Shown here piece after piece: positions 1 through 64,000 of a stretch of 64,000 nt of DNA. The position numbers and the translations under genes are program-made. Source of the DNA: an uncultured Spirochaetota bacterium (GTDB lineage Bacteria; Spirochaetota; Spirochaetia; SZUA-6; Fen-1364); the NCBI GenBank assembly GCA_963820525.1, contig CAWGAA010000001.1, positions 1,824,001 to 1,888,000 of the forward strand, in the 5' to 3' direction. The first letter of the stretch is position 1; the number at the start of each line of letters is the position of its first letter. The notes below the pieces were generated by a model. The model ran no database searches. It was not told where the DNA came from and saw only the letters and a program-made list of their open reading frames with translations.

Positions 1-176
1 TGGTCCGCGGAATAGGCGATCCGCTCCTCGATGATTCCCGAGATCCTGTTGGAAATGAAAATCGCCAGTATTACGAAGGGGATCACGATGATGGCGAGGT
101 ACGATATGAGGAGCTTCTGCCTGAGTTTCAGGTCGAAGCGGAACCAGCGCACGAGGGGCCACAGCGAAGGCTTCAC
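1..176 (-). CDS. Sensor histidine kinase N-terminus (YesM-like), runs off window start
   Basis: Manual translation from GTG at 176, overlapping the TGA of the upstream gene: MKPSLWPLVRWFRFDLKLRQKLLISYLAIIVIPFVILAIFISNRISGIIEERIAYSAD. 'LRQKLLISYL..IIVIP' + TM helix is typical of YesM-type kinases; follows a YesN-like regulator. Confidence 0.7.
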   Translation of the reverse strand, partial: MKPSLWPLVRWFRFDLKLRQKLLISYLAIIVIPFVILAIFISNRISGIIEERIAYSAD

Positions 177-1760
177 GACAGGATCCGCTCTCGGAACTCG
201 GATGGCGAGGCGCCCACAAGCTTGCGGAACGCCCGTGCAAAGTAATTCGCGTCGGCGAACCCCGAGCGCGCCGCCACCTCGCTCATCTTGGGAAGGTTCT
301 TATCGGCAAGAAGCTCCTTGGCGCGCTCCAGCCTGTATTCGATCATGTGTCTGTGGATCGTCTGCCCTGTCGCTTCCCGGAAAAGCCGGCACACGTATGC
401 CGTGGAAAGCTTCACCTCCGCCGCGATCCTCTGAATCGAGAGCCCCGGCGACTGGTAGTTTCTGTGGATGAAGTGCTTGACCTCGACGACGACCCTCCCT
501 TCATCGCGTCTTTCCAGGAGCCGGGCAAAGACGAGCTTCAGGCGCGCCTCCAGAAGGGAGACGACCTCGGCGAGGGTTCCCCGGCGCTCGATGGCCTCGG
601 AAAGGGCGCGCGCCGATTCGCCGCGCTCGAAGGGATCTATTCCCCTGCGCTCGGCGTAGGAGATCAGCCGGAGCATGAAGCCGGCGAGGAAATCCCGGGC
701 CCTGCCCGCTTGGCGGGAGCCGGATTGGCGCATTCCCGCGGCCAGGGATTCCAGAATCGATGCGGCCGTCCCGGCGTCCTCCCGATCCAGGCTGGCCTGG
801 AACGCGTCGAGAGACCGCTCGTCGAGCGGGAGATCGGCGGCGCCTGCCGACGCATGAAAGACGATGCTCCCGGCGCCGATGAAGAAGGCAGCGTCGAGCG
901 CGGAAGAAGCCCCCTCATGGGAAGCGAGCGCGTTTTGAGCGCCGGAAACCGCGCCGCCGACTCCGGCAAGGAGCTCTATTTCCGGCAGGGAGCGAAACAG
1001 CCGGGTGAGCGAACCCTCGATCTCCCGCTCCGCCGGCAGGCGCCGCCGATCCGGGCCGGGTAAAAGAATGACCACGGCCAGGCTGTCACCTTTGAACGCC
1101 GCCAGGAAGCGGATCGAGGACGCATCCGCCGTCCGCTCCACGGCCCCCTGAAACCGATCCCGGAAGGCCGAGTCCGCGGGAAACGCGCCGGCGGCGGGCC
1201 GGACCAGAACGACGACGAGCTGCGTATCCGCGCCGATGGCAAGTCCGGAAGCCTCGATCATGGAGTTGATCCTGTTGAAATCGGGATCGGGGTCCGTCAA
1301 CGCGAGCGCGATCTCGGCCCGAAGCAGGGGGATGCCCGTCTGGGATAGGGCGTGGAGCTCCGTTTCTCTGCGCGCCGTGTCGGCCGCCGCGCGGCAGGCG
1401 GCGACCGCCGCCTTGAGGACACTCGCGAAGCTCGCTGGAGCGGAACGGCTTTTCGATATACCTCATCGCCTTGAGCTCGATCGCGGCCTTCAGGTACTCC
1501 TTGTCCGCGTAGCCGCTCATGAAGATGATCTGGCAGTCGGGAATGAGCTTTCGAAGCTCGAATGACATCGCCACGCCGTCCATGCGGGGCATCCTGACGT
1601 CCGCGAGCACGATATCCGGCCTGAAGGACCGGGCGAGCTCGAGGGCGTTGACCCCATCGTCCGCCTCTTCAATTTCATCAATGCCGACGCCGGCAAAATC
1701 GATCTCTTCGATGACTCCCTTTCGCGTGTAGTATTCGTCTTCGACGATGAGGAGCTTCAT
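173..1760 (-). CDS. YesN-like response regulator (REC + AraC HTH), frameshifted near 1420
   Basis: REC domain MKLLIVEDE...DVRMPRMDG...YIEKP from ATG 1760; AraC C-terminus (GFADANYFARAFRKLVGASPSEFR) in ORF 173..1300; removing one base near 1420-1427 joins them. Confidence 0.85.
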
Positions 1761-1863
1761 TGGAATGCCAATGATAGAGCCGGTGCATGCCGATGTAAAG
1801 CCCGAGGCGTGCGCGATCGCTCCAAGGCGCTGCCGCGCCAAACCGCGAAACAGTCGAAAAAAC

Positions 1864-1892
1864 TTGACAAGGCTCTTTCAGAGGTTTACACT
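1864..1892 (+). promoter_or_regulatory. sigma70 promoter for the LacI/sugar ABC operon
   Basis: TTGACA (1864-1869), 17 bp, TACACT (1887-1892). Confidence 0.75.
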
Positions 1893-1895
1893 GGC

Positions 1896-1947
1896 GTCGA
1901 AACGCTTCGACGAAGCGTTTCGACGAAGCGTTTCGACTAAGCGCTTC
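1896..1947. promoter_or_regulatory. Four tandem LacI-type operators with 13-bp period
   Basis: Cores GAAACGCTTC (1899), GAAGCGTTTC (1912), GAAGCGTTTC (1925), TAAGCGCTTC (1938); CG-centred pseudo-palindromes just downstream of the -10. Confidence 0.75.
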
Positions 1948-1983
1948 AATTGAATTCTAAAGGTGGCGTACCACAGGTGATCA

Positions 1984-3057
1984 ATGGCGACGATGCATGA
2001 TGTGGCAAAACATGCCGGTGTATCGGTGAGCACGGTTTCCTACGCTCTCAATGGGACGCGGCCAATCTCTCAGAAGACAAAGGATCTGATCCACGCTGCG
2101 ATGGAGCAATTGGGGTATCGCCCCCATGCGCTTGCACGGGGACTTGCCAGCAGGCGCAGCAGGATCATCGCGCTCCATTTCTCCACCTCGGAGCGCGGCA
2201 TCGGAGAGACGGAGCTCGAGTTCGTCACCAGCGCGGCGAAAGCAGCTTTGAAACGGGGCTACCACCTGGTGCTGTGGACATCGGAAATGGAAGACCCCGA
2301 CCGGCTGCGAGAGCTCACCCGCCAGGGGCTGGTGGACGGGATGGTCCTCATGGAGGTCCGCCAGGACGACGGGCGCATCGGCGTCCTGCGTGAAATGAGC
2401 ATGCCTTTCAGCATGATCGGCAGGTGCGCCGACACTACCGGGATCAGCTTCGCCGACGTCGATTTCGACCAGACAACCCGTGATGCCGTCTCCTACCTCT
2501 TCGAGCTCGGCCACTCCCGAATTGCGTTCCTCAACCAGTCGCTGCAGGTCTTCAACGAGGGATACGGACCGGCGGTCCGCGCCTACCAGGGCTTCATGCG
2601 GGCCACCGCAGAAAAGGGAATAGAAGGCATCGCACGGTTTTGCCATTCCTCTCCGCGTGACGGCTATGAGACCTTCACCGAGCTCATCGCGGCCCGACCC
2701 GGCCTCTCCGCCATCATCGCGATGAACGACAGGGCGGTGCCGGGGGTCTTGCAAGCCATCGCGGATCGGGGATGCCGCGTGCCCGAGGATTTCTCCCTGG
2801 TGTCCATTGTCTCCTCGGCCCGCGCGGCGGAGCTCTTTGTGCCCCCCCTCACGACGATGGAGGCCCAAGCCTCGGCCCTCGGGAGGATGGCCGTGACATG
2901 CCTCATCGATCAGCTGGAGGGCGGATCCAAGGAGATGCCACAGGCGCTTCTTCCCTGCGGCTTGGTGGTGCGCGGAAGCACGGGGCCGTGCCGCAAGGTC
3001 TCTTCGATCCCGCCGCGGCCCATCGACGAGCCCGCCTTCGGTTCCGCCGTGAAATGA
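1984..3057 (+). CDS. LacI family transcriptional regulator
   Basis: MATMHDVAKHAGVSVSTVS HTH, YRPHALARGL hinge, sugar-binding domain. Confidence 0.95.
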   Translation: MATMHDVAKHAGVSVSTVSYALNGTRPISQKTKDLIHAAMEQLGYRPHALARGLASRRSRIIALHFSTSERGIGETELEFVTSAAKAALKRGYHLVLWTSEMEDPDRLRELTRQGLVDGMVLMEVRQDDGRIGVLREMSMPFSMIGRCADTTGISFADVDFDQTTRDAVSYLFELGHSRIAFLNQSLQVFNEGYGPAVRAYQGFMRATAEKGIEGIARFCHSSPRDGYETFTELIAARPGLSAIIAMNDRAVPGVLQAIADRGCRVPEDFSLVSIVSSARAAELFVPPLTTMEAQASALGRMAVTCLIDQLEGGSKEMPQALLPCGLVVRGSTGPCRKVSSIPPRPIDEPAFGSAVK

Positions 3058-3144
3058 GCGGGGCGCGGACGGCTGGAATGTTTCGGGATTCCTCCGCTCG
3101 GCGAGCGGATTTGACATATCTCAAGAGCGAGAAAGGAGAGAGTA

Positions 3145-4419
3145 ATGTCGTCTAAATTCTTCAAGGTATTTGCGGTTGCCATTACCGTGGCGCTGGCCTT
3201 CTCCCTGGTGGCCTGCGGTAAGGCGGGCCCCAAAGTCCTCAAGATCTGGCACTACGAGTCTGCCAATGGCGCCATGGGCGCCTCGTGGGCGGAGGCCATG
3301 AAGCAGTTCGAGGCTTCCCACCCCGGCGTGAAGGTGGCCTTCGAGCAGAAGGGCTTCGAGCAGATCCGCCAGACGGCCAGCATGATCCTCAACTCGGCGG
3401 ACGCCCCGGACGTCATGGAGTACAACAAGGGCAACGCCACGGCAGGCCTCCTGTCAAAGCAGGGACTGCTTGCCGATCTCACCGATTACGCGCAGAAGCG
3501 CGGGTGGGACAAGCTCCTGGGACCGAGCCTTGCCAGCGTCTGCCAGTACGACGCCAATGGCATCATGGGCTCGGGCAAGTGGTACGGCGTCACCAACTAC
3601 GGCGAATACGTGATGGTCTATTACAACAAGGACATGTTCGACAAGCAGGGGGTGCAGGTCCCCACCACCCTCGCCGAGTTCGAAAACGTGTTGGCCAAGT
3701 TCGCCAAGGCGAAGATCACACCCCTGGCGGTGTCCGGAGCCGAATACCCGGCCCAGCAGATCTTCTATGAGCTCGTCCTCTCCAAGGCCAACCGCTCATT
3801 CATCAACGCGTACCAGCTCTACCAGGGCGAGGTTGACTTCCACGGGCCCGAGTTCACCTTCGGCGCGGACAAGATGGTCGAGTGGATGAAGAAGGGCTAC
3901 ATCAGCAAGGACGCCGTTTCGATGAAGGCCGAGGACATGGGCCTGGCATTCGAAGGCGGCAAGAACCCCATGATGATCTCGGGAAGCTGGTGGTACGGCA
4001 GGCTCATGAACGAGATCAAGAACTTCCAGTGGGGAATCTTCCTCTTCCCCGGGAACAATTACGCGCCGGGCTCCGGCGGCAACATCTGGGTGATTCCGTC
4101 CAACTCGAAGAGCAAGGACCTGGCGGCCGACTTCATCGACATCACGCTGAAGAAGGACATCCAGAACCTCCTGGGCAACGCAGGCGGAATTCCCGTGGCG
4201 GCGGATCCCGCGCAGATCACGGATCCCAAGGTCAAGGACCTGATCTCGAGCTTCAACACCCTGGTGCAGAACGACGGGCTGGCCTTCTATCCCGACTGGC
4301 CGGTGCCGGGCTATTACCAGGTCCTCGTCTCCAGCGTCCAAGACCTGATGGGCGGGACCAAGCCCCCGGCGAAAGTCCTGGACGATCTGGCCAAGGCGTA
4401 CAAGGAGCGCGGCCAGTAG
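3145..4419 (+). CDS. Sugar ABC transporter substrate-binding lipoprotein
   Basis: Lipobox LVAC, CUT1-type SBP features, operon context. Confidence 0.9.
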   Translation: MSSKFFKVFAVAITVALAFSLVACGKAGPKVLKIWHYESANGAMGASWAEAMKQFEASHPGVKVAFEQKGFEQIRQTASMILNSADAPDVMEYNKGNATAGLLSKQGLLADLTDYAQKRGWDKLLGPSLASVCQYDANGIMGSGKWYGVTNYGEYVMVYYNKDMFDKQGVQVPTTLAEFENVLAKFAKAKITPLAVSGAEYPAQQIFYELVLSKANRSFINAYQLYQGEVDFHGPEFTFGADKMVEWMKKGYISKDAVSMKAEDMGLAFEGGKNPMMISGSWWYGRLMNEIKNFQWGIFLFPGNNYAPGSGGNIWVIPSNSKSKDLAADFIDITLKKDIQNLLGNAGGIPVAADPAQITDPKVKDLISSFNTLVQNDGLAFYPDWPVPGYYQVLVSSVQDLMGGTKPPAKVLDDLAKAYKERGQ

Positions 4420-4456
4420 GCGAATCGGCTTTGAGCCGGATCTCGATTCTGAAAAA

Positions 4457-4493
4457 GGGGCGGTGCCATCCCTTCGGGGAGGGCACCGCCTTC
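4457..4493 (+). terminator. Intercistronic stem-loop after the SBP gene
   Basis: GGCGGTGCC-ATCCC-TTCG-GGGAG-GGCACCGCC hairpin with cUUCGg loop; no clear U-tract, so it may act as an mRNA stabiliser. Confidence 0.55.
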
Positions 4494-4513
4494 AATTGGA
4501 GAGGGACCCCTTC

Positions 4514-5419
4514 ATGAGACAATCACGCCCGGCATGGAGCCGCGGTTTCGGCCTGTTCCTCATCCCGGGAGCCGTCACGCTCCTGGTAATAATCATCCTT
4601 CCCCTGGCGGCGAACATCGGCATCAGCTTCACACGGTGGACCGGAGTCGGAATGCCCCGCTGGATCGGGCTTGAAAACTTCAAGAGGGCCTTCGGCGACG
4701 GGGTATTCTGGGCATCGTTTCGAAACAACCTCGCCATGATCGGCGCCGTGACCGTGGTCCCGACCATCGTCGGGCTCCTCCTCGCCGTGTTCCTCTTCGA
4801 TTACGTCGCCCGCCAGTTCGGCAAGGGGGCCGTCACATTCTTCCGCGCCGGATACTACCTGCCCCAGATCCTCCCCGTGGCCATTGCGGGGGTGGTATGG
4901 GGCTGGATCCTGGACCCCAACTATGGGGCGCTCAACATCATCCTCAAGCAGCTCCAGCTCACCCGGGAGACCCTGAACCTCCTGGGGGATCCGTCCACAG
5001 CCCTGCTCACCGTCATGGGGATCATGATCTGGTTCCAGATCGGCTACCCGCTGGTCATCTTCATGGCGGCCCTCCAGCGTATCGATCCCCAGATCCTGGA
5101 GGCGGCTTCGATGGACGGCGCCTCCTGGTTCCAGCGCTTCACGATCATCACGGCCATCATCAGCCCCGAGATCGGCGTGGTGGTCCTCACCACGACGATC
5201 TACGCGCTGAAGCTCTTCGCCCAGATCTATGTCCTCACCAGGGGCGGGCCGGGATCGGCCACAATGGTTCCCTCCTATTTCGCCTACCAGAACTTCTTCG
5301 AGAAATCCAATGTGGGCTACGGGGCCCTCATCTCCACGATTATGACGGTCATCATCGTGATCCTCACCGCCGTCTTCATCAACATCCAGTCCCGGCGGCC
5401 GACCGTGGAGGAGTTCTAG
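4514..5419 (+). CDS. Sugar ABC transporter permease
   Basis: Multiple TM helices, EAA motif (EAASMDGAS). Confidence 0.92.
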   Translation: MRQSRPAWSRGFGLFLIPGAVTLLVIIILPLAANIGISFTRWTGVGMPRWIGLENFKRAFGDGVFWASFRNNLAMIGAVTVVPTIVGLLLAVFLFDYVARQFGKGAVTFFRAGYYLPQILPVAIAGVVWGWILDPNYGALNIILKQLQLTRETLNLLGDPSTALLTVMGIMIWFQIGYPLVIFMAALQRIDPQILEAASMDGASWFQRFTIITAIISPEIGVVVLTTTIYALKLFAQIYVLTRGGPGSATMVPSYFAYQNFFEKSNVGYGALISTIMTVIIVILTAVFINIQSRRPTVEEF

Positions 5420-5420
5420 C

Positions 5421-6260
5421 ATGGGCGAGCAAAAGTCTCTCACCTTCATGACGAAATACCTGGCCCTGCTTCTCCTGATCGTTCTCCTCGTGGTGATGCT
5501 GTTCCCCTTTTTCATCGTGGCGCTCAACTCCTTCAAGACCGCCTCGGACTACGCAACATACGGTCCCATGAGCCTGCCGAGACAGCTCTACTTCCAGTCC
5601 ATCGTGGAGTTCTGGAACCGGGTGAACTTCACGGGAAAGCTGGCCAACAGCCTCGTCATAGCCGTTTCGGTTGCCGTGCTGGGCGTTGGGCTTGCCCTCC
5701 TGAACTCGTTCGCCCTGGGAATCGGAAGGATGCGGGGAAGGAACTGGCTTCTGGTGCTGTTCATCATGGCCAATACCCTGCCCCAGGAGGCCCTCGCCTA
5801 TCCCCTGTACTACATGGCCAAGGCGGCGGGGCTCTATGACCGGCAGCTCGCCGTCATCCTCATCTTCATGGTGATCCAGGGAGCATTCGGCACCTATCTC
5901 CTCACCAACGTCCTTCGCGCCTTTCCCCGCGACATGGTGGAGGCGGCAATGGTCGACGGCTGCGGCAAGGCGAGGCTGCTCTTCCGCATCGTGGCGCCGG
6001 TGAACATGCCCACCCTCGCGGTGCTGTTCACGTTCTTCTTCATCTGGACCTGGAACGAGTTCTTCCTGCCCCTGATCATCCTCATCTCGGACGCGCGCCA
6101 GACGGTTCCCATTGCCATCTCCGTTACCCAGGGACAGCACAACATGGACGCCACGATGGCGAGCGCCTCGGCCCTCCTCGGCATCCTTCCCTGCATCATC
6201 TTCTTCGTCATTTTCCAGCGCAACCTCACCAGGGGAATCACCGCCGGGAGCATACGCTAA
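5421..6260 (+). CDS. Sugar ABC transporter permease
   Basis: EAAMVDGC motif, WTWNEF motif. Confidence 0.92.
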   Translation: MGEQKSLTFMTKYLALLLLIVLLVVMLFPFFIVALNSFKTASDYATYGPMSLPRQLYFQSIVEFWNRVNFTGKLANSLVIAVSVAVLGVGLALLNSFALGIGRMRGRNWLLVLFIMANTLPQEALAYPLYYMAKAAGLYDRQLAVILIFMVIQGAFGTYLLTNVLRAFPRDMVEAAMVDGCGKARLLFRIVAPVNMPTLAVLFTFFFIWTWNEFFLPLIILISDARQTVPIAISVTQGQHNMDATMASASALLGILPCIIFFVIFQRNLTRGITAGSIR

Positions 6261-6287
6261 AGCTCGACCTGAAAGGGATACATCGAA

Positions 6288-8612
6288 TTGAAATTCACGG
6301 ACGGTTACTGGCTATTGCAGAAGGGTCTCACGGCTCACTACCCCCAGCACCTCTACGACCACGAAATCCAACCCGAGTCCGTCACTCTCTACGCGCCGGT
6401 GAGGGAGATCGCGCGCAGGGAGGACACGCTCAACTCCACCCTCATTACCGTTCGCTTAAGCTCTCCCCTGGAAGACGTGCTTCGCGTTCGCATCACGCAC
6501 TTCGCCGGAGCGCGGCCCCGCCCCCCCCACTTCGATCTCGCCGTGACGGCGGAGGCGCCTGTCGCCGCGAAAGCGGACGACTCCTGGGTGACGATAGCAA
6601 GCGGCAGGCTGTCGGCGCGGGTGCCCCGCACGGGGCCCTGGCGGATCGAGTTCCTGTCCGCCGAGCGCCCGCTGACGGTAAGCCCCTCACGCGGAATCGG
6701 CTATATCGAGAAAAGCGGCGGGGAGCGCTACATCCATGATCAGCTCTCCCTCGGAGTGGGAGAGTGCATCTACGGCCTGGGAGAGCGGTTCACGGCGTTC
6801 GTGAAGAACGGCCAGGAGGTGGAGATCTGGAACAGGGACGGGGGAACCTCGAGCGAGCAGGCCTACAAGAACGTCCCGTTCTACATCTCAAGCGGCGGAT
6901 ACGGGGTATTCGTGAACCATCCCGAGCGGGTCTCCTTCGAAGTGGGCTCCGAGAAGGTCTCCAGGGTCCAGTTCAGCGTCCCGGGAGAGACCCTGGAGTA
7001 CTTCATCATCAACGGCCCTTCCCCCAAGGAGGTGCTGGCCAGGTACACGGCCCTCACCGGAAGGCCCGCCCTTCCGCCGGCATGGTCCTTCGGCCTGTGG
7101 CTCTCCACCTCTTTCACCACTTCCTACGACGAGAAAAGCGTGAACGAGATCGTGAAGGGCATGGAGGAGCGTGACCTGCCTCTCTCCGTGTTCCATTTCG
7201 ATCCCTTCTGGATGCGGGAGCTCAACTGGTGCGATTTCCAGTGGGATTCGCGGACCTTCCCCGACGCGGCGGCAATGCTCGCCCGGTTGAAGAAGAAAGG
7301 GCTGCGCGTCTGCCTGTGGATCAACCCCTACATTGCGCAGCGCTCGCCGCTCTTCGAGGAGGCTGCGCGGCAAGGCTACCTCCTCAGGAAGCCCGATGGC
7401 GACATCTGGCAGATCGATCTGTGGCAGCCCGGCATGGGGGTTGTGGACTTCACGAGCGCGGAGGCGCGCCGCTGGTATTCGGCCAGGCTCGCCGAGCTCC
7501 TCGACATGGGTGTTGACGCCTTCAAGACCGATTTCGGTGAGCGGATCCCGACGGAGGCCGTCTACTCCGACGGCTCTGATCCCGAAAAGATGCACAACTA
7601 CTACTCCTTCCTCTACAACCGGACCGTTTTCGAGCTCCTGGAGGAGCGGCGGGGCGCCGGGGAGGCCGTCGTATTCGCCCGCTCAGCAACCGCGGGATGC
7701 CAGCGATTCCCCGTGCACTGGGGAGGCGATTGCGATTCCTCCTTCGAGTCCATGGCGGAGAGCCTTCGCGGTGGGCTTTCCCTCGGCCTCTGCGGCTTCG
7801 GCTTCTGGAGCCACGATATCGGCGGCTTCGAGGGCATTCCCCCGGCTGATCTCTACAAGCGATGGATCGCCTTCGGCCTTCTCTCCTCCCACAGCCGGCT
7901 GCACGGAAGCACCTCGTACCGGGTCCCCTGGCTCTTCGACGAGGATTCGGTTTCTGTTCTCCGCCGCTTCACGAACCTGAAATGCAGGTTGATGCCGTAT
8001 CTCTATGCCGCCGCGGTGGAGGCGGCTGAAACCGGCGTGCCTGTCATGCGGGCGATGCTCCTGGAATATCCCGAGGATCCCGCCTGCGTGCAACTCGAAC
8101 GGCAATACATGCTGGGCGGCTCGCTTCTCGTGGCTCCCGTATTCCGAGCGGACGGGACGGTCGAATACTATCTGCCGGAGGGGCGCTGGACCAGCCTGCT
8201 CTCCGGGGAAGCGCAAAGCGGCCCGGGATGGCGGCGCGAGAGGCACGGGTATCTCAGCCTGCCCCTGATGATGCGGCCCAACTCGGTGGTCCCGATGGGC
8301 GAGCGCGAAGACCGGCCCGACTACGCGTATACGGAAGGGCTTCTCCTGTACGCAAACGAGCTTGCCGACGGCGCCGTCATCACCACCACGGTGCCGGACC
8401 TCTCGGGCCGGCCTGCCGCGGTCTTCGAGACCCGGCGAAAGGGAGATGCCGTCAGCGTATCGCTTGAGGGATCCGCCGCGCGCTGGGGCCTCCTTCTGCT
8501 CGGCGTCACGAAAGCAACTTCTCTCAAGGGCGGCAGGGTGGAAACGGATCCCATCGGCCTGCTCGTTCGCGCGGATGCCGGCGCCAAGCGCGTCTCCCTG
8601 AAGCTGAAATAG
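6288..8612 (+). CDS. yicI: Alpha-xylosidase, GH31
   Basis: MKFTDGYW start (TTG), KTDFGERIP nucleophile motif, WSHDIGGF, SSHSRLHG. Confidence 0.92.
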   Translation: MKFTDGYWLLQKGLTAHYPQHLYDHEIQPESVTLYAPVREIARREDTLNSTLITVRLSSPLEDVLRVRITHFAGARPRPPHFDLAVTAEAPVAAKADDSWVTIASGRLSARVPRTGPWRIEFLSAERPLTVSPSRGIGYIEKSGGERYIHDQLSLGVGECIYGLGERFTAFVKNGQEVEIWNRDGGTSSEQAYKNVPFYISSGGYGVFVNHPERVSFEVGSEKVSRVQFSVPGETLEYFIINGPSPKEVLARYTALTGRPALPPAWSFGLWLSTSFTTSYDEKSVNEIVKGMEERDLPLSVFHFDPFWMRELNWCDFQWDSRTFPDAAAMLARLKKKGLRVCLWINPYIAQRSPLFEEAARQGYLLRKPDGDIWQIDLWQPGMGVVDFTSAEARRWYSARLAELLDMGVDAFKTDFGERIPTEAVYSDGSDPEKMHNYYSFLYNRTVFELLEERRGAGEAVVFARSATAGCQRFPVHWGGDCDSSFESMAESLRGGLSLGLCGFGFWSHDIGGFEGIPPADLYKRWIAFGLLSSHSRLHGSTSYRVPWLFDEDSVSVLRRFTNLKCRLMPYLYAAAVEAAETGVPVMRAMLLEYPEDPACVQLERQYMLGGSLLVAPVFRADGTVEYYLPEGRWTSLLSGEAQSGPGWRRERHGYLSLPLMMRPNSVVPMGEREDRPDYAYTEGLLLYANELADGAVITTTVPDLSGRPAAVFETRRKGDAVSVSLEGSAARWGLLLLGVTKATSLKGGRVETDPIGLLVRADAGAKRVSLKLK

Positions 8613-8626
8613 GGCCCCGGATCCAG

Positions 8627-8644
8627 CCTTGACCTGGATCAAGG
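8627..8644. promoter_or_regulatory. FNR/HcpR (Crp-Fnr family) box upstream of hcp
   Basis: CC-TTGAC-CTGG-ATCAA-GG matches TTGAT-N4-ATCAA with one mismatch, about 55 bp before the hcp start. Confidence 0.75.
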
Positions 8645-8699
8645 CATAATCCCCCATGATCGGCTACCTTCCACACTCGTAAGGGACAGGAGGATACCG

Positions 8700-10328
8700 G
8701 TGGACATGTTTTGCTTTCAGTGCGAACAGACCGCGGGAGGGTCGGGGTGCACGAGCGTGGGGGTCTGCGGAAAGAAGCCCGATGTGGCGGCCCTTCAGGA
8801 CCTCATCGTCTATCAGCTCAAGGGCATCGGCTGGCTCGCTCACAAGGCGAGGCGGGGAGGCGCCGTGGACGCGGCGGTGAACCTGTTCACGGCCGAGGCG
8901 CTCTTCAGCACGGTGACAAACGTCACCTTCGACTCCGACAGGCTCGCGGGGGTGATCCGCGAAGGCGAGACGATCCGGGGCGCGGCTCTCGGGATGTGCA
9001 GGCGGGCGGGAGTCCTCACGGACGACGCTCCGGCGCCGGCGCTTTTCGCCGCGCCTGAAAATCCGGATGAGCTTGCGAGCGCGGCGGCCGCCCGCGGCGT
9101 CATGTCTGAAGAGATGGACCCGGATGTCCGCTCCCTCGAGCAGCTCCTGCTCTACGGTCTGAAAGGGATGGCGGCATACGCGGATCACGCGCTCATATTG
9201 GGGAAAACCGACGAGGCGATCTTCGCGTTCATGCACGAGGCGCTCGCCGCGGTCGCCGGCGCGCCTCCCTCGGTCAAGGAGCTCATCGCCCTGTGCATGC
9301 GGCTGGGGGAAACGAACATCCGCACCATGGCCCTCCTCGACGCGGCGCACACGGGCCGCTTCGGGCATCCCGCGCCGGCCGTGGTTTCCACGGGGACCCG
9401 GGAAGGCCCCGCCATCGTCGTGAGCGGGCATGACCTTCTGGACCTGGAAGCGCTGCTCCAGCAGACCGAAGGCACCGGGGTGAACGTCTACACTCATGGA
9501 GAGATGCTTCCCGGCCACGGGTATCCGGCCTTGAGGAAGTTTCCCCACCTGGCGGGTCACTTCGGAACTGCCTGGCAGAACCAGCAGAAGGAGTTCGACG
9601 GCAAGCCCGCCGCGTTCCTCTTCACGACGAACTGCATCCAGAAGCCGCGGGAATCGTACCGGGATCGCGTCTTCACCACGGGGCTCGTCGGCTTTCCCGG
9701 CGTGACTCACGTGAAGGACCGGGACTTCTCCGCGGTCATCGCGAAGGCAAAGTCCCTGGGCGGCTTCTCGAAGACTCACGGAGGGACTCTCACCACCGGC
9801 TTCGGGCACAACGCCGTTCTCTCCGTGGCGGGAAAGGTGGTGGACGCCGTGAAGAGCGGCTCGATCAAGCGGTTTATCCTGATGGGAGGCTGCGACGGGG
9901 CCAAGCCCGGACGCAACTACTACACCGAGATCGCCGAGAAAGCGCCGAAGGACACCGTCATCCTCACCCTCGCCTGCGGCAAGTTCCGCTTCAACCACCT
10001 GACGCTTGGGGAAAGAGAGGGCATCCCGCGCCTGATCGACGTGGGCCAGTGCAACGACGCGTACTCGGCGGTGGTCATAGCCCAGGCGCTCGCGTCCGCG
10101 TTCGGCTGCGGGGTGAACGACCTGCCGCTCTCGTTCGTTCTTTCCTGGTACGAGCAGAAGGCGGTCGCGGTCCTTCTCTCCCTGCTCTCCCTCGGGATCA
10201 AGGGGATCCGCCTCGGGCCGAGCCTGCCCGCGTTCGTCTCTCCCGGGGTCTTGAGCTTCCTCGTCGAGACCTTCGACATCACGCCGATCGGGACGGCGGA
10301 TAAGGACCTGGAGGCCATAGTATCCTGA
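8700..10328 (+). CDS. hcp: Hybrid cluster protein (hydroxylamine/NO reductase)
   Basis: MFCFQCEQT...GC...GVCGK, GHDL, THGEMLP, GGCDG, GQCND, SWYEQKA motifs. Confidence 0.96.
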   Translation: MDMFCFQCEQTAGGSGCTSVGVCGKKPDVAALQDLIVYQLKGIGWLAHKARRGGAVDAAVNLFTAEALFSTVTNVTFDSDRLAGVIREGETIRGAALGMCRRAGVLTDDAPAPALFAAPENPDELASAAAARGVMSEEMDPDVRSLEQLLLYGLKGMAAYADHALILGKTDEAIFAFMHEALAAVAGAPPSVKELIALCMRLGETNIRTMALLDAAHTGRFGHPAPAVVSTGTREGPAIVVSGHDLLDLEALLQQTEGTGVNVYTHGEMLPGHGYPALRKFPHLAGHFGTAWQNQQKEFDGKPAAFLFTTNCIQKPRESYRDRVFTTGLVGFPGVTHVKDRDFSAVIAKAKSLGGFSKTHGGTLTTGFGHNAVLSVAGKVVDAVKSGSIKRFILMGGCDGAKPGRNYYTEIAEKAPKDTVILTLACGKFRFNHLTLGEREGIPRLIDVGQCNDAYSAVVIAQALASAFGCGVNDLPLSFVLSWYEQKAVAVLLSLLSLGIKGIRLGPSLPAFVSPGVLSFLVETFDITPIGTADKDLEAIVS

Positions 10329-10355
10329 AGCCGGCAGGCCGGCTCATGTCCTGCA

Positions 10356-11498
10356 TCAATACCTGACGGAAACCTGGACTCCGTACTGCAGGTCGGGACC
10401 GGGCGCGGCGCCGCCGCCCCTGATATCTCCGTGGAAATACCTCGCGTAAAAAAGGAGGTCCGCGTTTTGAGCCGCATTGAAGTCGAGCTGGAGAGTGGGA
10501 AGAAAGGCCGAGGCGGGGATGTCATAGATGACGCTTGCCATGACGCTTACCAGGTCGCTCACGAGCCACCGGGATGAGAAGGAGAGATACTGCTGATTGA
10601 GAAAGATGCCGGGCTGGGCGGCGAGATCCGCCGGGCCCAGGCTTCCGGGCGCCACAGGATTGCCGTTATAGTAGTATTCCAGGACGAAAAAGAGAGCGCC
10701 TTCGATCGAGTAGTCCGCTCCGAGCATCCCTTCGAAATATCCGCTCGAGGGTGAAAAGAGGAAATGCTCCACGGCCTCGCCGTATATGCCGACAAGGAGA
10801 TCTCCCTTGAAGTCGAGCCCGGCGAGGAGCTGATTGCCCGCGCCCTGGTAGAGCCCCACCGCCGAAAGGTCGAAGTCGGCGATGTTGGTGTAGAGCTTGA
10901 GGGCCGAGCTCAAGCGGCTTACGGAATCCGCTATGGTGCTGACCACTTCCAGGCCCGATACCTCGCCGAAAGAGACCTCCAGCCGCACCACATCGCTTCC
11001 CGTGCGCACATAGTTGAGATCCGAGAGAAGCGGCCGCGAGAAGGCGTCGATTGGAGAAAAGAGTGTCCCCTTTCCGAAATTGACAATCTGGCGCCCCATG
11101 GAGATGTCCACGACGGGAGAATATATCTCGAGGTAGAGCTTTCGAAGGTCGACGTTCACGATGGCGCCGCTCGAGCTCAAAACGGTGATCAGGGCGGGAG
11201 CCACTCCCGAGCCGAGGGTTTGAACGAGCGCCGCCGAATAGGCATCCGCGTAGGCACCGGTCAGGAGGGTGAGGATGACGCTCCCTTCGACCTTCGCGGA
11301 TTGACGGTTTGAGTTCACGAAGTTCAGCGTCAGCTGGGAGCTTCCGCCAAGCGAGAGGTCCTGGCCGCTGCCGTCGAAGCTCTGGAGAATCGATGTATCG
11401 ACGGCCAGGGAGCCGCCCAGCTCCAGCCCGCCGCTCTGCGGGAAGGCGGCGGAGGCTGCTATGAGACCCAGCGCGGCCACGAAGGTAAAGCGGCGCAT
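10356..11498 (-). CDS. Putative outer-membrane beta-barrel protein
   Basis: Signal peptide, alternating beta-strand pattern, GRQIVNFG motif, C-terminal aromatic (VSVRY); last gene of the export operon. Confidence 0.65.
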   Translation of the reverse strand: MRRFTFVAALGLIAASAAFPQSGGLELGGSLAVDTSILQSFDGSGQDLSLGGSSQLTLNFVNSNRQSAKVEGSVILTLLTGAYADAYSAALVQTLGSGVAPALITVLSSSGAIVNVDLRKLYLEIYSPVVDISMGRQIVNFGKGTLFSPIDAFSRPLLSDLNYVRTGSDVVRLEVSFGEVSGLEVVSTIADSVSRLSSALKLYTNIADFDLSAVGLYQGAGNQLLAGLDFKGDLLVGIYGEAVEHFLFSPSSGYFEGMLGADYSIEGALFFVLEYYYNGNPVAPGSLGPADLAAQPGIFLNQQYLSFSSRWLVSDLVSVMASVIYDIPASAFLPTLQLDFNAAQNADLLFYARYFHGDIRGGGAAPGPDLQYGVQVSVRY

Positions 11499-11499
11499 G

Positions 11500-12261
11500 C
11501 TACCTCGACAGGTTCCTGAGACTGAAGAGGGTGTCGCTCACCGGAACGTCGAAGGCGATGTCAGTCATGGCGAACACGGTGCGCGAGCCCTTCCTCAGCT
11601 GGTCCGAGACCTCGGATTTCACGGGAAAAAACCTTCCGGAGATCTGCCGCACCTCCAGGACGCGGCTTACCTTCAGGAGCTTGCCACTTTTGGCGTACAT
11701 CTCCTGACGCAGGGTCACGAAGCGCTCCTTGTCGACCCAGAGCTTTCGCACCTCGTACTGGACGTCCCGGGAAGCGGCCGTGAGGGTCACCAGGTAGCAG
11801 GGACGCGTGTCCACGCTCTCCTCGCCCGTGACCTCGATCGAGTACTTGCTGGAAAGCGTGTCGCTTTCAAGGGCGTCCTGGTAGGAGACGTCGCTTCCCA
11901 TCATCCCTTCCTTCAGCATGTGACCGGAGATCTTCACCGTGTCCTGTTCCGAGGGGAAGTAGATCCAGAGGTTCTTGTCGATCTTGAGGAACTTGGTGCC
12001 CTTGTCCTCGGGGTTGGTGAACTCGACCAGCGCCTTGGAGGAGCCGACGGCAATGGCCTTCATCTCCTTGGTGCGCACTGCGTCGCCCGAATAGATTGCC
12101 AGAGTGCCCTCATACGACACGGAGGAGAAAGCGGTGTTTCTGTCGACGCGCGCGAGGATTTCCTCGCCTGAAAGCGTGAAGGCGCGCGCGGGGCCGACGA
12201 GAGCCCCTGCAAGAACGACGGCGAGGGCCGCCGCAATATGCCTCATCGAGATCCGATTCAT
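11500..12261 (-). CDS. LolA-like outer-membrane lipoprotein-sorting protein
   Basis: Signal peptide, 'GTKFLK...LWIYFPS', 'MMGSDVSYQD', 'LFSLRNL' motifs of the LolA-like family. Confidence 0.85.
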   Translation of the reverse strand: MNRISMRHIAAALAVVLAGALVGPARAFTLSGEEILARVDRNTAFSSVSYEGTLAIYSGDAVRTKEMKAIAVGSSKALVEFTNPEDKGTKFLKIDKNLWIYFPSEQDTVKISGHMLKEGMMGSDVSYQDALESDTLSSKYSIEVTGEESVDTRPCYLVTLTAASRDVQYEVRKLWVDKERFVTLRQEMYAKSGKLLKVSRVLEVRQISGRFFPVKSEVSDQLRKGSRTVFAMTDIAFDVPVSDTLFSLRNLSR

Positions 12262-12275
12262 ATCGCCTCCTTCGC

Positions 12276-13511
12276 CTACACGCTCTTGATCGAGTCGACC
12301 ACGTTCATTCGGGCGGCGCGCCGGGAGGGAAGCAGGGACACGACCCCGGCGACGGCCGCCCCCAGCGCCACCACGGCGAGCGTGAGCGGCACGTCCACGA
12401 CCGTGTGGATGACATTGTCCACGGGATAGTCCAGGGAGCTCATGGCCGCGCTGAAGTCCATCCCGCGCGCATGGAACAGGATGTTCAAGGCAAGCCCCCC
12501 CGCGGCCCCGACCAGGCTTCCCCAGAGACCCAGGAAGATCCCCTCCCAGAGAAAGAGAACCAGGACCTGGCCGTTCGACAATCCCATCGACTTCAGGATG
12601 CCGATCTCCCGCCTGCGCTCCAGCACGATCATCATCATAATGTTGGTTATAATGAAGGCCCCGAGGAACAGCACGACCAGAACGATGTAGTTGATGAGGC
12701 GCTCTTCAAGCTCGACCAGTTTCGGGTAATCGCCGATCGCGGTCCACGGGGTGACGGCCAGATTCGGGTCCGCCAGGAGGCTCTCGATTTTCGCCGCCAC
12801 GGCTTGGGCGCGGCGGTAGTTGTTCAGCATCACGATGATGGACTGGGTTCCCCCGCCGGTGCGGAGGAAGCGCTTGGCATCCTCAATGGGGATCTGGAAG
12901 GTCGCATCGTCGAGCGCGCTCACCCCGGTCCTGAAGATTCCCACTATCTTGAGCTTCTTCAGCTGGAGCGAGCCGTCGCTCGCCTCGCTCACCACCTTGA
13001 GGCTTTCTCCAACGGAAAGCTTTAAATCCGAGGCGAGGCCGGCCCCCATGATGGTCTCCCCCGGCCCGGCGATGTATCTTCCGTCCTTGATCGAGCGCTG
13101 GAGATACAGGAGGCTCTCTTCTCTCTTCGGGTCTCCCGCAATGGCCACGGCGCTGGCGTTGTGCCCCGCGTTTTCCAGGAGAACGCCGAATCGGATCCGC
13201 TCGGTGACCAGGGAAATCTGGCCCGCGAGGGCCGGCGAAGCCTCGATCGCACGCTCTATGACGGCCGGATTCGGGACGAGCGCATCCACCGGCATCATGT
13301 CCGAGCGCGCCAGGTAGTCCCTGGAGGTGATGCGGATGTGCCCGGTCTCGTTCTTGGTGTAGTTTCTCACGATGGATGAGATGAACCCGCCCGTGAACCC
13401 TTGCAGGAAGACGCAGAGAAGCACGGCAAGGGCCACGGAAATCATGGCGAGCGCGGATCTCCTCTTGTTACGAAGGAGGTTCCTCAAAGCCATTCGCACA
13501 AGGTAGCCCAT
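12276..13511 (-). CDS. LolE/FtsX-like ABC permease
   Basis: MALRNLLRNKRRS start, ERRREIGILKSMG motif. Confidence 0.9.
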   Translation of the reverse strand: MGYLVRMALRNLLRNKRRSALAMISVALAVLLCVFLQGFTGGFISSIVRNYTKNETGHIRITSRDYLARSDMMPVDALVPNPAVIERAIEASPALAGQISLVTERIRFGVLLENAGHNASAVAIAGDPKREESLLYLQRSIKDGRYIAGPGETIMGAGLASDLKLSVGESLKVVSEASDGSLQLKKLKIVGIFRTGVSALDDATFQIPIEDAKRFLRTGGGTQSIIVMLNNYRRAQAVAAKIESLLADPNLAVTPWTAIGDYPKLVELEERLINYIVLVVLFLGAFIITNIMMMIVLERRREIGILKSMGLSNGQVLVLFLWEGIFLGLWGSLVGAAGGLALNILFHARGMDFSAAMSSLDYPVDNVIHTVVDVPLTLAVVALGAAVAGVVSLLPSRRAARMNVVDSIKSV

Positions 13512-13522
13512 GGCCGCCTCCT

Positions 13523-14791
13523 TTAGACGAAATGAAGCGCGTCGGTGGCCGTCATCTTGGCCGCCTTGCGCGCCGGGATCACCGCCGCGATCAATGCAAT
13601 GACAAGCCCGAATATCACCGCGAAGATCATGGCGCCGGGGTTCCATTCGCCGTACAGCCTGCCCCAGAAAGGAATTCCGCTGCCCAGGCTTCCCGCCATC
13701 TTGTCCAGCGGGAAACCGATGAAGACGAGAAGCGCGTCAAGGGTCCCGCCGAGCGCCGCTCCCATCAGGCTGCCCAACAGCCCCACGAAAAGCCCCTCCA
13801 GGATGAACATCCAGACCACCTCCCGGCTTCGAAACCCCATGGCCTTGAGGACTCCCACCTCCCTGATGCGCTCATAGACGCTCATGAGCACCGTGTTCAT
13901 GATTCCAACGGCGGCTATCAGCAGGATGATAAAAATGATGAGGATGCTTCCGGCCCTCTTCTGCTTGAGCAGGGTGAGAAACCCCTGCGCCAGCTGATCG
14001 AAGGAGTACGGGGCGAGATCCGGGTTCTGTTTCTTTATCGCCGCGGCAAGAGAGGCGGCATCCGCCGCGGTGTCGGAGAGGTTCACCCGGTGGACCATGC
14101 GCACGTCGAGCTCGGTCGCTAGGCCGCCAAGGTCCAGGAAATCGTCCGCGGCGGCGTAGGTGATGAAGACGGTGCTCTGGTTGAGGACGGGATCGCTCGT
14201 GGACAGAAGCCCGATGATGGTGAAATCATCGGCGTTGCTCGCCTCGTAGCGCGTGGCGGCGGAGAGCACAACCGTGTCTCCCACAGTCACGCCCAGCTTT
14301 CGTGCGAGCTCGGCGCCCAGGATGATGCGGCGGTCGGGAGAGCCGCCGGTCTGAGCGGAAGACGAGAAATAGCTTCCGCTGATGTAGTCGGTGAGGGAAA
14401 AGACCTTCGGGTCCGTCACCGGATCCACAACGGTTCCGACAACCGGAACACTGTCGCGGTAGTTTCCCAGCCTTGCCAGAAACTCGGTGCGCCGCGTGAT
14501 GGCCGATACCCGGGGATCCTCGGAGATCGTGCCCGCGAGCGCCGCGGGATCCGGGATTGCGTCGTCCAGGGGCAGGGCCTTCCTGTCCGCGTAATAGGCG
14601 GATGTAAACACCTTCACGGAAGACTCACTTAAGTTGATCATGTTGTCCACGGAGAGCCTGTCCATCCCGTTCATCAGGGAATCCACGGCGATGAAGACCC
14701 CGATGCCCGCCATCATCGTGATGGCCGTGATCAGCGCCCGCCGCTTGTGGCGTACCACGTTTCGAAGGGCTATTTGCACGATCGTGTTCAT
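13523..14791 (-). CDS. LolE/FtsX-like ABC permease
   Basis: ALRNVVRHKRR start, ERIREVGVLKAMG motif. Confidence 0.9.
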   Translation of the reverse strand: MNTIVQIALRNVVRHKRRALITAITMMAGIGVFIAVDSLMNGMDRLSVDNMINLSESSVKVFTSAYYADRKALPLDDAIPDPAALAGTISEDPRVSAITRRTEFLARLGNYRDSVPVVGTVVDPVTDPKVFSLTDYISGSYFSSSAQTGGSPDRRIILGAELARKLGVTVGDTVVLSAATRYEASNADDFTIIGLLSTSDPVLNQSTVFITYAAADDFLDLGGLATELDVRMVHRVNLSDTAADAASLAAAIKKQNPDLAPYSFDQLAQGFLTLLKQKRAGSILIIFIILLIAAVGIMNTVLMSVYERIREVGVLKAMGFRSREVVWMFILEGLFVGLLGSLMGAALGGTLDALLVFIGFPLDKMAGSLGSGIPFWGRLYGEWNPGAMIFAVIFGLVIALIAAVIPARKAAKMTATDALHFV

Positions 14792-15483
14792 GCCGCGGCC
14801 CCCCGGTCGGACGCTATCAGCCCATCGTGCAGCACGATCACGCGGCGCGCGTGCCGCTGGACCATTGCATCGTGGGTCGAAAAGATGAACGTGGTCCCGC
14901 GGTTCGCGTTCATCTCCTCCATGAGCGAAACGATCTCCTCGGCGGTGCGGGAATCCAGGTTGGCCGTCGGCTCGTCCGCAAGAACCACGAGGGGCTTCTT
15001 CACTAATGCGCGCGCGATGGCCACACGCTGCTCCTGGCCGCCTGAAAGCTCCCGCGGAAAACGGTCCGCCATCTCGGCGAGGCCCACGGCCCGGATGATC
15101 TCCAGCGCGCGGCTTCTCATCTCGCTCCTGGACAAGCGCCGCTCGATCACCAGGGGAAGCTCCACGTTCTCAAGCACCGTGAGGACGGGAATAAGGTTGT
15201 AGGACTGGAAGATGAAGGAGATGTTCTCCTTTCGATACGTGGAAAGCTCCTTCTCGCTCATCCCTCCAAGCTCGCGGCCGTTGTACAGAACGCTGCCGCT
15301 TGAGGGAATATCGAGGCATCCCACGATGTTCAACAGCGTCGTCTTGCCGCTTCCCGAGGGCCCCACTATGGCGAGAAACTCTCCGCCCTGGATGCTGAGG
15401 TCGATCCCCCGCAGCGCTTCCACAAGCCGCGCCGCCTTCTGATAGTTCTTTCGAACAGCCTCAAGCTTCAAGATAGCAGCCAT
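14788..15483 (-). CDS. ABC ATP-binding protein (LolD/MacB-like)
   Basis: GPSGSGKT, LSGGQEQR, ADEPTANLD. Confidence 0.95.
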   Translation of the reverse strand: MAAILKLEAVRKNYQKAARLVEALRGIDLSIQGGEFLAIVGPSGSGKTTLLNIVGCLDIPSSGSVLYNGRELGGMSEKELSTYRKENISFIFQSYNLIPVLTVLENVELPLVIERRLSRSEMRSRALEIIRAVGLAEMADRFPRELSGGQEQRVAIARALVKKPLVVLADEPTANLDSRTAEEIVSLMEEMNANRGTTFIFSTHDAMVQRHARRVIVLHDGLIASDRGAAA

Positions 15484-15485
15484 GA

Positions 15486-15878
15486 TCAGCCCTCCTTCAC
15501 CTTCCCGCTTGCGCCGCTGGCGCCGATACCGTTGGAACCCGCATCCGGGCGCAGCCTGTTGATCAGGCTCTCCATCTGGCCCAGGTATTCCATGAGCGCC
15601 CTGCTGCCCTTCTGCGTCAGCCGGACGCTCGTGTTCGGCTTGTTTGCTATGAATTTCTTCATTATCTCCACGTACCCCGCCTCCCCAAGGTTTCGCAGCT
15701 GGATCGAGAGATTGCCGGCGGAGAGCCCTATCGTCTCCTTGAGCACCGTGAACGGCACCGAAGACTGCTGATCCGCGGCCAGGTAGGCGAGGATCATGAG
15801 CCGGGTCCGCTCGTGGATCATCTTGTCCAGCCGCGGCCCCTGCCGCGTGCCGGTCCCCCTATCGCCGGCCTTCCCCAT
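15486..15878 (-). CDS. Winged-helix regulator (HTH_34/MarR-like)
   Basis: LDKMIHERTRL...GNLSIQLRNL.EAGYV...LTQKG. Confidence 0.85.
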   Translation of the reverse strand: MGKAGDRGTGTRQGPRLDKMIHERTRLMILAYLAADQQSSVPFTVLKETIGLSAGNLSIQLRNLGEAGYVEIMKKFIANKPNTSVRLTQKGSRALMEYLGQMESLINRLRPDAGSNGIGASGASGKVKEG

Positions 15879-16554
15879 TGGACCCTTCTCTCCTCTTCTG
15901 GAGATCAAGCGCCAGGACAAAGGCGATGAAAGCTCCGCCGAAGATGAGCGCGCACCACACCCCGCCGGAAATCCCCGTGAAAAAGAAGCTCAACGCGGCG
16001 GCTGCAATGAGCCAGTAGCCCAGCACGTAGTACGCCGATGTGCGGATGCTCGACCCCAGCATGTTGAGAAGAACACCCATCGTGAGGCCGATCGTTCCGA
16101 TGATGTAGTAGCCTTTTGCCGTAAGGCCCAGATACACCGAGATCGCAAGGCCGATGAGAAGCACGGGTATATAGACATGGAATATGGCCGTGATGAAGAA
16201 CTCCCGGAACACAGCGGCGAAGCGCAGGCGGGGATCGATCCTGTTCAGGGGCCGAAGGATCGCGATGATTTTCATGAGCCCGCCCCATGCGGCCGCCGCC
16301 GCGACGGCCGCGAAAAGCCCCACCTTGATCCCCACGGGAACCGCGGCGAACGAGCCGAACCTGCCGATGAAGAGCTGAAAGGCCAGGGACAGGACAATGA
16401 CTACGACTCCGAAGAGGAGGCTCATCGCGCGGAAGTTCCGCGCCGCGAAGATCTCCCGGAACAAGGGACGGTTCCGCTTCACGGCTTCCTTGATGTACTC
16501 CATGTCCTCGATCAGGCGGGCCACCTCTTTGCTGTTCTTCACGGGAGCGCGCAT
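15859..16554 (-). CDS. Hypothetical multi-pass membrane protein
   Basis: About 6 hydrophobic segments, RBS (AGGAGA), first gene of the operon. Confidence 0.75.
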   Translation of the reverse strand: MRAPVKNSKEVARLIEDMEYIKEAVKRNRPLFREIFAARNFRAMSLLFGVVVIVLSLAFQLFIGRFGSFAAVPVGIKVGLFAAVAAAAAWGGLMKIIAILRPLNRIDPRLRFAAVFREFFITAIFHVYIPVLLIGLAISVYLGLTAKGYYIIGTIGLTMGVLLNMLGSSIRTSAYYVLGYWLIAAAALSFFFTGISGGVWCALIFGGAFIAFVLALDLQKRREGSNGEGRR

Positions 16555-16577
16555 GCTTGGATCTCCTTCACAGGAGA

Positions 16578-16606
16578 AATGTATTTTACTTATGTAAACT
16601 TGTCAA
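16578..16606 (-). promoter_or_regulatory. sigma70 promoter with palindromic operator in the spacer
   Basis: Minus strand TTGACA, 17 bp, TACATT; TTTAC-N4-GTAAA palindrome at 16585-16598. Confidence 0.7.
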
Positions 16607-16815
16607 TAGAATAAACCAGTCTATGAGAAGGACCATGGGGGCTGTCCGGTTGAGCCGCGCTTCGAGAAACTAGCGGGCTACGATTTTGAAATCCAACGGG
16701 CCTCCGGATTCATTTCGGTAATCGAACCAGGAAGATCGTACAATGAGCCTGAACGCTAAGGTTTATAATTATTTATATAGTATAAATTTATTAGCTTCTC
16801 AGGAATCGATGCTTT

Positions 16816-16830
16816 TGGCACGATCATTGT
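16816..16830 (+). promoter_or_regulatory. Putative sigma54 (-24/-12) promoter
   Basis: TGGCAC-GATCA-TTGT (consensus TGGCAC-N5-TTGC), AT-rich tract at 16760-16795 upstream. Confidence 0.5.
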
Positions 16831-16864
16831 AATACATGAGGAGACTCATTCAGGAAGGAGTAAA

Positions 16865-17023
16865 ATGAATCAGGTAAACCCCATGCTCCTTTTTCTCCTC
16901 GCACCCGTCGGGCTGGCCCTCTATTTCTTCGCGGTTCGAGCGATAATAGGCAATGGCCACGAAAAAAGCTCAAAACTGGAGCTCAGGCACCGTTCGAGCG
17001 GTTTTTCAACCCGATCGAATTGA
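16865..17023 (+). CDS. Small single-TM protein (52 aa), below ORF-track cutoff
   Basis: AGGAAGGAG RBS; MNQVNPMLLFLLAPVGLALYFFAVRAIIGNGHEKSSKLELRHRSSGFSTRSN*. Confidence 0.55.
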   Translation: MNQVNPMLLFLLAPVGLALYFFAVRAIIGNGHEKSSKLELRHRSSGFSTRSN

Positions 17024-17468
17024 GGATCCTCGCGACAAGCTCGGCGGTCGACGCCAGAAGGTACGCGGATAGAGCCACGTACGCGATATAGCCCCCATAC
17101 CAGAGCTCACGCAGAATCGTGTGATAGTAGATTTCAAAGATTCCCCCCGCGGACAAAAGGACTTGGGCGATGCAGAGCGGCAGGGCCGCTTTCTTCGGCC
17201 TGGCCGCAAGCTCGTAGATGATGATGGGCGCAGGCCATAAGAATGTGATCATCAAGAGCCAGCTCGGGACCGATCCAGCGTCGAAGTCGGTCCACGCATA
17301 ATAGTACGAGTAGGTCTGGGGACCTCGATCCGCCGTCGATTCCGCCTCCTCTGAGCCTGTTTTCCCGTCGTGAGCGCACCGCGAGAGGGGCAACACGAGC
17401 GCAACCAGCAGGAGTGCGGCGGCGGCGTATCTGACGATGCGGGCAGCTTTCAGAACCTTTCTAGTCAT
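16983..17468 (-). CDS. Hypothetical membrane protein
   Basis: MTRKVLKAARIV..., about 4 hydrophobic segments. Confidence 0.6.
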   Translation of the reverse strand: MTRKVLKAARIVRYAAAALLLVALVLPLSRCAHDGKTGSEEAESTADRGPQTYSYYYAWTDFDAGSVPSWLLMITFLWPAPIIIYELAARPKKAALPLCIAQVLLSAGGIFEIYYHTILRELWYGGYIAYVALSAYLLASTAELVARILNSIGLKNRSNGA

Positions 17469-17524
17469 TTTCCGAATTGTAGCTGAATGCAGCGCAAAAT
17501 CAAAGGCCTGGGACACGTGCGAAG

Positions 17525-20205
17525 CTAGCTCAGGACGGTGATCCTGCCCGTTGTGCCGTCCACGCGGATGCGCTGGCCGGTCGCGAGGCGGTTTGCGGCA
17601 TTGCTCACCCCGACAACGGCCGGGATGCCGTACTCCCGCGCCACGACCGACCCGTGAGTCATCATCCCTCCAACTTCCATGACAAGGCCGCCGGCCGCCA
17701 GGAAGAGCGGGGTCCAGGCCGGGTCGGTGCCGGGACACACAAGAATCTCTCCTGGGGCCAGCTGGGCCCGGCTCGGGTCGAGCACCACGCGCACCGCTCC
17801 CTCGACGACCCCGGGGGATACGGGACTCCCCACTATGGCATTGGAGGCTGTACCTCTTCCGGTTCCGGCGCCATCGCCGTTATCGACGGCCTTGTCCGCC
17901 TCCCCGCCTTTGCGGGAAGTGCCCAGAAGGCCCTGCCCGTCTCCGGCGCGAACGCCTTCGTAGAAGGAGGTGCCGTCGCTCAAAAGAACGCGGGGAACCA
18001 TGCGGCGGCGCTTCTCCCGCAGGTAATGCAGCTTGCGCTCGACAATGAGAGCCTTCCACTCCCGTCGATTCCCCTCGGCGATTGCCTGCAGATCGGTCAG
18101 GCGAAGAAAGAAGATGTCGTTTGGCGATTCGATCGCGCCCTGTGCCGCGAGCTCGCGGCCCGTGGCGAGAAGCGCTTCGCGGCAGCAGGTCATTGCCCTG
18201 ACCGCGGCAAACTTGGGGCTCTCCCGCAGGCCCGTAAGCTCGCGAATCCGCCGGATGAGCCAGCGCGCGCGCCGGGCCCGGGCATCGCCGCGGGGCCGCA
18301 ATTTCAGCTGCTCGACCAGTCGCTGTCCCGCCGACGCTGCCGAGGCCGCTCCGCGCCGGAAAACGGCGGCCGGGGTGCGGCTTTCATCCGTGATGAGCAC
18401 GTAGCTCTTCAGGGCTTGAAAGAGCGATGCGGGCTCCTCCCGCCAACGCGGCCTGCCCATGTCGATCTCGGCGACGCCGCGCATTCCATAGCGGTCCATG
18501 AAAAGCGAGACGACGCGCTGCGCCTCGCTCGGCAGCTTTCCCCCGAGATACTCGGCGGCGAGCGCGGCGGCATCGGCGGAAGCGAAGAGCCTCAGAGACT
18601 CGGAATCCGCCTGAATGCAGCGCGCCGTTTCCCAGAGAACCAGGTCCATCTCCGTGGTCACGTTATGGGCGAGGCCGCGGGTGAGCTCCAGCACCATGCG
18701 CTGCGCGTCGGGAAGGTCTCTGCACATCGCGGAAAGGAGCTCGAAAGGCGCAACGCCACAGGCGACGGTGGGGATGAGCCTCCCGATGAAGAGGGACGGA
18801 ATGCGGCCCATCATCCTCTCCATCACGGCGAGACGAGCCGCCAGGCTTTCCGCCCCGGCGAAATCGGCGGACACGCGGCAGACAAAATCCTCAAGCGCGC
18901 GCTGAAGCCGAAAGCGGTTCGCGGCGTCATTCGACGGTCCAGCGCGGCAAGCCTCGGGTCGGCGAGAAGTGATTCCACGGCCCGCCTGCTCCCCGGGTCG
19001 ATGGCAGAGAGATAGATGTTTAAAAAGGCGCGCCCTCTTTTGTTCCTGAAGAGATTCGTGAAATTGAGGAAGAGACGTCCTCCCGCCTCGATCATGGCGC
19101 GCTGCGTCTCAGCCGTGCGGCGGAGCCCGAAGATCCTTCCCAGCGCCGCCATCATCATGCGAAAGCCGTCCATCCCGAAGGGCGTGAAGGGATCCAGCAT
19201 GCCCTGAACCGAGCCGAGGGAGAAAAGCGCCAGGAGCTCGTCATGCGGCGCCCCCTCGGGAAGCGGGTACAGGGAGGTGATGGGACGCGATTGAACGACG
19301 AACAGCTGCCCCCCCGCCCCTGCCCACTCCATGTCCTGGGGCGAGCCGAAGTGCCTCTCGGCCAGGCGCCCCAACCGATCGAGCTCCAGGATCTGCCCGT
19401 CGGAGAGCGCCTGCACGACGCCCGCCGGCTCGCTCACGATTTCCGTGCCGCCCCCGTTTTTCCCCCGGACCGAGACGACCTTCGTTCCCAACCTCTTGTC
19501 GATGATGCGCCCGCGTTGAACGACATAGTGGTCGGGGTCCACCCGTCCCGAGACCAGCGCTTCTCCCAGGCCGACAGTGGCATCGATCACGGTCTGGTCT
19601 CGTTCACCCGTGAGGGGGTTGGCGGTGAAAAGCACTCCCGAGGCTTCGCTTTCCACCATCCGCTGAACCACCACGGCGAGGGCGGTCCCTTCATGTTCGA
19701 TCCCGTTTCGAGCGCGATAGCCGATTGCGCGCGCGGTCCAGAGGCTCGCCCAGCAGCTGCGCACGGCGTCCAGAAGCGCCTGCGAACCCACCACGTTGAG
19801 GTAGGTGTCCTGCTGACCGGCGAAGGAGAGGTCGGGGAGGTCTTCGGCGGTGGCGGAAGACCGGACGGCCACCGCAGCGGATACCCTGGACAGCGTCGCA
19901 TACTCCCGCTGGATCTCCCGGGCAAGCTCAGGCGGGATGGAGCCGGCCTGGAAGCGTGAGCGGATCTCTCGGGACGACTCTTCGAGAGCCGCGGGATCAT
20001 CAGGGCGCGCGGATTCCAGCGCCTGGCGGATCTCGAAATCGAGCCGGCTCGCCGCGACGAACTCCCGGTAGCCTTCCGTCGTGACGGTGAATCCCGGAGG
20101 GACCTTCATGCCGGCTCGAATGAGCTCTCCCAGGTTGGCGGCCTTTCCGCCGGCGGCCGGCAGATCCTCTTTCGCAAGGGCATTCAGGGGCACGGTGAAT
20201 CTCAT
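17525..20205 (-). CDS. Rifampin phosphotransferase-like PEP-utilising enzyme, frameshifted near 18920
   Basis: N-terminal ATP-grasp (GGKAANLGEL, VRSSATAED, SFAGQQDT, QSRPIT), central substrate domain (YGMRGVAEIDMGRPRW.E.P), C-terminal His-swivel (THGSVVAREYGIPAVV); no PEP/pyruvate barrel. Confidence 0.8.
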
Positions 20206-20225
20206 CGGCTCTCCTTGGTTTCTGC

Positions 20226-20801
20226 TCAGCGCGCGTCGATGCCGCGGAAGTATATTTCCAGGAGCGAAGAGGCCGCCTGTTCCGGCGAGCGGGCCCGCTC
20301 ACCCGTGAGGTAGGCCATCGCGAAGGTGCCCTGGACCATTGTCATGAATACCCTCGCCGCTTCCACCGGGTCCACGGAGCGGAAGGAGCCCTGGCTGATT
20401 CCGCCCTCGATGGCCTCCACAAGCAGTTTCATGTATTCCCTGAGGAATCTGTTGAGGCCCGCCCTCATGCGCTCGCGCCCGCTGGGCACCTCGCGCCTGA
20501 CCACCTGGAGGATGTCTGCGGACTGAAAGAGGAAGCGGGCGGTCTGCTCCGCGACCACGCAGACGCGGCGTCGAGGGGCCCGTTCCGCCTGGATCGCGGA
20601 GAGGGCTCTGCCCATGAGGGCGATATTCCCGTCGAGGATCGCCGTTATGATGGACAGCTTATCGGGGAAGTGGTGATAGATCGTTGCCTTGCCAATTCCC
20701 GCCTCTTCTGCGAGCTGTCGCATGGAGGTGGCTGTGTATCCCTGCTTGATGAAAAGCTCCCGGGCAACCTTGAGTATCCCGTCTTTCGTATTCGACGTCA
20801 C
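20226..20801 (-). CDS. TetR/AcrR family regulator
   Basis: GYTATSMRQLAEEAGIGKATIYHHFPDK; likely GTG start at 20801. Confidence 0.92.
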   Translation of the reverse strand: MTSNTKDGILKVARELFIKQGYTATSMRQLAEEAGIGKATIYHHFPDKLSIITAILDGNIALMGRALSAIQAERAPRRRVCVVAEQTARFLFQSADILQVVRREVPSGRERMRAGLNRFLREYMKLLVEAIEGGISQGSFRSVDPVEAARVFMTMVQGTFAMAYLTGERARSPEQAASSLLEIYFRGIDAR

Positions 20802-20804
20802 TGC

Positions 20805-20842
20805 ATTCTTCTCTCGACCGACCGGTCGGTCGAGAGAAGAAT
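20805..20842. promoter_or_regulatory. Perfect 38-bp palindrome, probable TetR operator
   Basis: ATTCTTCTCTCGACCGACC|GGTCGGTCGAGAGAAGAAT directly upstream of the tetR start. Confidence 0.75.
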
Positions 20843-20939
20843 CCAATTATTCCCTCCCCTCATGTCAAGCGGCGTCGGTGCGCGCGGTCACAAGGGGCCG
20901 CCGCTCTTTAGCGCCCGGCCCCGTTCGTCCTTTCCCGGC

Positions 20940-21572
20940 TCAGCCGTTCGAGTAGCTGATGAAGAGCTGGGCCTGACCGATGATCTTTCCCTGCATCGCC
21001 GCCTTGAGCTCATCGAGGCTGTAGCCGTTTTGCAGGCCCGTCGGAGCCGAGAGGGCATACACCGTCAAGCGGTAGATGTGGATCAGGGGCCTCTTCGCGT
21101 CCTTTGGAAAGTCCGAGGGAGGCTGAGGCGCCGTGTAGCCCGGCATGCCCGCCCCGTTCTTTCCCTGGACGAAAGGCGGGTTTCCGGCCGAGGCGTTGTC
21201 CGCAAGACCGCCGAGGGCGGGATCGATGTCGGCCGCGGTCCAATGGAGAAATGCATCGGCTTTGATGCCGTATGAGGCGAGAACCAGACGCGCATCGGGG
21301 TCGTCAAGGATCAGAGCCAGGGCCTTGGTTCCGGCAGGCACATTCTGCCAGGAGAAGGGGAAGGACCTCGGGTTCCTGGGACCCTTGTCCTTGGCCGCGT
21401 ACATCGGGTCCAACCGGCCTGCGGATTTCAACCCGCTGTCGAAGCCGATCTCGGACGGCCCCGTGACGGCCGGGGAAGAGAGAGAGAAAGAGCCGCTCTG
21501 CGCACCCAGGGAAGCGGCGGCGAACAACACGATACCTCCAAGGAGAGGCAGCTTGACCGTGAAGAATCTCAC
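20940..21572 (-). CDS. YbhB/YbcL (PEBP/RKIP-like) secreted protein
   Basis: ALILDDPDA, HW, GY..P.PP, H.YRLTVYAL; signal peptide; GAGGAGG RBS before GTG 21572. Confidence 0.88.
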   Translation of the reverse strand: MRFFTVKLPLLGGIVLFAAASLGAQSGSFSLSSPAVTGPSEIGFDSGLKSAGRLDPMYAAKDKGPRNPRSFPFSWQNVPAGTKALALILDDPDARLVLASYGIKADAFLHWTAADIDPALGGLADNASAGNPPFVQGKNGAGMPGYTAPQPPSDFPKDAKRPLIHIYRLTVYALSAPTGLQNGYSLDELKAAMQGKIIGQAQLFISYSNG

Positions 21573-21691
21573 TGAAACCTCCTCAAGAGAAATGAAAAGA
21601 GTGATGTCATGTGAGCTAAGGTACATACGGCGTTCGACTCCGGCAAACGCCGCCGAGGATCAGGGCGGATCGTGCAGGCCGCCGACCCCCG

Positions 21692-22210
21692 TCACTTCAG
21701 GTTTTTGCAGAAGTCCACCGCTTCGTTGAGGAGGGCCGCGCTCGCGACGTCTCCCCTGCAGCGGACGCTGGTATTCCTGAACTTGCGCACGACAACGAAA
21801 GTAAGGGAGGGCGCTGCTTCCGGATCCGTATAATCCAGGCTTTTCCCGATGAAGAGAAAGCCGTCGGTAAGTTTCTCCTGCTTGTCGATCTCGGTCCATA
21901 CAAAGGCAAGATCCAGCCAGTCTTTCTTCATCAGGTTGGCAGCGTAATCGTCGAATGTTCCCGCTTCGTCGTCGCTGACCGCATCGACATAGAATTCGCT
22001 GGTTACATCCTCGCCGTCTCCGGAGGTCGTGTTCTTCTCAAAAGTCCAGGAGTTCATCTCCTCATCGTAGGTCCCATCCCAGCCCTTGAACGAAGATTGG
22101 ATCTTGGCGACGTTGATCGCGTTGGGACCCGCAAGAGCCACCTGCGCGCAAACAAGACCGAAGGGGAGAAGGAAAAGAACAGCCAGGGATTGCTTCACGG
22201 ATCTGGTCAT
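21692..22210 (-). CDS. Hypothetical secreted protein
   Basis: Signal-like N-terminus, acidic mature part, two C-terminal Cys. Confidence 0.6.
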   Translation of the reverse strand: MTRSVKQSLAVLFLLPFGLVCAQVALAGPNAINVAKIQSSFKGWDGTYDEEMNSWTFEKNTTSGDGEDVTSEFYVDAVSDDEAGTFDDYAANLMKKDWLDLAFVWTEIDKQEKLTDGFLFIGKSLDYTDPEAAPSLTFVVVRKFRNTSVRCRGDVASAALLNEAVDFCKNLK

Positions 22211-22400
22211 AAGACTTTGCGCCTCCCGATGACATGCCAACACTATTTGGCCGCAAATCCTTTGTCAAGCAAGAAATACACGCGTCCTTTGGGCACGCGC
22301 AGGTGACCCCAGAGACGACGCTCGCATAGACATTCCATGGAGCAGGCTTGCCTCATGACATTTTCATGGCGATTTTTTAATTGTCCGGTCAATTAATGGA

Positions 22401-22685
22401 TTGAACCTTCCCGAGGTCATCCACGATCCTTCGGCCGCGCCGCTCGCGCTTTCCGCGATCGAGGAAGTCACCTCGTTCCTCACGGAGTATCTCTCCGCGA
22501 AGATGGACCGCGGGGAGCTTTGCAAGGCCGACGCCGGCCTTGCCGCGCACCTCTTGCTGGGCGGAGTCATGGATATCGTCCTGCGCCGCGGGATCATCCG
22601 CGACCCGACGGTTCTCGGCTACTCGCACGAACAGATCGCGCAGAGCGTCATCACGACGACGCTGCCCGGGTTGATTCCACGATGA
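22401..22685 (+). pseudogene. Probable TetR C-terminal remnant without HTH
   Basis: 'YLSAKMDRGELCKADAGLAAHLLLG...IAQSV..TL.GL.PR' resembles a TetR C-terminus; no HTH or RBS upstream. Confidence 0.5.
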
Positions 22686-22756
22686 GCTCTTTCATGGACA
22701 AGGATTACCCGGCCGGCCCATTGCCGGCCCGGCATTGTTTCGAGGAGGTTTCTTGA

Positions 22757-23221
22757 ATGAGTGCGATCCTCATCTTGATCATCATCGCCGTCCTTCTGAA
22801 CGGCACACTCGCCGGAGGCAGTCTCGATACTGCAATCGTCAAGCTGCCGGCCCGCAAGCGCATCGGCTCCCGCGCCTACGCCGCTTTCGCACGCGGAAAC
22901 GATCTGGGAAACGGAGCAATAGTCTACCCGATCTGGGCCGTATGCGCGGCGCTTCTGGTTTTCGCCGCGACCGCCATCGCCTACGCCGCTCGATCAAGCG
23001 GGCCGCTCCTGCCTCTTTCAGTCGCCTCGACTGCGAGCATCATCCATTTTATCGCCACGAGCCGAGCCGCTCCCGTTATGCTCAGCCTGCGCAGCGCTCC
23101 GGATGACGAGGCTGTCCTGGAAGGCAAGCTGGACACGTTCGCCCGTTGGCACTCAGTTCGAATGGCCTTTCAGGTCATTGCCTTCGCGGCTTTGCTGTGG
23201 GCGCTGGTCGCTGCCCGCTGA
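22757..23221 (+). CDS. DUF1772 (anthrone oxygenase-like) membrane protein
   Basis: GAGGAGG RBS, 4 TM segments, 'FARWHSVR' motif. Confidence 0.7.
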   Translation: MSAILILIIIAVLLNGTLAGGSLDTAIVKLPARKRIGSRAYAAFARGNDLGNGAIVYPIWAVCAALLVFAATAIAYAARSSGPLLPLSVASTASIIHFIATSRAAPVMLSLRSAPDDEAVLEGKLDTFARWHSVRMAFQVIAFAALLWALVAAR

Positions 23222-23372
23222 ACACTGGAGGAACCATGTTGCACCTCATATCTGGTTGCGGGGTTTTTCGGGATCGCGCTCGCGGCCGCGAGCAGAGAGG
23301 CCTTCGCCGCCGCGATGACAAAGGACTGAAGCGCAAGGATCCGGGAGCGCACCTATCCCGGCTGCGGCCTTG

Positions 23373-23954
23373 TCATTCGTATTGCATTCTCACCATGGGA
23401 TAATCGGCCCAGGCGCTGTCTCTGTCCTTTTCTTGAATATACTTGGTTGCCTCTTCATCTCGCCAGGAAGAATCGAGCTTAACCTCATAATTCCACATGC
23501 TGGCCATCCGGGAATCCTTTCCGGATTTGTAGTCGCCGGCTTTCGGACGTTGATAGGTGACCATCATATGGCTGAGGTAGATAATCTTCCCTCCCTGGCT
23601 GGGAATCCTGATCTTCAAAGGAACGGGGCCAATGCTGTATTCCCCATTCACATCTTTCTCCGTATATTCAAAGCTCTCCACGCGATATTCGTCCGCTCCA
23701 TTCGTCGAGAACTTGAAATATCCATCCGATGTAATGAGGCTCTGTTTTTCCTTTGTCGTGTCATTGACTACGACAATGACGATACCGGAACGCACGAGAG
23801 CTTTCCCTTTATTGAAGAACCCGTCGGGAAAATTGAGCAAAAGGTTCCCGATCACAAGAGAATCGCTCTCCCCTCGAGGTTTTGGAAAACCTGCGCAGGA
23901 AAGAATGCCCAAGAGCAGGAACCCGCAAAGAATAATAGAAAATGATCGCTTCAT
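23373..23954 (-). CDS. Hypothetical lipoprotein
   Basis: Lipobox ILSC; lower GC than neighbours. Confidence 0.7.
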   Translation of the reverse strand: MKRSFSIILCGFLLLGILSCAGFPKPRGESDSLVIGNLLLNFPDGFFNKGKALVRSGIVIVVVNDTTKEKQSLITSDGYFKFSTNGADEYRVESFEYTEKDVNGEYSIGPVPLKIRIPSQGGKIIYLSHMMVTYQRPKAGDYKSGKDSRMASMWNYEVKLDSSWRDEEATKYIQEKDRDSAWADYPMVRMQYE

Positions 23955-24069
23955 CCTGATTTATCTCCTTATTCTTTCGCTCGCTTATTATATCACAGCC
24001 AGCGCGCCACGGCGTGCCTTTCCGCGGACCTTTCACCCTCCGCCCTTCGGGAATCAATATATTTGGAAC

Positions 24070-24339
24070 ATGACGGTCTCGGCGAATGAGGCGTGCGTAC
24101 ATCTCGCCCAGATCCGCGAGGTGACGCCACGGAGCGATGGATGCGAGGAATGTCTCGCCATGGGAGACTCATGGGTGCACCTGCGGCTGTGCCTGATCTG
24201 CGGGCATGTCGGCTGCTGCGACTCGTCGCGGAACAAGCACGCCACCAAACATTACAGAAAGACGGGGCACCCGATCATGAAATCCATGGAGCCGGGTGAA
24301 GACTGGCGCTGGTGCTATGTAGACGAATCGATCGTTTAG
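24070..24339 (+). CDS. UBP-type zinc finger protein
   Basis: CxH...GCEECL...WVHLRLCLICGHVGCCDSS..KHATKH...WCYVDE. Confidence 0.9.
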   Translation: MTVSANEACVHLAQIREVTPRSDGCEECLAMGDSWVHLRLCLICGHVGCCDSSRNKHATKHYRKTGHPIMKSMEPGEDWRWCYVDESIV

Positions 24340-24366
24340 GATCGCGCAGGAAGGAGATATTGTTCC

Positions 24367-24582
24367 ATGAAATCCGTCGTTAGGATTCTTGCAGACGTTG
24401 TCGGAGCCCTCTTGATCCTCATTGGCGCCGTATGGGCGCTTCAGGGAATGAGCGTGCTCAACTACGGCTTCATGGCGGGCCACAGGCGGTACATCCTCAT
24501 TGGCGCCGTCGTGGGCATCGTGGGCATCGTGCTCATCATTCTCGCCAACAGGCGGAAAAAAGCCCTCGGCACCTCGACGTAA
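24367..24582 (+). CDS. Small 2-TM membrane protein
   Basis: AGGAG RBS; 'GAVWALQG...FMAG' pattern. Confidence 0.7.
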   Translation: MKSVVRILADVVGALLILIGAVWALQGMSVLNYGFMAGHRRYILIGAVVGIVGIVLIILANRRKKALGTST

Positions 24583-24874
24583 GCCCGGGGCCGGCAAGCC
24601 GGAGCGCGGCGGCATCGTGCCCATGACGCCGACCGCGCTGCCGAGGGGCTTGACGAGCGCGCTCTGATACCCGCCCCCGAGCAGTTTCATGATGAAGCCG
24701 CTTCCCTCCGCCGGGTCTCCCGCGGCGGGGAGGGTGATCACGGCGCTGAGGGCAACGCGTGCGATCTCGCTCAGGGGCCGCACGGAGATTGCATGGTCGA
24801 TGTCCCGCATTCCCTCCCGCTCTTCTTGTCGACTCCCACATCCGGCCACCCGTATATTAACTGTAGAGGAACAC

Positions 24875-25969
24875 ATGCGAACACGAATCTCATTCATTCT
24901 GGCCCTTGCCATTGCGGCCGGCGCAGCACCTTCCGCTTTCGCCCAGGAGAAGCCGGAGGCGGCGCTATTCGCCGGAGGAAGCTTCGCGGTCATGCAAACG
25001 GCGTTCGAGGACGTCTATGGCGTGATCTCCGTCGTGGCGGGGTACACGGGCGGCACCGCCCGAAATCCGACATACCAAAGCTACGCGAAGGGCGGATACC
25101 TGGAAGCCGTGCAGGTGACCTTCGATCCCAATCGCGTAACTTATCCCGAGCTTCTTGACGTCTTCTGGCGCGCCGTCAACCCGACGGACTCCGGGGGCCA
25201 GTTCACCGACCGCGGTCCCCAATTTGCAGCGGCCATCTTCTGGCTCGATGAAAGGCAGAGGGCGGCGGCGGAGGCATCGAAAGCGGCGCTGGCCGCTTCC
25301 CGGCGGTTTTCCGCTCCCATCGTGACACAGATCCGCCAGGCATCCGCTTTCCATCCCGCCGAGGATACATGGCAGGATTACGCGAAAAAGGACGCGGCCG
25401 CCCTCAACCGCTTGGTCTCCCAATCCGGGCGCGCCGACTATTTGCGCAAGATCTGGGGAGAGCAGGCTCTCGCGGACCCTGCTGCCCCTCCGGCGGCCAG
25501 GAACGGCGTCTACCGCAAACCGGACAAGGCGGATCTTCGAAAGACGCTCACGCCGCTTCAGTTCGAGGTGACCCAGCAGGATGGGACCGAGACCCCCTTC
25601 GACAACGAGTACTGGAACAACCACCGTGAGGGGATCTACGTCGACATTGTTTCCGGCGAGCCGCTGTTCAGCTCAACGGATAAATTCGAATCGGGAACCG
25701 GCTGGCCCAGCTTCACCAGGGCGCTTGCGCCGAGCAATGTCATCACGCGCATCGACCGCAGCTTCTTCATGGAGCGCACCGAGGTCAGGAGCAAGTACGC
25801 GGATTCCCACCTCGGCCACCTCTTCACGGACGGCCCGGCCCCGACGGGGCTCCGCTATTGCATGGATTCGGCGGCCATGCGCTTCGTGCCGGTCCAGGAC
25901 ATGCAGAAGGAAGGCTACGGCCGGTACCTGAAGCTGTTCGCCGCAGGCGCCCCTACGGCAGGCGGCTGA
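24875..25969 (+). CDS. msrAB: Secreted MsrA-MsrB fusion with degenerate MsrA active site
   Basis: Signal peptide; MsrA fold (GYTGG, NPTY, EAVQV.FDP, GGQF.DRG) but GGSFAV replaces GGCFWC; MsrB intact ([23 protein letters not shown]). Confidence 0.88.
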
Positions 25970-26987
25970 ACCACAACAGCGATAACGAGCCCGCCACCAG
26001 GAGCAAGGCGGCGGCAACGGCCGTGAAGATCGCCGTTATCTCGGTCTGGCTCTTCTCCACGATCAACCGCGTGGAGAGCGCCTCGTAGATGCCTTTGAGC
26101 TGGTTTTCGTCCTCGGCCCTGAAGTAGCTTCCGCCCGTCTTGGCGGCGATCTGCTTGAGGGTATTCTCGTCGAGGAACACGCGAAAAGAGAAGCCCTCCA
26201 TCCCGATGAGGGCGCCCTGGGGGGTGCCCACGCCGACGGTGAAAACCCGGACACCGCGGTTTGCCGCCTGATCCGCGATATCAAGCGGGTCGGGGCCCGT
26301 GTTGCTCTGGCCGTCGCTCAAGAGGACGATCACGGCGCTCTTGTAGCTTCCCGGCGGGACCGGCGGAGGCGCAGCTTGAGACTGGTCCTGCTGGGCGGGC
26401 ACAAGCGGCTGGGTCGGGGAAGCCGCCCGGGATGAGTTGTCGGCTGCGGGGTTTTCGAAGATGGCGTCCAGCGAAACCAGGAGCCCGCTGCCGATCGCGG
26501 TGCTCCGCTGGGTCCGCAGCCGGTCTATGGCTGCATAGAGCTGGTCGCGATCGGTGACGGGGGCCTGGACAAGCGAGGCCGATCCTCCGAACGCCACTAT
26601 TCCGATGCGCACCGAGCCCGGCTGCCGCTGAATGAAGGCCCGCGCCGCGGCTTTCGCGGCATCGATGCGGCTGGGCTTGATGTCCTGCGCCCGCATGCTG
26701 CCGGAGATGTCGATGGCCAGGATCACAGTGCCCCGCTCCGAGGGGAGCAGGACGCTCGCCGCCGGGCGGGCGAGCGCCACGATCATGACGGTGAGGCCGA
26801 GGAAAAAGAGCACCGCGGGAATATGCCTTCTCACCCCGGGGCCGCGCCCCAGGGCTTCCTTCACAAGGGAGAGGCTGGAATAGCGAAGCGCGTATTTTTT
26901 CCTTCGCCTCTGAGCCAGCAGATACGCCCCAATCAGGACCGGAATAATTGCGAGCAGCCACAAGAGCTTGCCCCAGATGAATGTCAT
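25953..26987 (-). CDS. VWA-domain protein (BatA-like)
   Basis: N-terminal TM, ALARP, MIDAS DISGSM, TAIG, LLSDG. Confidence 0.9.
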
Positions 26988-27939
26988 GCTTTCTCCCCCG
27001 CCGCATGCGGACTGCCCAGGGGCGCCGGACGGGCGGCGGATTGAGCGCCCGCCCTCCTGCGTTTTCGAAGCGCGGCGAACCGCACGAGCTCGCCCACCAG
27101 GTCTCCCTCGGTTGAAAGCTCCAGGACATCCGTCCCGCAGCGCGCGAACGCCTCGGCGAGCTCGTACTCCCGCCGCCGCGCCGCCTCGGCGAACCGCCTT
27201 CGAAACCCTGCGTCGTGGGTGTCGAGAAAGAGCTGCTCGCCGGATTCCGAGTCTTCCAGAATGACGGCGCCGACGTCGGGAAGGACGCTCTCGCGCGGAT
27301 CATGCAGGCGGATCGCGAGCGCCTCGTGCCGCCCGCTTAAAATACCCAGAGGCTTGTCCCAGCCGGGCACGCTGAAAAAATCGGATACGATGAAGACGGC
27401 CGACCGCCGGGGAATCACCCGCTGGGCCGTTTCCAGGAGCAAGGAAAGCCTCGTCACCGGCACGCGCCGTGAACGCTCCTCTGCGAGAAGGTCGTTGATG
27501 AGCCGGAGAACCTGGATCTTCCCCCCTGGGCGGGAATGACGCGCGCGCTTTCCCCGTTGAAGAGGATGGCCCCAATCCTGTTTCCGTGCCGGGTCAAGAG
27601 GCGGGCCAGCACTCCAACCAGCTCGACCAGGAGGTCCCGCTTGAGCGCCCGCACGGTTCCGAAGTCGACCGAGGGACTCAGGTCCAGGAGGAACCACGCG
27701 GTGACTTCGCGGTCCTCCACATGGAGGCGGACGTAGGGAGTCTGCATCCTGGCCGTCACGTACCAGTCGATGGCCCGCACGTCGTCGGTGAGCTGATACT
27801 CGCGCAGCTCCGCCAGCTCCAGACCGAACCCGCGAAACAGCGTCCGGTAGTTGCCCTGCAGCAGGCCGTCGAGACGGCGGATCACCGTCCAGTCCAAGCG
27901 CTGCAGGATTCTCTCAGGTGCCTGCGCCGGCGCCGGCAT
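26984..27939 (-). CDS. DUF58 protein, frameshifted at a G6 run (27521-27526)
   Basis: G..LAELREYQ..DDVRAIDW, DLSPS then IVSDF, LHDPRE in the next frame; one extra G restores AQGGKIQVL. Confidence 0.85.
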
Positions 27940-28960
27940 GGCCGTACACGGGTTGGGGCGCTGGAATCGCCTCCAACACCTGCTGGAGGATCATGTCCGC
28001 GGTGATCCCCTCGGAGAGGGCCTGATAGGAGGTCACCAGGCGATGCCGCATCACGTCGAGGGCGATATCGATGAGGTCCTGCGGTACGACATAGGCGCGG
28101 CCCCGAATGTATGCGAGGGCCCGCGCCCCCAGGATCATGTTGATGGATGCCCGGGGGCTCGCCCCGTATACGATGTAGGGGGCGATGTCGGGAACGCCGT
28201 ATTTCGCGGGGTCCCGCGTCGCGGCGGCCAGGCGCACCGCGTGCTGGATCAGCAGGGGATCCACGAAAACGCTTTCCGACTCGCGCCGCAGCTGGATCAG
28301 GAGCTCCGTGGTGGCCACGGGGCTCACCGCCGGGAGGGCGGCGGTCATCCGCTCGACGATGACGAACTCCTCGGTCTCTTCGGGGTAGTCCACGAGGACC
28401 TTCATCAGGAAACGGTCCACCTGAGCCTCGGGCAAGGGATACGTCCCGTCGGTTTCTATCGGGTTCTGCGTCGCCATGACGAGGAACGGGTCCGGCACGC
28501 GGAATGTCTCCCCGCCTATCGTCACCTGGCGTTCCTGCATGACTTCCAGGAGGGCGCTCTGCACCTTGGCGGGAGCGCGGTTTATCTCGTCGGCGAGCAG
28601 AAGATTCGCGAAAACGGGGCCCAGCGAGGTGCCGAACTCACCCGTTTTCTGGTTATAGATTCGCGTGCCCACGAGGTCCGCGGGCACCAGGTCCGGCGTG
28701 AACTGGATGCGCTTGAAGGTGCCGCTGATCGTCTGCGCCAGCGTCTTGATCGTGAGGGTCTTGGCAAGGCCCGGCACTCCCTCGACAAGGAGGTGGCCCT
28801 GCGCGAGGATCGCCACCAGCACGCGCTCCAGCAGATGGTCCTGGCCGACGATGATCTTCTTCACCTCGTAGAGGATCTGCTCCATCACCTGGGCGGTCTC
28901 ACCGCGGGCCGCCGTATCCAACGTCCGGGGGTCCGAAGTCGGGTTTATTCTCATTTCCAT
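27914..28960 (-). CDS. moxR: MoxR family AAA+ ATPase
   Basis: EGVPGLAKT, RIQFTPDL, DEINRA, ATQNPIE. Confidence 0.95.
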   Translation of the reverse strand: MEMRINPTSDPRTLDTAARGETAQVMEQILYEVKKIIVGQDHLLERVLVAILAQGHLLVEGVPGLAKTLTIKTLAQTISGTFKRIQFTPDLVPADLVGTRIYNQKTGEFGTSLGPVFANLLLADEINRAPAKVQSALLEVMQERQVTIGGETFRVPDPFLVMATQNPIETDGTYPLPEAQVDRFLMKVLVDYPEETEEFVIVERMTAALPAVSPVATTELLIQLRRESESVFVDPLLIQHAVRLAAATRDPAKYGVPDIAPYIVYGASPRASINMILGARALAYIRGRAYVVPQDLIDIALDVMRHRLVTSYQALSEGITADMILQQVLEAIPAPQPVYGHAGAGAGT

Positions 28961-28974
28961 ACCTTCAAATCCTC

Positions 28975-29856
28975 CTAGTAGGGGGGTGATCCGATCATCC
29001 CCGCGGCCGACTCCAGGGGAATCGCGAAGCCGATTCCGATGAACACGTTCTGTCCCGTGGGGTTGAGAAGCGCCGTTACGATTCCAACCACCTCCCCATC
29101 GCGATCCACCAGCGGCCCTCCCGAATTGCCGGGATTCACCGCCGCGTCGAATTGAATGAGGTTGGCGAGCGTTGCGCCGCTTTCCTTCGACGTGAACGAC
29201 CTTTTCAAGCCCGAGACGACCCCTGCGGACGCAGAGCTCAAGATGCCGAAGGGGTCTCCGACGGCCACTACCTCGTCGCCGACGTGCAGAAGGGACGCGC
29301 TCACGAGCGTTGCCGGTTTCAGGTCATCGGGAATCGTTGCCGGCTGAAGAACGGCGAGGTCCTGATCCGGCTCTTTCTGGATCACATCGGCGGTGGACTG
29401 CGAGCCGTCGGCGAAGATGACGTTGACCTGGGTCGCGCTCTTCACGACGTGCAGGCACGTGAGGATGAGGCCGGTATCGGAAATCACCACGCCGGAGCCG
29501 AGGGAACCCCCCTTGGTCTTGTCCGTGCCCGAGCCGGTCACGAGAATGCTGACCAGGGAAGGGCGGATCGCTTCATAGGCCACCGAGGCGTCCGAAGGCT
29601 TGGGGGGCAGCGCGTCCAGGGTGCGTCCCACCGCCGTGTCAATGTCCCCCTGGGTAAGCCTCTGCGGTGCGGGCTTCGAGGCGTCGTAGATCAGGATGGC
29701 CGCGCCCGTGACGAGGAGGTTGGCCGCGATCAGGAACAAGGCGCTGTAGCGCGAATACAGGCGGACGATGAAGTCCGTGACGATCTTCAGGTCCGAAGGC
29801 TGCTCGGGCTCCTCGGGTTGCTTGAAAGCCTGGGGCAGCCGGCTGGAAAGCAACAT
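28975..29856 (-). CDS. Membrane-anchored trypsin-like serine protease (S1C, no PDZ)
   Basis: TCLHVV, DLAV, GNSGGP triad; N-terminal TM. Confidence 0.9.
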   Translation of the reverse strand: MLLSSRLPQAFKQPEEPEQPSDLKIVTDFIVRLYSRYSALFLIAANLLVTGAAILIYDASKPAPQRLTQGDIDTAVGRTLDALPPKPSDASVAYEAIRPSLVSILVTGSGTDKTKGGSLGSGVVISDTGLILTCLHVVKSATQVNVIFADGSQSTADVIQKEPDQDLAVLQPATIPDDLKPATLVSASLLHVGDEVVAVGDPFGILSSASAGVVSGLKRSFTSKESGATLANLIQFDAAVNPGNSGGPLVDRDGEVVGIVTALLNPTGQNVFIGIGFAIPLESAAGMIGSPPY

Positions 29857-29910
29857 GATCTAAATTACTCAAGGGGGGGCGGTGAAGTGAAATAACATGA
29901 AATAACGGCT

Positions 29911-31030
29911 TCAGCCGCGGACGGCTTCCACCATTGCCCAGAAGTTCTCCAGGGGGGTGTCGAGCTGAACGTGATGCGTGGGCCCCACGATGAGCCCGCC
30001 GCCGGCTCCCACCGTCGCAATGCGGTCCCGCACCTCGCGGCGGACATCCTGCGGGGCGGCAAAGGGAAGGGTGCGCTGCTCGTCGATGCAGCCCCAAAAG
30101 CAGAGGCGTTTTCCGTACTTTTTCTTGAGCGCGCCGGGGTCCATGGCAGCGGGCTGCACGGGGTTGAGCACGTCCAACCCCATCTCGATGAGATCCGGGA
30201 TGATGGGCTCGATATTCCCGTCGGAGTGGTAGGCCAGCTTCACCCGGGGATTCACGGCCTTCACCTCGGCGAAGAATCGGGCCATGAGCGGCTTGAGGAA
30301 TTTCCGCCAGTGCGCGGGAGAGATCATCATGGCATTCTGGGCGCCCACGTCGTCCCCGGTCCAGATCATGTCCACGCCGAGTGAAGCGAGCCGCCTGGCC
30401 GCGGCCAGATGATAGCGAAACGGGATGTCGAGGATCCGCATGGCCAGATCCGGCTCGAGGGCGAGGTCCATCAGCATCCGATCGAGACCGCGCAGCGCCC
30501 AGGCGGTCTCGAAGACCGTGGTCACCGTGACTCCGACGATCCAGTATTCAGCTCCAAACCTTTCTACAACCCGCCGCGCCTCCGCATAGAGCTCGGGCCG
30601 CTCGGGATCCGGCGGCTTGTAGGATGCCACCGCTGCGTCATCCGCCAGGGGATGGCTCATCATTTCCGTGTAGCGGCCGGGACCGAAACGGGTCGCATAT
30701 TCGACCGCCTTCCACCCGATGCCCCACTCGTCGGTATACGCGTCGCCTTGGTAGTACGAATCCGCCCAGCCCACGGAGGTGAGAAGGATGGTCCTCATCC
30801 AGCGCGATTTCCAGCTCGTAGCGGTTTCCTCCCCCATGAGGGTTGTGTCCGTCGAAGGCGGACCGGAGCCTTCCAGAAGGCTTGCCGGAGGGAGGAGAAG
30901 CCAGGAGGCCCTTCTCCTCGAGGTCGAATCGCAGCCGGCGGGCGAACTCCGGCGTGAAGCTCGCCTGCAGGGGGCAGCGGTCTGGCTGCTCGTGGCCGAG
31001 AGCGGTCTGGACGCGCTCGCGATGGGTCAT
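29911..31030 (-). CDS. URO-D/MtaA-CmuA family protein, frameshifted near 30791
   Basis: MTHRERV..AL.HE.PDR.P N-terminus, then DEWG, GDDVG, YHSDG, LNPVQ; removing one base restores EDILLTSVGW. Confidence 0.85.
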
Positions 31031-31250
31031 GGAATGAGAGTATACGCCGGATGCCGAGCGGGCGAAAGGGTTTCGGCTAAAAGCCGGCGGCCGAACCAGT
31101 CCCTGCGGCGGCAGGCGCGCCTTGGCATGGCGATGCGCCTGTCCCGGTTGACCAGGGATGTGCCCCTGCTCTTGAACAGCCCGGGGCCCACGGGTATACT
31201 CTTTCCCGGCGGCGGTGAGCCGCCCTCCGCGCGCGTGCGTCGCTCGAGCG

Positions 31251-31330
31251 CGGAAGCGACTGGCGTTTCAAGATGGGCGCACCATCGGGGAGCTTCGGCG
31301 GGTCCGGCGTCGTACGCCTGGGCGCGGACC
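31251..31330 (+). ncRNA. ZMP/ZTP (pfl) riboswitch
   Basis: GCGACTGGCG...GATGG..CCATC GGGGAGC...GCGTCGTACGCCTGGGC matches the pfl consensus; directly upstream of glyA. Confidence 0.85.
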
Positions 31331-31373
31331 GCGAACCGCTTCGCCAGGGGGATTTCCCCCGCAGGGGGTGCTT

Positions 31374-32870
31374 ATGCCCGTCGGTCAGCTTTCTTCATTC
31401 CTGAAAAAAAACTCTCATCCCACGCCCGCGGCAGTCGCCTACGTGGCGGCTCTGGAGACGGTGTCGCAGCGGGCGCCCGAGATCGCCCGCTCCATCGTGC
31501 TCGAGCTGGAGAAGCAGCGCTCCAACATCAAGCTCATCGCCAGCGAGAACTACTGCTCGATGGGCGTCCAGCTCGCCATGGGCAACCTCCTCACGGACAA
31601 GTACGCCGAAGGCTACCCCCGGCACCGGTTCTACGCGGGCAACGACAACGTCGACACCATCGAGGAGCTGGCGCAGTCCGAGGCGAGGGAGCTTTTCGGC
31701 GCCGACTACGCGAACGTCCAGCCCCACTGCGGCGCGGACGCCAACCTGATGGCGTACTGGGCGATACTCACCAAGAGGGTCGAGATGCCCGCACTGGAAG
31801 CCTACGGCGAGACCAACCTTTACGAGCTTACCGACGCGCAGTGGGCCGAGCTTCGCGCGCGGTTGGGAAACCAGCGCCTCCTCGGGCTGAACTACCACTC
31901 CGGGGGCCACCTCACCCACGGCTACCGCTACAATCTGTCGGCCCGCATGTTCGACATCTACTCCTACGCCGTGCGCAAGGACACGTACCTTCTGGATTAC
32001 GGAGAGATCGAGGCGAAGGCGCGCGAAGTGAAGCCGCTGATCCTCCTTGCCGGCTACTCGGCATATCCCCGCAGGATCGACTTCAAGAGAATGCGGGAAA
32101 TCGCAGATTCGGTGGGCGCCGTCCTCATGGTGGACATGGCCCACTTCGCCGGGCTCGTGGCCGGGGGCGTTTTCACGGGAGACTACAGCCCCTTCCCGCA
32201 CGCGCATGTCGTCACAACCACCACGCACAAGACCCTGCGGGGGCCGCGCTCGGGAATGGTTCTTTCCACCGCGGAGTTCGCCGACGCCCTGGACAAGGGA
32301 TGCCCCCTCATGATGGGCGGGCCTCTCCCCCACGTGGTGGCGGCAAAGGCCGTGGCGCTGCGCGAAGCGCGCACGAAAGAGTTCGCGGCGTACGCGCACG
32401 CCATCGTGGCGAACGCCCAGGCGTTCGCAAAGGCCTGCATCGAGGAAGGGCTCGAGGTGGTTACCGGCGGAACGGACAACCACCTGTTCCTGGTGAACGT
32501 GGACTCTCTGGGCCTCACGGGAAGGCAGGCTGAGAGCGCCCTCCACGAGTGCGGCATCACATTGAACCGCAACTCCCTGCCCTTCGACCCTCATGGGCCC
32601 TGGTACACCAGCGGGCTTCGCGTCGGGACGCCCGCCGTGACGACCCTCGGCATGGGCCCCGCGGAAATGCGCGAGATAGCTTCGGTGATGAAGCTCGTTC
32701 TTTCCTCGACGCGCCCCCTGAAAGGCAAGGATGGGAGCCTGAGCAGGGCGAAGTATCGCGTGGAGGGGCCGGCCAGGACGGAGGCCCTCAGGCGGGTGAA
32801 GGCACTTTTAGACAGGTTCCCCGTCTATCCAGAATTGGACCTACAGTTCCTCAAGGAAGCTTTCTGCTGA
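31374..32870 (+). CDS. glyA: Serine hydroxymethyltransferase (long form)
   Basis: LIASEN, KYAEGYP, GGHLTHG, DMAHFAGL, TTTHKTLRGPR. Confidence 0.97.
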   Translation: MPVGQLSSFLKKNSHPTPAAVAYVAALETVSQRAPEIARSIVLELEKQRSNIKLIASENYCSMGVQLAMGNLLTDKYAEGYPRHRFYAGNDNVDTIEELAQSEARELFGADYANVQPHCGADANLMAYWAILTKRVEMPALEAYGETNLYELTDAQWAELRARLGNQRLLGLNYHSGGHLTHGYRYNLSARMFDIYSYAVRKDTYLLDYGEIEAKAREVKPLILLAGYSAYPRRIDFKRMREIADSVGAVLMVDMAHFAGLVAGGVFTGDYSPFPHAHVVTTTTHKTLRGPRSGMVLSTAEFADALDKGCPLMMGGPLPHVVAAKAVALREARTKEFAAYAHAIVANAQAFAKACIEEGLEVVTGGTDNHLFLVNVDSLGLTGRQAESALHECGITLNRNSLPFDPHGPWYTSGLRVGTPAVTTLGMGPAEMREIASVMKLVLSSTRPLKGKDGSLSRAKYRVEGPARTEALRRVKALLDRFPVYPELDLQFLKEAFC

Positions 32871-33228
32871 GATCTGGGGGCTTTCTCTCCCCCTTGCCCC
32901 CTCCTCCTCCCCTCAGCTTCTTCACGAGGGAGTACACCCCCTGGGCAGCAAGGAGCCCAATGGCGGCATAGATGTACCAGGGGATGTTGCGCCCGAAGAG
33001 GAGCACGTAGACATAGGGAAGCACCGTGGCGCCGAGGAACACGCTGGACCATACGGTGATCTGCCCGGAGCTCCTGGCGGCAAGTGCTTTCACGAGCCGA
33101 AAGATCGAGTAATAGAAAAAAGGCGCGCATCCCACCAGGAGGCCGGCGAAGACGATCGGATCCACCGAATAGCTCTGCCGGATGTTCTGGATCCATTCCT
33201 GGGCTTTTTGAACGATGAATTCCAGCAT
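32851..33228 (-). CDS. Hypothetical membrane protein
   Basis: 3 TM segments, coupled to the MFS gene. Confidence 0.65.
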   Translation of the reverse strand: MLEFIVQKAQEWIQNIRQSYSVDPIVFAGLLVGCAPFFYYSIFRLVKALAARSSGQITVWSSVFLGATVLPYVYVLLFGRNIPWYIYAAIGLLAAQGVYSLVKKLRGGGGGKGERKPPDLSRKLP

Positions 33229-33232
33229 GGGG

Positions 33233-34471
33233 TCACTCCTGTTTTCGAAGGCCGGGCACGGCGACGGCAACCGCCGCGGAGCAGGCCAGCATCAAGAGCG
33301 CCGAGATCGCGACCGTGAGGGGCACTCCGAACCTCTCCGCAGCCGAGCCTGCGAGCAGGGCGCCGATGGGCATGAAACCGAAAAAGGAAAGGGTGTAGAT
33401 GCTCATGACCCGGCCGCGGGCAGCGTCCGGTGAAAGGGTCTGCACAAGGGAGTTGCAGAGGTTCATGACCATGATGGCCGCCGCGCCGACGACGAGCAGG
33501 AGGGCAAGCGACGCGGGCAGGACCTTCGTCAGTGAGAAAAGTATGACCACCGCGGGAAAAGCGAAGCTTCCCACGATCAAGGCCTTGCCCCGCCCCTTGT
33601 AGGTCAGGAAGGAGGCGATTCCGAGGGCGGCGATCATGGCGCCCAGGCCGCGGGCCGACTGCAGGAGGCCGTTGGTCCGCTCGTCCCCGCCTAAAACCGT
33701 CACGGCCCAAGCCGGTATCAGGGTTGCAAACGACATCCCGAAGAGGCTCATCATCCCGATGAGAACGATGATGGCAATGATGAGCCTGTTGCCCATGACG
33801 ACCCGGACTCCTTCCCGGATGTCCCGGAGGGCGGACCCCCTCCTGGCCTGGACGCGGCGGGGGGCAAGCTTCATGGCCAGAAGTGCGATTATCACCGCGA
33901 CGAAGGACAGCCCGTTCAGCGCAAAGCACCAGCCGGGACCGAAGAAGGCGTAGGTGATCCCACCCACGGCGGGCCCGACGGCGGTCGCGATGTTGAACAT
34001 GGTGGAGTTCAGCGCGATGGCATTGGGCAGGTGGGGCCGCTCCACCATCTCCAGCACGAAGGCCTGGCGGGCGGGCGCGTCGAATGCGTTCACCACGCCC
34101 AAAAAGAACGCGAGCAGGATGATGTGCCAGGGCACCACCGCTTTCGTGAATGTCAGGACGGAAAGCACGAAGGCAAGGAGCATGCTGAGCGTCTGGGTCA
34201 CGACGAGAACGCTGCGCCGTGGAAGCCGATCCGCCGCCACTCCGCCCCACAGGGAAAAGAGCCAGGTGGCGATGCCCCCGGCGAAACCCACGTACCCGAG
34301 GAACGCGGCAGACCGGGTGATATCGAAGACGAGGTATCCCTGGGCCGTGGACTGCATCCACGTCCCGAACAGCGAGATCATCTGCCCGACAAACCAGAGG
34401 CGATAGTTGGGATAGGAAAGCGACGCGAAGGTTCTTCGCGAACCGGCCCTGCCCTTCGAGCCTTCTTCCAT
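33233..34471 (-). CDS. MFS transporter (MFS_3/H+ antiporter-like)
   Basis: NYRLWFVGQ.IS..GTWMQ, ADRLPRR, DAPARQ, RGRVMS. Confidence 0.92.
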   Translation of the reverse strand: MEEGSKGRAGSRRTFASLSYPNYRLWFVGQMISLFGTWMQSTAQGYLVFDITRSAAFLGYVGFAGGIATWLFSLWGGVAADRLPRRSVLVVTQTLSMLLAFVLSVLTFTKAVVPWHIILLAFFLGVVNAFDAPARQAFVLEMVERPHLPNAIALNSTMFNIATAVGPAVGGITYAFFGPGWCFALNGLSFVAVIIALLAMKLAPRRVQARRGSALRDIREGVRVVMGNRLIIAIIVLIGMMSLFGMSFATLIPAWAVTVLGGDERTNGLLQSARGLGAMIAALGIASFLTYKGRGKALIVGSFAFPAVVILFSLTKVLPASLALLLVVGAAAIMVMNLCNSLVQTLSPDAARGRVMSIYTLSFFGFMPIGALLAGSAAERFGVPLTVAISALLMLACSAAVAVAVPGLRKQE

Positions 34472-34554
34472 GGGGTTCAAGGACTCGACTATAGTATGGA
34501 TGGCGCTTTTCCGGATAGCCCCGCCGGCGTATATTGAAGCCCAGGAGCCCGCAC

Positions 34555-35820
34555 ATGAACGAGTCTCTTCAGGATTCCTCCTCGATAGAGCTGGAAAGGC
34601 TTTCCCGCGACGAGGAGGTTCTTGAAACCCGGGCACGGGAGGCCGATTTGCGGCTTTCCGGCCTGAAGGACCTGGACGTCCTCCTTCGCCTGGCCCGCGT
34701 GAAGCTCTCCCTCTGCCTGCGCATGATGGAGCGAATCGGCCGGGTCTCGGGAGATGCGGAAGTCGAGAGCCTGCGGAACGGCATCTCGGAAAAAGCCCTC
34801 GCCGCGCTGGGAATCATCGATGGCCTCATGTCGGAGAACGTCTCGGAAGATCAACGCGGCGCGGTGGCCGCTGATCCGATGTTCGCTCCGTTGAAGGCGA
34901 CCCTGGAGGAGTTCCTCGTCAAGGGCGGCGGAGGATTCCTGGAGGCGCGCGAGATGGACGCCCAGAGGAGACGCGCCCTCGCGCGCGGCATCGTGGCGTC
35001 GATCAGGAAGTTCGCCGGTGATGACGACCGCTATCCTCCCCTGGAACTGGAAAATTACCCGCCGCTCGTGCGGCGGATCCTCCTCACGATCTTTCCCGTG
35101 CTGGTGAAGGAGCATCCTCAGAAGCCGCCCTATGGCATCGAGGAAGGCGAGGAGGTCCTGTACTCTTCGAAGAAGATGAAGCTTCCCGTGTCCCAGGCCA
35201 TATTCTACATGGAAAACGAGCTCCTCCCAGAGCTTCTCGCGAAGCTGGAGCAATCTCCCGGAGACGCGGGCCTTCAGGAGCGCATCGCACAGGTGCGGGA
35301 GCGCGTCGAAGACTACAAAAAGCTGCGCTTCTTTCCCCGCTCCATCCCCGTGCTGCTTGAGAAGGGATACTACACCGAAGGGATGACGAGCTACACGACG
35401 GACGGGGAGATGCTGGTCCCCATCCCGCTTCCTGTAACGATGCGCTCGGGTACCAACCTGGACAGGAGAATGGAGCTTGTGCGCGCGGACCTGGTAAGGA
35501 GGCTGGCGGGCAAGGGGATTTGCGCGGAGCTGGACATTGAATACAAACGGCTGAAAAGCCTGGACAGCGGCTTGCGGGGTAGCTCTCGAACGGCGAGCCT
35601 CAAGATCGATGCCCGATGGGGCTTCCAGGTACTGAGGAAGGAGTTCCCCTCAATTTCCCGCCTGGAGGACAAGACTGGTTTTGCCGAGCTCGAAGATCTC
35701 GCCTCTCGCGGCGGCGCGGGCGCTTCGATACGCCGGGTGTCGGCCCTCATCGAAAAGGATTCGAAGGACCTCGTTGGCGCGCCGGCGCTCAGAGGAATCT
35801 CTCGAAGCGATCCTTTTTAG
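34555..35820 (+). CDS. Hypothetical helical/coiled-coil protein
   Basis: Long ORF with host-like codon usage; no family recognised. Confidence 0.7.
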   Translation: MNESLQDSSSIELERLSRDEEVLETRAREADLRLSGLKDLDVLLRLARVKLSLCLRMMERIGRVSGDAEVESLRNGISEKALAALGIIDGLMSENVSEDQRGAVAADPMFAPLKATLEEFLVKGGGGFLEAREMDAQRRRALARGIVASIRKFAGDDDRYPPLELENYPPLVRRILLTIFPVLVKEHPQKPPYGIEEGEEVLYSSKKMKLPVSQAIFYMENELLPELLAKLEQSPGDAGLQERIAQVRERVEDYKKLRFFPRSIPVLLEKGYYTEGMTSYTTDGEMLVPIPLPVTMRSGTNLDRRMELVRADLVRRLAGKGICAELDIEYKRLKSLDSGLRGSSRTASLKIDARWGFQVLRKEFPSISRLEDKTGFAELEDLASRGGAGASIRRVSALIEKDSKDLVGAPALRGISRSDPF

Positions 35821-36316
35821 CCCGGCACACCGGGCACACCTCGGGCGGGCCGTCGCGGGCGCACAGATACCCGCATACCCTGCAGCGCCACACGGGATAG
35901 GCAAGCGCGGCCGATCCCAGCCGCTGGCCCGCCTCCCGGGTCTTGAACTGGAGCCGCGAATCGCGATCGGGCCTTCTCTCGGGAATCCGGCGGGGTTTCT
36001 TGATGCCATCCAGGACTTCCTGCGTGACATACAGCGAGCAGAAACAGCAGCCAAAGTCGGCAAGATCCGGGTCGCGATAGTCGCAGGGGCAGATGATGTC
36101 CAGGTCTTCCTGCTTCACACCGTCCCCGAGCCGGCAGGGACAGAGCCAGTAGCCATAGCGCTTTTCGTTGACGAGCATGCCGCGCACAAGGCCGAGGGTG
36201 AATGCGCGGTTCGGGTTCAAGTGGTAGCCGGACTTCTCGGCCTCGGCATTGAGTCTTTCAAAGAGGGCCTGCACTTCCTCATCCGTGACGACGGGCGGCT
36301 TTCCCGGATCGCTCAT
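35789..36316 (-). CDS. Ferredoxin:thioredoxin/disulfide reductase catalytic subunit with C-terminal rubredoxin-like domain
   Basis: CPCR, CPC, CFC motifs; WRCRVCGY...CPVC. Confidence 0.88.
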   Translation of the reverse strand: MSDPGKPPVVTDEEVQALFERLNAEAEKSGYHLNPNRAFTLGLVRGMLVNEKRYGYWLCPCRLGDGVKQEDLDIICPCDYRDPDLADFGCCFCSLYVTQEVLDGIKKPRRIPERRPDRDSRLQFKTREAGQRLGSAALAYPVWRCRVCGYLCARDGPPEVCPVCRAKKDRFERFL

Positions 36317-36591
36317 AGGATCTTCTCCCGTATCTCGGTTTCGTCGAACCCCGAGATGCTCTCCTTGTCGTCTATGATGATCGTCGGATACGAGCCCTCC
36401 GGGTTCCACTTCCGTATTTCCTGCCGCGCCCTTTCCTTCTCGGAGGGTTCCAGAAGGTCGACATCCACGTAGGAGTACGCCACTCCGAGGTCCTTGAGGA
36501 GGTCCTTGGCCATCCTGCACCACATGCAGGTGCTCAGCGTATAGAGCACTATCTTGCCCTTGTCGGTGCCAGCAACCGGCTGAAAAGTCAC
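36313..36591 (-). CDS. Glutaredoxin (NrdH-like)
   Basis: LYTLSTCMWC, SYPTI, GFDE. Confidence 0.88.
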   Translation of the reverse strand: MTFQPVAGTDKGKIVLYTLSTCMWCRMAKDLLKDLGVAYSYVDVDLLEPSEKERARQEIRKWNPEGSYPTIIIDDKESISGFDETEIREKIL

Positions 36592-36828
36592 GGTCCCCTC
36601 CTTGCTGTTTAAGATAGTAACGCGTCACAGGCTCATGGAGAAGAGTTCAGGAGGCCTCGTTTTTATTCTTAAAAAATGAAAAATATGTGTAATTAGTACT
36701 CAAACTGTATCATTATATCCCTTACTGTATCATTTTAACACAATTATTTCTCTTACCCTCAATTGGACATCGAGGCCCTTCTCACCTAATTTATTATATT
36801 ATAATAAATTATATAATTTTGCAAAAAT

Positions 36829-36844
36829 TGGCACGCCACGTGCA
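36829..36844 (+). promoter_or_regulatory. sigma54 promoter for hsp20
   Basis: TGGCAC-GCCAC-GTGCA (GG-N10-GC); AT-rich tract 36787-36828; direct repeats ACTGTATCATT at 36704 and 36724. Confidence 0.65.
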
Positions 36845-36882
36845 TATTCAGTGAGTGAAATGACAGTTCAAGGAGGAACGAT

Positions 36883-37305
36883 ATGAACTTGATCAGACGC
36901 CAAGACAACATGCCGGACCTGCTCACGATGGATCGCTGGTTCGACGACCTGTGGGATTCCAGCTTCTTCGGCTCTTCCGCCATCCCCGCGGTGGATGTTC
37001 GCGAGTCCGAAGACGGCTACCGGATGGAGGTAGACCTGCCGGGCCTAACCGAAAAGGACGTGGAGGTGAAGCTGGACAACAACCTCCTCACCATCTCTTC
37101 CAAGAAGGACGAGAAGAAAGAGGAGAAGAAGAACGGCTACATCCTGCGCGAGAGGAAATCCTCGAGCTTCACCAGGAGCTTCGTCCTGCCCGAGGAGGTG
37201 GACCGGGAGAAGATCACTGCCGAGTTCACCAACGGGGTGCTCTCCCTGGGCTTTCCCAAGGTCCCGACCGCAAAGCCGAAGGTCATCGAAGTCAAGGCGA
37301 AGTAA
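36883..37305 (+). CDS. Hsp20 small heat-shock protein
   Basis: PAVDVRE, DLPG, F.RSF.LP, NGVL. Confidence 0.95.
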   Translation: MNLIRRQDNMPDLLTMDRWFDDLWDSSFFGSSAIPAVDVRESEDGYRMEVDLPGLTEKDVEVKLDNNLLTISSKKDEKKEEKKNGYILRERKSSSFTRSFVLPEEVDREKITAEFTNGVLSLGFPKVPTAKPKVIEVKAK

Positions 37306-37335
37306 TGCGACGCGAGAGGGATCTCGCCGACGTGG

Positions 37336-37371
37336 AGAAGGCTGCCGCTACGAGGCAGCCTTCTTTTTTTT
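37336..37371 (+). terminator. Intrinsic terminator after hsp20
   Basis: AGAAGGCTGCC-loop-GGCAGCCTTCT followed by a T-run. Confidence 0.85.
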
Positions 37372-38160
37372 CCCCGCATGCTCGCCTCGGGCGCCGTCAT
37401 GCGCCATGGAAGCCTTGCCGCGCGTGCCGCCGGAAGCGGCATCTGCGGCTGCGGCCCTCCCGGCATGTGCCGTGTAGTGCCGGGCAAGCTGCGGAAAGCA
37501 TTCCAAATCCCTTCTCCCATGCGCCGTCAACCTGTACTTTCCCCTCTCCAACCGCTCGAACCAGCCATAGACGTTATCATAGAGGATGGAAAGGGTCTTG
37601 GGTCCCGTGCCGAGCGCCCGCAGGGCCTTTGGAGAAAGGTCTCCCTTGACCTGGAGCAGGCAGGCAATCTGGATCGCGTTCTCCCTGTATGCCGTGACGA
37701 GCTTTCTGCGGCTGCTGCCGGCCGTGTTGAAGTCTCCCGTACGGTTGGCGATCTCGTGCAGGACGGCCCGCCGGGGCGCGGCCCTTTTTCTCCTGACGAG
37801 CGGTTTTGGAGGAAACACGACCTCGACGGGGGGCCTTTCAGGATCGAGAGAGACGAAGATGAGGCCGATCTCGAGCCTTCTGAGCAGGTGCTGTACGCCC
37901 CTGTTCTGGGCATTCCACTTCCACCTGTTGGAAGGCCGCGGGATGGCAACATACACGCAGTCGGTGAGCCGCTGCCGCTTGGCCGCCTGGACCAGGAGCG
38001 CAAGGGTGAGGGCCTTCTTCAGCTCGACGATGAGAAGCTCTTCTCCCTTGAGCGCGGCGATGTCGCAGTCGTTCACCTCGCTTCTCACCGTGTAGCCCTG
38101 GGCCTCCAGAAAGCGGCAGAGGGGGTCCGCCAGGTCCGATTCGAGAATCTTTGCCTTCAT
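37348..38160 (-). CDS. DUF2161 putative PD-(D/E)XK-type protein
   Basis: ESDL..P...FL..QGY.V.SEV..CDI...IVELK; VTAYRE; NVYGWFER. Confidence 0.8.
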   Translation of the reverse strand: MKAKILESDLADPLCRFLEAQGYTVRSEVNDCDIAALKGEELLIVELKKALTLALLVQAAKRQRLTDCVYVAIPRPSNRWKWNAQNRGVQHLLRRLEIGLIFVSLDPERPPVEVVFPPKPLVRRKRAAPRRAVLHEIANRTGDFNTAGSSRRKLVTAYRENAIQIACLLQVKGDLSPKALRALGTGPKTLSILYDNVYGWFERLERGKYRLTAHGRRDLECFPQLARHYTAHAGRAAAADAASGGTRGKASMAHDGARGEHAGKKKKAAS

Positions 38161-38987
38161 GCGCCGGGCCAATCGCCGGCGGCATCCAGCGGTCCGTAGG
38201 AGCTCGTCCGCCGATGGCGCAGGAGGGGCAGCCGCGCGCGAAACGCCCCGACCTCTTCGCTGTCGTAGCAGGCGGCAATCACCTCGTCGCGGCCCTCGCC
38301 CGCCCGGGCGATGACGACGCCGTGCGGGCTCACGATGGCGCTCGTCCCGTGAAAGGCCAGCTCCCGATACGACCCCTGAAGCGCGGCTCCGGCGACGAAC
38401 ATCCCGTTGTCGACGGCCCGCGCCCGAAGCACCAGCTCCCACTCCTCCGCGGGACCGAGCCACGCGCTCGCCGCCAAAACCGCCGTCGCGCCCTGCAGGG
38501 CGAGGGCGCGCGCCGTTTCGGGGAAGCGCATGTCGTAGCAGATCGCCATGCCGGCGCGAAACTGCCCCGCATCAAAGCAGGAGAACCCGTCCCCCGCCGC
38601 GGCCCACCGGGATTCGCCCTCCCACAGGTGGACCTTCCTGTAGACGGCCTTCAGCCCCCCGTCCTTGCCGATGAACGCCATGGAGTTGAGCAGCCTGCCG
38701 TCCGGCGCCCTCTCCGCGAAGCCGAAGCACAGCGAAACTCCCGCATGGCGGGCCGTCTCGGCGAGCCGGCCGATCTCCTCGCTTCGAAGCCCGACCGAAA
38801 GAGGAGGCACTTCGTCAGGAGTGAGGTAGCCGGTGAGGCAGAGCTCGGGAAATACGATGATCGAGGCGCCGCATGCGGCCGCCTCGTGCGCCTGCCCCCT
38901 CATGAGGGCGGCATTGGCGGAGAGGTTCTTGGCAACGGGAGAAAACTGGCCGCAGGCGATGAGGGTCTTCACGGGAGACTTGAGCAT
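38157..38987 (-). CDS. Carbon-nitrogen hydrolase (nitrilase family)
   Basis: FPEL, YRKVHL, ICYDMRFPE triad. Confidence 0.92.
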   Translation of the reverse strand: MLKSPVKTLIACGQFSPVAKNLSANAALMRGQAHEAAACGASIIVFPELCLTGYLTPDEVPPLSVGLRSEEIGRLAETARHAGVSLCFGFAERAPDGRLLNSMAFIGKDGGLKAVYRKVHLWEGESRWAAAGDGFSCFDAGQFRAGMAICYDMRFPETARALALQGATAVLAASAWLGPAEEWELVLRARAVDNGMFVAGAALQGSYRELAFHGTSAIVSPHGVVIARAGEGRDEVIAACYDSEEVGAFRARLPLLRHRRTSSYGPLDAAGDWPGA

Positions 38988-39077
38988 ATTCCATGGAAAG
39001 CCATCATGTCCATGGAACCCGGCCGGAGGCCCGGAAACTCCATCGGGTCTCCCAGCGTCGGTGCCCCGGAAACATTT

Positions 39078-39848
39078 TCAGAACGCGAAGGAGTACTGGA
39101 GGGCAATCCTGTTTCCGACCGCCGCCAGGTCACCCGGGATCGGGAAGATGATGCGGTTGTGCGTGAAATCGAAGTACTCGCGGATGGGCTCTCCCCTCCT
39201 GCCGGTCCCGGCAAGAAGGCAGTACCACGTCCCCTCGAACGGGAATATCGCGAAAAGATCCACGAACAGGTCATCAATGATAGTAGGCAGGAGAGCCTCG
39301 AGCCAGTCGTCGACGTCCACGACGATCAATCCCGTGGTGAGCCGCAGCACGTAGACGGAGTCCGCGGGAGAGGCTCCCGGAGCACGAAAGCTCTCCGACT
39401 TGGCTTCGGTAAAACGGATCTCGGGGCTGGCGAGGATGGAGCCGGGGTGGTAGCCGAGGAACGAGAAAGGGATGGGAATCTTCACGGAGGAGGTGAAGAG
39501 GATCGAGAACTCAAGGCCCTGAGGATCGTCCACGGGGTATTGGCGGACCCTGTCGATCAGGTCGAAGGGAAGCTTGAGACTCGATTTGAACTCCGTGAGG
39601 ATGTCCCGCAGGTCCGCGTTGTCCAGGTTCACTTCCACTCCGGCGACGATAACGCCGATCGCGTACGCGAAGAAGGAATCCTTCACCTGGTCCGCGGGCA
39701 GAGCTATCTCTCTGCCCGGTCTCCCAGCGGGAGAGTCTGCATGGAGCCGGACCGGCAGCGCGATCAGAAGGGCACAAACGAGACCGGCGCGGATCTTCAC
39801 GGGGAGGTCCTCGTTCAAAAAGATACCGGTCCGGGTTGGCTCATTCAA
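39078..39848 (-). CDS. Hypothetical exported protein (start uncertain)
   Basis: Host-like codon usage, signal-like segment. Confidence 0.6.
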   Translation of the reverse strand: MNEPTRTGIFLNEDLPVKIRAGLVCALLIALPVRLHADSPAGRPGREIALPADQVKDSFFAYAIGVIVAGVEVNLDNADLRDILTEFKSSLKLPFDLIDRVRQYPVDDPQGLEFSILFTSSVKIPIPFSFLGYHPGSILASPEIRFTEAKSESFRAPGASPADSVYVLRLTTGLIVVDVDDWLEALLPTIIDDLFVDLFAIFPFEGTWYCLLAGTGRRGEPIREYFDFTHNRIIFPIPGDLAAVGNRIALQYSFAF

Positions 39849-40014
39849 GGAGCCGGGGGGGCTGCCGGCCGCGCATGCCCCCCTGGCCGCTTATCCCGTA
39901 CCGCCCCGGCGAGCCCCCGCTGCCCGCCGCGCATGCCCCCCCTCATCGCGCGCCGGCTCGATTGACAGGGCCCCGCCGGGGCTTCACATTGATAACCGAG
40001 CTGGGAGGCAAATC

Positions 40015-41067
40015 ATGGAACCCCTATTTCTCGCCATTCTCGCCGCCGTTCTGGCGCTCCTTGTCGTGGTCCTGGTCAGGCTTTTCTCGCCGGACGTTGG
40101 GATGAGCCGGCAGATGCTTGAGCTGAAGAACGAGCTTTCCGACCTGAAGGAGAAACAGCTAGCCGGGCAGGCCCAGGCGCTCGCCTCCCTCAACGATCAC
40201 CTCATCCGATCCCAGGGCACGATAAACCAGCAGCTCGCCAACACGCAGAGGGTGATCTCCGAGGTACACCAGAAGCTCGGATCGCTCTCAGAAGCCACCC
40301 GCAACATCCAGGAGATCGGAAAGGACATCTCCTCGCTTCAGGATATCCTCCAGGCGCCCAAGCTGCGCGGCAATCTGGGCGAATATCTCCTTGAGGATCT
40401 GTTGAAGCAGGTGCTGCCGGCTGGAAACTACGCCATGAAGCATTGCTTCCGGAACGGCACGCAGGTGGATGCGATCATCCGGCTGGGGGGCAACATCATC
40501 CCCATCGACTCCAAGTTTCCCCTTGAAAGCTTCCAGCGCATCACCGCGGCGCGGGAGCCGGCGGAAAAATCGCGCTTCAAGAAGGAGTTCGTGCGCGGCG
40601 CGAAAGCGCGCATCGACGAGATCGCCTCGAAATACATCAATCCGGACGAGGGCACCTTCGATTTCGCCCTCATGTACGTGCCGGCCGAGAACGTGTTCTA
40701 CGAGATGATCGTCACCGACGAGCTCACCGACAAGAGCTACGAGATCTTCCACTACGCGGTGGGCAGGCACGTGATCCCCGTCTCTCCCAACAGCTTCTAC
40801 TCCTACCTCATGGCCATCGCGTACGGCCTGCGGGGATTTCGCATCGAGCAGCAGGCAAAGACGATTATCGGAGAGCTGGCGAAGGTGCAGGACGCCTTCT
40901 CGGCTTACAGCGAGGATTTCTCGCTCCTGGGAAAGCACATCAAGAACGCCGCCTCCAAATTCGACGACTGCCAGAAGAAGGCGGAGCGGTTCGACGAGCG
41001 GGTCTCCCGCATCACCTCGGCCGCGCTCGAGCAGGAAGAGGCGGGGAAACGGTTGGAGGGAGCGTGA
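40015..41067 (+). CDS. rmuC: DNA recombination protein RmuC
   Basis: N-terminal TM, RGNLGE, IDSKFP, T.DFALMYVPAE. Confidence 0.92.
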   Translation: MEPLFLAILAAVLALLVVVLVRLFSPDVGMSRQMLELKNELSDLKEKQLAGQAQALASLNDHLIRSQGTINQQLANTQRVISEVHQKLGSLSEATRNIQEIGKDISSLQDILQAPKLRGNLGEYLLEDLLKQVLPAGNYAMKHCFRNGTQVDAIIRLGGNIIPIDSKFPLESFQRITAAREPAEKSRFKKEFVRGAKARIDEIASKYINPDEGTFDFALMYVPAENVFYEMIVTDELTDKSYEIFHYAVGRHVIPVSPNSFYSYLMAIAYGLRGFRIEQQAKTIIGELAKVQDAFSAYSEDFSLLGKHIKNAASKFDDCQKKAERFDERVSRITSAALEQEEAGKRLEGA

Positions 41068-41138
41068 GTCGGGCGGCGGGCTTTACGCCCATGCCGGCGG
41101 GCCGCTGCCCGGCCCGCGCTCAGGCCGCTTCGGTGGAT

Positions 41139-41954
41139 TCACATCGTCAGAAGCTTCTTCATCAGATAGTACGGGCGGGACTCGCCGCCTATCACGGCGC
41201 GATCGAACCAGGCAAAGCCGTAGCCGCGCCTGAAAAGTGTGTCGAATGTCCGGTATACGATGGGCAGAAAGTCCGGAATGCTATCCACAGCCTTGGCAAG
41301 CCCGGCTGCCGAAGAATCGGCCATGGCCACGGCGAGGGGGCCCGAGTACGCGACTGCCTTGCGGGGAATCGGCCTGCTGCCCTCCCAGTCCAGGACGTTC
41401 CGCGCTTCCACCTCATCGTCGCGAAGGTCAAGGGGCTTGAACAGGGAGTCCTCGAAATCGCACTCGCATGACACGTATGGCCAGGGCCTGCCATCGGACA
41501 TCTTCACCCCCTGCTTCCAGTAATAGCGGGTGCCGAAGCGCGTGACGTAAAGCCCGGCGCAATGGGTCAGGAGAGGGCTGGTGCCGAATTTCAGCCGCTG
41601 GGTCTTTTTCTTTTCGATATACAGCCGCGCCGCATCCATGAGGCCCGCACCGATGCCCCTGCGCCTGAAGTCCGCGTGAACCTCGATGCCCGCTAAATGG
41701 TAGAACAGGCCTCCCTCGTCTCGGTCGGGATAAACGCAGATCCAGCCGAGGATGCGCTCCGCGGAGGGGTCGGAGGCGACGATCGTTTCACCCTTTCGCT
41801 CCTTGATGTATCCGATGAGGTCCCGGGGACCCGAGGAAGGGGAGGAGCCGAGGGTGACGCCGGCCTGACCGAAAAGCTTCGAGACATCGAGGCGGCTTTC
41901 CCACAGATCTTCTCTGCGTTCGTCGATGAGGGGGATATATCGGAGATCCATCAT
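41139..41954 (-). CDS. GNAT acetyltransferase
   Basis: V..DFRRRGIG acetyl-CoA motif. Confidence 0.75.
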   Translation of the reverse strand: MMDLRYIPLIDERREDLWESRLDVSKLFGQAGVTLGSSPSSGPRDLIGYIKERKGETIVASDPSAERILGWICVYPDRDEGGLFYHLAGIEVHADFRRRGIGAGLMDAARLYIEKKKTQRLKFGTSPLLTHCAGLYVTRFGTRYYWKQGVKMSDGRPWPYVSCECDFEDSLFKPLDLRDDEVEARNVLDWEGSRPIPRKAVAYSGPLAVAMADSSAAGLAKAVDSIPDFLPIVYRTFDTLFRRGYGFAWFDRAVIGGESRPYYLMKKLLTM

Positions 41955-42082
41955 ACGCTCTGCGGGCGAGGGTCGTCCCTCCAGCGCGTGTTGGACGGAT
42001 GACTCCCGCCTACACTCTTTATCGGCAGGCTCACTTGATATGACGATCCGGCGCGCACTACCTTAGAGGAGAGGCATCCCCG

Positions 42083-43162
42083 ATGAAGAGAAAGGAAAGC
42101 TTGAGCGGCCGGGAGCGGGTCCGCCTGGCGCTGGAGCACCGGACCACGGACCGCATCCCCATCGCCATGGTCTGCGCCGGGATCAACCCGCCGGCCTACA
42201 GCGCCTTGCGCGAGTATCTGGCACGGGAACGCGGGATGAGCGTGGAGCAATACATCGAGCCGATCGTCGACATCGTCCAGGTGGATCCCGCCTACGTCGG
42301 ACCTCCCCTCGCCCCCGGAACCGACATCTGGGGCGTTCGACGCCGCGGGATAAGCTACGGCTCGGGAAGCTACGACGAGATCGTGCACTATCCTCTGGCC
42401 TCGGCCTTGAGCCTCGACGACCTCTCGGCGCACCGCTGGCCGGACCCCGACTGGTTCGACTACGGCGTTCTTCCCGGCCGCATCGAAGCCGCACGCGCCT
42501 CCTCGGACAAGTGCGTCATGGTCTGGAACGGCAACATCTTCGAGACCTCCTGGTACATGCGCGGCTTCGAGCAGATGCTCGTGGACGTCATGGTAGACGA
42601 GGATCTCGTCAACGGCATCATGTCCCGTGTCAGGGACTTCTACGTCGCCTACTTCACCCGCGTATTGGAGGAGGCCCGCGGGGGCGTGGACCTCATCTTC
42701 ACGGCGGACGACATCGGGGACCAGCGGGGCCTCCTCATGCCCCTCGCCAAGTGGGAGGCGCTCATCAAGCCCTATCACAGGCGGCTCAATGCGGCGATCC
42801 ATGGCTTCGGCGCCAAGGTGATCTACCACACGGACGGCTCGGTGATGGCGGCGGTCGACGGCCTCATCGACATGGGAATCGACGTGCTCCAGGCGCTTCA
42901 GTTCAGCGCCGAGGGCATGGACCCCCTGCGCCTGAAGCAGGATTTCGGCGAGCGGCTCTGTTTCGAAGGCGGGGTGAGCGTGCAGACCACCCTCCCCTTC
43001 GGAAAGCCCGAAGACGTTCGCAGGGAGGTCGAGGAGCGCATTCTCGTTCTGGGCAGGAACGGAGGCTACATCCTGGGGCCTTCCCACTACATTCAGGCGG
43101 GCACGCCGCCGGAGAACATCGTCGCGATGTTCGACACGGCATTGGAATACTACCCATATTAA
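42083..43162 (+). CDS. URO-D/MtaA-CmuA family protein
   Basis: RERV..AL.H...DRIP, DIWG, ADDIG, YHTDG, GGYILGPSH. Confidence 0.88.
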   Translation: MKRKESLSGRERVRLALEHRTTDRIPIAMVCAGINPPAYSALREYLARERGMSVEQYIEPIVDIVQVDPAYVGPPLAPGTDIWGVRRRGISYGSGSYDEIVHYPLASALSLDDLSAHRWPDPDWFDYGVLPGRIEAARASSDKCVMVWNGNIFETSWYMRGFEQMLVDVMVDEDLVNGIMSRVRDFYVAYFTRVLEEARGGVDLIFTADDIGDQRGLLMPLAKWEALIKPYHRRLNAAIHGFGAKVIYHTDGSVMAAVDGLIDMGIDVLQALQFSAEGMDPLRLKQDFGERLCFEGGVSVQTTLPFGKPEDVRREVEERILVLGRNGGYILGPSHYIQAGTPPENIVAMFDTALEYYPY

Positions 43163-43172
43163 GGAGGAAAGC

Positions 43173-44165
43173 ATGCGCGCGGCGGTGCTCGATTCACCCC
43201 GGCATCCACTCGCCGTGAGGGATGTCCCCGAGCCTGAACCCGCACGGGGCCAGCTCCTGGTGCGGGTGAGCGCCTGCGGGGTCTGCCGGACAGACCTTCA
43301 CGTGGTGGATGGGGAGCTCGCCGGGCCGAAGCTGCCCCTGATTCCCGGCCACCAGATCGTGGGGGTGGTCGAGGGCGTGGGAGAAGGGGTGGAGGGCTTC
43401 TCCATCGGGGACCGGGTCGGCATCCCCTGGCTCGGGTGGACATGCGGGGAATGCGCCTTCTGCGCGAGCGGCAGGGAGAATCTCTGCCGGCGGGCCCGCT
43501 TCACCGGCTACACCATAGACGGCGGATTCGCCGAGCGCGCCGCCGCGGATGCCCGCTTCTGCTTTCCCATCCCAAGCGTTTATCCGGACCTCCAGGCGGC
43601 ACCGCTTCTCTGCGCGGGGCTTATCGGCTACAGGGCATTGAGAATGGCCGGGGACGCCAAAAGGCTCGGGCTGTACGGCTTTGGAGCAGCCGCGCACATC
43701 GTCATCCAGGTTGCGCGTCACCAGGGCCGGAGGGTTTTCGCCTTCACCCGCGCAGGGGACGCAGCCGCCCAGGAGTTCGCGCGCTCACTGGGCGCCGAAT
43801 GGGCGGGGGACTCCCTCCAGCAGCCCCCCGAGGAGATGGATGCGGCCCTGATCTTCGCTCCAGATGGAAGCCTCCTCCCCCGGGCGCTTCGAAGCGTCGG
43901 CCCGGGAGGCACGGTGGTCTGCGCGGGAATTCATATGTCGGACATCCCCGCTTTCCCCTACCGGATCCTCTGGGAAGAGCGGGTGGTACGCTCGGTGGCA
44001 AACCTGACGCGCCGGGACGCCGAGGAGTTTCTCGCGCTTGCCCCCCGGATCCCCATATCGACCGAGGTCCATCTCTTCCCCCTGCCGCGCGTCAACGATG
44101 CCCTGGAGGCCCTGCGCCGGGGGAGTATCACCGGCGCCGCGGTCATCACGATGGGGCAGGCGTGA
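43173..44165 (+). CDS. Zn-dependent alcohol dehydrogenase
   Basis: CGVCRTDLH, PGHQ, CGEC.FC...ENLC, GFGAAA. Confidence 0.93.
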   Translation: MRAAVLDSPRHPLAVRDVPEPEPARGQLLVRVSACGVCRTDLHVVDGELAGPKLPLIPGHQIVGVVEGVGEGVEGFSIGDRVGIPWLGWTCGECAFCASGRENLCRRARFTGYTIDGGFAERAAADARFCFPIPSVYPDLQAAPLLCAGLIGYRALRMAGDAKRLGLYGFGAAAHIVIQVARHQGRRVFAFTRAGDAAAQEFARSLGAEWAGDSLQQPPEEMDAALIFAPDGSLLPRALRSVGPGGTVVCAGIHMSDIPAFPYRILWEERVVRSVANLTRRDAEEFLALAPRIPISTEVHLFPLPRVNDALEALRRGSITGAAVITMGQA

Positions 44166-44216
44166 ATCGGTTTTTTTGATTTTAGCCAATCAGGTAATTA
44201 TACTCCTTGATGAGAG

Positions 44217-46802
44217 ATGAATATGGAAAAGATTCGTGTTGCCAACGGCATCACCTGGGTGGCGATACCGGAGGCGGACCTTTTCGTGCTCTGCGGCTGC
44301 CCCGCGGACAGCGTCAAACACCTCATGAAGCGGGGCCTGATCGTGGAGAAGGAAAAGGACGGCGTCACCTTCGAGACCGGCCCCAACGCCATTCTCCTGT
44401 CGGAGACGGCCTCCCAGAAGGGAGTCTTTTCCAACCTGGGAGAGTTCCCCGTGCTGCAGATGCTCTACCGCCAGGGGATGATCCTTCCCAACCATCCCAA
44501 CAACACGGGCCGAAAGCCCATGCTCATCGGCCTGGAGGACCAGGTCCTGTCCCAGAGCCTCTACATCTACCGCGGCACCTACGGCCTCACCTCCGAGGAG
44601 GAGATGATGGCCGCGGGCGCCTCGCAAAAAGACAGCCGGGAAATGATGCGGGTGAAAAAGTGGTTCGCGTTCGACGACATCAGGGCCACCGAGGATCTGC
44701 TGGACCTGCGGGTGGTGGACAAACCCGCCGTCGAGCTGCGTGACGGGGTATTCATCCGCCGGCGCGGGTTCAACCAGTACGAGTTCCTCCATGCGGGACA
44801 CTCGGTCCGCGTGGACCTGAACCTTGCCGATGACGAGGAATACGGGCCCAGCTACACCCTCGGCTTCCACCGCATCCACCGGGAGTACTTTTCCATTGTG
44901 CATATCGGGGAGGGCGATGGGTGGAATCCCGACCAGCCCTGCATGGGGAGCATGATCGTGTTCCAGGGCAGGATCTTCCTCGTGGACGCGGGGCCCAACA
45001 TCACCCATGCCCTCACGGCCTTGGGCATCGGCATCAACGAGATCGAGGGCGTATTCCAGACCCACGGCCACGACGATCACTTCGCCGGGCTCACTTCCCT
45101 GATCAGGTCCGACCACCGGATACAGTACTATGCCACTGCGCTGGTCCGCTCCAGCGTCGTGAAGAAGTACATGGCCCTCACCGGCGGCGACGAGTCCGAC
45201 TTCTCCCGCTACTTCGAGGTGCACGATCTTGCATTCGACACATGGAACTCCATCGAAGGCCTCGAGGTGATGCCGCAGTACTCCCTTCACCCGGTGGAGA
45301 CGAGCGTGCTGTTCTTCCGCGCCCTGTGGGAAGGCGGGTACAAAACGTACGCGCACCTCGCCGACATCGTCTCCTCCGAGACCCTCAAACGCATGCTCAC
45401 CGATGATCCCAAGAAGAGCGGGATCGGGCGGCGTCTCGCCGAAGCCTACCAGGCCGCCCTCACCCGCCCCGTAGATCTCAAGAAGATCGACGTCGGCGGC
45501 GGCACCATCCACGGAAGCGCCCGCGATTTCAACGGGGACGAATCGCACAGGATCATCCTGAGCCATCTCTCCCGGCCGCTGAGCGAGGCCGAAAAGGAGA
45601 TCGGCTCCAACGCCTCCTTCGGCCACGACGACGTCCTCATCCCCGCACAATCGGACTACCGCATGCACGCGGCGCGCCGGCCTCTGCGCGTGTATTTCCC
45701 GGGGGTCCCGGAGTTCGACATTTCCATGCTGGCCAACTGCCCGCGCGTGGAGGCGAACCCGGGGAGCATCATCCTGCGCTCGGGTGAGGAAGGCAGGGAC
45801 TTCCTGCTCATCCTGAGCGGAGTCGTGGAATACATCGACTCGAAGGCGGGCCTGCGCAACCAGCTCTCCGCGGGGGCCCTGATGGGAGAAATGGCGGGTG
45901 CGTCGGAAAAGAAACCGGGAGGCACTTTCCGCGCCGCGAGCCACGTCACGGTGCTCCGCATCCCGCGGGAGATGTATGACGACGTTGTTCGACGCAACGC
46001 CCTGGATGAAACCATCCGCCAGGTGAACGAGAACAGGCGCATCCTGCAGAACTCCTGGCTTTTCGGCGAGATGGTCTCGTTCCCCGTTCAGCTCGGGATC
46101 GCCAAGCTCATGGAACGCGTCACCGCAAAGGAGGGGGAAGCGATCTGGGCGGGCGAGAAAGCGGAGCTTTATCTTCTGGCGGAGGGGCTCGTGACGATTT
46201 TTTCAGGGAGCAAGCCCATTGAAAACGTGATGAAGGGGGGATTTTTCGGGGAAGAAGCGGTGCTCCGGCGCTCCTCCGGGCTGTTCGAGGCGCGCGTGAC
46301 ATACAACGCCGTGCTCTTCACCATCCCCGGCGATGCCCTTCAGAACATACCCATCGTTCACTGGAAGCTCGCCGAGACCTTCGAGCGGCGCCTGAAGAGC
46401 TTCCGCACCGAGTTCGCCTTCGAATGGCGGGAAGCATACCGCGTCGGGATACCGGGAATTGATGAGCAGCACCAGAAGCTCTTCTCCCTGATCGCCTCAT
46501 TGTCGCAGTCCCTGGAAGCCTCCCCGGAGAACGGGGCGCTCGAAACCCGCACGGGGGAGCTGATAGAAGCGGTGGGCGCCCACCTCGGCTACGAGCAGAC
46601 CCTCATCCGGGAGCGCAATCCCGCGGAGTACGAGACGCAGCGCAGGGGGCACGAGGCCTTCCTGTCCCAGCTCGAGGTGATCCGCAAACGAATCCCGCAG
46701 ACTCCGGAGATCGCGATCCGGGAGGTGGTCGATACGCTCAAGGATTGGATCATCGATCATACCCTTCTGGAAGACTTGAAGTACCGTCACCTGCTGAGGT
46801 GA
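44217..46802 (+). CDS. MBL-fold hydrolase + 2 cNMP-binding domains + C-terminal bacteriohemerythrin
   Basis: THGHDDH MBL motif; two GE-containing cNMP domains; W...Y.VG...IDEQH...H...E...H...WI..H...ED. Confidence 0.85.
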   Translation: MNMEKIRVANGITWVAIPEADLFVLCGCPADSVKHLMKRGLIVEKEKDGVTFETGPNAILLSETASQKGVFSNLGEFPVLQMLYRQGMILPNHPNNTGRKPMLIGLEDQVLSQSLYIYRGTYGLTSEEEMMAAGASQKDSREMMRVKKWFAFDDIRATEDLLDLRVVDKPAVELRDGVFIRRRGFNQYEFLHAGHSVRVDLNLADDEEYGPSYTLGFHRIHREYFSIVHIGEGDGWNPDQPCMGSMIVFQGRIFLVDAGPNITHALTALGIGINEIEGVFQTHGHDDHFAGLTSLIRSDHRIQYYATALVRSSVVKKYMALTGGDESDFSRYFEVHDLAFDTWNSIEGLEVMPQYSLHPVETSVLFFRALWEGGYKTYAHLADIVSSETLKRMLTDDPKKSGIGRRLAEAYQAALTRPVDLKKIDVGGGTIHGSARDFNGDESHRIILSHLSRPLSEAEKEIGSNASFGHDDVLIPAQSDYRMHAARRPLRVYFPGVPEFDISMLANCPRVEANPGSIILRSGEEGRDFLLILSGVVEYIDSKAGLRNQLSAGALMGEMAGASEKKPGGTFRAASHVTVLRIPREMYDDVVRRNALDETIRQVNENRRILQNSWLFGEMVSFPVQLGIAKLMERVTAKEGEAIWAGEKAELYLLAEGLVTIFSGSKPIENVMKGGFFGEEAVLRRSSGLFEARVTYNAVLFTIPGDALQNIPIVHWKLAETFERRLKSFRTEFAFEWREAYRVGIPGIDEQHQKLFSLIASLSQSLEASPENGALETRTGELIEAVGAHLGYEQTLIRERNPAEYETQRRGHEAFLSQLEVIRKRIPQTPEIAIREVVDTLKDWIIDHTLLEDLKYRHLLR

Positions 46803-47091
46803 GGCTTCAGGAGACTCCACTGAAAGAACCCAACATTTGTTAGGTGATACGAGGCATTGACTCACGTGAAGAGATTCTGAGACTGCGACAAGAGCTTGAC
46901 AACATACTGCGCTTCGCCCATGCTATCCTAAAATTCCGTGATTTGACGCAATATCGGAAAAATGGGAATTCCGAAAAAATGGTGTATCATTATCCTAGAA
47001 TGTTTCCCGAGGTAAAAAGACCCTCGCTCGCCTTTTCTGATCTCACGCATCCTCGTCAAACTCTCCGACTCGATTCTCGAGGAGGTCTCCC

Positions 47092-47517
47092 ATGAATCGG
47101 CTCCTTTCTATATCTGTCGCCATTTTCATCGCGCTCATGGGGGTTACCGTGCCAGCTAGCGCGCAGGAAACCCAGGCCGCGCCGTGGCTGGCTGCGTACA
47201 GTTTTGTCGTACCGGCCAATCCCCTGGGCGAGAACGCCAAGGCAGGCCTCGCAGCGTTCACCCTCACAAACAACATGACGAGCGATGCCCGCGACGTGGT
47301 TATAGAAGTTCTGCCGGGCACCCGTGTCGGTTTCGGCCCTTTTAACCGGGAGCAGGCCGGAAACATCGGCCACGGCTCCTACGCCGTTCTCCACGTCCAG
47401 CTCATGCTGGCCTCCGATGCGAAGGGCTTCCCGCTGAAAATCACCTGGAAGGATGCCGACGGCTCCCCGCGGGCTGCCACTATCGACGCCATCGACATCG
47501 AGGAGGCCCGGAAATGA
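47092..47517 (+). CDS. Small secreted Ig-like protein
   Basis: GAGGAGG RBS, signal peptide (ASA-Q), ATGA overlap with the next gene. Confidence 0.7.
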   Translation: MNRLLSISVAIFIALMGVTVPASAQETQAAPWLAAYSFVVPANPLGENAKAGLAAFTLTNNMTSDARDVVIEVLPGTRVGFGPFNREQAGNIGHGSYAVLHVQLMLASDAKGFPLKITWKDADGSPRAATIDAIDIEEARK

Positions 47518-50500
47518 ACGCGAGAAGAATCGTCATCTCCATGCTCCTGGCCGTCACACTGTCGACGGCCGCCCATGCCCAGGGCGTAGAGCTCAATCCG
47601 GCATACATTACGGGAACGGTCAGCCTGACGAATGCCGTCTATGCGGACAAGGTGTACCTGGCCTACGTGTACGCGTACGCAGACGGTGGCTTTTCGGCCA
47701 ACACTACCGTTGCCGCGGATGGCACATATACGCTCACCGTCAACGCGCCAGCGGATGGAACCGAACGAGCATACACGGTCTATGCCCGGTTCTATCTCAA
47801 GAACGGGATCGAATTCTCAACAGCCGAGCAGAGCGTCGTCGTGACCAAGGATGCCACGGAGCACGCAGATTTTTCAGCCGCCCTTGGCACTCTCACGCTG
47901 AATCTGTCGGCCACGAACGGCAATATCTCTTCTCTCAATTTTCTTATATTCAATAGCTCCGGCTATCCATATCTCTATGCAAGTCTCTATGTAAATCTCT
48001 CACCCCCCGTTTCATCCACCCAATATTCCGTCGATTTTCCCGCTGGAATAGAAGCATACTATGTTTGGGCCTATGTGTACCCGGCGGACAGCGCTTACAC
48101 GCAAGTATTGCTTGAAACACAAGACTTCATTGTGAACCCTGGAGAAACGGTAGAGCAGACCTATTCGGCAACTTTTCCGGAAGCTCCGAAAAAAGCGACC
48201 CTCCAGGGGACGATCACGCTTGATGGAATACCGGGCTCCCTGGAATTCGATCATCACTGGATGTTCTATCCCTACATCTATCTCTATACCAACGGCGGGA
48301 GCTACACGACGGATGATGCAACACCCGGAACCCAGACCATGTACCTCTATACGTATTTCAAAAACAACACGTACATGGCCTGGCCGTACAAATCCATCGT
48401 GCCCGACTCCGATTATGCGAGAATCACGATACTCCCAGGTCAGGTCAACACATTCAGCCCGCGAACATCCCTTGCCGGAGTATTGAGCGGGAGTCTCAAG
48501 TTTACCGGAGTCGCCAGCCTGGCCGACGTACCGGAATACTATCGCGGCATCAGTCTTATCGGCAAGAGCTCAAGCGACGCGTACGGCGGCTATACATGGC
48601 AGTCCTACCTGAATCCCAATACGGGAGATTTCTCGCTGCCTGCCACGGCGGGCACGTGGACGTATGACGGGCTCAGCTACTTTGCATTCCAGAAAAACCT
48701 CACGGATCCCGACAATTACGTCAACTGCAGCATCTACGGCATTTCCGATATCCGCGGCACAGCGGACTATACCATTTCTCAAGGACAATCCATACAAGGC
48801 ATTTCGATCGAGATCCCCACGGGCTCCGTGAAAATCAAGTTCTCGGTCACCGACGGGAGCCTGGTTGCCAGCCCTGGGCTTTCATTCTCATTCAATCAGG
48901 TCGATGCATCCGGACAAACGATGTTCTACGGAAGCGGATCCGCGAGCGGCCCCAGCCAGGCTCTCATTGAAAACCAATCCACCATCGTCGGACCCCCCGG
49001 CACATACACGGTAAATGCATCGGCCCTGGTCAACGGCTCCTGGGTCACCTTCAATCCGCAGCAGGTAATCGTGATCGAGGGCGTCGAACAGGTCCTGGAG
49101 ATCAACGGTCCGTCCCTGAGCGTCTCTTCGCCGCAAGCCGAGCTCTACACCTATGACGATCAGGTCACAGTTTCAGGTATTGCGGATGACGATACGCTGG
49201 TGGCGTCGGTTACCGTAAACGACGCCGTGCAGACATTGACGAGCACGAATAACCCCGAAAGGCCCAAGGAAGTGAGCTTCTCCACTCCCTTCACCCTCGC
49301 CAATGGACCGAACAAGATCGTGGTCAAGGCCGTCGACTCGGCCGGGAAGATCGCCCAGGATACGCGGTTCGTCTACAAGGATCGGGGAGCGCCAACACTC
49401 AGCTTCAAGCCCGTCACCTCTACAACGAACGCCACCACGATAACCGTCGAAGGCACGACAAGCGACGACAATGCTATCACAAAGGTCTTCGTGAATGGTC
49501 TCGCGGTCCCCTTCTCGTGGAGCGGAAACGCGAATGATCCGAATGAGGTCTCCTTCACAACAGAGCTTTCACTCAAAGACGGCCCGAATACCATCAGCGT
49601 AATAGTAGAAGACAACTGCAAACGCACGACATCGGAAGCCCATATCGTTACGAGAGCGGAAAAAGACGAGACGCCGCCGGTCTTCCCGGCGTTGGCGGAC
49701 GTTGTCCTGGAGCAGGCGGGGCCGGAGGGCACAGCCTATGTTCTGCCCGTGCCGAATGTCACCGATGACCAGGATCCCGCCCCAACTGTTGCAAGCAACG
49801 CCCCGGCGGTGTTCCCGGCCGGTCTGACCACCGTGACCTGGACCGCGACGGACGCCTCCGGCAACAGCTCCACCGCCGCTCAGAAAGTGACCGTTGCCGA
49901 CACGACCCCTCCCAGCATCACCGCACCGGCGGATGTCGTCCTGGAATACACCGGCGGGCCCGCCTCGGGAGCGAGCATTGGATATCCGGTCGTGCACGAT
50001 GCGGTGGACCCTTCACCCAATGTCACGGCTGATCTTCCCTCTGTATTTCCGCTGGGGGTGACGAGCGTCACCTGGACGGCTACGGATCATTCCGGCAATT
50101 CAGCTTCCGCCGTTCAGAAGGTGACGGCTGTCGACACCACCCCTCCTGCGACAACCCTTTCCCTTGGAGATCCCAAGGTGGTGAAAAACGGGATACAGTA
50201 CATCTCAGACAAGACGCCCATCACCTTGAGCGCCGTCGATATCGGCTCAGGTGTGGCCGCAATCTACTACAACCTCGGGGCTGGACCCTCCCTCTACAGT
50301 GGGCCCATCACGATTGCAGCCGCCGGCGCCTGCAACCTCCGCTACTATGCCGTTGACGCCGCCGGCAATCGCGAGCCGGAAAAATCGGTTTCGGTGACGG
50401 TGGACAACAAGGGCCCGGAAATAACCGTGGAGGGCGTTGCGGCGGGAATGGTCTACAAGAACGCGGTGACCCCCGTCATCAAGGTTGTCGACCCCATCCT

Positions 50501-51245
50501 TGATTCCTCCTCTGTGACCTTGAACGGAGCAGCCTACACGCAAGGAACGCCCATTGAACAGAACGGCCAGTATACCCTTGCGGTGGCGGCAATCGATCTT
50601 CTGGGCAACACGAGCTCGTATGCCGTATCCTTTGCCATCGCCAAGAGCTCCGTGGAGATGCCGGGGTATTATTTCCTGGAGAATGACAAGGTCAAGATCT
50701 ACTGGCAGGGTGCCGCAGGGGCGGTCGGGTACAACATCTACCTGAACGGAAAGAAAGTAAACAAAGGGTTCCACATGAAGTGGCCGCGCTTGGACCGTGA
50801 AGATCACCTGGTGAAGGACACTTCCTATATCCTGCACGGGATCCACGGCCGGAACGTAATCGCGGTGAAAGCGGTGGGCAAGCGCGGAATGGAGATTGCC
50901 ACCGCCGCCCAGTTCTCTATAGACCAGGCTCAATCCCTTTTCTTGAGCGCGCCGCAATTCAGCCAATGGCATTCGCCAAAGGGAAGCAGCCTGGTGGTTC
51001 ATGGAAGCAACCCGTTCCACCGCGACGTCAAAGCCTATTACGCGGTAATCGATGAACATGGGTATCGGACTGCCTGGATATCTTTGGGCCCCGTGACCCA
51101 GGAGAGCAGGAACCGCTTCTCCTTCAGCGTCCCGGTCACCGATCAGATCCGCGGAAAGCAGCTCGCCCTCAGGGTGACCGGATGGGACGCCAGACAGGGG
51201 AGAGAAGAAGAGACGGGGATGACTATCCGGATCGCGAAAAAGTAG
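47514..51245 (+). CDS. Large secreted multi-Ig/HYR-domain surface protein
   Basis: Signal peptide (AHA-Q), Tyr-rich N-terminal half, two 'L..GPN.I' Ig domains, HYR-like (FP.G.T.VTWTATD.SGN, DTTPP), basic C-terminus. Confidence 0.85.
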   Translation: MNARRIVISMLLAVTLSTAAHAQGVELNPAYITGTVSLTNAVYADKVYLAYVYAYADGGFSANTTVAADGTYTLTVNAPADGTERAYTVYARFYLKNGIEFSTAEQSVVVTKDATEHADFSAALGTLTLNLSATNGNISSLNFLIFNSSGYPYLYASLYVNLSPPVSSTQYSVDFPAGIEAYYVWAYVYPADSAYTQVLLETQDFIVNPGETVEQTYSATFPEAPKKATLQGTITLDGIPGSLEFDHHWMFYPYIYLYTNGGSYTTDDATPGTQTMYLYTYFKNNTYMAWPYKSIVPDSDYARITILPGQVNTFSPRTSLAGVLSGSLKFTGVASLADVPEYYRGISLIGKSSSDAYGGYTWQSYLNPNTGDFSLPATAGTWTYDGLSYFAFQKNLTDPDNYVNCSIYGISDIRGTADYTISQGQSIQGISIEIPTGSVKIKFSVTDGSLVASPGLSFSFNQVDASGQTMFYGSGSASGPSQALIENQSTIVGPPGTYTVNASALVNGSWVTFNPQQVIVIEGVEQVLEINGPSLSVSSPQAELYTYDDQVTVSGIADDDTLVASVTVNDAVQTLTSTNNPERPKEVSFSTPFTLANGPNKIVVKAVDSAGKIAQDTRFVYKDRGAPTLSFKPVTSTTNATTITVEGTTSDDNAITKVFVNGLAVPFSWSGNANDPNEVSFTTELSLKDGPNTISVIVEDNCKRTTSEAHIVTRAEKDETPPVFPALADVVLEQAGPEGTAYVLPVPNVTDDQDPAPTVASNAPAVFPAGLTTVTWTATDASGNSSTAAQKVTVADTTPPSITAPADVVLEYTGGPASGASIGYPVVHDAVDPSPNVTADLPSVFPLGVTSVTWTATDHSGNSASAVQKVTAVDTTPPATTLSLGDPKVVKNGIQYISDKTPITLSAVDIGSGVAAIYYNLGAGPSLYSGPITIAAAGACNLRYYAVDAAGNREPEKSVSVTVDNKGPEITVEGVAAGMVYKNAVTPVIKVVDPILDSSSVTLNGAAYTQGTPIEQNGQYTLAVAAIDLLGNTSSYAVSFAIAKSSVEMPGYYFLENDKVKIYWQGAAGAVGYNIYLNGKKVNKGFHMKWPRLDREDHLVKDTSYILHGIHGRNVIAVKAVGKRGMEIATAAQFSIDQAQSLFLSAPQFSQWHSPKGSSLVVHGSNPFHRDVKAYYAVIDEHGYRTAWISLGPVTQESRNRFSFSVPVTDQIRGKQLALRVTGWDARQGREEETGMTIRIAKK

Positions 51246-51296
51246 CCTTCGCTTCGCGCATTGTCCCCGTCCGGCCTGGTGCCGGCCGGGGCCTTT

Positions 51297-52274
51297 TCAC
51301 GGCAGGGTTATTCTCACCCAGTCGACGTCGCCCGCGGTGATATACCGATTCAGCTTCCCGCCAACCGTGATCGACGCCGGGTTCGTAGGAACCCCGCCGC
51401 CTCCCGCGGTCGGGTTGTCATCCGACTCATACGGAGCGTCAGACGCATTCTCTGAAGCGAAGAACCACGGCGATGCAACATTAGTTGGCGTGGTCAGCAC
51501 CCTGAGCGCGTACGGGCCCGTCGTCGTGCTCGAGTACCCTCTGATCCTCAGGTAATAAGTTCCTGGGGTAAGCGCTCCCTTGTAGTCGATCATTGCATAG
51601 TCGAACGCATTGTTATCAATGAAGTCCGACCCGTCGCTCCATGCCAGCGCTACGCTCTGGTCCTGGTTGGAGCTCCACAGGTTATAGGAGGTCGCACTGT
51701 TATCCCCCGCCGGCCCGAACAGGTCAATGTAGTCATAGAGGGTCGGCCACGTGGGGATCAGACCTGACGTCCCGGTGGGTTCATACGTTTCGATGAAGAC
51801 CTCATCGTAGATGACCTCGAGAGGCACGCTGGCCGTGTTGTTCCCCTCATTACTCTCCGCCACTACGGAGGTGGCATCAGCCTCTGCAAAGATGTAGTGC
51901 GGCCCCTGTTGATTGTCCTCGGCAGCCACCGAGAAGCTCCCCGGCACGCTGTCCGTCCAGGTCTGCCCCGCGTCGAGAGCGGGGATGTTCGACGTGGCAA
52001 GAATGAGGTCTGTGCTGTCCAGTACCGCGTCCGTGCTCAGGCGGTACCTGAGAACGCTGGCGCCCGCCAGACTGGTTCCGATATTCTCGACTACGGCTCC
52101 AATGCTCCAGGTACCAGTGCGCGCAACGGGAGCTGTAGGCGCCGTGATCGAGGTCACCGTAAGGTCGTCGGTCGCAGGGGCAGAAGAAATCCCGGGTTTC
52201 ATGCAGCCAAACAGGGCCAAGACGAGGGAAGCCGAAAACATGAAAAGAACCATCCGGTGAACATTTTTGCTCAT
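51297..52274 (-). CDS. CARDB-domain lipoprotein
   Basis: Lipobox LFGC; DL.V..I, V.N.G, V.ESNE.NN (CARDB); GTYYLRI and GDVDW (PPC-like). Confidence 0.8.
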   Translation of the reverse strand: MSKNVHRMVLFMFSASLVLALFGCMKPGISSAPATDDLTVTSITAPTAPVARTGTWSIGAVVENIGTSLAGASVLRYRLSTDAVLDSTDLILATSNIPALDAGQTWTDSVPGSFSVAAEDNQQGPHYIFAEADATSVVAESNEGNNTASVPLEVIYDEVFIETYEPTGTSGLIPTWPTLYDYIDLFGPAGDNSATSYNLWSSNQDQSVALAWSDGSDFIDNNAFDYAMIDYKGALTPGTYYLRIRGYSSTTTGPYALRVLTTPTNVASPWFFASENASDAPYESDDNPTAGGGGVPTNPASITVGGKLNRYITAGDVDWVRITLP

Positions 52275-52414
52275 AGAGCCCTCCTTAGCTTGTCCAACAT
52301 CAAATATAGCAGTCAATAGTCCAATTTTCATGCATCTTTCAGCAAATTTCTCCTGCGTGCGGGGTTGGTCGGCTCTTCTTTCCGTGGTATACTTTTAAGC
52401 AACGGGGGTGAAGG

Positions 52415-55400
52415 TTGGTCAAGAGGAAGAAAGTCATATTTCTCGTTGCGCTTCTTGGAATTTCAACGGTTTGCGCGTATGCGCAGAACACTTACACCTG
52501 GAATGGAGCATCCGGCGCAAACTGGAGTAACCCCGGCAACTGGAACGTGAGTCCCGGTCCAGGCACATACCCCGGAGCCGCTGCTGATAATGCTATCGCC
52601 ATTATCAGCAATGGCAATTCACCCAACCTCAACGTATCCCCGGGACAGACCATCTCTCAATTGAATATTTCATCTGGATCATCTCTTACAGCGGGGGCCG
52701 CGCGATTGCTCAGGGTGGCCGGAAACGTGACCACTTCCGGTGCGGGCACTTTCTCATCAAATATCACACTCGCCGTTTCAGGCAATGGCTCGGTCATCGA
52801 CTCGACCATGACTTTGGGGCCGCTTACGATAGCGGGCGCCAGTGGGGACATAATCTCCCTTGCCCAAGCGACGACACTGGCTGGAACTCTCACGATAAAT
52901 ACGGCTACCCTGGATTTGGGCACCAATGCCCTTTCCGTTGGGACCAGTTCCACCGCGGGGAATCTGGTGTTTAGTGGCGGCGGCAAGCTCGACTTCAGCG
53001 GAGCCACAGGAACCAATACGACTTATGTTACGGTCTGGGGAACGATCAGCGGCACCGGCACCATAGATGCATCCGGCTCCGGGTCGCTCAATTGCCATGG
53101 CAACGTCGATCTTACCAACATCACCTACCTGCCAGGGAGCACGAGATTGTGGATCCTCGATCCAGTCAGCCTCACTCCAGGCGCGAGCTCTTTTGCCTGC
53201 GTTCGGATCGGCAGTAACGGACTGAACTATTACGGTGCGTTGACTCTCCAGGGAGATCTCCACATCCTCGGCATAGACCCAACCGGCACTACGGGAGTTT
53301 TCTCTGCCGGCCTCCCGGGGGGCACTCCAAATAATCCAGGGCTCGGCGGCAATAGCTTCAACCTCAACGGCCACAATGTCACCATTGATGACAGCGGCAC
53401 CTATGCCTCGGATAATGTCGTGACCTTTGTGAATATCCCCGGCGCGAACCTCACCGCTCCCGCCGCCTCCACCATCACGTTCACGGGGGCCTCTACTCTC
53501 ACCAGCAATTCGGCCAACGGCTGCGTGCTTGGGTCCATCAGCATCGGCGCCGGCGGAAACCTGACCCTCGCTGATGCGCTCGCTCTCAATGGCGGTATTT
53601 CAGTCGCGGCGGGCGCCGGAACGAGCACTTTCAATATGGCCGGTTTTACGGTCACGGTGGCCGGAAATGTCAATTTGACCAACCTCGACAACTTCACCGC
53701 GCCAGGCCTCTACATCTTCGACGGCGCCACGACCCTTACCGTCCCCGCGGGAGCCGCCTACGCCTTCACCAACATCCAGATCGGCGATACGGCCGGCGCC
53801 GCCAACGGCTCACTCACACTGGCTAGCGCCATCATCGTCAACGGCACCATCACCATCGGTGGCACCACCGGTACCACCACTTTCAACGCCGCAGCATTCA
53901 CCGTCACCGTGGCGGGAAACGTCACCCTCACCGGCCTGGACTCCTTCACAACCACCGGCACCTTCATCTTCGCCGGCACCACGACCCTTACCGTCCCCGC
54001 GGGAGCCGCCTACGCCTTCACCAACATCCAGATCGGCGATACGGCCGGCGCCGCCAACGGCTCACTCACACTGGCGAGCGCCATCATCGTCAACGGCACC
54101 ATCACCATCGGTGGCACCACCGGTACCACCACTTTCAACGCCGCAGCATTCACCGTCACCGTGGCGGGAAACGTCACCCTCACCGGCCTGGACTCCTTCA
54201 CAACCACCGGCACCTTCATCTTCGCCGGCACCACGACCCTTACCGTCCCCGCGGGAGCCGCCTACGCCTTCACCAACATCCAGATCGGTGCCACCGCCGG
54301 CGCCGCCAACGGCTCACTCACACTGGCTAGCGCCATCATCGTCAACGGCACCATCACCATCGGTGGCACCACCGGTACCACCACTTTCAACGCCGCAGCA
54401 TTCACCGTCACCGTGGCGGGAAACGTCACCCTCACCGGCCTGGACTCCTTCACAACCACCGGCACCTTCATCTTCGCCGGCACCACGACCCTCACCGTCC
54501 CCGCGGGAGCCGCCTACGCCTTCACCAACATCCAGATCGGTGCCACCGCCGGCGCCGCCAACGGCTCACTCATACTGGCTAGCGCCATCATCGTCAACGG
54601 CACCATCACCATCGGTGGCACCACCGGTACCACCACTTTCAACGCCGCAGCATTCACCGTCACCGTGGCGGGAAACGTCACCCTCACCGGCCTGGACTCC
54701 TTCACAACCACCGGCACCTTCATCTTCGCCGGCACCACGACCCTTACCGTCCCCGCGGGAGCCGCCTACGCCTTCACCAACATCCAGATCGGTGCCACCG
54801 CCGGCGCCGCCAACGGCTCACTCACACTGGCAAGTGACATCATCGTCAACGGCACCATCACCATCGGTGGCACCACCGGTACCACCACTTTCAACGCCGC
54901 AGCATTCACCGTCACCGTGGCGGGAAACGTCACCCTCACCGGCCTGGACTCCTTCACAACCACCGGCACCTTCATCTTCGCCGGCACCACGACCCTTACC
55001 GTCCCCGCGGGAGCCGCCTACGCCTTCACCAACATCCAGATCGGTGCCACCGCCGGCGCCGCCAACGGCTCACTCATACTGGCTAGCGCCATCATCGTCA
55101 ACGGCACCATCACCATCGGTGGCACCACCGGTACCACCACTTTCAACGCCGCAGCATTCACCGTCACCGTGGCGGGAAACGTCACCCTCACCGGCCTGGA
55201 CTCCTTCACAACCACCGGCACCTTCATCTTCGCCGGCACCACGACCCTTACCGTCCCCGCGGGAGCCGCCTACGCCTTCACCAACATCCAGATCGGTGCC
55301 ACCGCCGGCGCCGCCAACGGCTCACTCATACTGGCAAGTGACATCATCGTCAACGGCACCATCACCATCGGTGGCACCACCGGTACCACCACTTTCAACG

Positions 55401-58400
55401 CCGCAGCATTCACCGTCACCGTGGCGGGAAACGTCACCCTCACCGGCCTGGACTCCTTCACAACCACCGGCACCTTCATCTTCGCCGGCACCACGACCCT
55501 TACCGTCCCCGCGGGAGCCGCCTACGCCTTCACCAACATCCAGATCGGTGCCACCGCCGGCGCCGCCAACGGCTCACTCATACTGGCGAGCGCCATCATC
55601 GTCAACGGCACCATCACCATCGGTGGCACCACCGGTACCACCACTTTCAACGCCGCAGCATTCACCGTCACCGTGGCGGGAAACGTCACCCTCACCGGCC
55701 TGGACTCCTTCACAACCACCGGCACCTTCATCTTCGCCGGCACCACGACCCTTACCGTCCCCGCGGGAGCCGCCTACGCCTTCACCAACATCCAGATCGG
55801 TGCCACCGCCGGCGCCGCCAACGGCTCACTCACACTGGCAAGTGACATCATCGTCAACGGCACCATCACCATCGGTGGCACCACCGGTACCACCACTTTC
55901 AACGCCGCAGCATTCACCGTCACCGTGGCGGGAAACGTCACCCTCACCGGCCTGGACTCCTTCACAACCACCGGCACCTTCATCTTCGCCGGCACCACGA
56001 CCCTTACCGTCCCCGCGGGAGCCGCCTACGCCTTCACCAACATCCAGATCGGTGCCACCGCCGGCGCCGCCAACGGCTCACTCATACTGGCTAGCGCCAT
56101 CATCGTCAACGGCACCATCACCATCGGTGGCACCACCGGTACCACCACTTTCAACGCCGCAGCATTCACCGTCACCGTGGCGGGAAACGTCACCCTCACC
56201 GGCCTGGACTCCTTCACAACCACCGGCACCTTCATCTTCGCCGGCACCACGACCCTTACCGTCCCCGCGGGAGCCGCCTACGCCTTCACCAACATCCAGA
56301 TCGGTGCCACCGCCGGCGCCGCCAACGGCTCACTCACACTGGCAAGTGACATCATCGTCAACGGCACCATCACCATCGGTGGCACCACCGGTACCACCAC
56401 TTTCAACGCCGCAGCATTCACCGTCACCGTGGCGGGAAACGTCACCCTCACCGGCCTGGACTCCTTCACAACCACCGGCACCTTCATCTTCGCCGGCACC
56501 ACGACCCTTACCGTCCCCGCGGGAGCCGCCTACGCCTTCACCAACATCCAGATCGGTGCCACCGCCGGCGCCGCCAACGGCTCACTCATACTGGCTAGCG
56601 CCATCATCGTCAACGGCACCATCACCATCGGTGGCACCACCGGTACCACCACTTTCAACGCCGCAGCATTCACCGTCACCGTGGCGGGAAACGTCACCCT
56701 CACCGGCCTGGACTCCTTCACAACCACCGGCACCTTCATCTTCGCCGGCACCACGACCCTTACCGTCCCCGCGGGAGCCGCCTACGCCTTCACCAACATC
56801 CAGATCGGTGCCACCGCCGGCGCCGCCAACGGCTCACTCACACTGGCTAGCGACATCATCGTCAACGGCACCATCACCATCGGTGGCACCACCGGTACCA
56901 CCACTTTCAACGCCGCAGCATTCACCGTCACCGTGGCGGGAAACGTCACCCTCACCGGCCTGGACTCCTTCACAACCACCGGCACCTTCATCTTCGCCGG
57001 CACCACGACCCTTACCGTCCCCGCGGGAGCCGCCTACGCCTTCACCAACATCCAGATCGGTGCCACCGCCGGCGCCGCCAACGGCTCACTCACACTGGCA
57101 AGTGACATCATCGTCAACGGCACCATCACCATCGGTGGCACCACCGGTACCACCACTTTCAACGCCGCAGCATTCACCGTCACCGTGGCGGGAAACGTCA
57201 CCCTCACCGGCCTGGACTCCTTCACAACCACCGGCACCTTCATCTTCGCCGGCACCACGACCCTTACCGTCCCCGCGGGAGCCGCCTACGCCTTCACCAA
57301 CATCCAGATCGGTGCCACCGCCGGCGCCGCCAACGGCTCACTCATACTGGCAAGTGACATCATCGTCAACGGCACCATCACCATCGGTGGCACCACCGGT
57401 ACCACCACTTTCGTCACCTCGGGCCACACCGTCACCGCGGCAAGTACCGTTAACCTCACGGGCCTCGATATACTCACCATTGACGCGACATCTTTATTCA
57501 TCTTCGCCGGCACCACAACCCTAACTGTCCCGACGGGGCTGTCGCTCGAGAACATCCAGCTCGGCGCAAGCGTCACCCCGGGCAGCGTCACTCTGGGGAG
57601 CGCGCTAAATGTTGTACTGGATATCTCCATCTCCGTTGCAGGATCCGTGCTGAACACGAACAACCTCGACATTTCGGTAGGCAGGAATTGGAGTAATTCA
57701 AACGATGCGTCGGGATTCACCGCCGGAAATGGGACCGTCGCTTTCGCCGGAACCGCAACAGCCAAGATCTCGGGAAATACGACCTTTTACAACTTCACAT
57801 GCATCCCAGGCGTCGGCGGCAAGACCATCCAGTTTACAGCCGGCACCGAGCAGACCATCACCAACAACCTCACGATTACGGGAACGGCGAACAACCTGGT
57901 CAACCTGATAAGCACATCTCTCGGCTTTGCCTGGACGATAACCAGGACGGGAACCGGGACCGTTACGCTCGACTTTATCCTTGTCAGCGACAGTAATGTG
58001 GGAGCTGCGTCGAGCGACCTCACGGCTCTGGACAGCAGAAATGACGGAAGAAACGACGACACGGTGTCTCCGCGCTGGATCTTTACGCCCAGGCTGGTGA
58101 TATGGGACGGCTCGGACAGCATGGACTGGAACACGGGAGCAAACTGGGATACCGGCTATCAGCCGAATACCACGGATAATGTCCGCATCGCCAATGCCGG
58201 CTTCCAGCCGGCGACGCTCGCGACATCGACGACGATCGTGGACCTGACCATCGACACTGGCGCGAGGGTCGCCACCAACAACTTATCCCTGACGGTGACC
58301 GGGGCCTTGAGCTGCTCGGGCACCCTTGACGGCTCGGCTTCCCCCGCCGCCATCAGCGTCACAGGGGACACCACGGCCTCAGGCAGGATCAATTTGAACG

Positions 58401-61400
58401 GCGGCAACTTCTCCACCAACAACCTCACCGTGAGCGGCGTCACCCCCAACGGCCTGGTGGCCTCCGCCTCGGAGACCATCACGGTGGGCGGCAACATCGA
58501 CTTCTCCAACGCCGGGGACAATTTCACCCAGGCCACAAGCCTCATCGTCATGACGGGGGCCTCGGACCCGGCCACCATCAACGCAACCGTAGAGGACTTC
58601 TTCAACGACCTTCAGATCAACAAGACCACGGGGGGGCAGCGGGTGCAGCTGCTCACCAACCTCTTCCTGGCCAACGGCGCCGGAGACCTGACCATGAGCC
58701 GAGGCACCCTGCAGCTCAACGGCTTCACGCTTCGGTTGGGCACCAACCTCTCCATGAGCTCGGCCACCGCCGCCACCATCGCCATCGGCACGGGCACCCT
58801 GGACGGGGCCACCAACGGCAGGTCCGTTTCCATCAGCAGCGCGGCGGCCGCCATCACCCAAACCACCGGCACCATGAGCTGCGCCGGGCTCTCCATGACA
58901 AACGGCACCTACACCTGCACAGGCAACTCCATCCTCAACTCCAGCGGAAGCGTCTCGGTGACCGGCGGCACCTTCTCCGAGGGCACCTCCACCCTCACCA
59001 TGAGCGGCGCCTCCACCACGATCCGCTTCGCCCAGAGCCCGCTTCTCCAGCCCCATGACCTGACCATCAGCGCCGCCGCCCCCGGGGTGAGCATAACCGG
59101 GGAGAACCTGACCGTGGGGAACAACTTGAGCGTTTCCTCCGGCGGGGTGTTCGCCACCAACAACTTCTCCCTGACGGTGAACGTCGGCCTGAGCTGCTCG
59201 GGCACCCTTGACGGCTCGGCTTCCCCCGCCGCCATCAGCGTCACAGGGGACACCACGGCCTCAGGCAGGATCAATTTGAACGGCGGCAACTTCTCCACCA
59301 ACAACCTCACCGTGAGCGGCGTCACCCCCAACGGCCTGGTGGCCTCCGCCTCGGAGACCATCACGGTGGGCGGCAACATCGACTTCTCCAACGCCGGGGA
59401 CAATTTCACCCAGGCCACAAGCCTCATCGTCATGACGGGGGCCTCGGACCCCGCCACCATCAACGCAACCGGAGAGGACTTCTTCAACGACCTTCAGATC
59501 AACAAGACCACGGGGGCGCAGCGGGTGCAGCTGCTCACCAACCTCTTCCTGGCCAACGGCGCCGGAGACCTGACCATGAGCCGAGGCACCCTGCAGCTCA
59601 ACGGCTTCACGCTTCGGTTGGGCACCAACCTCTCCATGAGCTCGGCCACCGCCGCCACCATCGCCATCGGCACGGGCACCCTGGACGGGGCCACCAACGG
59701 CAGGTCCGTTTCCATCAGCAGCGCGGCGGCCGCCATCACCCAAACCACCGGCACCATGAGCTGCGCCGGGCTCTCCATGACAAACGGCACCTACACCTGC
59801 ACAGGCAACTCCATCCTCAACTCCAGCGGAAGCGTCTCGGTGACCGGCGGCACCTTCTCCGAGGGCACCTCCACCCTCACCATGAGCGGCGCCTCCACCA
59901 CGATCCGCTTCGCCCAGAGCCCGCTTCTCCAGCCCCATGACCTGACCATCAGCGCCGCCGCCCCCGGGGTGAGCATAACCGGGGAGAACCTGACCGTGGG
60001 GAACAACTTGAGCGTTTCCTCCGGCGGGGTGTTCGCCACAGGCGGCTTCTCCCTGACGGTGAACGTCGGCCTGAGCTGCTCGGGCACCCTCACAGGCTCG
60101 GCCTCCCCCCAGCAGATCAGCGTCACAGGTGACACCACCGCCTCCGGCAGGATCAACTTGAACGGCGGCAACTTCTCCACCACCAACCTCACCGTGAGCG
60201 GCGTCCCCGGCCTGGTGGCCTCCGCCTCGGAGACCATCACGGTGGGCGGCAACATCGACTTCTCCAACGCCGGAGACAACTTCACCCAGGCTACAAGCCT
60301 CATCGTCATGACGGGGGCCTCGGACCCCGCCACCATCAACGCAACCGTAGAGGACTTCTTCAACGACCTTCAGATCAACAAGACCACGGGGGGGCAGCGG
60401 GTGCAGCTGCTCACCAACCTCTTCCTGGCCAACGGCGCCGGAGACCTGACCATGAGCCGAGGCACCCTGCAGCTCAACGGCTTCACGCTTCGGTTGGGCA
60501 CCAACCTCTCCATGAGCTCGGCCACCGCCGCCACCATCGCCATCGGCACGGGCACCCTGGACGGGGCCACCAACGGTAGGACCGTTTCCATCAGCAGCGC
60601 GGCGGCCGCCATCACCCAAACCACCGGCACCATGAGCTGCGCCGGGCTCTCCATGACAAACGGCACCTACACCTGCACAGGCAACTCCATCCTCAACTCC
60701 AGCGGAAGCGTCTCGGTGACCGGCGGCACCTTCTCCGAGGGCACCTCCACCCTCACCATGAGCGGCGCCTCCACCACGATCCGCTTCGCCCAGAGCCCGC
60801 TTCTCCAGCCCCATGACCTGACCATCAGCGCCGCCGCCCCCGGGGTGAGCATAACCGGGGAGAACCTGACCGTGGGGAACAACTTGAGCGTTTCCTCCGG
60901 CGGGGTGTTCGCCACCAACAACTTCTCCCTGACGGTGACCGGGGCCTTGAGCTGCTCGGGCACCCTCACAGGCTCGGCCTCCCCCCAGCAGATCAGCGTC
61001 ACAGGTGACACCACCGCCTCCGGCAGGATCAACTTGAACGGCGGCAACTTCTCCACCACCAACCTCACCGTGAGCGGCGTCCCCGGCCTGGTGGCCTCCG
61101 CCTCGGAGACCATCACGGTGGGCGGCAACATCGACTTCTCCAACGCCGGAGACAACTTCACCCAGGCTACAAGCCTCATCGTCATGACGGGGGCCTCGGA
61201 CCCCGCCACCATCAACGCAACCGTAGAGGACTTCTTCAACGACCTTCAGATCAACAAGACCACGGGGGGGCAGCGGGTGCAGCTGCTCACCAACCTCTTC
61301 CTGGCCAACGGCGCCGGAGACCTGACCATGAGCCGAGGCACCCTGCAGCTCAACGGCTTCACGCTTCGGTTGGGCACCAACCTCTCCATGAGCTCGGCCA

Positions 61401-64000
61401 CCGCCGCCACCATCGCCATCGGCACGGGCACCCTGGACGGGGCCACCAACGGCAGGTCCGTTTCCATCAGCAGCGCGGCGGCCGCCATCACCCAAACCAC
61501 CGGCACCATGAGCTGCGCCGGGCTCTCCATGACAAACGGCACCTACACCTGCACAGGCAACTCCATCCTCAACTCCAGCGGAAGCGTCTCGGTGACCGGC
61601 GGCACCTTCTCCGAGGGCACCTCCACCCTCACCATGAGCGGCGCCTCCACCACGATCCGCTTCGCCCAGAGCCCGCTTCTCCAGCCCCATGACCTGACCA
61701 TCAGCGCCGCCGCCCCCGGGGTGAGCATAACCGGGGAGAACCTGACCGTGGGGAACAACTTGAGCGTTTCCTCCGGCGGGGTGTTCGCCACCAACAACTT
61801 CTCCCTGACGGTGAACGTCGGCCTGAGCTGCTCGGGCACCCTTGACGGCTCGGCTTCCCCCGCCGCCATCAGCGTCACAGGGGACACCACGGCCTCAGGC
61901 AGGATCAACTTGAACGGCGGCAACTTCTCCACCACCAACCTCACCGTGAGCGGCGTCCCCGGCCTGGTGGCCTCCGCCTCGGAGACCATCACGGTGGGCG
62001 GCAACATCGACTTCTCCAACGCCGGGGACAATTTCACCCAGGCCACAAGCCTCATCGTCATGACGGGGGCCTCGGACCCCGCCACCATCAACGCAACCGG
62101 AGAGGACTTCTTCAACGACCTTCAGATCAACAAGACCACGGGGGCGCAGCGGGTGCAGCTGCTCACCAACCTCTTCCTGGCCAACGGCGCCGGAGACCTG
62201 ACCATGAGCCGAGGCACCCTGCAGCTCAACGGCTTCACGCTTCGGTTGGGCACCAACCTCTCCATGAGCTCGGCCACCGCCGCCACCATCGCCATCGGCA
62301 CGGGCACCCTGGACGGGGCCACCAACGGCAGGTCCGTTTCTATCAGCAGCGCGGCGGCCGCCATCACCCAGGGAACCGGAACGCTCAGCACGCCGGCGTT
62401 GAGCGTGAGCGCCGGCGCCTATACGATAACGGGCACGGCCACGGTGAGCATCGGGGCCGGAGGCTTGAGCCAGACTGGGGGCACCTTCACGGCAGACGCC
62501 GCCGCCATCACCTCGAGCGGAAGCGTTTCGGTGACCGCCGGCACCTTCACGGAAGGAAGCTCCACCCTCACGATGGATACCGCCGGCACCACAATTCATT
62601 TCACGCCGTCTCCGCTGCACCAGCCCCACAACCTGATCATCACCGCCGGAGGGGCGGGTGTGACAATCGCCAGCGAAGCCCTTAATGTCGGAGGAGATAT
62701 CACTATTGCTACGGGCGGGATATTCGGGACCAACACCTTCAGCTTAGCCGTGACGGGCAACGCAGATGTTTCGGGCACCCTCACCGGCTCGGCCTCCCCC
62801 GCAGCCATCAGCGTCACGGGTGACACCACCGCCTCCGGCACGATCAACCTCAACAATGGAGACTTCTCGACGAACAACCTCACAGTGAGCGGCGTCGCCC
62901 CGGCGAACGGGCTCGTGGCTTCCGGCGCCGAGATCATAACGGTCAAAGAAAACCTCGACCTCTCGGCGGTGGGGACCAATTACACGCCGGCCTCGAGCAC
63001 GATCACAATGGGAGACGGAACGCTAAATGGCACCATCAATTGCCCGCCGACGGAGGAGACGTTCTACGAGCTCGAAATCTCCAAAGGCGTCCTGGCCCGG
63101 ATCGTCAGCCTGCAGACAGACATCATCATCACCCACTCACTCACCATAATCAGCGGGACTCTCAGCGCGGGAACCCACACGATAACGATGCGGGGAGTCA
63201 CCTGGGACAACCAGGGAAGCAAGACGGGCCTCGGGACCTTCAACCCGGGAACGGGAACGGTTTTCTTCACCACGACGAGCGCGATCACAATCAGCGGAAG
63301 CAATTCCTGGTACAACTTCAACTGCACGACGGACGGCAAGGCCTTCACCTTCGAGAACCTGCAGACCCAGACCATTCTTTCCGGCGGGAACCTTACCCTC
63401 CTTGCTTCGGGGCCAACCGCAAGGATAACGCTGACAAGCGATTTGCAGGACCCAACGGTGAACCCATCGTACCCACCCACGCCTCCGCAGTATGCCGGGC
63501 AGTGGTATATCACGATTACGGTGGGCGCGTCCGCGAGCATCGATTTCGTCAACGTGTCGTACAGCTTCGCCACTATAACGATCACCCCCGGGCCGGGATG
63601 TGTGGACGGTCTTCACAATACGAATTGGCAGTTTTTCATCCCCATAGTGGCGAGTTGGACCCTGGACACGAACAACGACGGACGAATAGACAGGATCAGG
63701 GTGCAAGTACAGGTGGGAACCCAGCTCAGCGACGACTTCACGGGCCTTGATGTGACTATCGTAGGAAATGCATACGAAGTATCCGGATACGGCACCGCCG
63801 CAGGACCGGTAGTTGGGGCGGGCGACGACGTGTTCGATATCCTCCTTGACGAGGGGACCCACGAAGACACGAGCGCACTTCCCCAATGGACGCTGAATTC
63901 AAACTCGACGCTCTATGGGAAGGTGGGAGGCGCCCTGGTGGAGTATGGGACAAAGGTGTACGCGCCGAACGACGGCTCGCGGCCGGTGATCACCTATACG
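52415..64000 (+). CDS. Giant repetitive secreted surface protein/adhesin (>3860 aa), truncated by window end
   Basis: TTG 52415: MVKRKKVIFLVALLGISTVCAYA|QNTYTWNGASGANWSNPGNW...; frame checked at several points and open to ...APNDGSRPVITYT at 64000; absent from the ORF track, consistent with no stop in the window. Confidence 0.9.
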   Translation, partial: MVKRKKVIFLVALLGISTVCAYAQNTYTWNGASGANWSNPGNWNVSPGPGTYPGAAADNAIAIISNGNSPNLNVSPGQTISQLNISSGSSLTAGAARLLRVAGNVTTSGAGTFSSNITLAVSGNGSVIDSTMTLGPLTIAGASGDIISLAQATTLAGTLTINTATLDLGTNALSVGTSSTAGNLVFSGGGKLDFSGATGTNTTYVTVWGTISGTGTIDASGSGSLNCHGNVDLTNITYLPGSTRLWILDPVSLTPGASSFACVRIGSNGLNYYGALTLQGDLHILGIDPTGTTGVFSAGLPGGTPNNPGLGGNSFNLNGHNVTIDDSGTYASDNVVTFVNIPGANLTAPAASTITFTGASTLTSNSANGCVLGSISIGAGGNLTLADALALNGGISVAAGAGTSTFNMAGFTVTVAGNVNLTNLDNFTAPGLYIFDGATTLTVPAGAAYAFTNIQIGDTAGAANGSLTLASAIIVNGTITIGGTTGTTTFNAAAFTVTVAGNVTLTGLDSFTTTGTFIFAGTTTLTVPAGAAYAFTNIQIGDTAGAANGSLTLASAIIVNGTITIGGTTGTTTFNAAAFTVTVAGNVTLTGLDSFTTTGTFIFAGTTTLTVPAGAAYAFTNIQIGATAGAANGSLTLASAIIVNGTITIGGTTGTTTFNAAAFTVTVAGNVTLTGLDSFTTTGTFIFAGTTTLTVPAGAAYAFTNIQIGATAGAANGSLILASAIIVNGTITIGGTTGTTTFNAAAFTVTVAGNVTLTGLDSFTTTGTFIFAGTTTLTVPAGAAYAFTNIQIGATAGAANGSLTLASDIIVNGTITIGGTTGTTTFNAAAFTVTVAGNVTLTGLDSFTTTGTFIFAGTTTLTVPAGAAYAFTNIQIGATAGAANGSLILASAIIVNGTITIGGTTGTTTFNAAAFTVTVAGNVTLTGLDSFTTTGTFIFAGTTTLTVPAGAAYAFTNIQIGATAGAANGSLILASDIIVNGTITIGGTTGTTTFNAAAFTVTVAGNVTLTGLDSFTTTGTFIFAGTTTLTVPAGAAYAFTNIQIGATAGAANGSLILASAIIVNGTITIGGTTGTTTFNAAAFTVTVAGNVTLTGLDSFTTTGTFIFAGTTTLTVPAGAAYAFTNIQIGATAGAANGSLTLASDIIVNGTITIGGTTGTTTFNAAAFTVTVAGNVTLTGLDSFTTTGTFIFAGTTTLTVPAGAAYAFTNIQIGATAGAANGSLILASAIIVNGTITIGGTTGTTTFNAAAFTVTVAGNVTLTGLDSFTTTGTFIFAGTTTLTVPAGAAYAFTNIQIGATAGAANGSLTLASDIIVNGTITIGGTTGTTTFNAAAFTVTVAGNVTLTGLDSFTTTGTFIFAGTTTLTVPAGAAYAFTNIQIGATAGAANGSLILASAIIVNGTITIGGTTGTTTFNAAAFTVTVAGNVTLTGLDSFTTTGTFIFAGTTTLTVPAGAAYAFTNIQIGATAGAANGSLTLASDIIVNGTITIGGTTGTTTFNAAAFTVTVAGNVTLTGLDSFTTTGTFIFAGTTTLTVPAGAAYAFTNIQIGATAGAANGSLTLASDIIVNGTITIGGTTGTTTFNAAAFTVTVAGNVTLTGLDSFTTTGTFIFAGTTTLTVPAGAAYAFTNIQIGATAGAANGSLILASDIIVNGTITIGGTTGTTTFVTSGHTVTAASTVNLTGLDILTIDATSLFIFAGTTTLTVPTGLSLENIQLGASVTPGSVTLGSALNVVLDISISVAGSVLNTNNLDISVGRNWSNSNDASGFTAGNGTVAFAGTATAKISGNTTFYNFTCIPGVGGKTIQFTAGTEQTITNNLTITGTANNLVNLISTSLGFAWTITRTGTGTVTLDFILVSDSNVGAASSDLTALDSRNDGRNDDTVSPRWIFTPRLVIWDGSDSMDWNTGANWDTGYQPNTTDNVRIANAGFQPATLATSTTIVDLTIDTGARVATNNLSLTVTGALSCSGTLDGSASPAAISVTGDTTASGRINLNGGNFSTNNLTVSGVTPNGLVASASETITVGGNIDFSNAGDNFTQATSLIVMTGASDPATINATVEDFFNDLQINKTTGGQRVQLLTNLFLANGAGDLTMSRGTLQLNGFTLRLGTNLSMSSATAATIAIGTGTLDGATNGRSVSISSAAAAITQTTGTMSCAGLSMTNGTYTCTGNSILNSSGSVSVTGGTFSEGTSTLTMSGASTTIRFAQSPLLQPHDLTISAAAPGVSITGENLTVGNNLSVSSGGVFATNNFSLTVNVGLSCSGTLDGSASPAAISVTGDTTASGRINLNGGNFSTNNLTVSGVTPNGLVASASETITVGGNIDFSNAGDNFTQATSLIVMTGASDPATINATGEDFFNDLQINKTTGAQRVQLLTNLFLANGAGDLTMSRGTLQLNGFTLRLGTNLSMSSATAATIAIGTGTLDGATNGRSVSISSAAAAITQTTGTMSCAGLSMTNGTYTCTGNSILNSSGSVSVTGGTFSEGTSTLTMSGASTTIRFAQSPLLQPHDLTISAAAPGVSITGENLTVGNNLSVSSGGVFATGGFSLTVNVGLSCSGTLTGSASPQQISVTGDTTASGRINLNGGNFSTTNLTVSGVPGLVASASETITVGGNIDFSNAGDNFTQATSLIVMTGASDPATINATVEDFFNDLQINKTTGGQRVQLLTNLFLANGAGDLTMSRGTLQLNGFTLRLGTNLSMSSATAATIAIGTGTLDGATNGRTVSISSAAAAITQTTGTMSCAGLSMTNGTYTCTGNSILNSSGSVSVTGGTFSEGTSTLTMSGASTTIRFAQSPLLQPHDLTISAAAPGVSITGENLTVGNNLSVSSGGVFATNNFSLTVTGALSCSGTLTGSASPQQISVTGDTTASGRINLNGGNFSTTNLTVSGVPGLVASASETITVGGNIDFSNAGDNFTQATSLIVMTGASDPATINATVEDFFNDLQINKTTGGQRVQLLTNLFLANGAGDLTMSRGTLQLNGFTLRLGTNLSMSSATAATIAIGTGTLDGATNGRSVSISSAAAAITQTTGTMSCAGLSMTNGTYTCTGNSILNSSGSVSVTGGTFSEGTSTLTMSGASTTIRFAQSPLLQPHDLTISAAAPGVSITGENLTVGNNLSVSSGGVFATNNFSLTVNVGLSCSGTLDGSASPAAISVTGDTTASGRINLNGGNFSTTNLTVSGVPGLVASASETITVGGNIDFSNAGDNFTQATSLIVMTGASDPATINATGEDFFNDLQINKTTGAQRVQLLTNLFLANGAGDLTMSRGTLQLNGFTLRLGTNLSMSSATAATIAIGTGTLDGATNGRSVSISSAAAAITQGTGTLSTPALSVSAGAYTITGTATVSIGAGGLSQTGGTFTADAAAITSSGSVSVTAGTFTEGSSTLTMDTAGTTIHFTPSPLHQPHNLIITAGGAGVTIASEALNVGGDITIATGGIFGTNTFSLAVTGNADVSGTLTGSASPAAISVTGDTTASGTINLNNGDFSTNNLTVSGVAPANGLVASGAEIITVKENLDLSAVGTNYTPASSTITMGDGTLNGTINCPPTEETFYELEISKGVLARIVSLQTDIIITHSLTIISGTLSAGTHTITMRGVTWDNQGSKTGLGTFNPGTGTVFFTTTSAITISGSNSWYNFNCTTDGKAFTFENLQTQTILSGGNLTLLASGPTARITLTSDLQDPTVNPSYPPTPPQYAGQWYITITVGASASIDFVNVSYSFATITITPGPGCVDGLHNTNWQFFIPIVASWTLDTNNDGRIDRIRVQVQVGTQLSDDFTGLDVTIVGNAYEVSGYGTAAGPVVGAGDDVFDILLDEGTHEDTSALPQWTLNSNSTLYGKVGGALVEYGTKVYAPNDGSRPVITYT
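53728..57411 (+). repeat. 252-bp tandem repeat, about 14.6 copies (84 aa)
   Basis: Unit AFTNIQIG(D/A)TAGAANGSL(T/I)LAS(A/D)IIVNGTITIGGTTGTTTFNAAAFTVTVAGNVTLTGLDSFTTTGTFIFAGTTTLTVPAGAAY; period matches shadow ORFs at 53758+252n. Confidence 0.95.
58271..62369 (+). repeat. 882/876-bp tandem repeat, about 4.7 copies (294/292 aa)
   Basis: Unit starts at 58271, 59153, 60035, 60911, 61787; 6-bp indel VTPNG vs VPG; diverged further copy to about 62960. Confidence 0.93.

Follow-up and report, generated by a model that had tools for sequence, protein, structure and literature searches.

The giant gene and its repeat arrays

The window analysed here is a 64,000-nucleotide stretch of contig C1 of a spirochaete genome (G000), and a single giant gene runs off its end. 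The frame starts at a TTG (position 52,415, plus strand), just 3' of a purine-rich run that by eye resembles a ribosome-binding site, and is free of stops through the window end. A first-pass annotation had described a giant (>3860 aa) protein whose frame stays open to the window end; extension along the contig bore this out, with a stop at window coordinate 65,251, a product of 4,278 aa, and a terminal sorting-like domain in the added part. The exact 4,278-aa protein is already recorded whole at NCBI/ENA, and the gene was probably absent from the ORF track because its frame runs off the window. The N-terminus, where a signal peptide had been proposed, reads by eye as one of Sec type, with a basic n-region, a hydrophobic core and an A-x-A site, i.e., the kind of signal carried by type IX (T9SS) type A cargo.

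A frameshift or assembly artefact was rejected on the grounds of the open frame, the whole recorded protein and metagenome contigs: in three of four conspecific metagenome runs (wetland or sediment) a single contig bridges the module junction gaplessly, and in the fourth run two overlapping contigs span it. Several long frames nested in the gene (53,859-57,524 on the plus strand, 59,261-61,690 on the minus strand and a 190-aa series) are presumably repeat shadows, and Pfam matches of the repeats to GDH2_N and UL20A were below cut-off and disregarded. The GC3 of the gene is 0.83 against a genome GC of 0.60; a promoter scan was uninformative.

Table 1. Features of the giant gene and of its candidate partners, in window positions or, where marked G000:C1, contig positions
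Feature	Position	Strand	Basis
Giant gene, in-window part (aa 1-3862 of 4,278)	52415..64000	+	frame translation
Sec-type signal peptide, aa 1-23	52415..52483	+	read by eye from sequence
Module 1 N-cap (W-x-G...W...NW) and first non-repetitive rungs, aa 24-430	52484..53704	+	motifs, homolog alignment
Array 1, 15 near-identical 84-aa units, putative β-helix rungs	53705..57484	+	repeat finding, motif positions
Module 1 end cap (ISGNTTFYNFTC...PRWIF), predicted end of first β-helix	57617..58090	+	motifs, homolog alignment, model
Module 2 N-cap	58091..58351	+	motifs, homolog alignment, model
Array 2	58238..63136	+	motif positions, repeat identity; homology to modelled β-helix
Module 2 end cap (ISGSNSWYNFNC...TNWQFF)	63137..63637	+	motifs, homolog alignment, model
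Conserved ~435-aa β-rich base region (aa 3742-4177), start only	63638..64000	+	opens with DTNNDGRID; predicted tandem Ig-like domains
Terminal FlgD-Ig / T9SS type-A-like sorting domain, aa 4178-4278	G000:C1:1888946-1889248	+	PF13860, TIGR04183, PorU CTD match
Giant gene end, outside window	G000:C1:1889251 (window-equivalent 65,251)	+	contig extension
UPF0164 barrel with TPR tail, PorV/PorQ likeness	G000:C1:104079-105317		PF03687, NF033709
SprA-like pore gene, 1,637-aa product	G000:C1:488665-493578		ESM Atlas lead, ortholog's predicted fold

The motifs and both repeat arrays of the first-pass annotation were all found in place. In module 1, TWNGASGANWSNPGNW stands at aa 28 (52,496) and ISGNTTFYNFTC at aa 1785 (57,767), with GKTIQF at 57,818 and PRWIF at 58,070; in module 2, IWDGSDSMDWNTGANW stands at aa 1896 (58,100) and ISGSNSWYNFNC at aa 3626 (63,290), with GKAFTF at 63,335 and TNWQFF at 63,620. 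The base region, which is cut by the window end, carries the DTNNDGRID loop at aa 3751 (63,665), Ca-binding-like by sequence and conserved across the homolog alignment. Array 1 consists of 15 anchor copies of its 84-aa unit (252 bp x 14.7 at 98%). Array 2 comprises four units of 292-294 aa (96-98% DNA identity), followed by one of 313 aa with about 78% and by a degenerate sixth, and went unlisted by the tandem-repeat finder because its period exceeds the 500-bp limit of that program. Ser and Thr make up 28% of the stalk. The module 1 N-cap, as seen in homologs, bears a weak likeness to G8/Amnionless.

Homologs of the giant carry Spirochaetia or Treponema labels, which marks the genome as spirochaetal, and the giant's last 539 aa are 44-58% identical to 17 of 25 matches, from the spirochaete family named automatically 'FlgD immunoglobulin-like domain containing protein' (PF13860). 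The giant is a member of this family with unusually long, near-identical arrays; neither function nor export route of the family is described in the literature searched. A related-locus search gave no confirmed relative, which is a sensitivity failure given the homologs from the single-protein search. In close homologs the plan of N-cap, rungs and end cap occurs two to three times before the conserved base, and in distant homologs the end caps number as many as 12-14. Conservation among homologs extends to the base and the tail but not to the stalk. The proposal that repeat copy number sets the length of the stalk would give only part of the picture: the number of whole modules also varies among homologs. 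A Pfam scan of the giant gave no recognisable tip domain.

The junction between the modules is found well beyond this family. A search with the junction piece returned 1,212 clusters with E no higher than 0.001, and among the best 150 of these, 17 end in the giant's tail and 133, many of them fragments, do not; of 22 scanned, two have a TPS domain and two a G8 domain. By sequence comparison, the capped β-helix bead is a widespread, as yet unnamed, general building block, and since capped modules also occur in proteins with other export signals, the stalk is uninformative on the export route. Phage neighbours of the giant's pieces in the ESM Atlas (low recognition) were dropped because PHROGs gave no match for any of the five pieces.

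Predicted stalk fold and the C-terminal domain

Structure prediction was run on a natural compact two-module homolog, P0002 (aa 80-1270, 1,191 aa; 25-row alignment), which shares 56% identity with the giant's last 539 aa and 42% with the junction piece. In the resulting model (pLDDT 79.6) the first 670 residues form almost only short strands, and VIA-align matched them to right-handed β-helices (best Z 16.3, rmsd 4.1, 265 aligned); the ranges spanned by at least a fifth of the rows, i.e., model residues 69-355 and 359-666, split at the WxF / W-x-G module junction. The β-helix result rests on VIA, because Foldseek of the 1,191-aa model gave low-TM multi-domain matches with no clear β-helix. Homology (E 1.9e-15) links the giant's 293-aa unit with the second module of the model, and its 84-aa unit is not represented there, so that the right-handed parallel β-helix is seen in the model of the homolog and not in folds of the giant's own repeats. 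Of the two capped solenoid modules proposed earlier, the solenoid fold with two helices was recovered in the homolog, and the 84-aa unit stays outside the model. As judged from this model, the giant's stalk very probably consists of two β-helical modules. The rise per rung of a β-helix is 0.48 nm; at 20-25 residues per rung, the predicted rod would be roughly 70-90 nm long by estimate.

The same fold (Z 11-16, rmsd about 4, about 230-270 aligned) is found in autotransporter passengers and TpsA proteins (VacA p55, antigen 43, EtpA), in pectate-lyase-fold enzymes and in tailspikes, which is no proof of shared function. Unlike the passengers and TpsA proteins, the giant has no C-terminal autotransporter barrel or TPS domain, is predicted to set separately capped helices in series and carries its putative export tag at the C-terminus.

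The last 101 aa match PF13860 (36.6 bits against a cut-off of 27) and, searched alone, the T9SS type A profile TIGR04183 (26.5 bits against 23); within a 539-aa fragment the tail scores 22 on TIGR04183, below cut-off, and of three other tails two pass (24.1 and 24.2) and one fails (22.5). An HMM search of the non-repeat C-terminus had been suggested with FlgD-Ig/OmpA-linked giant proteins in mind: FlgD-Ig proved right for the tail, but the FlgD-Ig/OmpA protein is encoded by a gene of its own, which is distributed differently. Flagellar FlgD profiles outscore the T9SS profile on the tail, and the flagellar hook cap FlgD equivalog, a full-length model of ~200 aa, gives 35.8 bits against the 230 required; a separate 205-aa frame with an FlgD-Ig domain lies at G000:C2:310682. 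The modelled tail of P0002 aligns with the PorU CTD (VIA, Z 9.8, rmsd 2.6, 88 residues, 23% identity). Among 28 aligned tails the average column identity is 60% and the ends fall within 0-2 residues of one another, the domain being strictly terminal in homologs. A nearly invariant glycine in these 28 tails occupies the position expected of the essential T9SS loop glycine, and we read it as the probable counterpart of the T9SS motif in the available portion of PMC11285876.

The giant carries the sole terminal copy of this tail in G000 (E 8.5e-43), the next match being internal (0.038); FlgD-Ig domains are also internal to several other G000 proteins, OmpA fusions included. The tail gave no match to the T9SS type B profile (TIGR04131/CHU_C), and Pfam gave none to a C-terminal 12-strand autotransporter (type Va) barrel or an N-terminal TpsA (type Vb) TPS domain in the giant, which ends Ig-like. 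The giant would work like a T9SS type A cargo and is not an autotransporter, a TpsA or an FlgD. The structure given in the first-pass annotation is right, and the C-terminus missing from the window supplies the proposed export logic.

A predicted SprA-like pore that shares the tail's distribution, and a candidate PorV-like barrel

The earlier statement that no secretion partner is visible in the window is true; candidate partners are encoded elsewhere in the genome, and the tag lies 1 kb past the window. In G000 there is no linkage among the genes for the giant, the pore and the barrel. The pore protein of G000 has no Pfam or NCBIfam match, and searches for a sequence link to SprA (TIGR04189, PF14349, PDB and NCBIfam) were all blank. 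As a lead, the ESM Atlas ties it to SprA_N clusters at 0.95, and UniRef names two of its orthologs SprA, one of which shares 26% identity with the G000 protein across 830 columns. The predicted fold (pLDDT 85.5) of an ortholog of 1,137 aa, P0132, labelled at source as a Treponema denticola hypothetical protein, placed three SprA structures at the top of a Foldseek search (E 3.6e-16 to 1.3e-12, TM 0.48-0.50), and VIA aligned it to 6h3i over 883 residues (Z 20.1, rmsd 6.9; next best Z 16.0). A T9SS SprA/Sov pore is thus recognised in the predicted fold of the ortholog and not by sequence profile. In G000 a single extra base shifts the frame of the pore gene some 20 codons short of its end; this base is missing in all three runs that cover the site, the fourth lacking coverage there, which points to an assembly error without proving it.

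The candidate carrier scores 144.9 bits on PF03687 (UPF0164; cut-off 21.4) and 55.5 on the PorV/PorQ profile NF033709, i.e., below its cut-off of 90. A helical-repeat protein of 1,017 aa is encoded back to back with it; the two genes are adjacent in 17 of 19 loci fetched, one more being cut by the fetched range, and this ~1,000-aa protein is a candidate periplasmic partner. A ~530-aa gene lies 3' of the barrel in many loci. The downstream convergent gene of 397 aa was considered as a dedicated release protease and rejected as specific because it stands beside the giant in none of 29 other loci and is kept in 8 of 20 giant-less genomes. In G000 (96.7% complete), GldM, GldN and GldL gave no match at cut-offs that no control genome passed. 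Likewise without a positive control, GldK gave partial matches far below cut-off in G000, the PorU sortase three short matches near the profile end and none above cut-off, and the PorP/SprF barrel (TIGR03519) no match. As motor, ring and sortase were not found, the system cannot be filed as a full T9SS.

The distribution of the parts was surveyed in 300 genomes across the phylum, presence being scored with a single protein as query and with profiles of the tail and of the pore. Among the 62 same-class genomes (families f2-f11), tail and SprA-like gene are both present in the same 38 and both missing in 24, with none discordant, and presence splits inside genera (11/18, 1/2 and 1/2). The tail is single-copy in 37 of the 38 positive genomes, in frames of 1,100-7,462 aa, some of which are probably cut by contig ends. 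Follow-up searches covered 58 genomes, i.e., the 38 positives and 20 of the 24 negatives. All of the genes sought occur in 38/38 positives: the barrel is found in 3/20 negatives, the helical-repeat neighbour in the same 3/20, and the downstream gene in 8/20. The FlgD-Ig/OmpA protein, rejected as a partner and used as a control instead, is kept near full-length in 10/20.

An RpoB tree was built with FastTree from 55 genomes (G000 and 54 of the 58; G081, G135, G247 and G259 were omitted), with support that is weaker where branches are long. Genomes lacking tail and pore form eight clades on this tree. In independent pairs, the pore agrees with the tail in 7/7 (p 0.016), the barrel in 5.5/7 (median p 0.06, short of significance) and the FlgD-Ig/OmpA control in 2/7. 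The distribution of the barrel suggests a carrier role; as it is kept in 3/20 genomes that lack pore and giant, it would there have another role or be a remnant. Phylum-wide, the pore gene is present in 91 of 93 tail-positive genomes versus 54 of 207 tail-negative ones. One cargo per genome is usual in the class sampled but does not hold throughout: genomes of some distant families encode 12-15 tail-bearing proteins, and those of the family to which the window belongs encode 1-4 giants (positive in 30 of 41 genomes, with G000 among them and many of them incomplete).

Proposed export route and alternatives

Compared with T9SS type A cargo and its SprA/Sov pore and PorV carrier in Flavobacterium johnsoniae and Porphyromonas gingivalis (PDB 6H3I, 8GL6, 8GL8; TIGR04183), the giant is alike in having a signal peptide and a terminal Ig-like sorting domain, and the genome in encoding a pore of predicted SprA fold, a PorV/FadL-family barrel as candidate carrier and a large helical-repeat periplasmic candidate, SprE being a TPR protein in the sections of PMC10994853 that were available. 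The systems differ in that the spirochaete pore is about 1,140-1,740 aa among the loci read whereas the best-matching SprA chains exceed 2,100 modelled residues, that GldL, GldM, GldN, PorU and PorP were not found in the spirochaete genome, that there is usually one cargo per genome, and that the barrel has a TPR tail. The PorU-PorV and PorZ-PorQ pairs resemble the giant in the uncleaved tail that we propose for it, and the tail as modelled in the homolog aligns with the PorU CTD, but the giant has a predicted 3,700-aa β-helical stalk in place of a protease or propeller body. SprB-SprF (type B) is similar as a giant surface protein on a dedicated barrel, as proposed here, but the giant's tail is type A-like, its barrel belongs to the PorV/UPF0164 family, the genes are unlinked and no gliding motor genes were found.

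We consider it probable that the giant, with a signal peptide, two modules predicted to be capped β-helices and a type IX-type tail, is the main cargo of a reduced spirochaete type IX-like export system. On this reading, the signal peptide would direct Sec export into the periplasm, where each module would fold as its own capped right-handed β-helix, as predicted from the homolog, to give the 70-90 nm rod. Homology and co-loss suggest that the tail would then bind the PorV/UPF0164-like barrel, at the point where the SprA-like pore has its lateral gate. In Flavobacterium the tail binds carrier loops in the pore and leaves with the carrier by the lateral gate, as described in the accessible text of PMC10994853. 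Since no PorU sortase was found, the tail is probably uncleaved and would remain on the barrel, anchoring the rod, which would point outward N-terminus first. The rod may act in adhesion or as a spacer, and both expansion of the repeats and the gain of whole modules would alter its reach. Of the parts of this reading, export through the SprA-like pore is quite likely and adhesion as the main role is evenly balanced, while lasting anchorage on the barrel is put forward with slightly less assurance. Release needs energy in Flavobacterium, according to the same partial text (PMC10994853), and the failure to find a motor counts against the proposed route. So do the blank sequence searches for SprA, the score of the barrel below the PorV/PorQ cut-off, the higher FlgD scores of the tail, the missing linkage of the three genes and the frameshift in the G000 pore gene.

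The failure to find a motor would also suit a tail that is an ordinary FlgD-type Ig domain, with the giant periplasmic or exported otherwise (type II, vesicles) and co-loss with the SprA-like gene reflecting shared lifestyle. FlgD-Ig domains inside several other G000 proteins, OmpA fusions included, and the higher scores of FlgD profiles fit this account, but we regard it as improbable: none of 62 genomes is discordant, two control genes survive in many of the genomes that lack tail and pore (FlgD-Ig/OmpA 10/20, downstream gene 8/20), and the tail domain is strictly terminal. If the route is accepted, the giant might instead be released, or be a structural part of the system, like PorZ and PorU with their uncleaved tails, and not an adhesin; the base would do the work and the stalk would be a variable sheath or spacer. 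One tail copy in 37/38 same-class genomes is unusual for an ordinary cargo, base and tail are conserved where the stalk is not, PorU is a listed structural match of the tail, and no tip domain is recognisable. We hold this to be unlikely, though less so than an ordinary FlgD-type domain, given the 1-4 paralogs per genome in the window's own family and the recent near-identical expansions of the stalk repeats, which would be typical of surface structures under length selection. A giant T9SS cargo on a carrier barrel is also the design of SprB in the available part of PMC12618676, which deals with carrier specificity, and the cargo here is single per genome; the pore-exported, barrel-held giant could thus be a moving adhesin that is dragged along as the cell or its outer sheath rotates, which would make the cell crawl over surfaces; with no type B tail match, no PorP/SprF-family barrel and no Gld motor genes found in G000, this is very improbable.

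Extending the preferred reading, i.e., export of the giant as a type IX-like cargo, we suggest more tentatively than any of its parts that most free-living and host-associated Spirochaetia, oral treponemes included, may possess a minimal type IX system of four genes (for an SprA-type pore, a PorV/UPF0164 carrier, a helical-repeat partner and one giant cargo) that works free of the Gld motor and plants one tunable β-helical filament; the treponemal 'FadL-like' barrels would be its carriers, orphaned where pore and filament were lost. The co-occurring barrel is a member of these UPF0164 or 'PorV/FadL-like' barrels (PF03687). A Brachyspira barrel of the PorV/PorQ family has been read as leaning to FadL-like transport of hydrophobic molecules (10.1101/2025.01.03.631275, as far as available), and five PorV/FadL-like proteins are described in T. 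pallidum, SprA going unmentioned in the main text (PMC13749626). T9SS genes are stated to be absent outside the FCB group (PMC11285876) and T9SS to be restricted to one phylum (PMC13721041), in the excerpts of these two sources, and the literature searched, subscription papers and supplements aside, holds no report of a spirochaete SprA or of the giant's family; PMC12236494 offered nothing relevant. The proposed SprA-type route would lie in a phylum said to lack T9SS. If true, a one-cargo spirochaete version in which no motor is detectable would ask whether the SprA pore works without the Gld energy chain, which the available passages of PMC10994853 hold necessary for release. Spirochaetes would also gain a route for very large surface proteins, UPF0164 barrels would be offered a function, and the 1,137-aa ortholog would provide a compact SprA for structural work.

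Tail, pore and barrel in other genomes

In distant spirochaete families, five genomes (G004, G019, G032, G043 and G052) each hold 12–15 matches to the giant's type of terminal tail, together with the SprA-like gene. Judged from these sequence matches, they carry a predicted many-cargo version of the pairing. In three other genomes (G088, G160 and G204), the PorV/UPF0164 barrel is present with its helical neighbour, and both the pore and the giant are absent. G088, with a genome of 1.14 Mb, encodes five barrel paralogs, the same number as the PorV/FadL-like proteins of T. pallidum listed in PMC13749626.

Frame and size of the SprA-like gene

Relative to conspecific runs, the assembly of the source genome (G000) has one surplus base at L005:8705 (G000:C1 near 488,700; 3/3 covering runs) and another at L005:8415 (G000:C1 near 488,415; 4/4 covering runs), which displace the frame where the SprA-like gene ends and where the next gene starts. 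Both are likely assembly errors. In 4 of 16 loci, a frame that we take from its sequence to encode a DinB-like DNA polymerase, the name also given by the JGI label on one family member, continues with no intervening stop into the SprA-like gene's signal peptide; in other loci the two genes adjoin only. The continuous frame may be a gene fusion or may contain an internal start. The size of the SprA-like protein falls stepwise, from 1,460 (L053) to 1,262 (L055) and 1,137 aa (L054), with the loss of part of the central region and retention of both ends.

Neighbours of the giant and other large proteins

The 397-aa protein convergent to the giant has a Cys...His motif, which presumably recalls transglutaminase-like proteases; profile searches returned zero matches to back this likeness. 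Its gene is widespread and, in 4/19 loci, lies close to the PorV-like gene. Elsewhere in G000, the FlgD-Ig/OmpA protein is Lsa66-like with a score below the cut-off, and its first ~330 aa form a frame of their own in many genomes. Five more giant frames (2,140–4,770 aa) mostly have a signal-peptide-like start; the terminal tail of the 4,278-aa giant, sought in these five, was found in none. A group of proteins with capped β-helix modules like those of the giant (P0215, P0221, P0230, P0239, P0241, P0253, P0272, P0289 and others) share a short C-terminal motif of Gly, a hydrophobic run and mostly a terminal Arg, which may perhaps be a further sorting signal.

Coordinates of the features (C, contig of G000; L, fetched locus)
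Feature	Location	Strand	Position
Metallo-β-lactamase-fold/cNMP-binding/hemerythrin fusion	window 44217-46802	+	neighbour of giant
1,243-aa secreted Ig/OmpL47-repeat protein	window 47514-51245	+	neighbour of giant
CARDB lipoprotein-like gene	window 51297-52331	-	neighbour of giant
397-aa secreted protein	L001:15262-16455	-	immediately past window end
FlgD-Ig (six) and OmpA protein	G000:C1:82188-86186 (L002:6188-10186)		
Further giant frames	C1:2323645-2337957, C3:213294-231618, C1:1368813-1383241, C1:1794916-1802952, C2:462749-473041		
DinB-like frame continuous with SprA-like gene	L046:5563-11643, L047:7093-13044, L048:7433-13381, L052:7657-13674		
Short SprA-like genes	L053:7239-11621, L055:7304-11092, L054:6962-10375
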